A stretch of 61,951 bases of DNA, filler included, from Basidiobolus ranarum (lineage: Eukaryota), in assembly GCA_040143965.1 (NCBI GenBank). It is 7 parts of 7 records of this genome, joined end to end, with 100 filler letters (N's around TTAATTAATTAA, not from the genome) between each part and the next. Parts side by side here need not be neighbours in the genome. Positions count along the whole stretch, not along the records: positions 35,501 to 44,257 come from JASJQH010007800.1; 6 more parts are not named here. One strand, given 5' to 3'. The translations under genes and the position numbers were made by a program. This document shows positions 1 to 61,951 of the stretch, one piece after another; position 1 is the stretch's first letter; each line of letters opens with the position of its first letter. The notes beneath the pieces were generated by a model that did no database searches, had not been told where the DNA came from, and saw only the letters and a program-made list of their open reading frames with translations.

Positions 1-296
1 AACATTACTTAGTTAAATATCACTTAGCTGAAAATTGGAACATATATTACATACATATGTGAATAATGTGAGAATTAGCAATTCCATATTGGAAATTTCA
101 AACTTGTCCAAATTGCCCCAAAGATAGCTTGTTTTACTTCCACAGATGTTCTGAGCACAACCCCAGTGTCAGTTTTCTATATTTCCACCAAAATGTATAA
201 ATGCTTTATTTGTGGACAATAAATAATTATCTCACCAAGCTATTCACAACTCCACTTTTCTAAAGTTCCTCCAAAGAGCCCATAGTTTCCCAATAA
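1..296 (+). mobile_element. Copia LTR fragment, subfamily B
   Basis: Reverse complement aligns block by block with 43574-43870 (e.g. cacagatgttctga, ccccagtgt, gtgaataatgtgagaattagcaat), which lies inside a TG..CA LTR preceded by a PPT and RNase H. Confidence 0.8.
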
Positions 297-789
297 TCCA
301 AGGGTTTTATATATAACTATAAGTTATTTCAATCCAGAAACAATCAATTATGACATAAAAGATATGTCAATATTGCATTTGAGTGTTTGAGGAAAATGTT
401 CAAAATAGCCTAATTTCTGGAATCAAAATTAATCTCCCATTGACATATTGATAATTATGGAGCATATACTTCAACACTGTTTAAGCACTTTTGCACACAT
501 CATGGAAATACACATGAAATCACCACTCCTTATTCTTCTTAATTTAATTGAGTTGCAGAAAGAGCTAGCACATTGCTCTGTATTAAATACACGTATTTAA
601 TGTCAAAACTCTTAATCTGGATCTGTGCCTACAGTTATATATCTGATAACTAGGAGCTTTACAAGAAGTTGGTGCAACTATACGTCAAGTCAAGCTTTGT
701 TAGGAGTTCAACCTGATGTCAATATTTGAAGATATTTAGTTGCATTACTTATGTCGGAATTGTGGTCAAATATTAGTCTGTACTTAATC

Positions 790-1600
790 AAGAAAGTAAG
801 AGAGGCTTATTTTTGGGCAATTTTACTCACACTAAGACCAAGAGAATCTATGATATCAGCATTGCAAAGTTAATCAAGTGCAGGGATGTTTTGTTTGATA
901 AAATGAAAAATATCTGATGGCTAAAAAAATCAATTTTTCACTGACCAATCCTTGAACTTGATTAAAACAAAAATAATGAAAAAAACAGTATTTCTGTGGA
1001 CCCTTGAACCAGAATTTAAGCTACTGTAGTAGCCAATATAATGCCAGAAGTCCTAGTACCATTTTCCTAAACCAAGATTTCAATTAAGATTTCTCCAATA
1101 TACTATATCAATGAGTCACAAATATGGGTGTATGCCTGTACAGCTCAAGTACAAGAGCCCCTGACTACACAAGAGACCCTGTATGGTCTCCAAAACAAGA
1201 TTTTGGAGATCAACAATGGCTGATAAGCTCAAGGCTTTGATTGAAAATCTACCTAAGATTTTGACAAACTACCTGGCCACAGAAATACAATGGATGCAAA
1301 TGTGTGCTTAAAGTTAAATAGTACTGAAATGGCTACATGAGATATACAAGGCTAGACTGGTGATTCCCAAGACTAGTTATAGATTTTATTAAGATATTTG
1401 CTCCTGGGGCAGAATTCAACCTGGTTGTATTAATTTTGGCCTTTTTGACTGATTTTCAGTTGCTATACATCAAATGAATACTAAAGCAGCTGTTTTCAAT
1501 TATCAACTTGCTGAGGAGATATATATACACCTAACAGATGGATTTGGAGACACAGCAAACTTTAAAAAGTGCTCCAAACTATGAATTCTAATATATCAAT
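790..1600 (+). mobile_element. Decayed Ty1/copia pol remnant (integrase C-terminus and RT N-terminus)
   Basis: Hand translation gives SKRGLFLGNFTHTKTKRIYDISIAKLIKCRDVLFD (copia IN C-terminal domain), RYKARLV-like and QMNTKAAVFNYQLAEEIYIHLTDGF (cf. QMDVKTAFLNG.L.EEIY..QP.GF), with many stops and frameshifts. Confidence 0.8.
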
Positions 1601-1812
1601 AGATAGCATGGCATGTATTGTTCCTAAATAGCTAAAGATTAGTTTATTCAGGCATGTAGAAATTTCATGGCAAATAATTCCAAATCCTGGTTTAGTTTGC
1701 ATATAGACTTTACAATGACCAAAGAACCTATTTCTTCGAAGCTAAAAATAAAGGGGTTTTATCAGGTGCCTCCTATGAGTAGCTCACACAGTCTATTGTA
1801 GTGCAGATCTGG

Positions 1813-2012
1813 TGTCACAATAAGGAGCTGGACAAGGACTGGAAGCAGAGACAAGAGGCTATGAAGCAGGAGGGTACTTAAGTGTAGACCTCAAGGCAAG
1901 ACAAGACAAGACTGGACAGGGAAGACACTTTAGCAAGAATGTTTATTGACAACTGGCATTTCTCAGACTGAGATCTGATCAAGGAAAACAGGGGACATAT
2001 GAAGATATTACA
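1813..2012 (-). mobile_element. Possible short solo LTR of a different family
   Basis: 200-nt segment reading TGTAATATC...TTGTGACA on the minus strand with an internal AATAAA. No TSD, PBS or second copy seen. Confidence 0.3.
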
Positions 2013-2139
2013 GGGTGAAACATAATATACTAAGTAAGGAATATACGGTAGCCAATTCAAGTGTTGTGGCCCTGGTCCTTTTTGAGGGGGGGGTGAAATA
2101 TACCACTTCAGCTCTTTGCCCCCTCCATACCAACTTGTA

Positions 2140-3165
2140 TTATGTTTTGGATTAATTTGAGAAGCAAAGGCAACTAAGCCAGGTTGTAACAATCCTTTTG
2201 GGCAGAGTTAACTTGTTCCTTAATAGTGATTATTTAATTAACCAAAGGCCTTGGAAAGCTCATAGCTGTTATACATTTTGAATTTGAAAGTAAACTGATC
2301 AAAATAACTATATACTTCATATCAGGCCTTTTTAACAGTTGGAATGAAAGTGTAATTTTTGCTTTAAATTGAGCCTCACTGGCCCCTCCTTGAAACAATA
2401 GAATAGGATGACTTAGGTTTGGTAAGTAAACTCTACTTGTTTAACTTACTATGTCTTACTCTTACTCCATTGACATTAGATCAGCAAGAAGCTTTAAAGC
2501 ATTATTCACAATTAGTAAATCCTGTTAGCCATCCATTGGGTAGACTAGGTAAGCTATTAGCTTTGATTGGCTCTGTTTTATCAAAGAAAATCTTACTATT
2601 TGTGTCTATTGACTGATATATTGTTAAGAAGTTGGAAACACTCTCCTTTTTAGCTGTTAAAACTATATTTTCATTAAATAGAGCAATTATTGTTTCAATC
2701 CCTTTTTATCTTGAATTATATAATGATAAGTAGTATTTCCTTGTTTAATCACTTTTCCAGATCCTAAAGTGTTTTTGAACTTGTTGAGTACTTGAATAGC
2801 TTTGTCACCTTGCTCCTAAAGGGACCATTATAACTAATGCCATATGCCCTCAAAGTAACTACAAATAATCCATTACCCTTAGCATATCCCTCTAACCAAG
2901 CTAAAAATTATACTGATGGAACATCTCTTGACTGATTGAAGTACTCATGGTATTTCTCCTTAGAGAATGAAAAATCAAAAGTTGCTTCCCCATACTTGTT
3001 ACCAAAGTTATTTTGAATCTCATCACAGAGAGGGGGAAATTCTTTCCTACTCAAGACTCCCCCTTTAGCCAGGATGATACCTTTGAGTGCACCAAGTAAC
3101 CTTTCTTGGTAGGGAACATCCTTTGGAAGGAGGGCTTGTAATACTAAAGAGTAACCCAAACACAA
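2140..3165 (-). pseudogene. Decayed double-motif LAGLIDADG homing endonuclease (mitochondrial intron type, probable NUMT)
   Basis: Hand translation across stops and frameshifts: FDFSFSKEKYHEYF..PSV*FLAWLEGYAKGNGLFVV (motif 1), IQVLNKFKNTLGSGKVIKQGNTTYHYIIQDKKGL/ETIIALFNENIVL, LPSLPNGWLTGFTNCE*CF (motif 2), LPNLSHPILLFQGG, VYSYFDQFTFK, ASQINPK. Confidence 0.85.
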
Positions 3166-3249
3166 TAAGACAATAGTTATTGCAAGAAAATGGTTACAAT
3201 TTTAATCCATTTTGAATAAAACATTTACTTACATCAAAAAATTGTCAAG

Positions 3250-4290
3250 TAAGATTTGATTTTATTCAACTTTCCAGTTGGTACATCCTTAAAAGTATAC
3301 ACTATCTCTTCAGAAGCTCCAGTTAAATTGACTTGAACCATACCCATTCCAATGACATCAAGTGTGTGCTTGTTCCCTGAAAACCCTTTCTAATAGGGAT
3401 TTCTATATAATACACAAACCAAGGATTTTCATTTGTGAAATGTTGGGAGGCTCTAGAATCAATATACATATCTGATAAAACTTGTTGGTGGTCCAAGATA
3501 GAGCAGATATTAACAAGTGATCTTCTGTTGTAACCACATTTCCAGATTCAGTATACTTTCTTCTTTTGCATTTCTTTGAAAGTAATATTTACTAAAATGG
3601 CGAGTTCTTTGACAACAATCACAGAATATGTTACTTTTCTTCTTAAAGTGCATTTGACCTGAATAAGATGGTTTCCCATAACCTATTAATGCATTTTTTC
3701 ATACTTTTAGTTGAAACCCTACTTTGGTAAATCTTCATCCCAAAGTCTGCCAAATATATAATTTAAGATCAAATTTTCAGTTCTTGATGTTAGGCTTTGA
3801 CACTAGTGTGGCAGGCTTTTAAGGACTATAACTATGATATCTTGATCAGAAGTAGGTACTCCAATGCATTCCAGTTCATCCCCTCAAATAGTTACTTTAT
3901 AAATTAGTGATTTAATGTCTTCTCATGGCTTCATCTTAAAGTTAAAGAATTTCCTTCTAAGAAATATCTTGTTGGCAGCAGAACATGTTTTGTGGGTGTC
4001 TTCTAAGGCTTTCCATACATTCATGGCTGTTTTAGCTCTTGAGCAATGAATTAGCAATTTGTCATTAATGTTCAGAAAAGTTGTGTTATAGTCAGTTTGC
4101 TCTTGTTTAACCTGGAGTTAAACTTGGGCTTCAGCTGGTCTTGCATAGTTTTCTTCTCTTACAATGGTGTCCCAAAGTTCTTTTTCTTGCAGCATTATTT
4201 TCATATTAATTTTCCTAACTCTGTAATTGCTTCCATGCAACTTTTAAGAAGAGGTAAAAGATCCATAAATGTGAGAAGTAGACGTTACAG
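3250..4290 (-). mobile_element. Decayed copia gag-protease region
   Basis: SAANKIFLRRKFFNFKM (copia gag), degenerate zinc knuckle FCDCCQRTRHFSKY, protease motif YIDSRASQHFT. Homologous to 44358-44721. Confidence 0.85.
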
Positions 4291-4303
4291 AGAGTGCAAG
4301 CTT

Positions 4304-4315
4304 GGGGCTCATACC
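4304..4315 (-). promoter_or_regulatory. Primer binding site, half-tRNA-iMet type
   Basis: GGTATGAGCCCC directly follows the LTR end; it matches the Ty5/copia-type PBS GGTTATGAGCCC with one deletion. Confidence 0.75.
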
Positions 4316-4662
4316 TGTTAGAGAATTTGGGAGCCTTTTAGAAGCATTTTCAAGAATTAGAGAAATTGGTGGTTTTCACTTTTTAATTGATTGAGTTGTG
4401 AGTTTACATACGTAGTTTTGTCAAGAAGTATACCCTCTAGCATTTAGAATGTGTTAAGCAATGTCCCAGGAACATGTGTGCAAATTTTAGGGCTTCTAGC
4501 CAAGTGTAAAAATATCTATTTATTGGAGAACTTACAAGTTAGTAAAAATATTTTGAGTATATTCCAATTGGGAGTAATGAAAAATATCTTAGTAAAGTAT
4601 AAGTAACTAAGTATTAAGCTATATATGACTATATTGGTGTTTAGGTAAATCTAACTTCAACA
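4316..4662 (-). mobile_element. Copia LTR, subfamily A (347 nt)
   Basis: TGTTGAAG...TAACA on the minus strand, with a PPT on one side and a PBS on the other. Similar to copies at 11013, 11636, 44753 and 60941. Confidence 0.9.
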
Positions 4663-5350
4663 CTCTCCCTCAACTAAAAAGTGATAGAAACAAATCCTGA
4701 GGAAGATCTAAAATTCTCAAATTTTTGTCTAGCTGATGATTGAGTTAATATGTTAGCAATCATGTCTTCAATAGAGCAATAAGGTAAGTCAATAAACTGA
4801 TTCTCTATAGCCTTGCTAAAGAAGAAATGTCTGATATCTATATGTTTGCTGCTAATATGAAATATGGGCTTTGTGGTTAATTTGATACAACTTTGATTAT
4901 CTGGAAATACTGTTGTTGTCTCATTTTGAAAATAATCCTAACCTGTTGATAGCTTTTTCAACCATATTGCTGCTTTTGTTGGTTGCAGGGAGCCATTTAT
5001 TTTGCTTCTGTTGTTGACAGTGCTAAGATAGGTTGTTTGTTTGAATAGCAAGAAATAACTCCATTACAGCATAGAAATAAGTAACCTGTTGCGGATATCC
5101 TGTATTCAATATCTCTTCCCCAATTTACATCTGAATGTACCATCAAATCAACATTTGATCCTGCATACTTATACTTTAAGCACAGATCTACAGTGCCTTT
5201 CCAATATCTGAAAATCTATTCAACTGCTATAATTTGAACAGATCCATAATTTTGAATATATAGACACATAATTCCCACAGAATATGCAATATCTGGCTAT
5301 TTTCCAAACACAATATACATCTAACTGTCAACCATAGAGTGAAGTACAGC
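4663..5350 (-). mobile_element. Decayed copia RT C-terminus, RNase H and polypurine tract
   Basis: PDIAYSVG, HSDVNWGRD, ALSTTEA, DNQSCIKL, KHIDIRHFF, DMIANILT; PPT AGTTGAGGGAGAG abuts the LTR. Confidence 0.9.
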
Positions 5351-5651
5351 ATTCTGAAGGTCTTGTATCAATATTGAGTGAATCTTTAACTGTTGACTAG
5401 TTGCTTCAAATGCTGCATTAATTGCAATATTGCGGCATTATTACTTATCATAGCCTGTATAGCAACTTTGTAGTTTTTACTTACAATTGCATACAAATCA
5501 TAATGGTGTTCTGCCTGTGATTCCCTTATTGAAATAATTTATCCCAATTTTCTGCAGAGGGTTGTTCAGTTGTGGCCAATGTAGCCATTTTGGAAGTTCA
5601 TGGTCTTGATGGTGTTTTGGTTGAACTTTGCTCAACTATTGATTTACTATA

Positions 5652-5900
5652 TTATTGAGGAATTACAATCTCTTCACTCACACTATTGCTGGAAAGGAAC
5701 ACATCAAGTAAATTGATTACTGCTTGATCATTACTTGGGGTTGTTTCTGGCATGTTCATGCTTTCCAAAGTGGAAAGTGGATTGCTAGACTGCTCATCAA
5801 TTAAGTCCTGTGTTTTTGCTGGTTTTTTTCCTTTTGTGACAGCAGGCTTTGGCTTGGAAGCCAATTTTGTTTTAGATTTTAAACGCTTTTTGAATGGCAT
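5652..5900 (-). other. Basic low-complexity ORF fragment, possibly a second gene of the CMC/EnSpm-like element
   Basis: 82-aa Lys-rich ORF oriented away from the transposase remnant in CpG-poor DNA; no recognisable domain. Confidence 0.3.
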
Positions 5901-6359
5901 TGAAATTTTTGGATTGTAAGCTTTGCGTAATGAAATTGCTTAGAGACAGCTTATAATAAACCAAAATTGCCATCTATTACCACAAATATCTTCTAAATCC
6001 CCTGATAACTCACCTATAACACCATCTGATAATCAGGTGATAATATTGAAGGGCTATACCTAAAATACCATCCTTACATAGGAGGTGTTCTTTATTCCAC
6101 AATATCTTTCTCATGCCACAACACAAATGTTTACAGAAGCCCTACTATCATTGTCACAACTTCTGGTGCTATAAAAGCCAGAGGCTTCATAGAAAAAATA
6201 ATCACCAGCACAGTCACTGTACAAAGCCACCACTTGCATAAAGCCATGTGAATATCAGCAGTAATAAGTGCACAAAATCCACTTTTGTTGTGCCCACTGA
6301 GTCTACTGACTGTACTTTGCCCCAAAGTTTATGTAACACTGCCAAAAGTCAAGATACCA

Positions 6360-8290
6360 TGGAGTTACCACAGTTATATGACCTGAATGATGTAGATGGA
6401 ATTGCAACTTTAGTCAAACCAGCAAATCCAGACAACTTTGAGCACTAGCTGATAGATGTGACCTTGGTTGTTCCCATACTGATGGTAGTATATCAGAAGT
6501 TGAAGAAGAAGACAACAGTTTTGTTACAGACCCTTTGTTATTAGCAAGCATAAGTCCTCTCATAACATTTGCAGTACAGGAAGCAGCTTTGATCATTGAG
6601 GAGTGGAGAGTTCAATCCAATCTTGGCAACCAGGTGTTTATTGGCTTTCTTACACTTGTCACACACTTGATTGGCAACTGTTGCTGCCACCAACCTGGTA
6701 CAAGTGGAAAACACTTGTCAATAGTATGACTTAAATCCTTCCATAATTAAACTACCTTCATGTCCAAATGGTTGCATGGCTTTCACTGGTGATCTGAAAA
6801 ACCTGAAGTCATGTACTGTTTGCACCCTGTTGGCAATCACTGAATCAGTAAATGTTGTTCATATTTGGCTTACATACTGTCAAATCCCTCTCTTAATGTT
6901 TTGATGATATCACCTAAATATGGATCATTAATCCAATACCAAGGTAGGCACCATAAAGCTGATGGTATTACTAATCTATTAGATGGATATCACTACCAGA
7001 ATCTTAAAAGTCAAGGTTTTGTTGAGGACATGTATGATCATGCAGTTGCATTGGCTCTGGATAATTTCTCACTACACAAATATACAATTGGAAAGGTTTG
7101 CTGGCCAATAATTTTAATTAACTTTAATCTTCCTGCTTCTGAATGGTTCAAGAGTCATAATATTTTGATACTCCCCATCTTATCATGACCTAAGTCATCA
7201 GTGTTCATAGATAGCTTCTTGGATCCTTTGATTGCAGAATTTGAACAATCATATAATAAGATTCAGATGGGTGAATATTTTTTTACCACTAATATCATTG
7301 TATGTATTGGTGACACTCCAGCCATCAGCAAACTTTGAGGTTTTTGCAGGCACATTGCACTATCTGGCTGAAGATTTTGTCAAATCAGTGGAGTCTACTC
7401 TATTAGGCATACAACTTACTACTATCCAAATACAAAACTCCACAATTTTAGCATCAAGAGCCCAGTCAGATTTCAACATGATCACTGATATAAATTCACC
7501 ATATAGTTGGCCTAACATCAAACTTGGTATTTACAGTAAGCCTAAGATTATATTTGTAAAAGGGAACAGCTGGAGCCAGAGTTTCCCATTAGGCACTATG
7601 CACTTACTATTCCACAACATTCCAATACTACTTCCTCAGCTATATAGTGGAAAATTCAATATGAATGAACCATTCAAGATAAGATCAATGTTTGAATCAA
7701 TTGGGAAAATGCTTGAAAATGTGAAGATACCATCATATTTTACCAGGACTCCCATTATTATCCACTGATCTAGGCATTTATTCAAATGCAAAGACTGGAA
7801 GTATTGAATTTGCATGTATTCAAGTGGAATCTTGAAAGATTTCTGCCTGATAAGTATTGGCAACATTGGTAGTTGTTTGTGGATATTGCTGATATATTCT
7901 TACAGCATCAACTCACATTGGCAGATCTCAGGCAGATACAGCAACTGTGTGAAGGTTTTATAATTGGATATGAAAAACTTAAGTACAGGTTTAAAGAAGA
8001 TAGACTGAATCTATGCCAATATTCAATACATTCCCTGCTGCATCTTTCACAATGCTTTGAGATTCTAGGCCCTTGCTATACATTCTGGGAGTTCCCAATA
8101 GAGGACACCTGTGGTGAAATGATGCTCCATGTGAAATTGTTGGTACTACCATATGCTAATCTGATTAACAATGTATCAGCTAAATCAGTAATGGATGTAA
8201 TGCAATGGGTTAAGGAGACTCCAGAGTATATTAACCTGCCAACCAAGGGCCTTTTCAATGTGCTCACAGGTTTTCACATTGTTTGAGCAC
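6360..8290 (+). pseudogene. CMC/EnSpm (CACTA) Tnp2-like transposase pseudogene
   Basis: ALALDNFSLH..CWPIILINFNLPASEWFKSHNILILPILS*PKSSVFIDSFLDPLIAE, CIGDTPAISKL, TMHLLFHN, HSLLHLSQCFEILGPCYTFWEFPIEDTCG: Transposase_21 and DUF4218-like motifs in the expected order, broken by stops and frameshifts. Confidence 0.85.
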
Positions 8291-8427
8291 AATAACAGCA
8301 ACAAAGCCCAATCCATGGACACAGAGTAAGTACCTCTATAATCAAACTAATTTGCTTGTGTGATAATCTGATGGTATTTGTAGGAAAGCTGCAAGACAGA
8401 CTCCTTGGTGAGATAGATCAAGAAATG

Positions 8428-8785
8428 CAGTATTATTTTTTTTGCTTTGGGATAATCTATTCATGCAATTACACATCTACTGGTGGAAGGACATTTGTTC
8501 ACTGCAAGTTGGGGATATGTTGGCTGAATTCTTTATGGAGCTTTGCCAAAATCCAAGAGCTTATTCTCATTACAAATGGTAACAAGAGTCAGCTACTAGT
8601 TAGATCAAGATACACAGTATTATCATTTTAGCCATGGTGTAATCTATTCAAGCAATGACACATCTACTTGTGGAAGGACATTTGTTGACTGCAAGTTGGG
8701 GATATATTGGCTGAATTCTTTATGGAAATTTGCCAAAATCCAAGAGCTTATTCTCATTGTGAATGGTAACAAGAGTCAGCTATTT
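8428..8785. repeat. Diverged tandem duplication, period about 187 nt
   Basis: 8454-8595 and 8641-8782 are near-identical (aatctattca..cacatctact..gttggggatat..tttgccaaaatccaagagcttattctcatt..aacaagagtcagcta). Confidence 0.9.
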
Positions 8786-8885
8786 NNNNNNNNNNNNNNN
8801 NNNNNNNNNNNNNNNNNNNNNNNNNNNNNTTAATTAATTAANNNNNNNNNNNNNNNNNNNNNNNNNNNNNNNNNNNNNNNNNNNN
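8786..8885. other. Artificial contig spacer
   Basis: 100 nt: N run, TTAATTAATTAA (stops in all six frames), N run. Confidence 0.98.
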
Positions 8886-10901
8886 AATCCGCGTTCATTC
8901 TCCGAAATCCACTAGCATCAAATCAGTAGTAAGGTATTTCATCAAAACAGCCTATTAGTCTACTGACCAGCCTTATCAGAAATCCATCGTTTGTGGTATA
9001 AAATTCTATCGGTGGATATCATCAGATGTTGATTCAAGATTGATCCATAATTGAGGTAACCTAGCCCGCCAGGTACCTCAGTTTTACATAATTACATCCG
9101 AATTCAATCTGAAAAGATGGAACCGAACTACTACCCCACCAGAACTGAGTTCTGATCCTGGACTTTAAATCAACCCCGGTCATTAGCTTGGGCCTTTTAG
9201 TAAGCATTTGCGTGATATCCGGATACCGTCTAAAACAAATTCCGGATATGATTCAGCCAAATCCGGAGAAAAGGTTGGAATACAGATGGATCAACCTCAG
9301 TTCCAGACACGAGCTTCAAAGTTACATAAGAATTTTTTTTGACGGGAAATACTGGTCAAGAAATATTCTTGAAGTTTCTCCATCAGAACCAAATACAAAT
9401 CGGCCTTTAGTTCTCCCTCAAGAAATGAGATTGGGTTAGGGCAGTTACCCCGTAAAATATTCATATTGTCTAATGAGATTCACTTTATATGTTAACCAGT
9501 TATGATAGGGTCTAAGTATAGTAATTTTGGTAAAACTAACCAAGATCTCACTCCGATGTTTCTGACACCGATAAAGAGAATTAGTAATGTCCAGAACGAT
9601 CGAAGAGAAATAAAGTATCAAAGTTACAGAATAGAAAGGCTCTATTTAGGATAACTGATATATGTAGAAATTATGTCATATGTGTTTACCTGGATAGACT
9701 TGCGAACTTGGATATGCTCCTATGCGTTTACTATCTGTATCAGAAGTATTAACATATTATCTCCATATATCATATAGATTATTTAGTGTCTATTACTATT
9801 TTATACATCAATGATATGTGCTTAGGATTAAGTGAAGCAACATATGTTATAGGTAAGGTGGAATAATGGCACACTCATATGCGCGATATAGTTTTTCTTA
9901 TCTATGGGATTAAAAAAGCTGTTTATATGATTGATATGCTAAATGGCACTAGATTAACCAGTGAATGCCAAAAAAGCACCGGACTGAAATGGTGATATTT
10001 TGGGTAATTTGATCACTTTCCATCATCTGGAAGATTATGCTAATCTGTATCAATCTTTTCTAGCTAGGTACCCAATGAGATAGTTGGCGTGGCTACAATG
10101 TTTTATGAATCACTGACACAATATTGTCAGTGTTTACTGTAATAATCCAAATAAATTACACCATTGACAACGCATATATCAATATCCAAATATACTCAGA
10201 TATTTTAGATGAATGCAAGTTCTGTATGTAAAACAAACAAAAAGTGCTTTGTGCGCTATCATATACATGTATATTCAAGTGTGTTATCTTGCTTTATGAA
10301 ATACATATATTTCCAACTCTTCATGCCTTTACTTTAGTGTGATAATTATTTAAGTGGATATTCATGGATTTTAAGTCAATGCTTTGACTGTTTCAATATA
10401 CAATCGCATCTTAATATACCAATTAAGAGCGTTGTTATACAGTGAATCGGAAGTGTTTACCAAGAAGAATCATACAATTGACATATCAAGTTTGAAATAA
10501 AAATTTATTTCAAAGTAGGGAATGAGAATCAAGTATTTGGCCCTAAGAAAGTTGGAAGCAAAGTTCGAACAACACTGGGCCAGTCTTTTTGCATGATACT
10601 TGTGATAGATATTACACCTCTGACTAATGAAATGTTTAGGATATCATGCAAATGCGTATTTATATGTAGGATTGCAACCCAAGAATAGATGGAAGGAGGT
10701 ATTTTCTTGTTCTGTAGAACCTGCAGGTGTCAATCCAATAAGTAGTTAAAGGCAAGTTTGTATATATCCACACTTAACGTGCTAAATCATGAAGGTTCAG
10801 AAGTTACCAAGGTAAATAACCAGGTATAAATCAATCAGTACATCTGAAATATATGAAAATCCTTCTTTGCTTTATCGGATAGGAAGGTTAATGCACATAT
10901 C

Positions 10902-10990
10902 TGTTGAAGTTTATTACCTTTGTCATATTCTTATGCCTGCACCTAACTATTTTATATATCACATTTAAGTAACACTATTTAGTCAAATAT
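10902..10990 (+). mobile_element. 5' fragment of subfamily B copia LTR
   Basis: TGTTGAAGTTTATT...CACCTAACTATTT.ATATATCACAT...TTAGTCAAATAT matches the reverse complement of about 43848-43950. Confidence 0.75.
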
Positions 10991-11012
10991 TGTTTTGTTC
11001 AATAGTTGGTTC

Positions 11013-11360
11013 TGTTGAAATTAGCATAGCCTAAACACCCATAAAGTCATATATAGCTTAGTATTTTGTTATTACATATTGAACTAAGATATCACTCGTT
11101 ATTCTCAGGAGGAATTTACTTAGAATATTGACACTAACTTGGAAGTTCTGAGATATATAGATTTTGATAACTTGTGCTATAAGCCCCAAGCTTTGAAAAC
11201 TAGTTCCTGAGATCTTCCTCAACACATTCAACAGGTTAGTTTGCTTACATCTTGACAAAAGTATAAATGTCAACTTTCTAATCAATGAATCAATAAGTGA
11301 AAACCACCAATTTCTCTGATTTGAAAAGCCACTTCCAACAGGATCCCAAATACTTTAACT
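11013..11360 (+). mobile_element. Copia LTR, subfamily A
   Basis: TGTTGAAATTAGCA...CCCAAATACTTTAAC; full-length similarity to 60941-61268; no clear TSD. Confidence 0.9.
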
Positions 11361-11635
11361 TTTACCTCCCTCCACGGATATTTTGAACCCAAATCTATTG
11401 TTTGTTTTCCATATTTTGACCAAAAGGTATAAGTACCATATCTCCGGTCAATTAATCAGTATCACTCAAGATCATAATATAATCATTTCTCAAATACTCT
11501 TTCCAAACATCTCAAATTCTTCCAGCAGCATTCAGAATATAGTGGCTGTAAACTTTTTAACATTCAGAGTTACATTCATTCATTAAAATAAAGAAATAAG
11601 TAACATATTAGTATAATTTCTATGAGTGCATTTAA

Positions 11636-11981
11636 TGTTCAAGTATTTGGGAGCCTGTTGGAAGTGGTTTGGAGAACCAGAGAAATTGGTGGCTTTCACT
11701 TATTGATTTATTGAGTAGAGAGTTGACATTTATACTTTTGTCAAGATGTAAGCAAACCAAAGTGTAGAATGTGCTAAGGAAGATCCCAGGAACATGTGTG
11801 CAAAGCTTGGGGCTTCTAGCACAAGTTTAAAAAATCTATATATCTGAGAACTTTTAATTGGTAAAAATATTCCAAGTAAATTCCGATTGTGAATAGTGGA
11901 TGATATCTTAGTGAGATATAGAGAACTAAATAATAAGCTATATATGACTATATAGGTGTTTAGGCAGTGCTAATTTCAACA
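11636..11981 (-). mobile_element. Copia LTR, subfamily A, inverted relative to its neighbour
   Basis: TGTTGAAATTAGCACTGCC...CCCAAATACTTGAACA on the minus strand. Confidence 0.9.
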
Positions 11982-12009
11982 GCTAAAGCTATAAAAATAA
12001 CTTCCATTG

Positions 12010-13994
12010 TTAGGTATCGAATGCTTTCCAACTTCGTCTGTGTCTCAATGAAGCAATTGAATTCCAAAGTTTCCTTTCTAGCTCCCTAACACCTACAGAT
12101 TTGATCCTTGATAGCTATATAAATACCGCTGCAATGCCCATCCATAGTCATGGTTTGAATATTGTTTGCTCTAATTGGAGTATTTTGACGCTTGAACCAG
12201 TTTGCGTGTGTCGTAAGATAGGGACAGCCCTGCACAAAATACCTGTAAAACTTGTAAGTTGGCATCAGGTGCTCAATGAGTGCACCAAATAGCATATACT
12301 TAATACATTGGTTTTATTAAATTGAATGTAAATCAGATCAGTGCGTTTCCAGGGCCATTTAGGAGTTCATATATATCAGAGTGAAATTGAACTGCTTATC
12401 CAGATACCTGATATTGTACCATTTCCAGTAAGATATAGAATCGTGATAAAATCATCCGGATCACTGCTTGAGGAGTAGTCAGAGAAGCACCTCTATCGGG
12501 TTTGAGTAACATAGTCTGGGCTTGATCACATCAAAAATGGTAACATGCATTAAACCATCATCTATCATTGGTTAGTTTGCATGCGTTGCAGGTACAGGCT
12601 GTCTCGAGCATTGAATGCCCAGGCCCCCTACCCCTTAATTTCATGTAAATACTCCAGAAAATTGAGGGCCATTTTACCTGGGTTTGCATCCGAGCAATGT
12701 AGATGTACCTCATATGTATCATTGAGGCGGAAGTACGTGTTCAAGTAATCATGGTGTGTAGTGACTTAACCGATATGTACAGTTTTCACGTACCTACAAC
12801 GTCAAATGACCCAACCGTCCACTTGTTTATTATCATAATGCGTATTTGACTTGATGAATTGTTAAAGTAATTGTACCAAGGTGATTGTGTAAATAACTGG
12901 GAATCAAATATAACTGCCTAGCGCATAGTATTGCTTCTATGGATACTAGTGAAGGTAGATGAGAATACATCGCAGAACGGATGTACGAGCACAGTTATTA
13001 GAAGATGTCATACTTGTATTGCCAGTCGAATCTCAAGCATCACCATCAGCCAGAATATTCGCACATACCAATGACGTATTTATGGACAATACCACAAAGG
13101 AAATTGCCAAACAACCCTGAAGTAAACGTGGCCGATAAGGAGAATTTAGGATTCCCAAGATATCTATTTCTCTGATCATTCCGGAATACTTGGTTTAGAT
13201 CGGTTCTTTATTCTGCATCAAACATTGGCAAATCTTGATGTCATCGATATCTATGATATGAGAATTGTTGCAAAGGTGGCTTGAACAAGCCGATAAAACC
13301 AAGTAGCGAAATATGTGCCATATAATTGAGACTATCTTAGGGGTTCTTGAGGACTATGGTCAGTCATTGTAACTAATGTTTGGTATGCGGAAAAATTTGG
13401 AATCAAATTGGATGAAGATGCACGAGAATGGTTAGTGTGACGTTTGATAATCATCCTCATATTGTTTGCTCTATATGATGTCATATAATCCTCTGATGAC
13501 CACATGTACTGCTCTTATCTACCATTTCAAGTAACCCAATACATCGCCTACCGCCTCGAAAAGTTATAAAGACACCCAAGTAGTTGGATGATGAAGGCCC
13601 GTTCCATCAGCCCTCTCCATCCAAGATCTTTGAGCTCCTATCAATCACTTTACGAAGAACCTCAAGCAGCTCTTCATCATTTGTAGTTTTACCCGAACAA
13701 TCGTTTGATAAGCTCTCCCAAGAAATGACATTTAAATTAAGAATCGAGATGACAGGACATTATCAGGCTCAATCCTTTAAGCAGAGTAGCCACATGAAAT
13801 GTAAAAGCAGTTACCCCTCCACTAGATACTGTTCTAAGCGTCAATTTATTCATCAAGGCAAACGTATATCTAAGGAGGAAGCCGAATACCATGTTGCATT
13901 AGTAAAAAAATACAAGTCGCTCGTAATTGCTATCCTGGAGACTCCCAAGTTTGCTAAGCACAATGCATTTGCACAATTCATCAAACGATTGTAA
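12010..13994 (+). pseudogene. Probable decayed multi-exon gene of unknown identity
   Basis: Several intron-like segments (ctaac...cag, gtaagt...cag) alternate with coding-looking stretches containing stops; ends in the 136-aa ORF 13584-13994. No family recognised. Confidence 0.3.
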
Positions 13995-16615
13995 AAAGAA
14001 GACTTAAAGTGATTGAACCCTGCTGGAGCTATCCTTCTGTAATATACATTGTGAATAAATACATCAAACTAATACTACTAACAACCCCAACTTGAGAGCC
14101 AACTCCTTGAGGATTTTGTCCAATCAACCATTTATTTTCGCATCCTAACAATGCGTAAAGATCTTACGAAATTACTCCTTCACTGCTATGAGATCCGTTT
14201 TATCCCAGTATTTTGCTAACTTTCTTTAATAAATAAGAATCTTGAATCCAACCCGTTGCATATTTGTTAGATGTTGAATATAGCCGTTCCCATTAGCATT
14301 GCTGCTAAGTTTTACAAGATATCTTTATTGGTGGAGTGGGAAACTTCGTGTACGATGAGCCAACCCAGTCTCCTATTATTACAATGAATAACCTTGGTTG
14401 CTTTACGTGATATATGAGTGTAGTGGCCATCTCTGTACAATACGTGCACGTTGTGTCTCCTTGTGATATAATGTAGCAGCAACCCGACTGTTCTGATTTC
14501 CAGCTATTGTCACCACGGTAAATGAGACCAAGCCATGAAATTCAAGTCCCAACCATCACCTCGTATACTAGTTTAACAAGAATACCTAATTGGTAAATTA
14601 TTTGTTAGTAATGAGGACTAGCTATGCAAACATGGTACGAAAGTATACATCCGATATTAGTGTTAACTTCGTAATTCATACCATCTGACACAGTGATGTA
14701 TTCGAATTCACTGATCTCCAAGAAATAAGATGTGACGATCGAAACGTGTTAGTCATGGAAATTGATTGCAAGTGCCTTTTAACTGAATATGTGTAACGAT
14801 GACTTCATCTTCCACGGAAGCGTGACTTCTCGTAGCACCTTTTCAAGTTTGCATTCTCCATTGCGCCCTCTTGAGTCGTCGTTTTTTTATTGCAAGCCAG
14901 TGCTTTTGTTTATTTACAAATATCAATATGAAGAGAATTGTAGGATACCATATCAGAGCTGAGTCACCAAATATATCAGTTTCACAAAGCATTGCTTGGA
15001 CAATATATGTCTATAGGATGTCAATAACCTTTGGCAAAAAACTGTAAGACCATCAGTCCTTAAAATGGTTCAAATATCGATATTTAAGTTACACAAGTGT
15101 CAAATTGGGGTAACAAGTGAGCATCCTTTCGTTTATTCCGTCTCCATTGCATCCTCCTCTACATTCATTCACAATCTTGTTGGAAACAGCCTTTAGACCA
15201 TTCTTATTGCAGGTAGATGAAATACTATGTATTTATATATATATATGGTATTGATTCTGCGGCAACGAATCCTCATGTATATATTTGTGGAACTACCTAT
15301 GATTGAGAGTTTCGAAAGGCCTCTCATCAGCGAAAGCTCTTGGCAAAACAATGAATTTCAGAAGCACTCGCACACGTTTTTTGAAGCATGGTATTCCAGC
15401 TGCTGTATTAGAAGGCGGTGGCAGCATGTTTGAAAGTGATCCCAACATTTACAATCAAGTTCGTCACTGGTTTCATGCAGAATCATTAGATTAGTAGCGA
15501 GTAAAGCTGCGCTATATGAATGGAGGTCATTATACAGCATTGATCCAAGCAGTTGCAGGTTTCAAAGTTGAAGTTCAAAAAATATGTGCCTTGCTCAAGT
15601 CAGCCGACGGATTCTTGTGAGCTGAGGATACGCATCAAAAGTCCATGACTAGCCTGAGCACTACAGCAAACGCAGACGCACCACCCAATAGGCACCACGG
15701 ATCTCGCAGTTTAGAGTGGCAGAGCTGGTGTAGCTTTGGTTCGTAGAACAGCTAATGCCATCATCGCCAATCAGCGAGAACGCTGTAGTGGTGAGTTTGC
15801 AAAGCTCATCATCGATCACTATCCCCTGAATGAATCCAGGATAAATCATCATGAGCTTAGACGGTGGCCTGGTCGGAACCGACTGCCACGATTTCTTTCC
15901 CGGGCTACTCGCGTACTCTGTTGATAATGACTTAATTGATCCATATTGAGAGTAGGTGTGGGAGATTGGATAATTTAAATTGATAATTGATATCCAACCC
16001 CTCCACCCAATGGCTATGAAGCGAATGCCTCTCAACAAGTACCACTACTATTATATACTCCCGAATAAAATTCCGATTTGCTACAGTTTCCATTGGCCAC
16101 TAAAAGCCCCCATACTGGCCAAGGCCGGATGCTCCATGAGTACATTCCACAATGTAATCCGGTTCTGATCTTACTAATGGCGGATTCCGGTGCTCGTGTC
16201 TACTGGACTATTCAAACAAACCGATAGTTGTTATAAATGGAGGCATATGGTAGAACAGCGTTTGTATTCATCTTGGGGTTACCTCTTATTTAGTAAATCT
16301 AGAAATGAATGATGTGAATTTTCAATTTCTATATAAATTCAATCTATCCTACATCTTTCCAAATCCATTCCAATACATAAATACGCTGTGTTGTATTCCC
16401 ATCAATTGAGCGATAGATATAACTACTCTCTCCTGATTAGATCGTAACTCTTCCTTGTCTTCCTCAGTACTCTCAGTACTAGGACCATTTTTAATCCTTA
16501 ACTCTTACCTCCTACTTCCCTTCTTGCCAGTATACATAATTTGTCTAAAGTCTGCTTAATAACTACCCCATCGAATTAGCCGTTCTCCCATATACTCTAA
16601 GCTGACATTTCAAAA

Positions 16616-17665
16616 ATGAGTACATACGACGAGAAAAGCCATCTTGTTGCTGATATAGATAAAAATATTGTAGAGCGTGTTGATGCTGCCCTAGCTCTTA
16701 TCGAGAAGAAATATGCTCAGTTTGAAGAAACTGGTAGAAAGCATGTCGGTGACACCCTTAAACGGATCGAGGCCAAATATAACGAACTGGAGAACATTTC
16801 GTTAGCCGAGAAAGTAGATGCTGTTATTGGGATCGTAGAGGAAAAATGTATCGAGAAATGCATCAACTTCGGAGAGTTCTCTTGGAAAACTTTGGAAGAA
16901 ACCATTCGTCACATTGAGGAAACTTATGAGGGATTTGATAAAATCTCTCTGAACGAGCGAGTTTTTGATGCTATCAAACATCTCGAGGAACTCACCCCTG
17001 AACACTTTATAAAAACTGTTGATTGCTCAGTAGACTACACAGCCGAAGTTACCAAAGCGGCGTTTTATGGAGCCAAGCGCCTTTTGAATTATGACGAACT
17101 TCCTCGCCCTTGGCAGGATAATGAGTATGTTACCACTGGGTAAGTTACATTTACATTGATATTATGATGTTGATAGATTTAATATTAACATTCAAATTAG
17201 GTATCGCTTTCTTTCTTCCAAAGCGCAGTGTCTTCTCAGTGTGCTTCAAATCCATAATCAAACTGCCAATATTTGGTCTCACTTTATTGGGTTCTTTTTG
17301 TTTAGTTGGCTTGGATTCTATACTTTCCAAACCCATCTTTTGGATGGCTCCTATTTCGATAAGCTTGTATTTTTTGTCTTCTTTGCCGCTGCTGCCAAAT
17401 GTCTTATATGCAGTACATTGTTTCACACTTTCCAATGTCACTCGCATATAAACGTTATGCGATGCTCTGCTGTGTTGGATTATGTTGGAATATCTCTACT
17501 CATTACAGCATCGGTTCTCGTGACTGAATATTACGGATTCTACTGTCGCCCATTCCTTCGCAATCTCTACATCACCGCCACTGGTACGTTAGGAGTGACC
17601 GGGGTGATCTTGCCATGGTTACCGGGGTTCGATGACAAGGAATATAGAATTATTCGTATTATTGT
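16616..17665 (+). CDS. PAQR / hemolysin-III family membrane protein (IZH-like), 3' truncated by contig end
   Basis: Exon 1 16616-17139, intron 17140-17200, exon 2 from 17201. Motifs LLNYDELPRPWQDNEYVTTGYRF, HNQTANIWSH, STLFHTFQCHS, LDYVGIS. Confidence 0.93.
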
Positions 17666-17765
17666 NNNNNNNNNNNNNNNNNNNNNNNNNNNNNNNNNNN
17701 NNNNNNNNNTTAATTAATTAANNNNNNNNNNNNNNNNNNNNNNNNNNNNNNNNNNNNNNNNNNNN
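17666..17765. other. Artificial contig spacer
   Basis: N run with central TTAATTAATTAA. Confidence 0.98.
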
Positions 17766-18259
17766 ATTATCTCATAATCAACCATATCCTTCCAGGTGTT
17801 TTCAATATGAGTGTTGCACACTGCAGACATCATTGCGCCAATATCTTGGTGAATATACACCTCTCTGTCAGTTCTTAAATTGGAGACAAACAGTGGTGTC
17901 TCTACCGTTGCTTTTAAAATGTATTGAATCGATGCAAAGTCAGCATACACTGATTCTGGAAGATCCACAGGGAGTGCAAGTTCAAAATTATAAACATATT
18001 CTCCAGGATAGAACAAAGTAAACTGAGGATTCTGATGAAAATCCCATTTGTGGTCAATGAGAGTCGTAATGCAGCTTTGGATTCGTCCCTTCCTCATTAC
18101 AAGTGAACCTCTGAAACAAAGGTTGATATTCTGCACTTGAATAAGTGCAGGTGGAGTGAAAATGAGCTTACCTCTTAAAATGAATGAGGACTGATTATCA
18201 TCAAAGATGCTCTTGAACATAACATCTCTTTCAAGTTTGATTGATAACTTCGGACTCAT
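17766..18259 (-). CDS. Alpha-arrestin (ART) paralog 1, 3' truncated
   Basis: Arrestin_N signature FILRGKLIF...YPGEYVYNFELALPVDLPESV...IQYILKATVE; clear paralog of the next two genes. Confidence 0.88.
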
Positions 18260-18745
18260 TTTCGAAGGGCTTGTAGTTGAATTTCAACTATATAGAGAGT
18301 TTGCTTTTTCAAGTTGTGGTAAAGAATGAACGCTTTCAATTCCGGAGGTAACCAAGTCTTTATGAATGAAAATCTGACCATTTTCTTGAAATACAATTAT
18401 GCTATCGATTAGACTCCGCCATGTAACATGATCCATGCCATGCGAAGTATCAATATGTCTCACTACTATTTATGGTCCGAGCATTGAAGTTTGCACCCTT
18501 GATTGCCGTTTCAGGTCAATCTTGGGATACCACCGATCATCCAGATTTACTGAATCAGTCACTCGTAAGACAGACGGCATCGTGCTACATCAAATCACAT
18601 TTTGATTACATCCTCATTCATGTCAAATCAAGATATATTTGCAATCTGTTCCATCCAGGGTCTACAATCATGAAAAAAAAATATGTTCAATCGGTCAACG
18701 TTTATTTATGTTACATAATCTATACTATACAAATAAAATTCTATT

Positions 18746-19789
18746 TTAAGCTCCCAGAGCAATTGTATTTGGTTGAGTAAAATATACCGGAGGTAAAACG
18801 AGGTCAGCATCAGATACACTGCCATTCAAGTAAATGGGTGGGCAATCAAACTGAACCAAGTTATAACTTGGAAGTTGCTCGAATTCGGGGGCTTCTAATG
18901 TCTCACAAGAATCGATCTTGCGAGTGATACGAATAGGAAGGACGTTAAGAATGGTTTGGAACTCTCCGTTCATTTCAAATTCAATTCTAGTAGTAAGACG
19001 GTGAATGACTCCAACATATGGAGTATCAGCATCGTAATGGATATTCTTGGTGGAGGCTGGAACCTTCAAATAGATGGAACTACTGTCAGCACTTCCATTC
19101 ACTGAGGTATTCAAGGTTCGGAGCCACTTCTTGACTTTCTCGGCTTCAGTATTTCTTTGACTTCCAATGTTTTGATATGTGGTAATTTCACATAAGCCGG
19201 CTCTGACATCAATAATCTTACAGTTATCATTCTTACTCACATGCTTGAATGAGATGGGGATGTCACTGCCAGGAGTATACTGATGGCTGGGAATAGATAC
19301 TTCAAAATCAATGATATCATTCCAATTTCCTTGGGCAAGGGTGTTATAGACCATGGAGTCTAACGGACTGGTGGCTTGTTCGATGTGAACGATCTTGTCA
19401 GCTCTCAAATTTGAAGAGAACAATGGGGTTTCAACCATACCCTTAATGCTGTACTCAATTTTAGCGTAGTCAGCATCCATAGACACTGGTAAGTCAGCAG
19501 GCATGGCAAGTTCAAAATCATATGTGTAGGTTTTGGCTTCGAAAACGGTGCTTGACTTCAAATCCTGAAAGAAGTCCCATTGGTGCTCAAAGAAGGTTTT
19601 GCGAGTGGATTGAAAACCTCTGTTGTTGATTAGTTTTCCACGGAAGCGGAGAAGAATTTGATTTACTTTCATGGGAGATGATGGTGTGAACAACAGTTTC
19701 CCTTTCAATATGAAGAAGGTATTGTCCTCATCAAGTACGTGCTTTAGAAAGGTATCTTTCTCCAATTGGATTTGTAATTTAGGCGACAT
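18746..19789 (-). CDS. Alpha-arrestin (ART) paralog 2, intronless, 347 aa
   Basis: Arrestin N and C domains (YDFELAMPADLPVS, YTPGSDIPI) and C-terminal PY motifs LPSY, PPIY, PPVY. Confidence 0.92.
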   Translation of the reverse strand: MSPKLQIQLEKDTFLKHVLDEDNTFFILKGKLLFTPSSPMKVNQILLRFRGKLINNRGFQSTRKTFFEHQWDFFQDLKSSTVFEAKTYTYDFELAMPADLPVSMDADYAKIEYSIKGMVETPLFSSNLRADKIVHIEQATSPLDSMVYNTLAQGNWNDIIDFEVSIPSHQYTPGSDIPISFKHVSKNDNCKIIDVRAGLCEITTYQNIGSQRNTEAEKVKKWLRTLNTSVNGSADSSSIYLKVPASTKNIHYDADTPYVGVIHRLTTRIEFEMNGEFQTILNVLPIRITRKIDSCETLEAPEFEQLPSYNLVQFDCPPIYLNGSVSDADLVLPPVYFTQPNTIALGA

Positions 19790-20896
19790 CGCTGAATGTG
19801 TTTGCTAGTGAAATGTCTATAAAGAAGAATAAAATGACACTGTTCCAGACAATGAAATGAAGACTTGATGAATTGAACAACATTCAAGGTGATACACCAA
19901 ATTTATATCATTTCTACGTTATCGATTGTTTTGGGTGTCGATTCTATATGTAATCAATATGATAGCTGCATTGCCATATTTGACGATTCTTTAATTATCT
20001 TCCTTGATCTAGTATGGTGAATTATTTGCCAAGTGCTCGATTCGGCGTGTTGTATATATATGGCATTTTCGATAGAATTTCCATTTAGATAGTATCAAGA
20101 GATCATTCAAGCTTAGTCAACAAACGGCAAAGGGAATCAGATGTAGTTCGATGAAAAGATAATATATAGTTTGAATGAGGTTAGGTGAGGGGGCTCCTGG
20201 AAGAATACAACTGTCTTTAGGGCTGAATATCAAATACTCTGAGGACTAGGTAATTCTAGTAAACTTGGGTTAGGATTAAGCAAATTGCATAACTTAATCA
20301 AAGATCTTGGTTGATTTGATTACTCAGGATTAGGATTAGACATATCTCGGAGATATTATGGACCATGTGGACCATGATGTGAAACAGCGAATACTTCAAT
20401 TGAATAGCTAGAATTTGATCAACAGTACCATTTTTGATATACCTCCCAATTTAACCGCACCATGTGCAACCAGAGCCTTTTTCACCAATGTTGACTATTG
20501 CTCGATATATTACTGGATGTAGTTCCGTGGTTGATGAATCTTGACTTTCCTATCAAGTCCCATCGTGGTGAATTTCGCCATCCATCGGATAAATATTTGA
20601 TTGAAATAATGGCCCGATTCACCGACGGAAATAATATCGACTAAATTGAGGAAGCATAATCAGGAGGGAGAGGATGAGGATGTCAACGAGGAAGAGGACG
20701 TTGCGATAGAGACAGTCGTCATAGTCATAATGGGATTGGATAAAGATGAATTTGATTGCCTACCCAGACTTCGGGATGACACCAGGTTCTTTTTTAAAGT
20801 CAACTACTTGAATTGTGATAAGGCTGCGAACTTTTTAGCCAATTAATCCCCGTTTTCGATCCATGAAGTTTGATCACATTAGGTTGTTTTGGATTT

Positions 20897-20926
20897 TAAC
20901 CCTAACCCTTTAACCCTAACCCTAAC
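20897..20926. repeat. Short telomere-like (TAACCC)n tract
   Basis: taaccctaaccctttaaccctaaccctaac in the divergent intergenic region between two arrestins. Confidence 0.7.
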
Positions 20927-21725
20927 TGAATGCACACCATATACACCCCATTGTTCACCTAACCCTGACTTCCTTGCTAATTTATCTCAAGAATCAGGGG
21001 TTTGATCTCCCCTTTATATCAACCATTCTGCGAAAGAAAACCTTTTTTTTGGCTTCTCTCCGACGTAAAAACAGGTTAGAATCTCCAATCCTTGGAATGT
21101 ATTTCACCTCATTCAGATAACAATGTCACGCAGCCATCGATTAAATGAAGGAACATGCCTTAATTAGAATTCGTATCTTAATAATCTATTCGAATCGCGC
21201 TGAAGTATATACGGTGATCGAGGACGGGGTACTAAGGTAGGGTTCTAATTGGATATGGCTCAACAAATATAGCAGAGTTGGCTATGACACCATTTTCTTT
21301 CTCCACTGACTCAACATTCATAACAGGATAGGGTTTAATAACACCGCTCCACCCTAACCCTAGCTATCAATTGAGAAGGTTAAAGATCTGGCTCATGACG
21401 TATCTGCCTAAAATTATTGGCTAAATGAAAGGGGAGGAGATATTAAGAGAGGAGTAAGTACTCCTATGATATCGCAATCATTGAGAGAGATTTACTATCG
21501 ATAAACTATCAGTGCACTATCTGTATACTGGCGAGCAAATCTCTATTGACCAAGTAATCTATCACATCGATGACAAGAGCGTGCAAGCTCTATCAGAAGG
21601 GTGATCTTCACTTATCTTGTTGTTAATTGGTATCAGGAATGCATGGAGATAGGCATATATATACCCAAGAGCACAGAGATATTACCTTACAAACAAATCT
21701 GCGAGTCTGTAACAGAAACCATAGA

Positions 21726-22745
21726 ATGGCTCCAAAGTTCCAAATCGTTTTGGCGCAAGACACCTTTTATCGAAGTGCATTTGAAGAAGGGTATTCCTCT
21801 TCGATCCTCAAGGGCAAACTGATATTCGCCCCATCCTCCCCTATGAAGGTGAATGGCATCAATCTTTGCTTTCGAGGCAAGCTATTCCTGAACACGGGAA
21901 TTCAACCTACACATAGGTCCATCTTCCAATACAGATGGGCCTTCTATCAAAATTCTAGATCTACGTCGTTCGAGGCCAAGGAGCATGTCTACGAATTTGA
22001 GCTGCCACTCCCTGCAGAGCTCCCAGAATCTGTAGACGCAGACTACGCAAGGATTCAATATAGTCTGAGAGCTACGGTGGAAACACCACTGTTTGCCTCG
22101 AATTTGAGAACAGACAAAGTGGTGAACATTCGGCAACACGTTGACACATTTATGTCTGTAAGGTACAACACTCATATTGAAAGCACCTGGAAGGATATGG
22201 TTGATTATGAGGTGATTCTCCCTAGCCATGAGTACTCTCCCGGTGACACCATTCCTATCACATTCAAGCATCATATACGAGATAACAGTTACAAACTAGT
22301 CAGTATATGGGCAGGTCTGGGTGAAAACACAGTCTACACAAGTGTAATTGGTAGTTCGACCGAAACTAATACTGTTCAAAAATGGTTGCGGACAGATTAT
22401 ATCAAGATCTGTAGTGATACAAGTTATATGACGCTCATCGTTCCCAAATCGGTCCGAAATATCCATTATGATGGTGCTACCCAATACGTGCAGGTATCGC
22501 ATACTATCTCTATTAGGATTGATGTTGAGTTGAATGGTGAGATCAAGCAAATTCGGGTGATAATGCCAATTCGTATAGTACGTGACACCCTGTCTACTGG
22601 CGAAGTGACGCAGTACGATCCGTTGCCAATATATGAGAAGGTCCGGTTCGATTGTCCCCCCGCTTATCTCAGCTATATTAGTAACTGTAACGAATCGCCG
22701 CCTCAATATCTTCCCTCATTCAGTCGCATGAATATCGGAGTGTAG
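21726..22745 (+). CDS. Alpha-arrestin (ART) paralog 3, intronless, 339 aa
   Basis: Start reassigned to ATG 21726 (MAPKFQI, matching MSPKLQI/MSPKLSI of paralogs); PY motifs LPIY, PPAY, PPQY. Confidence 0.92.
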   Translation: MAPKFQIVLAQDTFYRSAFEEGYSSSILKGKLIFAPSSPMKVNGINLCFRGKLFLNTGIQPTHRSIFQYRWAFYQNSRSTSFEAKEHVYEFELPLPAELPESVDADYARIQYSLRATVETPLFASNLRTDKVVNIRQHVDTFMSVRYNTHIESTWKDMVDYEVILPSHEYSPGDTIPITFKHHIRDNSYKLVSIWAGLGENTVYTSVIGSSTETNTVQKWLRTDYIKICSDTSYMTLIVPKSVRNIHYDGATQYVQVSHTISIRIDVELNGEIKQIRVIMPIRIVRDTLSTGEVTQYDPLPIYEKVRFDCPPAYLSYISNCNESPPQYLPSFSRMNIGV

Positions 22746-24862
22746 AGTTGTCACATCTACCTTAATCATGCCCTAAGATACTACCTCTTTAAACTAATCC
22801 TTGTATATTTAACTAACATTTGCATAAATAGGCTTCGTTGCGTAAATAATTTGTGATTTAAATTAAAGCTACATAAACATTCATTATTTAGAAACTTAAT
22901 CTGAATATTGGCACTGTGATAGGTAAAACACATTCATTTTAGTGGATGCAAATCGTGGACATATATCAAGTATTTCTCCAACGTTGGCTTCTCAGTAAAG
23001 TCTTCCACCCTAATCAGGCATTGCTCATATGGTCTTACCCAAATGTATCAAGATCGCTCAATTTAGGCTTGGCAGTATAGATTAGGTGAAATAACCCTGG
23101 GGGTTTGGGGATTCATTTTACTTCCACTTAGGGTAGTTATGTCTGTCCAATATTCCAATGGAAATCCTTGAGCGGAAGTTCTTTCTTTGCATTGTTATCA
23201 TAATAGACGATTCCATCTAAGTTACTAACTAGCTAAACATTTAGTGGTGATATAATCCGCATCCCAATTTCTTCATCTTTGGTGGTTACCACAAAAGTAA
23301 GGACAAGTGGACAGTTAGGATAAGGGATGATAAAGATGGTAGCTTAAAGTCACATCAAGAAGTATCTCCACTGGCTAACTAGATACTTGAGAACGCTATG
23401 TAAGCGAAGAAGTACATGAACATATTAAGAAACAGTCTTAGTAATTGATCAAAGGCCAAGAAGATACGATACGTGCTATAATGGCATTTGGGATTTCAAG
23501 CTTAGTAATAAAGCTGGGATATTCGTTTTAGCAAAGTCTATGACATCAAAGATAAGGTCGAGATTATATCTGATAGCGATTGTTCACTTCACAAAAAGAT
23601 TAGGCTGACTCAGGTAATGCCTGGACTAGGAGTAAGATCCTTACGATACAGTATATACGTCAATGATGGTGTTATCAAATTCTCAACATTGAAGAGCCTG
23701 GACCATCAAAATCTCTGGCCCCAATCATATGCTTAAAGATCTCGATGGATTATTTGCGTATATGTTGCGCATATATTGCATGTACATTACATTAATAAAT
23801 ATATTCTCATTACTTTTGACTCTAGCACTCTACCTCTACGCCATTGACTCTAGCACTCCCCACTCACTATATTTCACTCCCCATCCCACTATATTTCACT
23901 GTTTAAGTCACAAGTATAATTTACCTGAAAATTAATTTATTACTAAATATTTTAAACCGAATACTAATGTATTTACCTAAAGTACGTGATTATACTAAGC
24001 AATATTTAGAGCTAACTAATTGTCTTTCAATCTAAACGAAACTAACCAAAAATTGCATCAATTGTTTAGAATCATTAACTATAGCAATATTTAAAAAGCC
24101 CTTCAATTATCTAGAAGCGTTGGTTAGATATATCGATATTTGTGTCAGAAACCAGGGTCTTCCCCACCAGTTACTAAATTTATTTGTGGCACGCGTGAAT
24201 AAGACGTTTGATACCTGATGGAGAGAAACCAAGGAGATTCGATTAAAGTGGGGAAATGTAAGCTATACATCAATACTGTGGCCTCGGGCGTACACAGTTT
24301 CAATAGCATCCTAGAAGGTTAATAAACCACGTCAACATATAGATTATGATTTTAGTGACGGTTTTCTGATCAGCCATTCTTACGTAGTCATCCATGGGGC
24401 CTATGGAGAGTAGGTTGTCTCTACAAGAAAGTATACATAGCCCTTTGTATTGATCAGCTATCGCTACTGAACTATAGTCTAATAGCTTTGTTTGTGGGTT
24501 ATCCAATGCTTTCTGCCTTCCTTCAACGATGCTGAATGTTATGCTTTAGGTTTTTGATTTTCTAACCACTGTATCAGTGAATGTAAAAGTATTGGTGAAT
24601 GTAACTTGGTTAACTTGTTCGTTACCATGTCAAATCTTGTACTTCTCAAACTAAAGTACGCATATTGAGAGTATTTGTGTGATACATATATCGAAACTTA
24701 ATCTCCAATTTTGACTACCAAATAACCAATGTTAAATAATTATACCAAATTACCACAAAAATCACTGAATATTCTCAACATAAAACTGTGAATACTGACA
24801 TGCATTAAGCTTGCAAGCTCTTAGAGAGTCAATTACTGCCAATATGATGGGATTATCTAGAT

Positions 24863-25083
24863 TCTAGATATATCTGAGAACTTCTAAGTTGGTAAAATGT
24901 TTTAAGTAAATTCCAATATCGAATAATGGGTGATATCTTAGTGGAATATAGGATAACTAAATACTAAGCTATATATGACTATATAGGTATTTAGGCAATG
25001 CCAATTTCAACAATAATAAGTGAAAACTACAAATTCTTCTAACTCTCCAAATCACTTCCCATAGCTCCCAAAATCCATCAACA
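24863..25083. mobile_element. Rearranged subfamily A LTR pieces
   Basis: 24863-25012 is the LTR 5' part on the minus strand; 25013-25083 is the LTR 3' end on the plus strand (aataagtgaaaact...gctcccaaaatccatcaaca). Confidence 0.8.
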
Positions 25084-25089
25084 GTTTTA

Positions 25090-26100
25090 TCCACCAGTCT
25101 ACACCCAAGCAACTTCCTTCTCACAAAGATTCTTGCACGCACCTCCAGTCCTTATCCAGTTCCTTATTATCGTAAAAGTTGTTGTAGTTATAGTAGCAGT
25201 TACTATTCTAATGTCCATATCTCTTTTATGTTTGTACTTGTAGTAATTTTGTCTATTATTGTGATATCTGTATTAGCCAATGTCACAAAATTAGTAATAT
25301 CATCGTGAGCAGTAGTAGTCAATGTGGACCCAATTGTGACAGCTATTCTAATATCAATATGGATTTGGGTTTGAGTTGCTGTGCTTGTTATAGTAACTAC
25401 TGTTAATTCGTGCTCTTCTCTATAAGCTGTATCTGTCACTGTAGCTGTAGTTAGATCCAGGGCCATCAATATCAATAGTATTTGATCCGGCATTGTCAAT
25501 CTCGTTCTATTATCAGGACTTGAGTGCCATGTCACTCTACATTCCCCCAATACTTATGTAATCAACATAAACAGTAGATATAGCTCTAATAATCTCGATA
25601 GAATCTGTACTCACAGTTTGTGTAGTGAATTTGGTAAAGAATAGCTAAATCGAGATAATATATAACTCAATCAAAAATATGAACAAAATAGCAATCTGGC
25701 TTACACTGGTAGTTGAGGTGGATGTAGCTGTTATCACCTCGGTTTCGTCCACATCAACGCCAATATCAATCAAGTATTGTACTAATACTGGATCAGAATT
25801 CAATCTTACACTAAAAAAGAAGTTAATGAGACGAGATAAATTTGCACAACTAATCTCATTTCCATTGTTCAAATAGAAAATAAGCAGGGTAGTATCAATG
25901 TTGGTAGGATACTTCACTGGATCTGGTTGTGGATCTGGCATGGGCGTTGGTGCGGGTGCGGGTGAGGAAGAAGTGGTTTTACTATATGAGCTACCAGATA
26001 CTGAAGCACCTCTACTAGAGCTACTCAATGGTACAGATGAAGAAGAAGTACTACAACTGGAGCAACTGGATGGCACCAATGTGGAAGAGGTACTATGACT
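25090..26100 (-). pseudogene. Ser/Thr/Pro-rich (mucin or cell-surface-like) gene, apparently disrupted
   Basis: ORFs 25645-26079 (SSSCSTSSSS...PAPAPTPMPDPQPDP) and 25203-25550 (Thr-rich) are separated by stops and lie next to LTR debris. Confidence 0.45.
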
Positions 26101-26538
26101 AGAATTACTGCTTGTTCTGCACTATCACTCGAGGACAGATTCAATGCTGTTAATTTTTTTGCTTTACACTGTCACTAATGTATTCGAGTAACACCACATT
26201 CCTGGATTTCTTTTGCCATCTTCACGAATATATCAAGTATTGGGTTCTTTAAGGTTTTCTTATATGGGGTGTTACTTTTAGTCATACTGTATGGTCCAGT
26301 AAAATCCCTCATTTTTAGCTTAAACAACTCGATCAAGAGATTTTCAACAATTTAGAGTTAGAATGACTAGAAACAAAAATATCTGTGTATTGCCATTTTT
26401 CAATACAAAAGGGCAACTTGTAAAAACAGGTTACTTTGTATGCTATTTGAATACATGTAATAAACGTCATATTTGACTCTGCTTCTTGACTTTCTAAGGA
26501 TAGAACTCTTGTTTCTGTAAAATGTCTGAAGCTTGCAC

Positions 26539-26638
26539 NNNNNNNNNNNNNNNNNNNNNNNNNNNNNNNNNNNNNNNNNNNNTTAATTAATTAANNNNNN
26601 NNNNNNNNNNNNNNNNNNNNNNNNNNNNNNNNNNNNNN
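26539..26638. other. Artificial contig spacer
   Basis: N run with central TTAATTAATTAA. Confidence 0.98.
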
Positions 26639-28352
26639 AAATTCCAATATATGAAAATTGTTCTAATCTATACTTCGTGTAATGGTGAAAGCCGGGCTTT
26701 AAATACTTCTTTTTCCCCCCCCCCCGACTAAAACTGATGCTGCTGTGGCCAACAAGTATGCTTGGGATCACCACAGCCATACTTTCAGTGTCCAAAGTGA
26801 ATAAGCCATATGTAGAAGTAATCATAAATGTCTCATCTGGTACTAATTCCCAGTTTCGGCAGATATTTTTAGACTACATTGGGTGACCTAGGAGCTGAGC
26901 CTCTGTGGCAGAGTCTAGCTAATGATAGTCATCGGTGATGATATAATGGTCCGTTGAGGTTGATTTGAGTGGATATTTCTAGTGCATACAATTTGCTGAA
27001 TTGATTTTGGATGGATGGCGAAACAACACTAGTTTGGCTACGAATGATTGGCTGCGAGTTTGTCTTATTGAATCCTATTTCATTACTGCACTGACGTTTG
27101 ACCGCAATGTTCAATTAATTTTCATTTCGCCGGTCAAAACCAACTTAACGATAATTCTATTCTCGGACTCATTGGAAACAGCTTCAAAATGGGCCTTTCA
27201 CTGGTATGTGTCAAGTACCATAAGAAAGAGGATATGTCAGGGCAGCTTTACCCAGATTCGCGTCAGAAACAAGTGCTTTTATGTCCATCAGGAATAAGGC
27301 CAACCAAGCCAATGGACTGGTATTCTATGCCGATATTTGGCTAGCACAGTCTTTGATGTCTCAACATTTGTCTGCAAGATTTCCAGTTCCCCAACAAGCA
27401 AGAAGATCTATTTGCGATATTCGATAAATATCACCTGAAACAAGGCGACTCCAGTGAAGTCGTGAAAGTGGGGTATTGGTAGTAGTTTTCAATTAGCAAT
27501 AACCTAACCTCAGTTGAAACTTCACAGGTGTGGGTATGCCAATGCACAAGGAGGCTGTACCTTCTCCTTACATGGCCAATATACTGAAGCACATGTTGGA
27601 TTGACATTTATGGGACAGTTTCCTTGAATTTACCGGTCTAGTTATTAATAGGTGAAACGAAATATTGGTCTATTTTCATGTGCTGGGTTGGCTTGTCCCA
27701 GATTCAGTGAGTTGATAATGTCTGTGTACCACAAGTTAATTTGATGAAATAGCATTCAGATCACTACCGAATTTTGGTCAGGTCATTTACATAATTCTAA
27801 TCTCACTTTGTCCACTTTACTTCAATTTGGCAAAGATGCTTTTGATCTCGGTTCTAATGACAAGCTCATCTATACACTTAACAAAGTCACGGGGGTTACC
27901 AAGTCAGCGCACCCCGTTAAGTTATTTTGGCTATGAATAGAAGTAGAATGAGCTGACATTAACTTCTAATATTTCACTTGACCATAGCCTGATTTCTTCC
28001 AACAACGAATTCTCACATCTAGTCACTCTTAAGGAGTGGTTTGGGCTTCTTTTGACACAGCAAGACTTTGATTAATAAAAATTCTGAGCTATATTTCTTC
28101 TACCTATATAACCCACGTTTTTTAAAAGGACTTCGATTCTTGGGCAAAATCATACTGCATTCCTTCTTTTCTTCCATATTTTCTGTTGAATTGCACAACT
28201 ACATCCCTGGCCCTTACTGAATGGAACTTTGGCAGTAACTGACGAACTGCATATAGCGCAAGATAGGTTGCAAGGAGGAAGTCGTATTAAGTGAATAGAA
28301 CATTGAAATGATATTACAGGTACATGATACAATATTGGGTTAAATAAAAAAT

Positions 28353-30035
28353 TCAACTAGATTCCTCATCTCCATAGTCATTTAGTAGTGCTGATAGCAC
28401 ATTGCCTGAAATGAGATCAATATCAATAACTTGCATTAAGAAAGCACATAGCAAAAGAGGATATACCTGATGATGAATCTACTGTTGCTATGCTTGAGTC
28501 ATCGGTACCTTTCAAGCTAGTTTTCTTGATACGCACTATCGCTTTCTTTAGTGGTTTGGATTCTTCCTTGAATTTATCTTCTTTTCTCAAGAATGGGTCC
28601 ATCTTCAATTTCGTATTGAGGGCAAGAGTGGCACCAAGCTTACTCAATGGTGATTGGTTTTTTTTCACCTCTGAGGGTACTGTTTTCGAGAAAAGTGGCG
28701 ATGCTGATACCTCAAGTTTTCTGCGTTTGGCTTCCTCTAGTACTGGATCTTTAGGTACAACCCATCAGTTTACCATTAATAAAGGAGAAAACCACTAGAT
28801 AGTACCTGCAAAGTTGGTGAGTTTTGCTCCAATGATATCTTCTTGGGCCTCCTCTAATAGAGGGATCGATAATGAGTTTCGTTCACATATCTCATCTGCT
28901 TGACGTTTCTTCTCAGCCAAAAACTTTTTCTCTTCCTACGGGATTTATAGGATGTTGACATAGGAACCGGTCAAAGTAACAGCCAGGTAATATCCACTTA
29001 CTCTAAAGGTCTTACGAAGCCGTTGATTATGTGTATATTGATCTTCCCAGAGTTTATCATTCAAGTCCTAGTAAGAAATATGATGAATTTTCAAGGGTGA
29101 TAATGATCATCTATGAATCAGCAAGCATCACCTGTAACCTGGTCAGCAAGGTTTTGGATTCATCGGCTTTACGTTTATCTTCTACATCATGCTCCAGTTT
29201 GAATATCGCATTTTCTGAAAGCTTCTTAGCTTCATCCTCGTCTGTCGATGTATTCAAGCGATTATTCAATCATTAAATAACCTTCAAGAATCCTTTAAAA
29301 AATCCTCATTTACCTTTAAACTTTATAGTTTCATTTTCTTCCGGGTCCCATGTTTCTTCTTTTTGACGTGCACCACTGGTAACGACATATCTTGAATTCT
29401 ATTAAATATAAAAGTAAATAAAAGTTGGAAGTAAATTACACTTAAAGTAGATAGTATTTTTTAACTTACTTTAGGATCGGTTTGAATCTCAATCCAACCA
29501 CTACATAAGTGACATTTCATACGAAAACTTAAAATCGGCGTAGAATAGTAATTTCCAACTTTTTTCTTTTCAGCATTATAACGTACACCTTAAGTTTACG
29601 AAAAGTTTTTGTTTAAGAATAGATTAGGGTTAAGAGAAGGATTGAGGTGGAAAGGGAAATGTTACCTGCACCAACGTGTTTTCCACAACTTTCGCACCAT
29701 ATGTTAAAAGGAAGTTCAAATCTAGCGAGATATTGTATGAAAATTGGTTTCGAATCATAAGCTAGTCAAATCTTCTCTTTATTCCTCCCACTCTCACTCA
29801 ATTACTTCTTATTTCTCTCAATTTTAAACCATACCTAACTATTAAGATTCCTTGGTCGAGTTTACGAGCTCGCTCGCGTAGTGGATGTTGCCCTTGGTAT
29901 TTATTAATGGAACCCTGAATAAATAAAAAAAGGTTCAGAAATTCTGGACTAAGGTGAAGTAACTTTTACGTAGCTTACTTTACTAGGATCCCAATCGGGT
30001 GGGTAATATTTGTTGGTAGCTTTTCTATCAGACAT
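28353..30035 (-). CDS. CCDC130: CWC16/YJU2-family splicing factor (CCDC130/Saf4-like), about 10 exons
   Basis: Spliced: [104 protein letters not shown]...[11 protein letters not shown]; all introns GT-AG. Confidence 0.93.
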
Positions 30036-32310
30036 ATTTCGATAAGGAGATAGATAGGGTGGAGGTTTTGGGTTTTGGTTCTTGTTCTAGTTTTGGTTCG
30101 TTGGTTGGTAATAGTATATGTTCATATATTATTCATGGGTGAATATTTTTTTTGAAATTTCCATTATTTCATCCACTAAATTTAGTCTTGGAAAATTGAC
30201 ATTCTTTTCTATGGTTTTACTAAGCCACTAAAGCATAATTATAGTAATATGGTTCTTGTCCTTTGAGTCTCTGTGGATTTGATAGTGTAGATGATATTGA
30301 ACTTTTTACTTTGTTCAAAGTGTACATTCTCTATCGGGGCAAGAAAGTATATTTGGAGTAAAAGTAGACGGAGAAGGAGGAGGATAATTTAATAATTTCT
30401 CTGCACTAAAATATCCTAGTTTTGGAGAAATGTAACTCAAGGCCTATTCGATTCATTAGAGAAATACTTTTGGTTTACTTACCTCTTGTCCCGTCCTTAG
30501 TCACTAGTATGATGAGGAACAACTTCAAGTTATTGGTTCAACTTTCCGTAATACTTTTATGAGTATTACTACTACTACCTCAGTCAGTCGAAATCTTCCT
30601 CTTGGAAATATACGCGTAAGAACATATGCTATATATATACAGCCTAAATGTAGAAAGTATAATCAACTACGATAGGAGTATTCTCGCTTCCAAGGAGATG
30701 GTCATCAATCCAGTCCATTCCTTCAACTAAATAGTATTGGAGTCTAAGCATTTACAATTGCAGTATGTCCTATTCGTCTAGAGAAACTCAATAGATAGTA
30801 ATATCAAGGTCACGTTTTGAACATCCAAATACGTGGACATTTACTCCACCATTCAACCGATTTTATTTTACATTACAGTAGTCTTCAACTTTGGTAAACC
30901 CATGTTTTGAGCATTTAAGTATATGCACTTAAGAAATCGTCTCGATAATTGTGTGCTAGAATCTAATCTTTACACTTTTTCAGAAGTTTGGTTTATGTAA
31001 TAAATCTACTAACTATGCGAGATCTATAGAATAGGAGACGGAAATGCAGTAGTACATAGACGTCTAGGTAGTGACCCATCCGATATACATTAAACCACTA
31101 CAAACTAATAACCACTCTACAATCTCCAGTAGTTAGGGTTAGGGTTGGGCTAAACGCTAAATTCAATGCCATCGCATTACCTATAATACCTCATATCTCT
31201 TAAAATTGTTACATGATCGGTACGACATCTATACTATGACTGGATTCTGCTTTAGAATTGGAATACCACATGAATGAACGCTCTGTTCAATGTGATCGCA
31301 CACATTCATCTGATGTGGATGGAGTATTTGAGAACCTAACCCAAGTAGCAGAAGTCATCGCACTTGGGAACTGGCGATAACAACGACTGTTAAAAAAGTG
31401 GAGTAGATGGAAACAGCTCATTCTTGATGCTCAAAGGAGTATCTGAAAAGGCTAAAAGTGCTCGTGTTTGAACTTCAGTGTGATGGCGATACATCAGTGA
31501 TGTTTGTTCATATAGATCTTGGTACTCAGGCCACACACTTCAATCATACACTCCTCCTCTACCTCAGCAGTGTAGTAACCACACTCACATGGTTTAACTG
31601 TTCATTCGATGTCACATTTATCTTCTTAAAAAAACCATAGACATCCGGTTATGAATAGACACACAACACCAGTGACAATCCAATCGAACCATTTCATACT
31701 ACCACAAGCAGCGGTGTTACTCGATATTAATCCTTTAACTACCGTCTACATTTCTCTATTTGGGTTTGGATTCATACCTACTAACACTCAATAATGTTTC
31801 TAGCACTGAATAAAAAGATAAATCACGGTTATTGGTGCTGAATAGCAAAATCAACAAACAAGGGATCAGACAGCCCAATAAAATCTTATCACACGCTAAG
31901 ATTCGCGAAGAATGATTCGTTGTGACGGGTAGCTGTGTACATATACGACTGAGAACATCCAGGCCAGAGTATTTGGAAACGATCTGGGGATATATGCCAT
32001 TACAAGATAATCAATGCATAGATTAGATGAAGCCTTGAGAGTAAATGCCAAAACAAAAATCAATCACTCCACTATTCAGTCAGTATAAATCGGAACACGA
32101 TAATCAGATCAACTCCATATATCGTACCCATCCATAATATCCCATCTTCTCGTATGTGTCACAGTGACAGGGCCAGGAAGAATTAGAAGGTTAACTATTG
32201 ATATGGGTGGTTGTATTGGCTAGGGTTCGGTTAGGATAAAATTGGGGGGTGATATGCAAACTACTATTAAACCAGACGTCTCTCCCTTGAACTTCATCAG
32301 CTTCTCAAAC

Positions 32311-32769
32311 ATGTCTCTTCGTACTTTCTCTTCCTCTCTTTTCCGTAACTACACTGCCTCTGTTAGAGCTTCCCCTCTGTACAGAGCCGCGTACTACTCC
32401 ACCACAAAGAGGTACACTGATGATCATGAATGGGTTTCCATTGCTGATGGAGTTGGTACTGTTGGAATCACCGACTACGCCCAAAAGGCCTTGGGTGATG
32501 TTGTCTTCGTAGATATCCCTGAGTCTGGCTCTACTGTCGAAGCTCATGCCCAGATTGGCGCCGTTGAATCCGTCAAAGCTGCTTCTGACATCTACTCTCC
32601 TCTTGCTGGTGAGATCGTCGAATCCAATACCGCTTTGGAATCTGAACCCGGTTTGATCAACAGCTCTCCTGAAGACCAAGGATGGCTCTGCAAGATCAAA
32701 CTTGCTGATGTTTCGGAGTTCGATAGTTTAATGGATGAGGAGGCTTACAAGGCTCACTGCGAGCACTAA
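32311..32769 (+). CDS. GCV3: Glycine cleavage system H protein, mitochondrial
   Basis: YTDDHEW, VGITDYAQKALGDVVFV, lipoyl-lysine motif VESVKAASDIYSP; Arg/Ser-rich presequence from ATG 32311. Confidence 0.97.
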   Translation: MSLRTFSSSLFRNYTASVRASPLYRAAYYSTTKRYTDDHEWVSIADGVGTVGITDYAQKALGDVVFVDIPESGSTVEAHAQIGAVESVKAASDIYSPLAGEIVESNTALESEPGLINSSPEDQGWLCKIKLADVSEFDSLMDEEAYKAHCEH

Positions 32770-35400
32770 ACCTAAGTTTCTTTAGCTTCATAGTCGCATA
32801 TTCATTCATCTTTTTAAATAAAATCTACATCGTAAGAGGTTGCAAATGGAAGCATACAAGGTGATTTTCTTTTTGAAATGACTCAACCGCTAGTCATTTA
32901 CATACTTGAAACCATCATTCCATATTAAGACATCATGATTGGTATGCGTGTGGAAGATTGGCCAATCAGTCATGTTAGTATGAGTAGGTACCTATTTCGA
33001 TGATTATCTTCACCAAATGTTGCACGTACATCTGGAACAAATAGAAGGGTGGGAATGAATGGATCCAGAAGAACACGAGAAATCCCACCACACCAAACAA
33101 AACCTGGTATCGCGAAATTGAAAATTAGATGATCCGTTGTATTTGAAATTAGATCATTGATTTCCCATACTTAAGCCACACCAGGACCTGTGAAAAAACT
33201 GGACTGGTTATAGATAGTCGACATTTTGAAGGATCCTTTTTGATGGCAGATGTCACTTCCATTTCTTTGGTTATTGCTATTGTGCCAGTCATTCTCTTAC
33301 AGATAGGAAGGAAGAGGTGATTTTAAAAAATTCGGTTTTGATTTGACTGAAGCCAGATTGGAATGTGGGAAAGGTCACCAAATTTGCCACCCCCGACAAA
33401 CCGATTGTCACAAAGTGTCTCTTTGTACAGTGGCTTTTTTCCTTGTTACCAGATTGTATTTTGGATTTCTACAAAGAAACGGTCCTTTGTACATTGTCTA
33501 TGAGGTACTTATTTCTATTTGCTACCATATCTTTGATATCCCTTGAATCATTTAGAGCTTGAAATCTGTTGTGAAGTTCTAGGTTAAATTTGAAATGATC
33601 CAAGGTGAAATCAACTGGATTGGTCATGGTGACAACTCCGTTGTTCGTCTCCGATTCATTTCATAGCTTGATAGTCTACTTATTGCATATATCTCTGTTA
33701 ACATCAAGCACTGCCAATGAATTGAAAACGACATTCTGTATAGGCGGTTCTCCAAGTTAGTTTTGCGAGGCCCTTTGTGGTTCTCTTGAAAAAGCTCGTT
33801 AAAGCCATTTAAGGGGATTTAATTCCAATAGAGTATTCGATAAGGGTAGACCAGCTTTGGAGATCTTTGATGACATATATAACCGCATAGTTTGACTAAC
33901 AATGCTTCCTCTGAAACAGTTGCAGTACAAGGACATTTTTTGATGGTGGTGACAGAGTAAGAGGATCCATCAACAATATCATTCTCGGGAGAACATTTTC
34001 CTTTGGTTTTTATGGCACGCATTATAGTGGTTCTAGCACCATCGAACTTACTTTCTTGTAAAGTAATTTTCTTCTTTTACTCTTGAATGGTATAAAAATC
34101 AAAGTCATATATGTATGAAAAGAAGAAAGAAAGTAAAATCAACTAAAAAAGACCTTCCACTTCATATGAAATAAAACTCAATTTAAGGAGCTATTTCATT
34201 TGCAGCAATAACACTTGTCCACTTGAAATAGATTCTCATACATCACAAATATTCATTATTTTACAAAATCAATGTAATTCAAGTTAAACCACGATAGGAC
34301 GACAAGAACGTAGCAGTAAGACAATAGATATAATAATGTGAGCAATTACTTCATCGAAATTACTACCAACTTTTTGATGTCATTATGATCGATACAACGA
34401 AACCCAAAAACACCGTGGTGTCATAGCAGAGTTAGCTGAGATTGAAAATTGAACCTAGATTGTATTTTGGAACATACAACAAAGTAAAGTAATCCCTGAT
34501 ATCCCGACACCCACGGAGAGACCATCATAGATGGGACAGTGGTTCATCCATGAACGCTACTTACCAAAGTTAGCGTTCGAGTGAAGTAATTCTGACCATT
34601 CGATTCATGAATGTGATCGAGAATTGTGATGTATGGGCTTAGAATGTTCGATCGAAATTCATCTTGAGTAGATTATCCTACTATGTGCATCTAGGGCAAT
34701 CCATGCTGCAACCATGGCACTTGTTTTGAACTTTGGACTCAAAGGTGGTAATTTGTACTAGCAAATTCCATCATTTCAAATGAATCTCTATTGTTAGCTT
34801 ACATAATCTAATTTGGTCAACATGAATATTTATAATATTTCACATCCAAACAAATACATGAATCGTATTTTGGGAACGTTTAGGGTAAACGTTGGAATTG
34901 AAATATCCACGAAATGGAAATCTTCGTTCATATTTAGAATATGAGTGGGATTCGAGAAGGGTGTTCCATGCTACTACGTTCATCTCGTTGCTTCTGAATG
35001 TGGTCAGCTGGTAGTCGGTAAATTTGTGGAGGGGTTTCGCTAACTTGTGATTTAGTAACATCCATAATTATGAAGATCTCATCTGCAAAGGTGGGATTGA
35101 GACCTAAGCCTAGAATATACGCTTAGTGTAGTACAACTCAGTCTCCAGATGTTTACTTCGGATACTTGTCACTGACCATACTGTCTCGCCTAGGATCTCT
35201 GTCTTGGTAGCCTGCGAAGACTTCCTTCATGATATGAGATTGCTTATTTCAAGAGGTTGGGAGTCGAGTTAACTTTCAACAGTGTCAACAATTGGTCTAT
35301 GAATTCTGGCTAATATGAATTAGATTGTTCCGAGAGCTACTGATATAGGCGAATTACCCCATCACTTTTAGGGACAAGAAAACTCTCCCCAAATATACAA

Positions 35401-35500
35401 NNNNNNNNNNNNNNNNNNNNNNNNNNNNNNNNNNNNNNNNNNNNTTAATTAATTAANNNNNNNNNNNNNNNNNNNNNNNNNNNNNNNNNNNNNNNNNNNN
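35401..35500. other. Artificial contig spacer
   Basis: N run with central TTAATTAATTAA. Confidence 0.98.
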
Positions 35501-36060
35501 ATTTTCGTAAAGACAATTTTTGTAAAACACAATAACAAATATCTACCATCCATTTCCACTGTCACCTAAGCCATGAATGAAGACGGATGGATGCATCAGC
35601 GATTCCTGAATTGAGACCAAACTGTTCGTTCCTAATGATGCCTGGCAATCAGTATGCACATTAACTTTAGCTTGATTCATCGGTTATTGATCGTTTGTGA
35701 ATGTTCAGGTATTCGGAGATCACTTCTAGGTAGTGGACGGATGGGCCCTGGATGCGGTATCTAAATCCATTTCCTAATGAAGGAATTTAATTATTACAGT
35801 TTAATAACATGTGCAATAGACTGAATGTACCCGGCAAGTTACACATATTTAGTGCGTTGATGAACTCATTAAGCATTCAATTAATGTCCAATATCAGTCA
35901 CAATCCTTGTATTACCCTCATCTGTTTGGTTTCAACCTTGCTGTCGCTGTTGTATTAAACACGTTGTGTCGCTGATTACTTATTATTGGACTTCTCTCTG
36001 AATACAACGTTGTTCATTGCCTTCCAATACCCTTTAGACACTTCCATAATTCACCACAAT

Positions 36061-36933
36061 ATGTTGTCTGACAAAGGTACTCTTTCGGGATGCAGCGACT
36101 TGAATATCCTCTAACACGTATTCTTTTCTAAGGTCTTGTTACTAAAGCCTCCAACAGAACTGAGAGCTTGAAGTGTCAGCTACCACAAAAGCGAGACCCT
36201 TTCTCTACTAATGATAGTAATTATACACAAGACGTGTATCTCGATGCTAAAGCCAGCAATCTCAAGAAAACTTTTACTTCTCTATTCAGATCAGTCACAG
36301 GTAATGGTCCCATTTTCCTCGCATTTACCTGAGAAATCTATTAATACCTATCCCAGGTTACTTCAAGGCCCCACCAGCAAGATCAAGTAAAAAGATCCGT
36401 ATCTCTAGTCCCTCTGATTGTATCCACTTTGGTCATGCAGGCATAGATCCCAAAACTGGTGAATTTAACGTGAGTAAACTGCGGTTGATACGTTGTAGAT
36501 GAGGATTATTAACACTTCTGATCGTAGAGCTATGCAAATACGTTCAACGGTCCCTTGCCAGGAGATAACCTAGAGGCTATAATGCGTGTCCCCACAAAGC
36601 AAAGGCAAGAGTCATTCAAAGATCCTTGTTACAATGGCACTGCATTTCAGTCTACGAAGGCAGTAAATAATTTAGAAGCTAAGGTATTCACGTATCCATA
36701 TGGTAATTTTGATATTTGAACTTATAGAGTTCCACCATTTAGAAGCGTAGAGAAATATCTGCTCCTCTAGATCTCTTGCATATCACTCATGTTAGCATCT
36801 CGACTACTGGAGAATTTATTGTAAGTACAATCCTGTTGTTTTGACAGTGTGTACTCGAACTCATTGTATTTTTCCGCAGGGATTACCAAAAGATTGGCAG
36901 GCAGTTTTGAAGGAATCTTCCTTGAGGTGTTGA
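36061..36933 (+). CDS. Small protein with two PAK-type CRIB/PBD modules and no kinase domain (194 aa, 6 exons)
   Basis: Exons 36061-36076, 36133-36300, 36357-36469, 36528-36683, 36743-36820, 36880-36933 join in frame. Modules RISSPSDCIHFGHAGIDPKTGEFN and EISAPLDLLHITHVSISTTGEFIGLPKDWQAVLKES, then SLRC*. Confidence 0.82.
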
Positions 36934-38052
36934 GTAATATTGTTAGACGATTTTATGGGAACCACTATTTATACTAATAATGGTCAATCTGTTACTTCCT
37001 CATATATATCACATTGCCAACTAATTTATTCGACAAGAACTAAATCTTTAACTTTGGGTTTTCGCTCTTGTATATTTGATTCTGAACTCATCTAATGGGG
37101 TTTATGATCATCATTCCTTAGCATTCCTTGACATTGATTGAATAAAGGGTGCTATTAGGCGGTTGTAAAAATTCGCGAAGACACAAGATCCTTAGCATGT
37201 GGAAACTACGACTTGACCGGTATAAAAGTCTGATTAGTTGTAAGGAATATTCACTCGGGTTAGTTGGATAGAATCCAATTTTGGCTGGTATTTCCAGAAA
37301 TTTCTATCAGCAAATATATATATATATAGACCCAGTGCTTTCATCATAATTAGCGATATCCATCAAATCAGGCTAACCATCAGGCGATTTAAACCAATAT
37401 ATGATGGCTATGTTTATGACAGATGGACAGATTTCATATTCGCGGATACTGGTTGTTGGTATAGTACTCAGTATGGTACTATTAGTACTAGCTCCGCGAT
37501 ATAATGTGTATTCTTATTCTCACAAATAGGTTAGGATAATACTCACCTTTTTTGACTTTCTTGTCCTTGAGACATTAGTAGAAATACACCGCTTGTTATC
37601 CAGTCAGTAATACTAACTACTCTGACACAGTGAAGTTACTTTAAAACATTCAGTAATCCTTAGTACTGGTAGCAGTCCATTGAAATGGCATTTAGTCTTT
37701 AATAGAATAGGTCTGAACTGTTGGTTTATATAGATCTATTGTGACTAAATGTTCCAGGTATTGAAAAATATAGATCATTAGCCGACTTGGTATTTCCCAA
37801 ATGCGAATGCAGCTAATTATGTCCAAAAGTATTTTTGTAAATTGCACTCTGGTTATTGTGTTGAAAGTTGAGATGTTTGCAATAGCAAGATATAAAAAAA
37901 CGTTTTTATTACTCTGGCATGTCGAGTAAGACTTGAGATTTCATATTGTATCAGACTTTATTATCAAAATGAAATATTTGAGTGGATACAGGAATCTAAC
38001 TAACTAGAGCGTTTAAGAGTCACTGAATAGTTCTATGTTCAGATATTTGTGG

Positions 38053-38814
38053 TTATTCCTTCACTTCAGTTTCACTGGTAGCTGGTTGTAGGGCAGGATT
38101 TGCGGTATATTCCTGATTCCCTTCCTCCGCAGCATACACTCCAGAGTAATTAATGGCGTGCTCTTCTGCAATGACTACTTCGCGATAGCGCGCGATGTTA
38201 TATACAAAGGTTGATTGAAGTAAAAACTACAAGTGAATAGATTAATGGAGACCATGATTTCATATCAACTTCCAATTTGAACTTACTGCTATTATCGCTA
38301 ACACTCCGTTATACCATTCGTGGTTGATAAAAGCTAGAACCATTCCAACAAATTCGGCCAGCATCAAGATAACAGTCAGCACAAGATAAGTTAGTAACAT
38401 CCAGGATTTGTGCTACAGCGAAAACATCGGTGAGTACAAGATGCATTCAACGGTTAAGGGTGGGCCTACAAACCCTGATGATTCCCATAAAACCAAAGAT
38501 ACTGCTCCAGAAGGTAACAAAAAACGCAGCAAAAAGTAAATACAATCCTATCCGACCAGCTTGAAAAGTCGAAGCATTGGAGTCCGAACGAATATCGTTG
38601 TTATTTGCATTAAAAGAAGAGTTTGTTACGCCACCCCAATTCAGAGAAATCAGGACCAGAAATAGGAGACCAAGAAGCTACATGGTCCTGGTTAGTTAAC
38701 AGTCGAAGGCTAGAGAAATAGTACGCTGAAAAAGCTTACCAGCTCGAATCCGGTCAATATCAGGCATCCAATGCGAATATTGATGCAGCAGAGACAGGTT
38801 TCGTGTTTGCTCAT
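38053..38814 (-). CDS. Four-transmembrane protein (tetraspanin/LAPTM-like), 4 exons
   Basis: Spliced: MSKHETCLCCINIRIGCLILTGFEL|LLGLLFLVLISLNWG...WSSIFGFMGIIR|HKSWMLLTYLVLTVILMLAEFVGMVLAFINHEWYNGVLAIIA|FLLQSTFVYNIARYRE...TEVKE*. Confidence 0.8.
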
Positions 38815-40281
38815 CTTTAGTATCTGAATATGCGGAGGATATCTTTATGTATTGGGTGTTAGTAGAGTAGCCCAAGCAGCAACCACAAATGATTACAATC
38901 TTTCAGTGTACAGGTTTATAAGAGCTTGCTAAGTCTGCAACCATCAAGTGATCGATCGTCATTAAGTGTCTTTTAACCCCCTTACACACATAGTCCATTA
39001 AGAGTTGCCTAATATTTCAGTTCCTTAAAAGCTCATTGTTTCGATCAACCCTGAGAACTTATTTAGTGTAATGTCTAAGGATTGTGGTGAGTGATGCGAA
39101 CTAATGTAAGAACCTGAAAACAATGGCTCAATACAGAAACTTCACCCTAATGGTGCCTTGATGCAAGGAAATCTTTCACCTAATGATTGTCGCGCTAATT
39201 TACTGAGGAAACCATCATCTGCTGTAGGCAAACACTAGTTCATGATTGGTGTAAACCGTTTAGCAAATGCACACGTACATACCAACTAACCATTTGGATG
39301 ACCTCAGTTTTTGCGCCGTATATAGTCGTACAGTGGGTCTCCATTATTGCTGGATTGGAGGCTTTTACCTTGCTTGGTCAAATTTAGCAGTAGTCTTTGA
39401 TTGTTCTTTCCAATAAGCCAGCCCTATCCCACATCAACTTGAAAATTCAGAGAAAACCATCTATCAAATGAATGCACTCGACAACTCACTTTGCAACCCA
39501 GCTAATTGTCAAAAAGGATTGACTGTTTCCATTTTTTACATCGTGGGCGTGCACTGTCTTGTTAAGCCTGATGCTTAGTAGGTGTGTTATGGATCTATGT
39601 AATTTCATATAATTTAATCCATAAATTCGGTCATATGGCAAGTAGTAATCAGAACGTATTGTGACTAGTCCTAGTACTGGCTAATGCGCTGAGAGAGCTT
39701 GGCAGGTCTTAACACATGGGATGAACCCAACATGTTTGCTCCAATAGCATCATTACTGGAGATGTAAGTGATAAGCATGATGGGCTAGATTCATAGGTTT
39801 TTAAGTGTCTACCTCCATTTTTAAGCAATATGAAGCTTTTCCATTTATCTTGTCATTTACAAGTATTACTATTTATGTGTTTTTTGCTCAGGTTGGTACT
39901 TGCCATAACTGCAACAACTGGCTGCAAATTCCTGGTTTGCCTGACTTGATGGTATAATGGCGATTTATGGAGGAGTTTAGTACATTCTTCATCTCCACAC
40001 TCTCAGTTTATGGTATAGCTTCATATGCAGAAGAAATCATATTTAGATTAGTTACTGAATCCTGGACTTATGGAATTAACAGTGCTAGTATTTGGTATTA
40101 CAATGTCGTCATAGAGTTGTTAAACCCACATTTAAAGTGGCATAAATGGCCTGTGCGTTGCAAAATGAGATTGCTTTGTATTTACTTATTAGTGACAAAT
40201 TTATTGAACAGAATTTAGACAAATCTATATCTAATACTATTCATGAGTGCATATGTATAGGACATGGGGATGGTTGATTTT

Positions 40282-41171
40282 CTATGCTTGGTAAGCGCTA
40301 AGACGTTCACGGGCGTATGACCCAATAGTAGAGTCACTTTCAACGGTTTCAATTAGCTTGTCGAAACCAGAAATTCCGTCAAAAACCTTGGACCCTACAC
40401 CTTTTAATGATTGAAGCATATTATATGCAAGAAGGTCAACAAGTGAGAGTTTGGATCCAACATAGTAGCCGTTTCCATTCTTCTCGAGTTGCTTCTCATG
40501 GTACTGGATAATCTCACTTGAGCAGGCCTTGAAGCTTACCTTGCCAGCCTCTTTAGCCTCATCAGTCTTACCAAAGCGGGTTTGAACCATTGCATTGATC
40601 AAAGCGGCCCATCCCTCGGCGAAGCTATCGATTAAAGCAGCTTCACGCTCATTAGAGCCGACGAGATCTATTGGTCCATTAAGAACGTTAGTTTTTCACT
40701 TGGTGCATGCTCAGTATCACCATCACTTACCAAATTTACGGGCAAGATAACGTTCAATAGCGTGACTCTCAGCAAGTTGGAACTCCTATGCGATGATAAA
40801 CATTTAGATATCTCGAATGAAACTTCTAGTGATGCCAAATAAGCTTACCGAGCCATCCTCTCGGTGTTCAATAAGAACCGGAAGACATCCGAATGGAGTG
40901 CTTGGCTTTTCCTCTGGCCAATTCTACAATGAACAAGATAGTGTTAGTTAAAAACCTGGAAGGAAGTTCTTTCAGGCCTCTGACTTACAGTAGGATGACG
41001 TTCGGACCAGTTGGCCTAAAAAAATCAGCAGTAAGTAACGCTGAAGGTTGATGGTGGGTCTCTCAATCGTTACTTTACCTTTCCATATTGAAGAAGAAGG
41101 CGACTAACTTCAGCACGACCAGTAGCGGGCCAGTAATACAATTCGTAGCGGGAATTATCAGTAGAAGGCAT
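40282..41171 (-). CDS. Glutathione S-transferase (sigma-like), 5 exons
   Basis: YELYYWPATGRAEVSRLLL, TPFGCLPVL, LAESHAIERYLARKF, YYVGSKLSLVDL. Confidence 0.93.
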
Positions 41172-42922
41172 GTCTGAAAGAGTATTGTTATTGAATTCAA
41201 TATGGGATACTGAGGATTATTTGTTCATTTATAGAGCCCTGATTCAGTCGGTGAAATTTCAAGATGACAAATCCACCTTTTTCCTTCAGTTTCCATCAAC
41301 TTGGATTAGAATCTCAAGTGTCGGGTTCTAGAATAATAAGGTTCGGGTTAAATTGAAAATCCAACCTAATTTCTCTTGTGCCACCAATTCGAACACTCAG
41401 ATTAGCCTAATCCTAGCTTGCGTAAAAAACCCATTTCAGTCAAAACCAGCAACTACTAGTACAATTACAGTACTCTGGTAATAGATATTACAGCATTCAG
41501 GATATTCGGGATATTCTCGGATTGGAGAATATCGTTAAACTCATGTATTTTGCTACATGGGTAAAAGGCATCTGAGAATCCCTTTTACCCGTTATACGAT
41601 TTAAATTTCCGCCCTTGATTTCAGTAACTCCACAATTCACGGTGTACTTACATTAGTAAGCAGTAAGTGAAGCTAAGTCTGCGGTTTGTTCCAAATAATG
41701 CTTCCATGAATCCATAATCATTGTTATGGAAAAGATCGAGCTCAGACCACTCTGGCCTATTTGCTCCAGAGTGCATATACAGACAATAAGCAGTCTTCTT
41801 TAACTTGACTATCTTGGATCTAGTTGATATATCTTGTAGATAGCCATGGTAATTATTACTTTCATAGGTGTAGTATATTTTCAGTGCATTACGAACACTA
41901 TTGCTCTAAACTCAGCGATGACGTCATTAGCTTGACAGTCATAAATAAATGTGGCCCCGTTGAGCTAAAATATATGGAAGTCGATAGTCGAAGAAAGTGT
42001 GAATTGCTTAAGTTCATCTATTAATACACTTGCTATTACCTCGATAAAATTCTCATCTCGACATAATCGAAATTCATTATACGTTTCAACCTCACACTCG
42101 TCGTGGGAATTTGACTCAAGAATACATCCATATAAAAAGCAACACAAACTGAGCTTGTATACAACTTCACATATGGTTCGTATTTGGAAGACGAACTACT
42201 AGCCCCAAGTAACCAGTACGAACGATCTGGACTAGCAAATTGTCTTTAGCAAATCCAAATTTCGTTTTTACCTCATCCAAAAATAATGAGGCCTGGTCCG
42301 GAATATTCAGTACCAGAAAACTAAGAGGCTACACTTCCACCTGAGTTGAAGTTTTATTGTTGAATATGTCCTCATTATCATTCGAAAATAATCGAGGGTA
42401 TGTAATATTGGGCACAACAGCAGTCAGAATATTCAAGCTTATCTAACTCTATCCACCTATGATGAATGTTTTTCCGCCTTGCGAAATTTGACTGGACTGA
42501 TTCTTAATCTGGTTTATCAGAGAATAGTCATCTTCGTTTAAATATTTTAAATGCCAAGATAAGCTTAACGAGTACCTTGGCTCAAAACAGAAATGGTTAC
42601 TTGATGCTGGGCCTGGAAATGCCTCAAGAAGCAAGTAATTTCTCCTAAGCCTCAATTCCCATGTTTAATACATCATTGTAAATATATTGTTCCATGCGCC
42701 TACAACTATGAGTTAAAAATACATTTAATAGCGGCACCTTAAACAATGTGTGTTTGGAAGGTTGTCTGCCTTACCATCACTATAAGATTCACACTGGATG
42801 AAGGAGATGTACTAATTGGAGTAGAGTTTAATTCAGAAGCAATATGGTCATTCCAAATAGTTAATAAAGTGACATTAGCTCATGTAATCTAGGCTTTTAC
42901 TTATTACATAACTAATAGATAT

Positions 42923-43033
42923 TAGGGAGGATGAAAAGCACCAAATGTTGTGTCCAAGAGAAAAGTGGATAAAAGTCTTGAACTTTACTGAACCAAAGAA
43001 ACATTTAAGTGCAGAATCTTAGAACTGTTTAAG
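42923..43033 (-). repeat. Dispersed repeat segment shared with 53723-53844
   Basis: Three colinear blocks on the minus strand: taaacag.tct.ag, gacttttat..acttttctcttgg, tggtgcttttcatcc.cccta; surrounding DNA is CpG-poor. Confidence 0.6.
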
Positions 43034-43512
43034 CAGGGTATATTAGCAGAGCAGGTCTAACTAATATATGTCTTGGGAATAGCAGTAGGTTGCTATGTTA
43101 CAGTAGAGAGTAGGTTTGCTAGGCAGCTAGGCTTGGTGTTCTGTAGATGCTAGTGAATACTAGGCTTGGATAGAAATGAGAGGCAAATATCAAATTTGTT
43201 GAGAAACACTGAGAAGTGTTGAGATCCCACATTTGTTGAGACACACCCTAAACCAAAAGGTTCAGTTAGCTTTATTTATACCTTTTGATAGCAAAGTGAA
43301 TTAGTCAGCACCAAGATAATGGATGACTAATTCTGATAAAAGAGAATATGATTGAATAGATATATAGAGAGATAAGTGGGTCATGCATCAGCTGAAGTCT
43401 TGGCAGTGACTGAGGATTGGTTATGATTCTTATGACTCATATTGCCTTGTGTCTGGGCAGATGTCTCATAGGTTAATACTGATTTGATGATGATCTTGTG
43501 ATGGGTCATATG

Positions 43513-43950
43513 TGTTAAAGTATTTGGGAGCCTGTTAGAAGTGGTTCGGGGAATTAGAGAAATTGGTAGTTTTTATTGGGAAAATATAGGCTATTTGGAG
43601 GAACATTTGAAAAGTAGAGTTATGAATAGCTTTGTAAGATAATTATCTATTGTCCAGAAATTAAGCATTTATGCATTTTGGCAGAAATACAGAAAACTAA
43701 CACTGGGGTTATGTTCAGAACATCTGTGGGAGTAAAATGTGTTAACTTTGGGGCATTTGGATGATCTTGAAATTTCCAATATGGGATTGCTAATTCTCAC
43801 ATTATTCACATATATATATAATATATGTTCCAATTTGCACTTAAGTGATATTTGACTAAGTAATCTTAACTAACTTATATGTGATATATGAAATAGTTAG
43901 GTGTATAAGGATAGAGATAACAAATATGATAAAGACAATAAACTTCAACA
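43513..43950 (-). mobile_element. Copia 3' LTR, subfamily B body with subfamily A-like 3' end (438 nt)
   Basis: TGTTGAAGTTTATT...CCCAAATACTTTAACA, preceded on the minus strand by the PPT-like AGTTGAGTTGGAG. Confidence 0.88.
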
Positions 43951-44257
43951 CTCCAACTCAACTAAATATTCATATATCTTAATCATAACTTAAATCTTGA
44001 TTCTTCAAATTTTGGATTGGGTAATGGTTAGGTAAGGATGTCAACAATCATGTCCCCAGTTGAACAGTACTCTAATTGGACATGCTTATTCTCAATAGCT
44101 TCCCTAACAAAGTGATGTTGAATGTCAATATGCTTACTTCTAGCATGAAATTTGGGATTTTTAGATAAAGAAATACAACTTTGATTATCCTTGAAAATTA
44201 TGGTGGGCTTAGGGGTTAGGGGGGGGGGAGACAGTAACCAACAGGTGAAATCTTTAT
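43951..44257 (-). mobile_element. Copia RNase H remnant and PPT
   Basis: KPTIIFKDNQSCISLSKNPKFHARSKHIDIQHHFVREAIENKHVQLEYCSTGDMIVDILT*PLP. Confidence 0.93.
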
Positions 44258-44357
44258 NNNNNNNNNNNNNNNNNNNNNNNNNNNNNNNNNNNNNNNNNNN
44301 NTTAATTAATTAANNNNNNNNNNNNNNNNNNNNNNNNNNNNNNNNNNNNNNNNNNNN
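44258..44357. other. Artificial contig spacer
   Basis: N run with central TTAATTAATTAA. Confidence 0.98.
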
Positions 44358-44752
44358 TCTCCTGAATTCATCTTCAAGTTAAAGAATTGCCTTCTTAGAA
44401 ACATCTTGTTGGCAGCAGAACTTGTTTGATAGGTGTCTTCCAAGGCCTACCATACCTTCTTAGCAATTTTAGCTCTTGAACATTGAATTAGCAATTTATC
44501 TTTAACATTAAGACAAATTGTGTTAAAGGCACTTTGTTCTTTTTTGTCCTGGAGTAAACTTTGGTTTCAGATAGTTTTTCATTGTTTTCTTCTCCTACAA
44601 CAGTGTCCCAAAGTCCTTATTCTTGAAGCAGCATTTTGATTTTAATTTTCTAAACTTGATAATTGGTTCCATCCAATTTTTCAGAAGAGGGAAAAGTTCC
44701 ATAATTTTGAGAAGTAGACATTACAGAGAGTGCAAGCTTGGGGCTTATAACC
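44358..44752 (-). mobile_element. Copia PBS and gag N-terminus, decayed
   Basis: PBS GGTTATAAGCCC at 44741-44752; ATG at 44721, MSTSQNYGTFPSSEKLDGTNYQV*KIKIKMLLQE*GLWDTVVGEE...SSAANKMFLRRQFFNLKM. Confidence 0.9.
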
Positions 44753-45097
44753 TGGTAAAGTATTTGGAAGCCTGTTGGAAGTGGTTTGGAGAATTACAGC
44801 AATTGGTGGTTTTTCACTTATTCATTTATTGAGTATAAAGTTGACATTTATAGTTTTGTCAGGATATAAACAGGCAAACCTGTAGAATGTGCTAAGGAAG
44901 GTCCTGGGAACATGTGTGCAAAGTTTGTGCTTCTAGCACAAGTTTGAAAAATTTAAATATTTGAGAACTTCTAAGTCAAAAATATTTGAAGTAAGTTCCA
45001 ATTGAGAATAATGGATAATAACTTAGTGAATTATACAATAACCAAGTACTAAGCTATATAAGACTATATAGATGTTTAGGCAATGCTAATTCCAACA
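44753..45097 (-). mobile_element. Copia 5' LTR, subfamily A
   Basis: TGTTGGAATTAGCATTGCC...TACTTTACCA followed directly by the PBS. Confidence 0.9.
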
Positions 45098-45357
45098 ACA
45101 ACTAACAATAGTTTTTTTGTAATAATCATTCCAATCAAATTTTAAATCATTGTATTATAAATCTTTAATTCAGACAGTAAAGAAGAGAACTTTCAAACAT
45201 TTATATAGATTATCCATCGAAATTTAATACAATCTACTTGCTCTTATTAAAATTATACAATGAGCAAACCTTAGTTATATATTCTATTACAATAAAAATC
45301 CCCCCCCAGAATGGTAGAATGAAAAGAAAAAGAAATTTCAATATGTTAATATGTTTA

Positions 45358-48300
45358 CTATACAAATTCACCTTTGAGACACCACCATCCTTTACCACTG
45401 CTTGTATCTTTTTCAAATGTAGCGATTGATTTGAGCATTTTACGAAACACGGGTACTTCTTCGCCACGAATTTTTAACTTGAAACTTGATACAATATCGG
45501 AAGTACTAGCCCGTCCACCATAAGCATAAAGGTAATCTCGGATTTTAAGGATTAATCCCTCCTGGGAATCCGGGCTTAAATCCGATGTAGCTAGAGTGAA
45601 GATATCTTAATAGATTATTAGGAGTAATATTGTTGGGGTATGATACTTACTTGGTGACGGCTTGTTTTCTTCCGCAACAGTACGCTCTCGTAGGTTTTTT
45701 AGAATCGAACTGGATGAAACATCCCCCTGATTTCCACGGAATCCCGACATACTCCCACTACCGAATTTGGAGGAATTACTACCCATTTGTACAACTGGAG
45801 CAGCTCTCAAAGCCGATGGCTGTGAATCCGAATTTGATATGGTGGGGTTCTTCTTTTGTCCAAACCGAGGCTGAGCTACTGCCGCCCCAGCTGTGCCAGA
45901 TCTTCCGGTCCAGGTTGGAACTCCAATATCCAATCGATTTCTTCTTTTTCGTGATTCTCGTAGTGCAGCGACAGCTCTTTCAGCTATTCGGTTAGCCTCT
46001 TGCTCGACTATGATGTCTTCTTGTCGAGCTGATTCCATAATGGTATCATGCTTTAGAGCACTGTGAATACCTGTTAATTCAAATAGACTAGAGAGGATGC
46101 GATCCTCGTCGTTATTGCTTGGCTGGCTGTCAGCATCATTGGTTGTTGTGTTTGCTTGAGTATCGGCGAACTTGCTAATAGTCGAGTTAAGAATGTAAAT
46201 AAACGCTGGTATATACAAATACCACAAACAACAAATATCTCTTAGTAAAAGGATACTATTCTTCCATACTGGCGACTTCTGGCAAAGACTCTAACTCTTT
46301 CCTTGTATTCTTTTTCTCAGAGTTCTTGGTTGGACTCTTCTTCTTCATGATCTCAGTACCAGCGAAGATTGCTCCGGTCTCGGTCTCTTCTCCATCAGTA
46401 CCTAGGGTGAATAGACAATGCAAATCATGTGCTTGAAAAAATCGTTTTTGCTTGGGATCCTTCAGGATTTTGTTGGTAAGAAATTGCTTAAATATTTGGC
46501 GATGATAGATCTTCTCTTCGATTGTTCCCGAAGTCATCAATCGGAAAATCGTAACCTCCTTCTTCTGGCCAAGTCGCCAAGCACGCTCACGCGCCTGCAT
46601 ATCTGTTGAAGGGTTCCAATCTGGATCAAAAATGATCACCCGATCTGCACTAGTTAAATTCAGTCCTAAGCCACCTACTTTGGTAGTGAGAAGAAATACA
46701 TAAATCTCTTCACGAGAATTGAACTCTTCTACCAGTGGAATACGATGCTGTATAGGAGTAGTGCCATCCATGCGACGATACTCATAGCCCAGGGATTTGA
46801 TGAATTGCTCAAGAATATCCTGCATCTGTCGGGTTTGTGAAAACAGAAGGACTCGATGTTGTTGAGGTTTCCATAGCTCGAGGAGAGCTTTGACTACTTG
46901 CATTTTGCCCGACTTTTCAGGCTGCCCGTAGGTGGTATTTTTATCACGAAGGATATCTGGAATGGTTAGATCTGGATGATTGCATATTTTCCGTACTAGA
47001 TCTATTCCAAAAAGCGCGTGCCGTCTTCCGGAGAAAATACTCTCCATTTCATTGGACTTGAGGAAGCTCTCATAGGCCTCACGTTGCTGCGGTGTTAATC
47101 GGCAAAAGAGAACTTGTTCGCTCTTTTTCGGCAGATCCGTTGCAACATCCACCTTCATACGCCGTAGTAGATAAGGATTAATGAGATCACGTAAAATGCA
47201 GGCACACTTATAAGCGGTCTGAACTTGAAAATTGTTGGCATTTGCAAATCCACCTAGGTTTATAGGGATAGCAAATTGACTTTGAAATACGGGGAGCGTC
47301 CCTAAGCGACCTGGGAAAACAAAATCAAATAATGACCAGAGCTCTGTCAAATTATTTTGAATAGGAGTTCCGGAAAGTATTATTCGATGAGGGGTTTTAA
47401 GTTGTTTGCACGCGAGAGTCACTTCTGCATCTGGATTACGAATCTTATGCCCTTCATCCAACACAACATACCCCCATTTTCGAGTCAGAATGTGCTTCCG
47501 GTAAATAGCCACACATGCATAAGTAGTGACTAAAACATGCCCTTGCGAGTGTATTCGTTCAACAAGACGCTCAACTTCAGGTCGGTCTCGAGATTCCGGT
47601 TTCTTCTTTTTCCCTTTCTTTTTTCGCTTTGGGTAGTCTTCAAGGTCTTCAGAGTCTTCGTCGTCATCATAAAGAGGTGCAGCAGCATTATTCGCTTTAG
47701 CGTCACCTTTCAGAAGAGACATCCCGCTACCGCTCGAATGTAGTATGGCAACACGCATGGGAGGCCACCAACGATGGAATTCTTTGACCCACTGTTTAAG
47801 CAATGTTGCGGGGCATACTATTAATGTTGGCTTATTGAGCATTCCAGAATACATCAATGCTCCTAAATATGAAATGACTTGTACAGTTTTTCCAAGTCCC
47901 TTGAAGGTTGGTTGAATAAGTGATACTGATTAACCTGTACAACCTTTCAATATACTACTCACCATTTCGTCTCCAATAATTCCTCCCACTTCTTGGCAAT
48001 GCAATTCCCAGAGCCATTGATTACCTAAACATGCTTTCTTAATATGTGTATAAATATAGTGATGTTCTAGAAAGAAAACTAACACGTCTTTTGGTAATCA
48101 AACAGATTGGCATAAATATCGCCTGGGACTCGAAATCCACCATCGAAAGTAGCGTCTGGTATACTAGGATGTGGCTCAGTGGCTTCACTCATGGGATCAA
48201 AATTAGAACCCAGTAGCTCCTCGAATTCTTCGGCAGCAATATCGGCTTCGACCTCCTAGTCACGTCAAATATCTTTAATCAACCTGCACAAGAAAACCCG

Positions 48301-49299
48301 AGTCCATAGAAAGACCAACCTTATTATACACCATTCTTAACAGCCGACGTTTCTTCGCCCAATTATACAAGCGCTTCTATATTATGGCAATCAGTTAGAT
48401 TAAAATCTCTTTTCCAAAACAACGAAATACCCACTTGATAGTGCAACTCGTCTCCGTCATCCAAAAATTGTATTCGATATTGCTCTTTGTTACGACCCTC
48501 TTTTGTCTTATTCTTCGATAGCTCTCCGGATTCATCTTCGTCGTCGAGCTCATCTTGAAGTAGATCGAGCATAGATTCTTCATGATATTCGTCTTCGGAT
48601 TCTGATTTGATATAATCTACGTCACTATTGTCAGTGGGTATATGATCTGCTTGAGTTTTTTTACTTCTCGGTAGCTCGATATCGTCTAAAGACAATGCAG
48701 GTCGTTTGAGATCCGTCATGGATTTTTTCTCCAATTGCTCACTTTTCATGTTCTTCTCTAATCCACCCAAATTTGAAAAGGGGGTGATCTTACCAGTACG
48801 TATAAGACGTTCCCGTTCAGATTCACCAAGGTTATTTTCCGCATTAGGAGTTTCCATGGTTTCGATTTTTTGTTCATACGAGACTAGTCTTTTCTTAATG
48901 TCTTCTTCGTCCTGCAATAAAGACTGTAATTGACTTTCAAGTTTGATCAATTTCTTTTGTGTAGACTCAACTACACGTTGTGTAAGTTCTTGACTTTCTA
49001 GTTTATTTTCCAAATCCAATATTTGTTTCTTCACTTTAGAACTCTTCTCTTGGGTTTTTTTCAACCTTTTTTTCTCATTTTCGAGGTCTTTCTTAGTCAT
49101 CACTTTGTTTGCCTAATTGTATATGGTGGGAACTTTTAATACTTTCACAAATAGAAAATCTATTATAAATATAGGGAGTACTGACCTCTGCAATGACATT
49201 TCGTTCCAAGACATCTTGATCTAATATATCGATCCCCAATACTTTGGATATATTTTGTTCATTCTTAAAATGGACTCCCTCAGCTTCAGGTTCTGACAT
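45358..49299 (-). CDS. RAD26: Transcription-coupled repair SNF2 ATPase Rad26/CSB (ERCC6), multi-exon
   Basis: [60 protein letters not shown] and C-terminal winged-helix-like [11 protein letters not shown]...WCLKGEFV*. Confidence 0.96.
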
Positions 49300-49752
49300 G
49301 GATAGAGTGAAATTATTTAAAAGGTGAGGTGTGTTTTAAGTTGGAGAATTTACTTGGTATCTAGTGAAGTACCCAAAGTTCTTGAACAAAATCAAGCTAT
49401 ATATCGTGAATGTATTAGTATAAAGAATACTTGGAGTTTTGCTTGCCATGACAATTCACAATTTTATAAATAAAAAAAGACCGGTCACACTGTTAAAGAA
49501 TTGCCGCAGTCATCTCACTCGAAATCTCGATGATCAAACATATTTCCACATCATTGCATAGCCATTACATGAATGAATTCCGATCCTTGAATTTTTAGCA
49601 GTTTAAGTCAGTCCAAATCGCATGAGATAGGTCAGATTTAGGTGAGATGAATCGAGTATAAATACATGACATACAACAGTAACTTATTAAAAGAAATTTT
49701 ATCAATTCCCACTTTCAAAGAACCTTACCCTTTGATAACGATAACTATAAAC

Positions 49753-50250
49753 ATGCTCTCTAAAAGACTCTTGAATAAACTTCCACGTTACACTTCTATC
49801 TCTTTACTTAGAACTTTGGTATTACCTTCAAGTAGAACTTTTTCTACTTCTATCTTTGTTCACTCGGAATATCCCAACCCTGGAAACGGACCAGTCGGTA
49901 CTGTTGACGAGTTTGAAAAACCATATCCAACCCTTCTACCTATCCAACGTGTTAATGAGAGTGTCGAACAAAAGAGAGCACGTTTGGTTTACCAATGTCG
50001 TAAGAGAGGAATTCTTGAAACTGACCTTTTACTTTCCACTTTCTCAAAGCAATACCTTCCAACTATGACTGAACAAGAATTAACCGAGTTTGACCATTTT
50101 ATGGACCAACCAGATTGGGATATTTACTATTGGTGTACTGAAAAGAAGTCCCCCCCTGAACACATTAAAACCCTTTCCATCTTTCAAAAGTTGGTGGAGC
50201 ATTCGAAGAACGAACAGAAAGTGATTCTTAGAATGCCTGATTTGAAATAA
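49753..50250 (+). CDS. SDH5: Succinate dehydrogenase assembly factor 2 (flavinylation factor)
   Basis: KRARLVYQCRKRGILETDLLLSTF, DQPDWDIYYW, RMPDL; mitochondrial-like presequence from ATG 49753. Confidence 0.96.
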   Translation: MLSKRLLNKLPRYTSISLLRTLVLPSSRTFSTSIFVHSEYPNPGNGPVGTVDEFEKPYPTLLPIQRVNESVEQKRARLVYQCRKRGILETDLLLSTFSKQYLPTMTEQELTEFDHFMDQPDWDIYYWCTEKKSPPEHIKTLSIFQKLVEHSKNEQKVILRMPDLK

Positions 50251-50862
50251 TTTCTACCTACAGACCATGTTTGAATATTCACTTCTTAAACAGCCCACCT
50301 CTTCACAATGCATTGATGGATATATGTACTCATTATAGTATTCATATTAAATTCCTATAAACTTGTCTCATGTTTAAACATCTTTGGATTACTTAACTGC
50401 TTTTCTGACTGGATGAAAAGTTCTCTTTTCCCCTGGCCGGTAAGTATGTATTTATCCGTCACACGTGATCCTTCGGTACCTGTAATGTCTGTACACCGTA
50501 TTTATACTAGATAAGGCGATCAATAAGAGTAGATCGGTATGGTATATGATGACGTTTAATATGGGTAAATGATCTGATGAAGAGAGGACAAAGGCTTAGG
50601 CTCTGGCCCTGTCAAGAATACTGTTATACTTCGAATCATATTAAACAGATACCAATATCAATCTTAGCAGTCAAACATTTATAATAGTTTGAATTGCAAA
50701 AGCTATTGAGAATTTCCCACCCTCTTTCGACAAACAGCCACAAAATTCCCACAGTTTATACCTTGCACATTTTTTGAACGAATTTTATCATATATACTGT
50801 CTGGTTTCAAGCTTCTATACGCTTATATTTCTCCTAGGATATCCTTCTGCCACACGCAGCTC

Positions 50863-53105
50863 ATGTTAAAGTACGTGTTGACCGTCCGTTTGTCCAACTC
50901 TAATCCTTAATGTTCACCATTAGAGAGAAGCTAACCGCATTATTAACCTCCATTAGACCGTCTACAGTATTCAATCCGCTTCGTCACGTTAGCACAAAAG
51001 TATCTTTCTAAGTTATTTCTCCTGGGGTATAATATTTCTTGAAAAATAGTGACATGCTTTATGTTTGAATTATCCAGTCTAAACTGTCCCTCAGTTTTGG
51101 TTCAGTACTCACTACTATGGCGCGACGTGGTTACCAGAGCAATAACAAAGGCTCCTCTACTGCACCTGAAAATGGTCAGAAGAAAGCCGAGTCTGATTCT
51201 AAAATACCTCAACATGAAAGAATTCTATTAGAGCCAATACGTACCAATGTGGTGAATTCATATTGGAAAGACATATCGAATTATACTCACGAACCAGGTA
51301 TACACTTACTTATTTCACATACTATGATAGCCATTATTTAGTAATATTAATCTTCTTGACTTCTAGGGTTGTTCCTTCTTGGTGAATCTGAAACCCACCG
51401 AGTTGCTCATAGCAATCAATATATTCTAAACCATTTACGTTCGGTGATTAATCTGGAGCAGGCGCATGGGGACCTAATCCCCTCTATAGTGACTAAGAAA
51501 TGTTGCGAATTGTACGAATCTTTGGACAAGGTTATTTCTAAATCCTCCATCCATAAGTTAGATATGACTCTAAATTTCCATTGTAGACCGGGAAAGTGAC
51601 GTTTTTGAGACTTATGAGTCAAGAATTTGGTATGGTATATGTTGCAAGTAAGTACCAAATGAGAGTTAATATTCATAAATAGTCATTAGGTGCACCAAGG
51701 GATGAAATCTCGAAAGCAGCTAGACATTACATTAAAGCTATGGATAATCAAACGGTAATCTCATATAGATTTTGTTGACATCCGTTTGTAACTGTTTTAC
51801 TGACCATTGGATTAGGATGGGACAGAAAAGGCCATCTTAAGAGCTCAACAAATCCTAAACCAAACATTGGCTCCGCCCTTCAATCGATTCTTCGATAATG
51901 TCAACAAGCTTCCAGGTGGTATGAGATTTCTGATCGACATGAGAAGTGATATGCTGGTGGGTTAATTAATACAGTAGTTGATTGACCTTGGAAAACTAAT
52001 GAATTTGATAGGAAATCTTGAGTCAAGATAAATCAGATCTTAACATTGCTTCATTAAGCGATGCGCTAAAAGAGAAGCTACAAAACTGGCTATTAGGTTT
52101 CCTGGAACTTGAAAGAATTACCTGGAATTCACCTGCAGCAACGTTGGAAAAAGTGAGGTTTATCCAGTTAATGTATCAATTCTTGTTGCTGATTTCTAAT
52201 TCGGATTAACATGATTTGACTAGCTTGCCCAATATGAAGCTGTCCACGCTTTTAGTAACTGGGCCGATTTGAAAAGGTAAATTATGAAGGTTTGAAGAGG
52301 TGAACCATCAGTACTAATTTAGCACAATGTATAGACGTGTTGGCCGGGGAAGAAGATGCTTCGGATTCTTCCATAGAAATATGCCAAATGATCCTTTGGT
52401 TTTTGTTCAAGTAGCCTTGGTGACCGATATTTCAAACAATGTGCAGGTAGGTGAATCTTTGGTCAATGCGGTATTCTTTTGGCTTGACACTTATCAAGTT
52501 GAATAGAACATTTTGAATGATCCATCTCCCGGTCACATCAATCCCTCAGAAACAATTCGCTCAGCTATCTTTTACTCGATCACTTCTCAACGCGGGTTAT
52601 CGGGAGTGGAATTGGGCAACTTCTTGATTAAGCGAGTGGTCGGAGTATTACAGGAAGAGTTCCCTCAGATTCACACGTTTTGCACTCTCTCCCCAGTTCC
52701 TAAATTTAAGAAGTGGCTAGATAATCAGCTTATCCGACAGGAACCATCAATTCTCTTGGAGGAAGATATCAAGCTTCTGGCAACATTAGGAGACAAAGAG
52801 CCCATGGCAGTATTCAAAGTGTGTATTTAACTGTTGATTGTTCAGAGCATTTATACTAAATGCGCAATCATCTTAGGATATCGTCAATTCATCAGCTTGG
52901 TATGAGGATCCAAAAGCATCCGCAGCAGTCAAAGCGCCACTTATGCGTCTTTGTGCAAGGTAGTCGATCCCATTCCCATGAAATCCACTCCCACTAACCC
53001 TCTGTTAGGTATCTACTAGGGCAAAAGCGAGGATATCTGGCATATGATCCAGTTGGTTAGTAGTTCTTTCTTCTGTTGGTGAATGAATGAGCGGATAATT
53101 AAATG
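50863..53105 (+). CDS. MLYCD: Malonyl-CoA decarboxylase, many exons, 3' truncated
   Basis: LERITWNSPAATLEK, YEAVHAF, RRCFGFFH..MPNDPLVFVQVAL, AIFYSITSQRGLSGVELGNFLIKRVV, TLSPVPKFKKWL, AYDPV. Start codon tentative. Confidence 0.92.
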
Positions 53106-53205
53106 NNNNNNNNNNNNNNNNNNNNNNNNNNNNNNNNNNNNNNNNNNNNTTAATTAATTAANNNNNNNNNNNNNNNNNNNNNNNNNNNNNNNNNNNNNNN
53201 NNNNN
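53106..53205. other. Artificial contig spacer
   Basis: N run with central TTAATTAATTAA. Confidence 0.98.
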
Positions 53206-53207
53206 TG

Positions 53208-53738
53208 ACCCAGTCATCTACTAGTCCTACTTTACACCTTTCTGCTAAAGCTAAAAACTCTGCTTGTCCTGCTCAAAGAAGATTTCCTATCAGAGCTAAT
53301 ACTCTTGCTACAACTGAATGGGCTGTCTGCTACTTTGCAAATGCTCCATATGTTCCTATATCAGAGCATAGAAAATATTTCAGAGAAGAAGGTATGGATA
53401 TTACTAAGATTATTAACATGAGATATATGAATAGCCACACTCTTGAGATAATACTTGAAAAGAGTATTGTCTCAGAATTCTCTGAAGAAGTACATGATAG
53501 GCTTGATTGGGAGCCAATTGATCATTGCTTCAAAGAAAATGCTGGTACCTCACTTTATGTTCCCTTTTCTTTAAAGGACACTCTGCTTAAAAGATTTACT
53601 TCACTTCTAAGAAATTCCCCCTCTCCACTTGTTACAAAATTTATGAAAGACTTCTACATTTCCCAAGCTAAGGTTCTCCATCCCCAAACTTTTGTCTTAT
53701 ATGAAGAGGTTTGGGAAGCTGCACTAAACAGGTCTTAG
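53208..53738 (+). mobile_element. 5'-truncated ORF in CpG-poor DNA, possibly a retroelement ORF1-like protein
   Basis: Frame is open from the contig start (..EWAVCYFANAPYVPISEHRKYFREEGMDITKIINMRYMNSHTLEIILE..); no CpG seen by eye; 3' flank shared with 42923-43033. Confidence 0.45.
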
Positions 53739-54862
53739 TTAGATTAATCTTTGACTTTTACTTTCTCTTGGCTTCTTTATTTATTTGTGTTGTATGACTT
53801 GAGATAAATAAAGATTACACCTTCTGGTGCTTTTCATCCCCCTAAGCTTTTCATCCCCCCTACCCTTTTATCTTGTCAACATGAATTTTTCTACTACTAT
53901 TGCTTGAAATCCCCAACAAGCAATGTGAAGAAAATAGAATTACAGCCCATAACTCATAGCCCATAGCCCATATTGTATCGATTTCAAATCACAACAAATG
54001 GATTACTAAGGTTATTTCTGAATTCCAAATTTGGAATATATCTATATACATCTTTACCTAGACAATGTTCCCTGGTATCTCTTATTCTGTTGCCCAGTTG
54101 AGATACTTTTGGACATAAACCTAAACCATCATCTCGGTCATCCTGACTGTCAACTTACTCTTACCTTTGCATTGAAGTCTATTTATTTCCGGTTGATGAG
54201 ATTTAAATTTCAAAGATAGTGCAACTTCTATGTTGATGAATAGTTACTTTTTTCAATATATATTAATGCACTTACACTGCCAGGTAGATTTCCTCCCTCT
54301 CAATCGTTGAATGGTATACCATCAATGTGCTCCATAACTACAGCTGTGAAAACTCTTTGACGGATCAAACAAAAAGACAACACCAGCGATAAGAATGGCG
54401 AGTTCTTCTTGCTTTTTTGACGCCTTTCTATACAATATAAAGTTAGCATGTGCTTTTGTACTGATGTAATAGGAAAGGTAGCGTGTGCTTTTAGGCTAGA
54501 GTGTTATCCTTGAAAGTCATAGGATTATTGCTATGCTAGTATAATATAGTATATACTAAATGGCGTATTGTTTGTAACGTAGCTAAAAGAAGAACTCAGG
54601 TGCTGTATCATAGCCTTAGGAGCAGGTGTTATACAGATGAATGGTTACTCTGGGTTATTATTGATTGCTTTGAACTTACCCAGATTTATTGATTGACACT
54701 GAAAGTACAAGCAACATTATGTACAACAATATCGCCAAGAGAATAGTAACAATTACACTACAAATATGATTAACAATAGAATGTGGATTAGGGTTAACTG
54801 AATGGTTAACTGAATGTGGATATATTTATACTGCGTTAACTATCTGTCCAACTAAATATGCG

Positions 54863-55180
54863 TAGTTGAGAACAATCTGACCTCCTTCGAGTATATACAA
54901 TAGCCACTCGGCTAGGCGTAAGTTCCCATAAATGACATAGTGTCAAGTAATTATTGCAGGTATTGTATTACATGCACTATGAACTACTTACCAAAAGAAA
55001 GGACTTGATCTTCTTCGGTGAATCTAACTTCAACCTTCATACATAAAAGAAATCTTGTTTAGAGCGTTGGAGGGCTAATAAAGATAAACATGCATTCATA
55101 ATTGGATAATTATTAGTTGAGAACAATCTGTCCTCCTTCGAAAGCTCGGCAAGGCGAAAGTTCCCATAAATGAGGCAGTG
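54863..55180. repeat. Two diverged direct repeats (54863-54942 and 55114-55180) upstream of the phosphatase gene
   Basis: Shared tagttgagaacaatctg.cctccttcga...ctcggc.aggcg.aagttcccataaatga...agtg. Confidence 0.85.
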
Positions 55181-55352
55181 AACCCTAACCCTTCAAATAA
55201 ATTAAATTAAAATACTCCTCTCTACCAATCACCTAAGCACAAGCCAAGTATTGAATTTGCACCATGGCAATTTACCTCACGGTCGATTACTTAAAGTTAG
55301 TCCACCTGTGTTTTATTTCCTGTACCTGTCTCTGTATATTTTCATTTGTAAC

Positions 55353-56571
55353 ATGGCCAAAAAACCCATCTTCAAGAATGATTATCCTCCTGGTTATCTG
55401 AAAACTTTGGTTCTGTCGTATTTTGTGGACTGGATTATTGTAGCACTACTTGCGATTGGTTTTTTCCTTGTGGATAAGATTCCTCCATTTCATCGACAAT
55501 TCTCTCTGGAAAATAAGACAATCAGCTTTCCTCATAAAGAATTTGACACTGTATCTATGGCTTTAGCTGGTGTAAGATTACTTTTGTCATGAGTTTTATT
55601 TAGACCGGAAAAATTTAACTTCTCCTGATACCCTATAGGTTTTGGTCTTTATTGTTCCACTTATAATCATGGCGTGTATTTCTCTTTTTATCCGGAGAAG
55701 TCCATATGATTGTCATAATTCACTACTAGGTAAGATTTGGTTGCTGTATCGCTCAAGTGAAACTGTATTAACTTTCGTAACTAGGTCTCTGTCTAGCAAT
55801 GACTTTAACACTTATGATCACACACGTCCTTAAGGTTAGTTAATGATATTTGATCGATTGATTATTATTTTGACCTTAACGTTTGATTCTTGTTCTAGAT
55901 CACAGTTGGCCGTCATCGTCCTGATTTTATATCGCGTTGTATACCAAGTGAGACAAAAGATCCCCTGCTAGGTTTAAGCTCAGTCGACATTTGTACACAA
56001 ACAGATGCGTATATTTTTAAGGATGGAATGAAAAGTTTTCCTAGTGGGCACACCTCATGTAAGTTTCTACATGAAATCTTTATTAAGCAATGATATGTAC
56101 TAACGACATGTATAGTAAGCTTTTCTGGGTTGACCTTCCTATCCCTTTACCTTGCTGGGAAGCTTCACATGTTTGATGAAAGAGGACACACTTATAAGAG
56201 TTTCGTTTCGGTAGCACCGATGATTGGGGCAGTCTTGATAGCGGTATCCAGAATATGTGATTATCGTCATCATTGGCAAGATGTAACTGTCGGAGCAATT
56301 ATAGGTACTAGATTTCAATTTTGCTAGCAATCTTTCTCTTATTTAACACCATCTTTAAGGTATTAGCTGTGCGTACTTCTCTTATCGACAATATTATCCC
56401 CATCTGGGTTCACCACGCTGCCATAAACCATTCTCACCTAGAATTCCTCGACCTATTGCTCAAAAATTAGATCTCCCTCAGAGTAACAGTAATGATTGGA
56501 TGAGGCTCGAGAGTGTTACAGTGACCGGTAACGACACCAACAAATCTAACAGTGAGAGATCATTAACGTAA
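55353..56571 (+). CDS. DPP1: PAP2-family lipid phosphate phosphatase (DPP1-like), multi-exon
   Basis: Catalytic motifs K|ITVGRHRPDF, KSFPSGH, SRICDYRHHWQDV; also PFHRQFSL and YRQYYP. Confidence 0.9.
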
Positions 56572-58638
56572 TACTACTCTGCGAATTCTTCATGAATATG
56601 CAGGTGTGATTAACAATCATTTTACTAGTGTAAACATCACTATACTAATACTACACCCCAACTAGCACAATTTACATTGCAATTAGCACAAATTTCATAT
56701 AAATATTCATAAATCAAACAAACTGAAAAGAAGATGATAATTACTAACTAGTAGTACTTAAGGAATCAATAATGCCAGCAGTTCGTCTCTTGAACAAGAT
56801 CTAGAATTTGAATGGATTCACATAATGTTAAATACCTTTTCAACGAACAGCTATTAATCGTATCTTTTCGTTACCTTAGAAGCCTTCTAAAACCCACATA
56901 ACTCCACTTAGAGACATCTAACCGACTTATATGATGAAGAAATGGTTGATAGTGAGAGGACATGTAATGAGTATGTAAGAGATGGCTGGTAATGAGAGGA
57001 CATCCACGCATAAACTGCTTGATATCATACTTCATGGTAATGTCTGGTTAAAAAGGTATTATCAAATTAATCTCTTAGAAAAGGACTATCAAAAGCAACT
57101 CTGGCCTCAACCTAAGATCAGCACAAGAACCAGCCATTTGACAATTGAAATTATCCATCTACATCTCCAAGTAGCGTCTTTCTATGTATAACATGTAGTC
57201 ATCTCCAAAAACCCCAGTATCGGCAAATGATGGTCGTGTATTGTAACAGATAACTACTCCACATAGTGTGATTTCAGTGTTTTCTGTGATTTCAGTGATT
57301 TTAGAGAACACACTGGATATATCTGTCTAACCTTCAAATCCAATTTGGCCATTTTTTGAGTGAAGGCAACCAAAAGAGGAAAGAGTCGAGTGAATTTCAA
57401 CATCATCTGATATAGAATCCACCCATTGTCATCTACATTCGGGCTTTCGTACGACTTTGTTCGGAACTTGGGATTCCACAAAATTCAATCTTCCCAATAT
57501 TGCCTAGGAAGTGTATGAATCATAAAACGATCTTCGCTGTAACTATGTGTCATCGCAAAGACACCTCGGAAGAGATCCTTTTGATACCCACTTTTCCTTG
57601 GAAAATGTATCCCTAGATATCGGTTCCTGTTTCTACGTAGCAACTTGATAGAATATAGTTCGTAAGTGGAAAACAAACGTTACTCAAGATCAATTCTGGA
57701 ATCATGCATCAACGACCACGTGAAGTCGCCTCGAATGTGTGAAGAGCATAAATGTTCTTAGAAATACTTCACCATTAACGAGACTGCATCCTTTTCAGAA
57801 AGGGGTTGCAGTATTTATATTCTAACTCCACGCACTGTTTCTCCACAGAGATAATGTCATAGCGAAATATGTGTAATTAGAAGCTGGTCTGCTTGTTATT
57901 TGTTAGTGGGAAGATTTTCTTGATGAAAGCAAGTATTCTAATATTGATAACAAGGTTCATTCGGCCATCAAAGAATCGATATCCGTATTAGATTATTACT
58001 TAATTTCCGGCTCAGCCCTTCTCGGCTATTCTCACCATCTAATAAAGGGGGAGGGACTCTAAGCAAGCAGTATGCTTAACACTTCTAGTGTCAGAACCTT
58101 ACATAGACTAGGCTTTTGTTATCAAGAATGTTTCTAGTTCTCCCGAAGATTACTCCGATGGAACAGATATTGAAAACAATGTGACCGAACCCTAACTTTG
58201 CCCACATCGTTCATGACCTGAAAATCTGCTTAGTGTTTCCGTTTGTTTCCGCGTGTATACTTTAAAATATAACTGGATGAGTCGGTCATCTGAATCTTCT
58301 TGGATCACTTCAATGCCCAATGATATTTCCTAAATAAGAAGTTACAATTGAAAGAAAGACTGTCCCGAAATGTACTCCCTTATCGGTCACGCTCTGTGAT
58401 TCGATCTGATCTACCCAATAAAAAGGCGCCATTGCTATCACCGAGCATTAGCCGCACGATAGTCAATATAATTAAGTGAAGGGAGGTGATAGGGATACGG
58501 ATATACACCTGATGGGAGGTGATACGGGGCCAAGAAAGAATGCTATAAATAGGAGGTGAGATTGGTAGGTGAGAACAATTTTTCGGTCACTTCTCATTGC
58601 ATCACTCTCCTCACCTGTTCTATATATTCAACTTCATT

Positions 58639-59472
58639 ATGGATCGTGGTCGTTTATTCTTAAAATCCAGCAGTAGACCAAGGAAACAACGTAGATCATC
58701 CACACCTAAAAGATATTCTCAACCCAAGATTTTCCAAAGTAGCATTACGGCCAAAACTTCTCCAGTGTTACCCGTATTGACCATATCTTCGGAATGTTGG
58801 GAGAAATCAAATCCTGCTGTCTATATATCCGAGAACTCCGTTGGATTGAATTCTCTTGATATCTCTCTCTCGAAGCATGATAGTAGTTCCCCAATCTGCC
58901 CTTTCTCTTACACCGAGGTACCCATCAAAGATGGTGGTGTCTCCAGCATATTACGTGTTACTCTATCCTCCAACCCACTTGAACCAGCTTCTGGTACCCA
59001 CAACTGCCTCTCTCGACCTGACCTAAAGCTTAAACAAGCTCGTGACACATTAGTCCAAGCCATTCATCCTACCAAAGCACTATTTATTAAGTACACATAC
59101 GACCTATTAAGTCAGCACGGCCAACATAACAAACCTAAGGGGTTCATGGGGACAAACGAAATTAAAGATTGTTTCGGTATATGTCTGCCAAATCATCCAG
59201 ACGGACCCCGGGAACGTAAATTCGAAGTGGAAGAGCATCTTCCACCACGTTTATCAGGACCACGAAGCATTCGTTTAAATCAACAGCATATCCGGATAAA
59301 TATTGCCGAATCAAGTATGATTAAAGCAAACAAAATTCTTCACCCATTGAAACAACGAAATTATCTGCCCCGACGTGAAGATCTATATATTGCCAATAGA
59401 CCCACATTACTTTCAGTATGTATTGGTGGCAGTGAAGAGACAGAAAATGGGAACGATATGGAGCTCTCCTAA
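58639..59472 (+). CDS. Hypothetical protein, intronless, 277 aa
   Basis: Long ORF from ATG 58639 with TATAAA near 58544, a basic N-terminus and a structured-looking C-terminal block RSIRLNQQHIRINIAESSMIKANKILHPLKQRNYLPRRED. Confidence 0.75.
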   Translation: MDRGRLFLKSSSRPRKQRRSSTPKRYSQPKIFQSSITAKTSPVLPVLTISSECWEKSNPAVYISENSVGLNSLDISLSKHDSSSPICPFSYTEVPIKDGGVSSILRVTLSSNPLEPASGTHNCLSRPDLKLKQARDTLVQAIHPTKALFIKYTYDLLSQHGQHNKPKGFMGTNEIKDCFGICLPNHPDGPRERKFEVEEHLPPRLSGPRSIRLNQQHIRINIAESSMIKANKILHPLKQRNYLPRREDLYIANRPTLLSVCIGGSEETENGNDMELS

Positions 59473-60940
59473 TAACACCAATCAAGACCTATGTAACATA
59501 ATTGTATTGCTATTTAATAAGAACTTTACTTTCTTAGCTCTCCCCCCTCCTCATTATCCTTAACTCTATATCCACCGAACATCAATTTATCGAGATAGAA
59601 TGAGTAGTAGTACTCTAATACTAAAATAATTCCTCCACCCGTTTGCTAGTCAACATCCATGTTCTTTATCTACACTTAACTCCGAGCCAATCATTGTAAA
59701 TAAATTGTTTATACTGCACAATCCCATCTCATGCTTCTCATAATACACCACAGTAATGCAGGGAGAGGGTGAGAGCGAGTGAGGGTGAGAGCGAGTGAGG
59801 GTCAATAACAATGATCCAAGTAGATTAGTTGAACATAAATTGCGATTGCAGTTCAAGTGACCTTGTCTACTTCACATGATCTATGATGATGATACTTCTT
59901 AAAAAGTGACTTATGATCTGGACCCACGGTTCAAATTTCATCAAAAACAGTCAACTCCCCCCTTAACAATGTGACGTATCCAGATCTGATATTATTTCAG
60001 CAATAGGAAGGTTTAATTCAGAGCTGCTTCAAGTCACGCTCACAAAACGATCAGTTGATTCATCACATTATCAGTTCAATATACTTTGAGACAATATGGC
60101 GCAATAAGTTAGATTTTGGGTCAGTTTGTTCAAGGTAAACTTCCATATATTATATTTAGGATGTGAGTGGTGCCAGGTGGTGTGAATGAATGTAGGTGGG
60201 CGTCTTATTCCTAGAAATCGATGGACCTTTTTTTTATCACCATAATTACCTTTATCACATGATGCCAAGTGATGCTTGGAATAATTCTAGGGGAAACTTA
60301 ATATGGAAGAGTTCTTGATCGAATTTCTAACTTTGGTCCATTTAAAATTGGCTGATTTTAGGATTAGGGCCAAGTAATGTGATCAAGCAAATAAAGAGAA
60401 AGGGTGAGGGTGGACCTAAGGGTTAGGTCACGGTTAAGATTACAACCCAAGCGGCTACGATCGTTCCCTTATGATTACTACCTATTATAGTCACAATAAT
60501 GTATCCATAAATACTGATCAATAGATAGTGAACGTGACAACTTTGCACGCTCTCATTATTCTGCGACTTTCTTATAACCTATGGATTTGATACATTCACT
60601 AAGTGACAGCTCCAACTTTATTCAGGTATGAAGTTTAAATCCAAACTATATAAACATGAAGTATCTTGGCCATTCATCTCCAATCATTAAGTAACACACT
60701 ATCATGATCAGAATGGTTGCTTTCTATTGACTATAGTCACTATATTTCCACTCGATAAATTGAATTGAAAAAGGAACATATCATGGACTAGCCCAAGTTG
60801 ACTTAGCATTATGAGAAATGCTTACATGCAAGAGTGAATTTTACCTCCAAATGATCCCATATTCAACATATCGGTACATCATATCGCTAGTACTCCAGAC
60901 ACTTTGAGTCAAATAATGCAAGATATAGGTAGGAGTTAAT

Positions 60941-61268
60941 TGTTGAAATTAGCATTGCCTAAACACCTATATAGTCATATATAGCTTAGTATTTAGTTAT
61001 CCTCTATTGAATTAATATATTACCCATTATTCTCAAGAGGAATTTACTTAGAAGTTTGAAGATATATAGATTTTGATAACTTGTGCTAGAAGCCCCAAAC
61101 TTTGCACACATGTTCCTGGGGCCTTTCTTAATACATTATACATGTTAGTTTGCATACATCTTGACAAACTATAAATGTCAACTGAATACTCAATAATCAA
61201 TAAGGGAAAACCACCATTTTCTCTAATTCTCCAAGCCACCTCCAACAGGCTCCCAAAATACTTTAACA
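60941..61268 (+). mobile_element. Solo copia LTR (subfamily A) with 5-bp target-site duplication
   Basis: TTAAT-[TGTTGAAATTAGC...TACTTTAACA]-TTAAT. Confidence 0.95.
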
Positions 61269-61436
61269 TTAATAAAGTATAAGTATACACTCATTCAGTT
61301 TAGAGAAAGCAACACTTTTTTATCTCAATATCATCCACTAATTATGAATATCTGGATTTTCAAATTCATCTTCAAAACTTCTATTTTCAGTGATCTTTGT
61401 TACTACATAACCACAATATCTTTAAATTATACAAAG

Positions 61437-61550
61437 TCTTAGTATTGTTATGATTTTGCTTAATTCTTAGTATTGTTATGATTTTGCTTAATTCTTAGTA
61501 TTGTTATGATTTTGCTTAATTCTTAGTATTGTTATGATTTTGCTTAATTC
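61437..61550. repeat. Perfect 28-bp minisatellite, 4 copies
   Basis: (TCTTAGTATTGTTATGATTTTGCTTAAT)x4 plus TC. Confidence 0.97.
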
Positions 61551-61951
61551 ATTGAGGGAATCAACCACACACATACCTATACAATTCATGAAGGTGAGGC
61601 TTTCCTTACCATTTAGATGTCACTGATAAAATATCTACCGTGGAAAAGCCCCCATAGATTGTATTCGATCGAATCCGATGCAGTGGATCAAATTGGCCAA
61701 TGTAGAAAGAAATGTCCTGGATTTTAAATATCATCCAATCGTTGGCCCACCTTGAGGTATTGAAACATCACCAAGTGATTACCAATATTGAAGTGATTAA
61801 TCAACCAGGCAAGCCTTCCAGCCAATCATCCAATCAATTCTCACTAGCTAATTGCGCAATTTCATGATGAGAAGCGTCATCAGGATTCTACCAATGATAG
61901 AGAACTGTGACGCTATGTCATGCAAATCAGGTAATTTTATCCACCCAATGA

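Follow-up and report, generated by a model that had tools for sequence, protein, structure and literature searches.

A kinase-less Basidiobolus protein family with two PAK-type CRIB modules: putative competitors for active Cdc42/Rac

Introduction

What use might a cell have for the GTPase-binding part of a PAK kinase when that part is present twice over and the kinase is absent? The question is posed by a locus at 36061-36933 on the plus strand of a 61,951-nt stretch of Basidiobolus ranarum DNA (seven joined parts of assembly GCA_040143965.1, here called the window). Among the known modulators of Cdc42/Rac signalling are CRIB-only proteins; the consensus for the CRIB core is I-S-x-P-x(4)-H-x(2)-H. 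An earlier examination of this DNA, made without recourse to databases (the sequence-only reading), had proposed that the locus encodes a kinase-less protein with tandem CRIB modules that would titrate or bridge GTP-bound Cdc42/Rac, or inhibit PAKs in trans. Is there a gene here, are its modules of PAK type, is it anything other than a relic, and which of the suggested activities does its architecture allow?

The gene and its surroundings

Joining six exons between these coordinates gives an uninterrupted frame of 585 nt, 194 codons plus TGA, and the spliced translation matches at every residue the NCBI entry 'hypothetical protein K7432_011647 [Basidiobolus ranarum]' (P0001 in what follows), which was the sole protein returned by a word search using the exon 3 ORF. 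Since the translations are identical, the hand-made model of the sequence-only reading, with its six exons and canonical splice sites, is the deposited gene model arrived at a second time; the NCBI model is itself a prediction too. UniRef names the product 'CRIB domain-containing protein', and the gene is thus already present in public databases as a hypothetical of that description. Judged by its sequence, K7432_011647 is a real protein-coding gene for which a predicted model exists.

The layout, all on the plus strand and with every intron GT...AG, is as follows. Exon 1 (36061-36076) supplies the ATG, the residues MLSDK and the first base of G6. There is no in-frame ATG upstream of it in the stop-to-stop ORF 35959-36114, and the MLSDK/MLADK N-terminus is common to P0001 and two of the relatives considered below, P0002 and P0110. 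Beyond intron 1 (36077-36132, 56 nt, phase 1), exon 2 (36133-36300) encodes residues 6-62, including a pre-CRIB segment at residues 46-61 (36252-36299), and beyond intron 2 (36301-36356, 56 nt, phase 1), exon 3 (36357-36469) encodes residues 62-99, a basic stretch and then CRIB1, whose core ISSPSDCIHFGHA occupies residues 77-89 (36401-36439). This exon ends with GEFN, and intron 3 (36470-36527, 58 nt, phase 0) comes immediately after. Exon 4 (36528-36683, residues 100-151), in which Pfam recognizes no family, opens with a conserved block at residues 100-118 (36528-36584) and continues as a variable linker. Intron 4 (36684-36742, 59 nt, phase 0) separates it from exon 5 (36743-36820, residues 152-177), where KRRE is followed by CRIB2, with its core ISAPLDLLHITHV at residues 156-168 (36755-36793), and where the end is GEFI. 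Intron 5 (36821-36879, 59 nt, phase 0) is again immediately past GEFI, at the aligned place of intron 3, and exon 6 (36880-36933) closes the frame with residues 178-194, GLPKDWQAVLKESSLRC, and the stop TGA. The phase-0 intron said to interrupt both modules just after GEFx is accordingly found, at 36469/36470 and at 36820/36821. As an aside, the short uniform introns and a G+C content of about 36% are consistent with a single genome-wide style.

Does a kinase lie further along? In the region from 28 to 46 kb, 137 stop-to-stop ORFs of at least 45 aa were found on the two strands, and after removal of two containing N, the 135 scanned with Pfam had no Pkinase match; nor did any of the 125 ORFs of at least 62 aa across the remainder of the 62-kb window. 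A Rho GTPase is not found among these ORFs either. Six full-length PAK kinases taken from the homology search (P0095, P0108, P0065, P0022, P0106 and P0082) were used as tblastn queries against the whole window, and at E<0.04 it was only the CRIB exons (36383-36924) that were matched, by the CRIB regions of the queries. A further match, at 52651-52728 (E=0.046), is to an N-terminal non-kinase stretch of P0082, and the residues of the kinase region gave three matches at chance level (E=2.6-9.8; 9160-9279, 11662-11784 and 18075-18116). Pfam places a weak tetraspanin-like match (38263-38412, E=5e-4, below cut-off) and GST_C (40285-40695) downstream on the minus strand, and glycine-cleavage H protein (32224-32766) upstream on the plus strand. 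The statement that no kinase follows, and that the next gene is on the opposite strand, holds good on these searches.

Domain content and a family in two species

Run against Pfam, the whole of P0001 yields PBD (PF00786) in two stretches, with E=6.5e-14 and 52.4 bits where the cut-off is 21.3. The better stretch, residues 155-191, corresponds to profile positions 1-38 of 59, and single exons on their own also match PBD (E=4.7e-4 and 0.027). No other family, and no kinase, appears at E<=10, so that the profile gives just the two PBD matches without Pkinase that had been forecast. The CRIB core consensus occurs twice, and module 2 goes on past its core as GEFIGLPKDWQAVLKESSLRC up to the stop, carrying the PAK-type extension GEFxGLPxxWxxL in the form GEFIGLPKDWQAVL; two CRIB motifs, the second of them extended, are what the sequence-only reading had described.

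P0001 is not alone. When 1.84 billion representatives were searched exhaustively with HMMER, 108 proteins came back at E<=1e-3, the majority being single-CRIB Ste20-type PAKs or fragments of such kinases, and nine of the 110 proteins collected match the CRIB at least twice and lack the HRD kinase motif. Seven named, full-length proteins with a doubled CRIB and no kinase (names were obtained by two word searches) make up the family dealt with here. Four are from B. ranarum, namely P0001, P0002 ('signal transducing kinase of the PAK', 187 aa), P0011 (K7432_009974, 243 aa) and P0111 (K7432_002641, 260 aa), and three from B. meristosporus CBS 931.73, namely P0110 (K493DRAFT_98490, 186 aa), P0024 (K493DRAFT_305711, 258 aa) and P0112 (K493DRAFT_339828, 232 aa). 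P0002 has a kinase in its name yet, by Pfam, no kinase domain. Pfam also finds PBD in two stretches in P0002, P0110, P0011 and P0024, and for P0111 and P0112 the domain calls come from precomputed PF00786 annotation together with a CRIB regular expression. The named members of the kinase-less double-CRIB family are from Basidiobolus only. Other multi-CRIB proteins without a kinase were met with, P0003 having four modules and P0005, P0007 and P0036 two each, and because of these, similar architectures may exist elsewhere.

The members are alike in how they end: in seven of seven the second CRIB is at the extreme C-terminus, followed by PxxW[QR]xxL and 4-8 further residues, and the chain stops some 10 residues past module 2. 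A maximum-likelihood tree of the seven full-length proteins divides them, with 100/100 support, into clade A (P0001, P0002, P0110) and clade B (P0111, P0024, P0011, P0112), with P0011 and P0112 paired at 95/97. Since both species labels are present in each clade, the two-module architecture is older than the species split and has been kept since. The sequence-only reading had counted a lack of orthologs, when combined with neutral dN/dS, against itself; orthologs as well as paralogs are found in the two Basidiobolus species. A 73-aa fragment, P0004, left out of the tree, belongs with clade A, sharing with the last 73 residues of P0001 an identity of 63% and the ...LRC end; SSLR[CY]-stop is common to P0001, P0002, P0110 and P0004. 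C-terminal lipidation was considered for this ending and set aside, as the final C of P0001 and P0004 is Y in P0002 and P0110 and is not in a CaaX position. Within clade A, P0002 and P0110 are 68% identical, P0001 and P0002 61%, and P0001 and P0110 55%. P0001 has the longest branch of the clade (0.51 vs 0.19 and 0.12), along which constraint could have been relaxed.

Conservation in clade A is by blocks. The pre-CRIB segment with CRIB1 (P0001 residues 48-99) is 69% identical in P0002 and 63% in P0110, and for block 100-118 the figures are 79% and 68%, P0004 covering neither. For the linker (119-151) the values fall to 23% in P0002, 31% in P0110 and 38% in P0004, and for CRIB2 (152-194) they are 74%, 67% and 79%, with gaps and indels confined to the N-terminus or the linker. 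Throughout the family the I, S, P and both H of either CRIB are invariant. Block 100-118 is as strongly conserved as the CRIBs and matches no Pfam family; clade B has a conserved N-terminal block of its own (WVAPxxGP) and a conserved stretch following CRIB1. Judged at the protein level, such blockwise conservation bears the mark of purifying selection acting on motifs.

Might K7432_011647 all the same be without a function, either because it is what a decaying PAK duplicate has left behind or because gene prediction overreached? Its long branch would suit a remnant, as would the non-canonical residues in both of its CRIBs (C in CRIB1 at the position where relatives and PAKs show F, and HVSIS in CRIB2 vs HVGF[DN] in PAKs), and the annotation 'hypothetical protein' does denote a prediction. 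However, a remnant would have to have retained an intact frame over six exons with canonical splice sites and to have lost every kinase trace throughout 62 kb, and seven intact family members in two species share its start, architecture and stop. Indels are restricted to the linkers, and the blockwise conservation, together with the invariance of key CRIB residues, argues against a decaying relic, an explanation that we regard as very improbable.

PAK origin and the extent of the modules

A sequence search of the PDB gave 13 matches, the top 11 being PAKs and the other two, with E>0.5, adenylate cyclase and N-WASP. Residues 150-192 align to residues 2-45 of the 46 in 1ees_B (E=1.4e-5), from an entry that we take to be Cdc42 complexed with a PAK fragment, and also to the PAK fragment 1e0a_B. 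Module 2 thus spans the PAK fragment solved with Cdc42, which makes both a PAK origin and putative GTPase binding plausible.

A PAK profile was built from 63 single-CRIB Ste20-type regions, each beginning 30 residues ahead of the CRIB start and running to 70 residues beyond it, with sequences that were short of flank, or that had zero or several CRIBs, left out. Module 1 of P0001 matches it over positions 9-53 (25.7 bits), comprising the pre-CRIB segment and CRIB, and module 2 over positions 21-67 (58.7 bits), comprising CRIB and GLPxxWxxLxES. In clade B, module 1 matches over positions 5-61 with GLP still present past the CRIB, the sequence there being xEIxGLP; clade A keeps GEF alone at this place. 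Positions 68-100 are reached by no family member. BLASTP against the single-CRIB protein P0103 divides P0001 similarly, residues 48-98 matching pre-CRIB plus CRIB (39% over 54) and residues 152-192 matching CRIB plus extension (48% over 42). From this split, seen with the profile and with P0103, the protein resembles the regulatory head of a PAK in which the CRIB occurs twice and from which all that follows the middle of the autoinhibitory region has been removed. The proposal of PAK-type, PAK-derived modules in a kinase-less protein is well served by the 11 of 13 PDB matches and by the fit of both modules to the 63-region profile. One candidate vestige, PGDNLEAIM after CRIB1 as a shrunken version of the PAK inhibitory-switch helix (NPQAVxxxx), was rejected, given that the profile match stops at 53-54 in module 1 of clade A.

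How much of the autoinhibitory region is there? It is not complete: module 2 covers positions 1-43 of the 80-residue PAK1 fragment 1f3m_A (from what is presumably autoinhibited PAK1), positions 1-38 of the 59 in Pfam PBD and, in the PAK profile, goes as far as 67 of about 100. The PAK1 dimerisation segment overlaps the CRIB. A passage of PMC10017488 divides the PAK1 autoinhibitory domain into three subdomains: the dimerisation interface, the inhibitory switch and, C-terminal to the switch, a part that inhibits the kinase. The Basidiobolus protein breaks off inside the switch's first element, and classical trans-inhibition is in consequence unlikely; with the second half of the region absent, it is not expected to inhibit PAK kinases in the way known from autoinhibition. 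Of the activities originally suggested, the inhibition of PAKs in trans is the one that is weakened. As a trans-acting regulator the protein would attach to the kinase domain of a PAK, or dimerise with the segment for that purpose in a PAK's CRIB, and alter PAK activity in that way. That both modules are PAK-type is in keeping with such trans-action, and so is the place of the dimerisation interface as one of the three subdomains in the part of the account cited (PMC10017488), but the remainder of the switch and the kinase-inhibitory segment are missing, and seven of seven members end there. We consider trans-acting PAK regulation highly improbable.

Was the module duplicated within the gene?

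Introns 3 and 5 have the same aligned place after GEFx and the same phase, and the sequence-only reading had taken this to point to internal exon duplication. The shared place fits a duplication that included the intron, and it also fits inheritance from a PAK ancestor. The likeness between the two introns is at a score reached by 102 of 500 shuffles, and the CRIB1 and CRIB2 cores are identical at 12 of 26 aa and 40 of 78 nt. Comparison of module 2 with 11 single-CRIB PBDs gives scores of 101-127; with P0103 the score is 91, with module 2 of clade B 72-81, and with module 1 53. Both modules score better against canonical PAK PBDs than against each other. With phases 1-0 for exon 3 and 0-0 for exon 5, neither is a simple copy of the other. 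Recent exon duplication was rejected on three counts, introns no more alike than shuffles, 12/26 core identity, and PAK PBD scores in excess of the inter-module score. Dissimilar introns and diverged cores imply that any duplication is old. What survives of the proposal is the shared phase-0 intron and a possible, ancient duplication; a simple or recent exon copy does not.

Putative function

AlphaFold2, using an 8-sequence alignment, gives a mean pLDDT of 42.4 and pTM of 0.17 with every residue at or below 70, the low-confidence elements being helices at 46-61 and 183-187 and strands at 83-91, 98-102 and 166-171. The Atlas model of the protein has a pLDDT of 0.52; the Atlas structure rows, with TM <= 0.32 throughout, are meaningless, and its three feature rows are of PBD clusters only. 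The protein is predicted to be disordered on its own, and the model supports nothing further. CRIB regions are usually disordered alone and fold upon binding.

To go by its motifs, the protein probably uses two sites to bind active Rho GTPases. Each module would bind one GTP-bound Cdc42 or Rac at the membrane, where the basic, possibly helical pre-CRIB segment might aid association in the manner of the basic-rich region of Ste20/Gic2. In 2007 Takahashi and Pryciak reportedly described such a membrane-binding region beside the CRIB in both Gic2 and Ste20. Two sites per chain would provide avidity toward dense patches of active GTPase, for which tandem WASp CRIBs (PMC10234108) are a precedent, and with the effector face of Cdc42/Rac occupied, the protein would be a competitor or buffer; mainly that, since it has no output domain. 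Isolated PBDs shield the GTPase from GAPs, and shielding of that kind here could tune polarity signalling. Our inclination, held with some reserve, is toward this reading: a small, disordered, non-catalytic protein made of PAK regulatory region, with the CRIB doubled and the kinase lost, that serves mainly as a competitor or buffer of active Cdc42/Rac.

Is 'pure competitor' too narrow? It may be, for the conservation of block 100-118 without a known family hints at a further partner. The protein might then be an adaptor-type effector like Gic1/Gic2 or BORG/CEP, with the CRIBs serving only to bring it to active Cdc42/Rac and non-CRIB blocks recruiting septins, a formin or part of the exocyst; the candidate recruiting blocks would be residues 100-118 in clade A and the N-terminal block in clade B. 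Block 100-118, at 68-79% identity among clade A, equals the CRIB blocks in conservation, clade B offers its WVAPxxGP block and post-CRIB1 stretch, and kinase-less linkers of Cdc42 to partners have precedent, Gic2 binding both Bni1 and GTP-Cdc42 according to part of the text of PMC3459858. On the other side, Pfam shows no family other than PBD at E<=10, the conserved blocks are short and lie within a protein predicted to be disordered, and as the extra blocks of clades A and B differ, no common partner motif is visible. An adaptor is possible, but in our estimation unlikely.

The competitor or buffer that we prefer could also have a more elaborate form, a bivalent clamp. One chain would hold two GTP-bound GTPases, possibly one Cdc42 and one Rac by means of the diverged modules, with stabilisation of active clusters at the membrane and shielding from GAPs as the outcome. 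We find this quite doubtful. If it were true, the family would be a kinase-free polarity feedback or buffer, expanded into Basidiobolus paralogues for unusual growth forms, and a natural counterpart of laboratory multivalent CRIB biosensors. In one of these, in the portion of PMC10234108 drawn on here, two tandem WASp CRIBs brought the sensor to the plasma membrane in advance.

Comparison with known systems

Among the papers matched and listed, judged mainly by title and the start of the abstract, none concerns a stand-alone tandem PAK-type CRIB protein, and the matching Basidiobolus papers, by their titles clinical, veterinary, taxonomic or nomenclatural, include none on a CRIB protein. A multi-gene family, kept in two species, whose proteins consist of two PAK-type GTPase-binding modules and not much else has no description in the papers searched. 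To fungal polarity biology it adds something modest, and it leaves the overall picture unchanged. If both modules do bind, the family would show how the regulatory region of a kinase can be put to new use as a free-standing multivalent reader, or a buffer, of GTPases in the active state.

A close comparison is with the Group I/Ste20-type PAKs (PAK1-3 and fungal Ste20), with which the family has the CRIB core, the GEFxGLPxxWxxL extension and the pre-CRIB segment in common. It is unlike them in lacking the kinase, in having the module doubled and in the absence of the second half of the autoinhibitory region.

In being very small and non-catalytic, with CRIB as the sole recognisable element, P0001 is reminiscent of CDC42SE1/2 (SPEC), which are Cdc42 effectors of animals. 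The CRIB of SPEC is not known to be a PAK-type one extended by GLPxxW, and SPEC has lipidated cysteines at its N-terminus. P0001, unlike SPEC with its one CRIB, has two, and begins MLSDKG with no cysteine pair; beyond the CRIB no relation to SPEC was seen, there being no SPEC among the 13 PDB matches and nothing other than PBD in the Atlas rows. CDC42SE1 is characterized in PMC6406378 as a small effector of 9 kDa, which uses its CRIB to bind CDC42.

Yeast Gic1/Gic2 and animal BORG/CEP are likewise CRIB proteins without a kinase, theirs being Cdc42 effectors. Plant RIC proteins too are kinase-less CRIB proteins, and those of the BORG group carry BORG homology domains outside the CRIB. Neither such domains (Pfam, E<=10) nor the lipidated cysteines of SPEC (N-terminus inspected) were found in P0001. 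Gic1/Gic2 and BORG/CEP have a single CRIB and extra partner-binding regions, whereas PBD is all that Pfam shows here. For Gic1/2 the kinase-less CRIB architecture is given in PMC3459858 and PMC2172333.

Two CRIB motifs per chain are also to be found in Dictyostelium GnrC, a gelsolin-related protein with two consecutive CRIBs at its N-terminus (in the part of PMC8847673 cited), in Coronin7, with one CRIB in each WD domain (in the corresponding part of PMC4585930), and in PLD2. These are large chains that also carry actin-binding, WD-repeat or lipase domains, whereas two PAK-type CRIBs are here nearly the whole protein. Another comparison is with the engineered tandem or dimeric CRIB biosensors, for which two CRIBs per unit raise membrane relocation through multivalency, as a passage of PMC10234108 has it. 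They are artificial, and constructed from WASp or other CRIBs; the Basidiobolus family is natural, and if both of its modules bind, it would provide a compact natural scaffold for Cdc42/Rac probes.

The block following the first CRIB module

After the first CRIB module of the kinase-less double-CRIB protein P0001 comes a block, SYANTFNGPLPGDNLEAIM (residues 100-118; 36528-36584 on the plus strand), marked out by its conservation within clade A (P0001, P0002 and P0110 of the seven-protein Basidiobolus family), whose members share 68-79% identity over it, a level equal to that of CRIB conservation. No Pfam family matched the block, nor does the alignment to the PAK profile, built from 63 single-CRIB Ste20-type regions, take it in. 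It is possible that these residues constitute a second binding motif.

The 3′ flank and the rest of the window

Roughly 750 nt separate the double-CRIB gene from the convergent minus-strand gene, and on reading the sequence this gap holds a plus-strand AATAAA (within 37140-37150, some 210 nt past the stop) and, beyond it, a short (TA)n run at 37310-37330. Further afield, ORFs with Pfam matches represent ordinary housekeeping genes: on the minus strand a Saf4/Yju2 splicing factor (29616-30086) and an SNF2-family helicase (46259-47929), and on the plus strand a glycine-cleavage H protein (32224-32766), the Sdh5 flavinator (49651-50247), malonyl-CoA decarboxylase (52318-52827) and a PAP2 phosphatase (55899-56324). 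For these six no link to Rho signalling is evident. Two long arrestin-like ORFs, each with Pfam arrestin N and C domains, form a divergent pair (18749-19804, minus; 21627-22742, plus), head to head with about 1.8 kb between them. A probable retroelement fragment is the short minus-strand ORF at 3926-4117, with a match (E=7e-12) to the gag polypeptide of copia-type LTR retrotransposons.

The Ns of the window occur as twelve runs of 44, paired and spaced at about 8.87 kb, within the intervals 8786-8885, 17666-17765, 26539-26638, 35401-35500, 44258-44357 and 53106-53205; the piece between the fourth and fifth of these (35501-44257) is 8757 bases. Such a layout suggests regular masking or joints between chunks, not gaps in the assembly.

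Kinase-less CRIB proteins elsewhere

The 187-aa paralogue P0002 carries the source name ‘signal transducing kinase of the PAK’, yet it has only two stretches of PBD (PF00786, the CRIB-containing GTPase-binding domain) and, by Pfam, no kinase domain, so that the name is misleading. Arrays of PAK-type CRIB modules are also present in the further kinase-less database proteins P0003, P0005, P0007 and P0036, the first with four modules within 296 aa and the others with two apiece. P0007 (158 aa) reaches its C-terminal end directly after module 2, just as the double-CRIB protein does.
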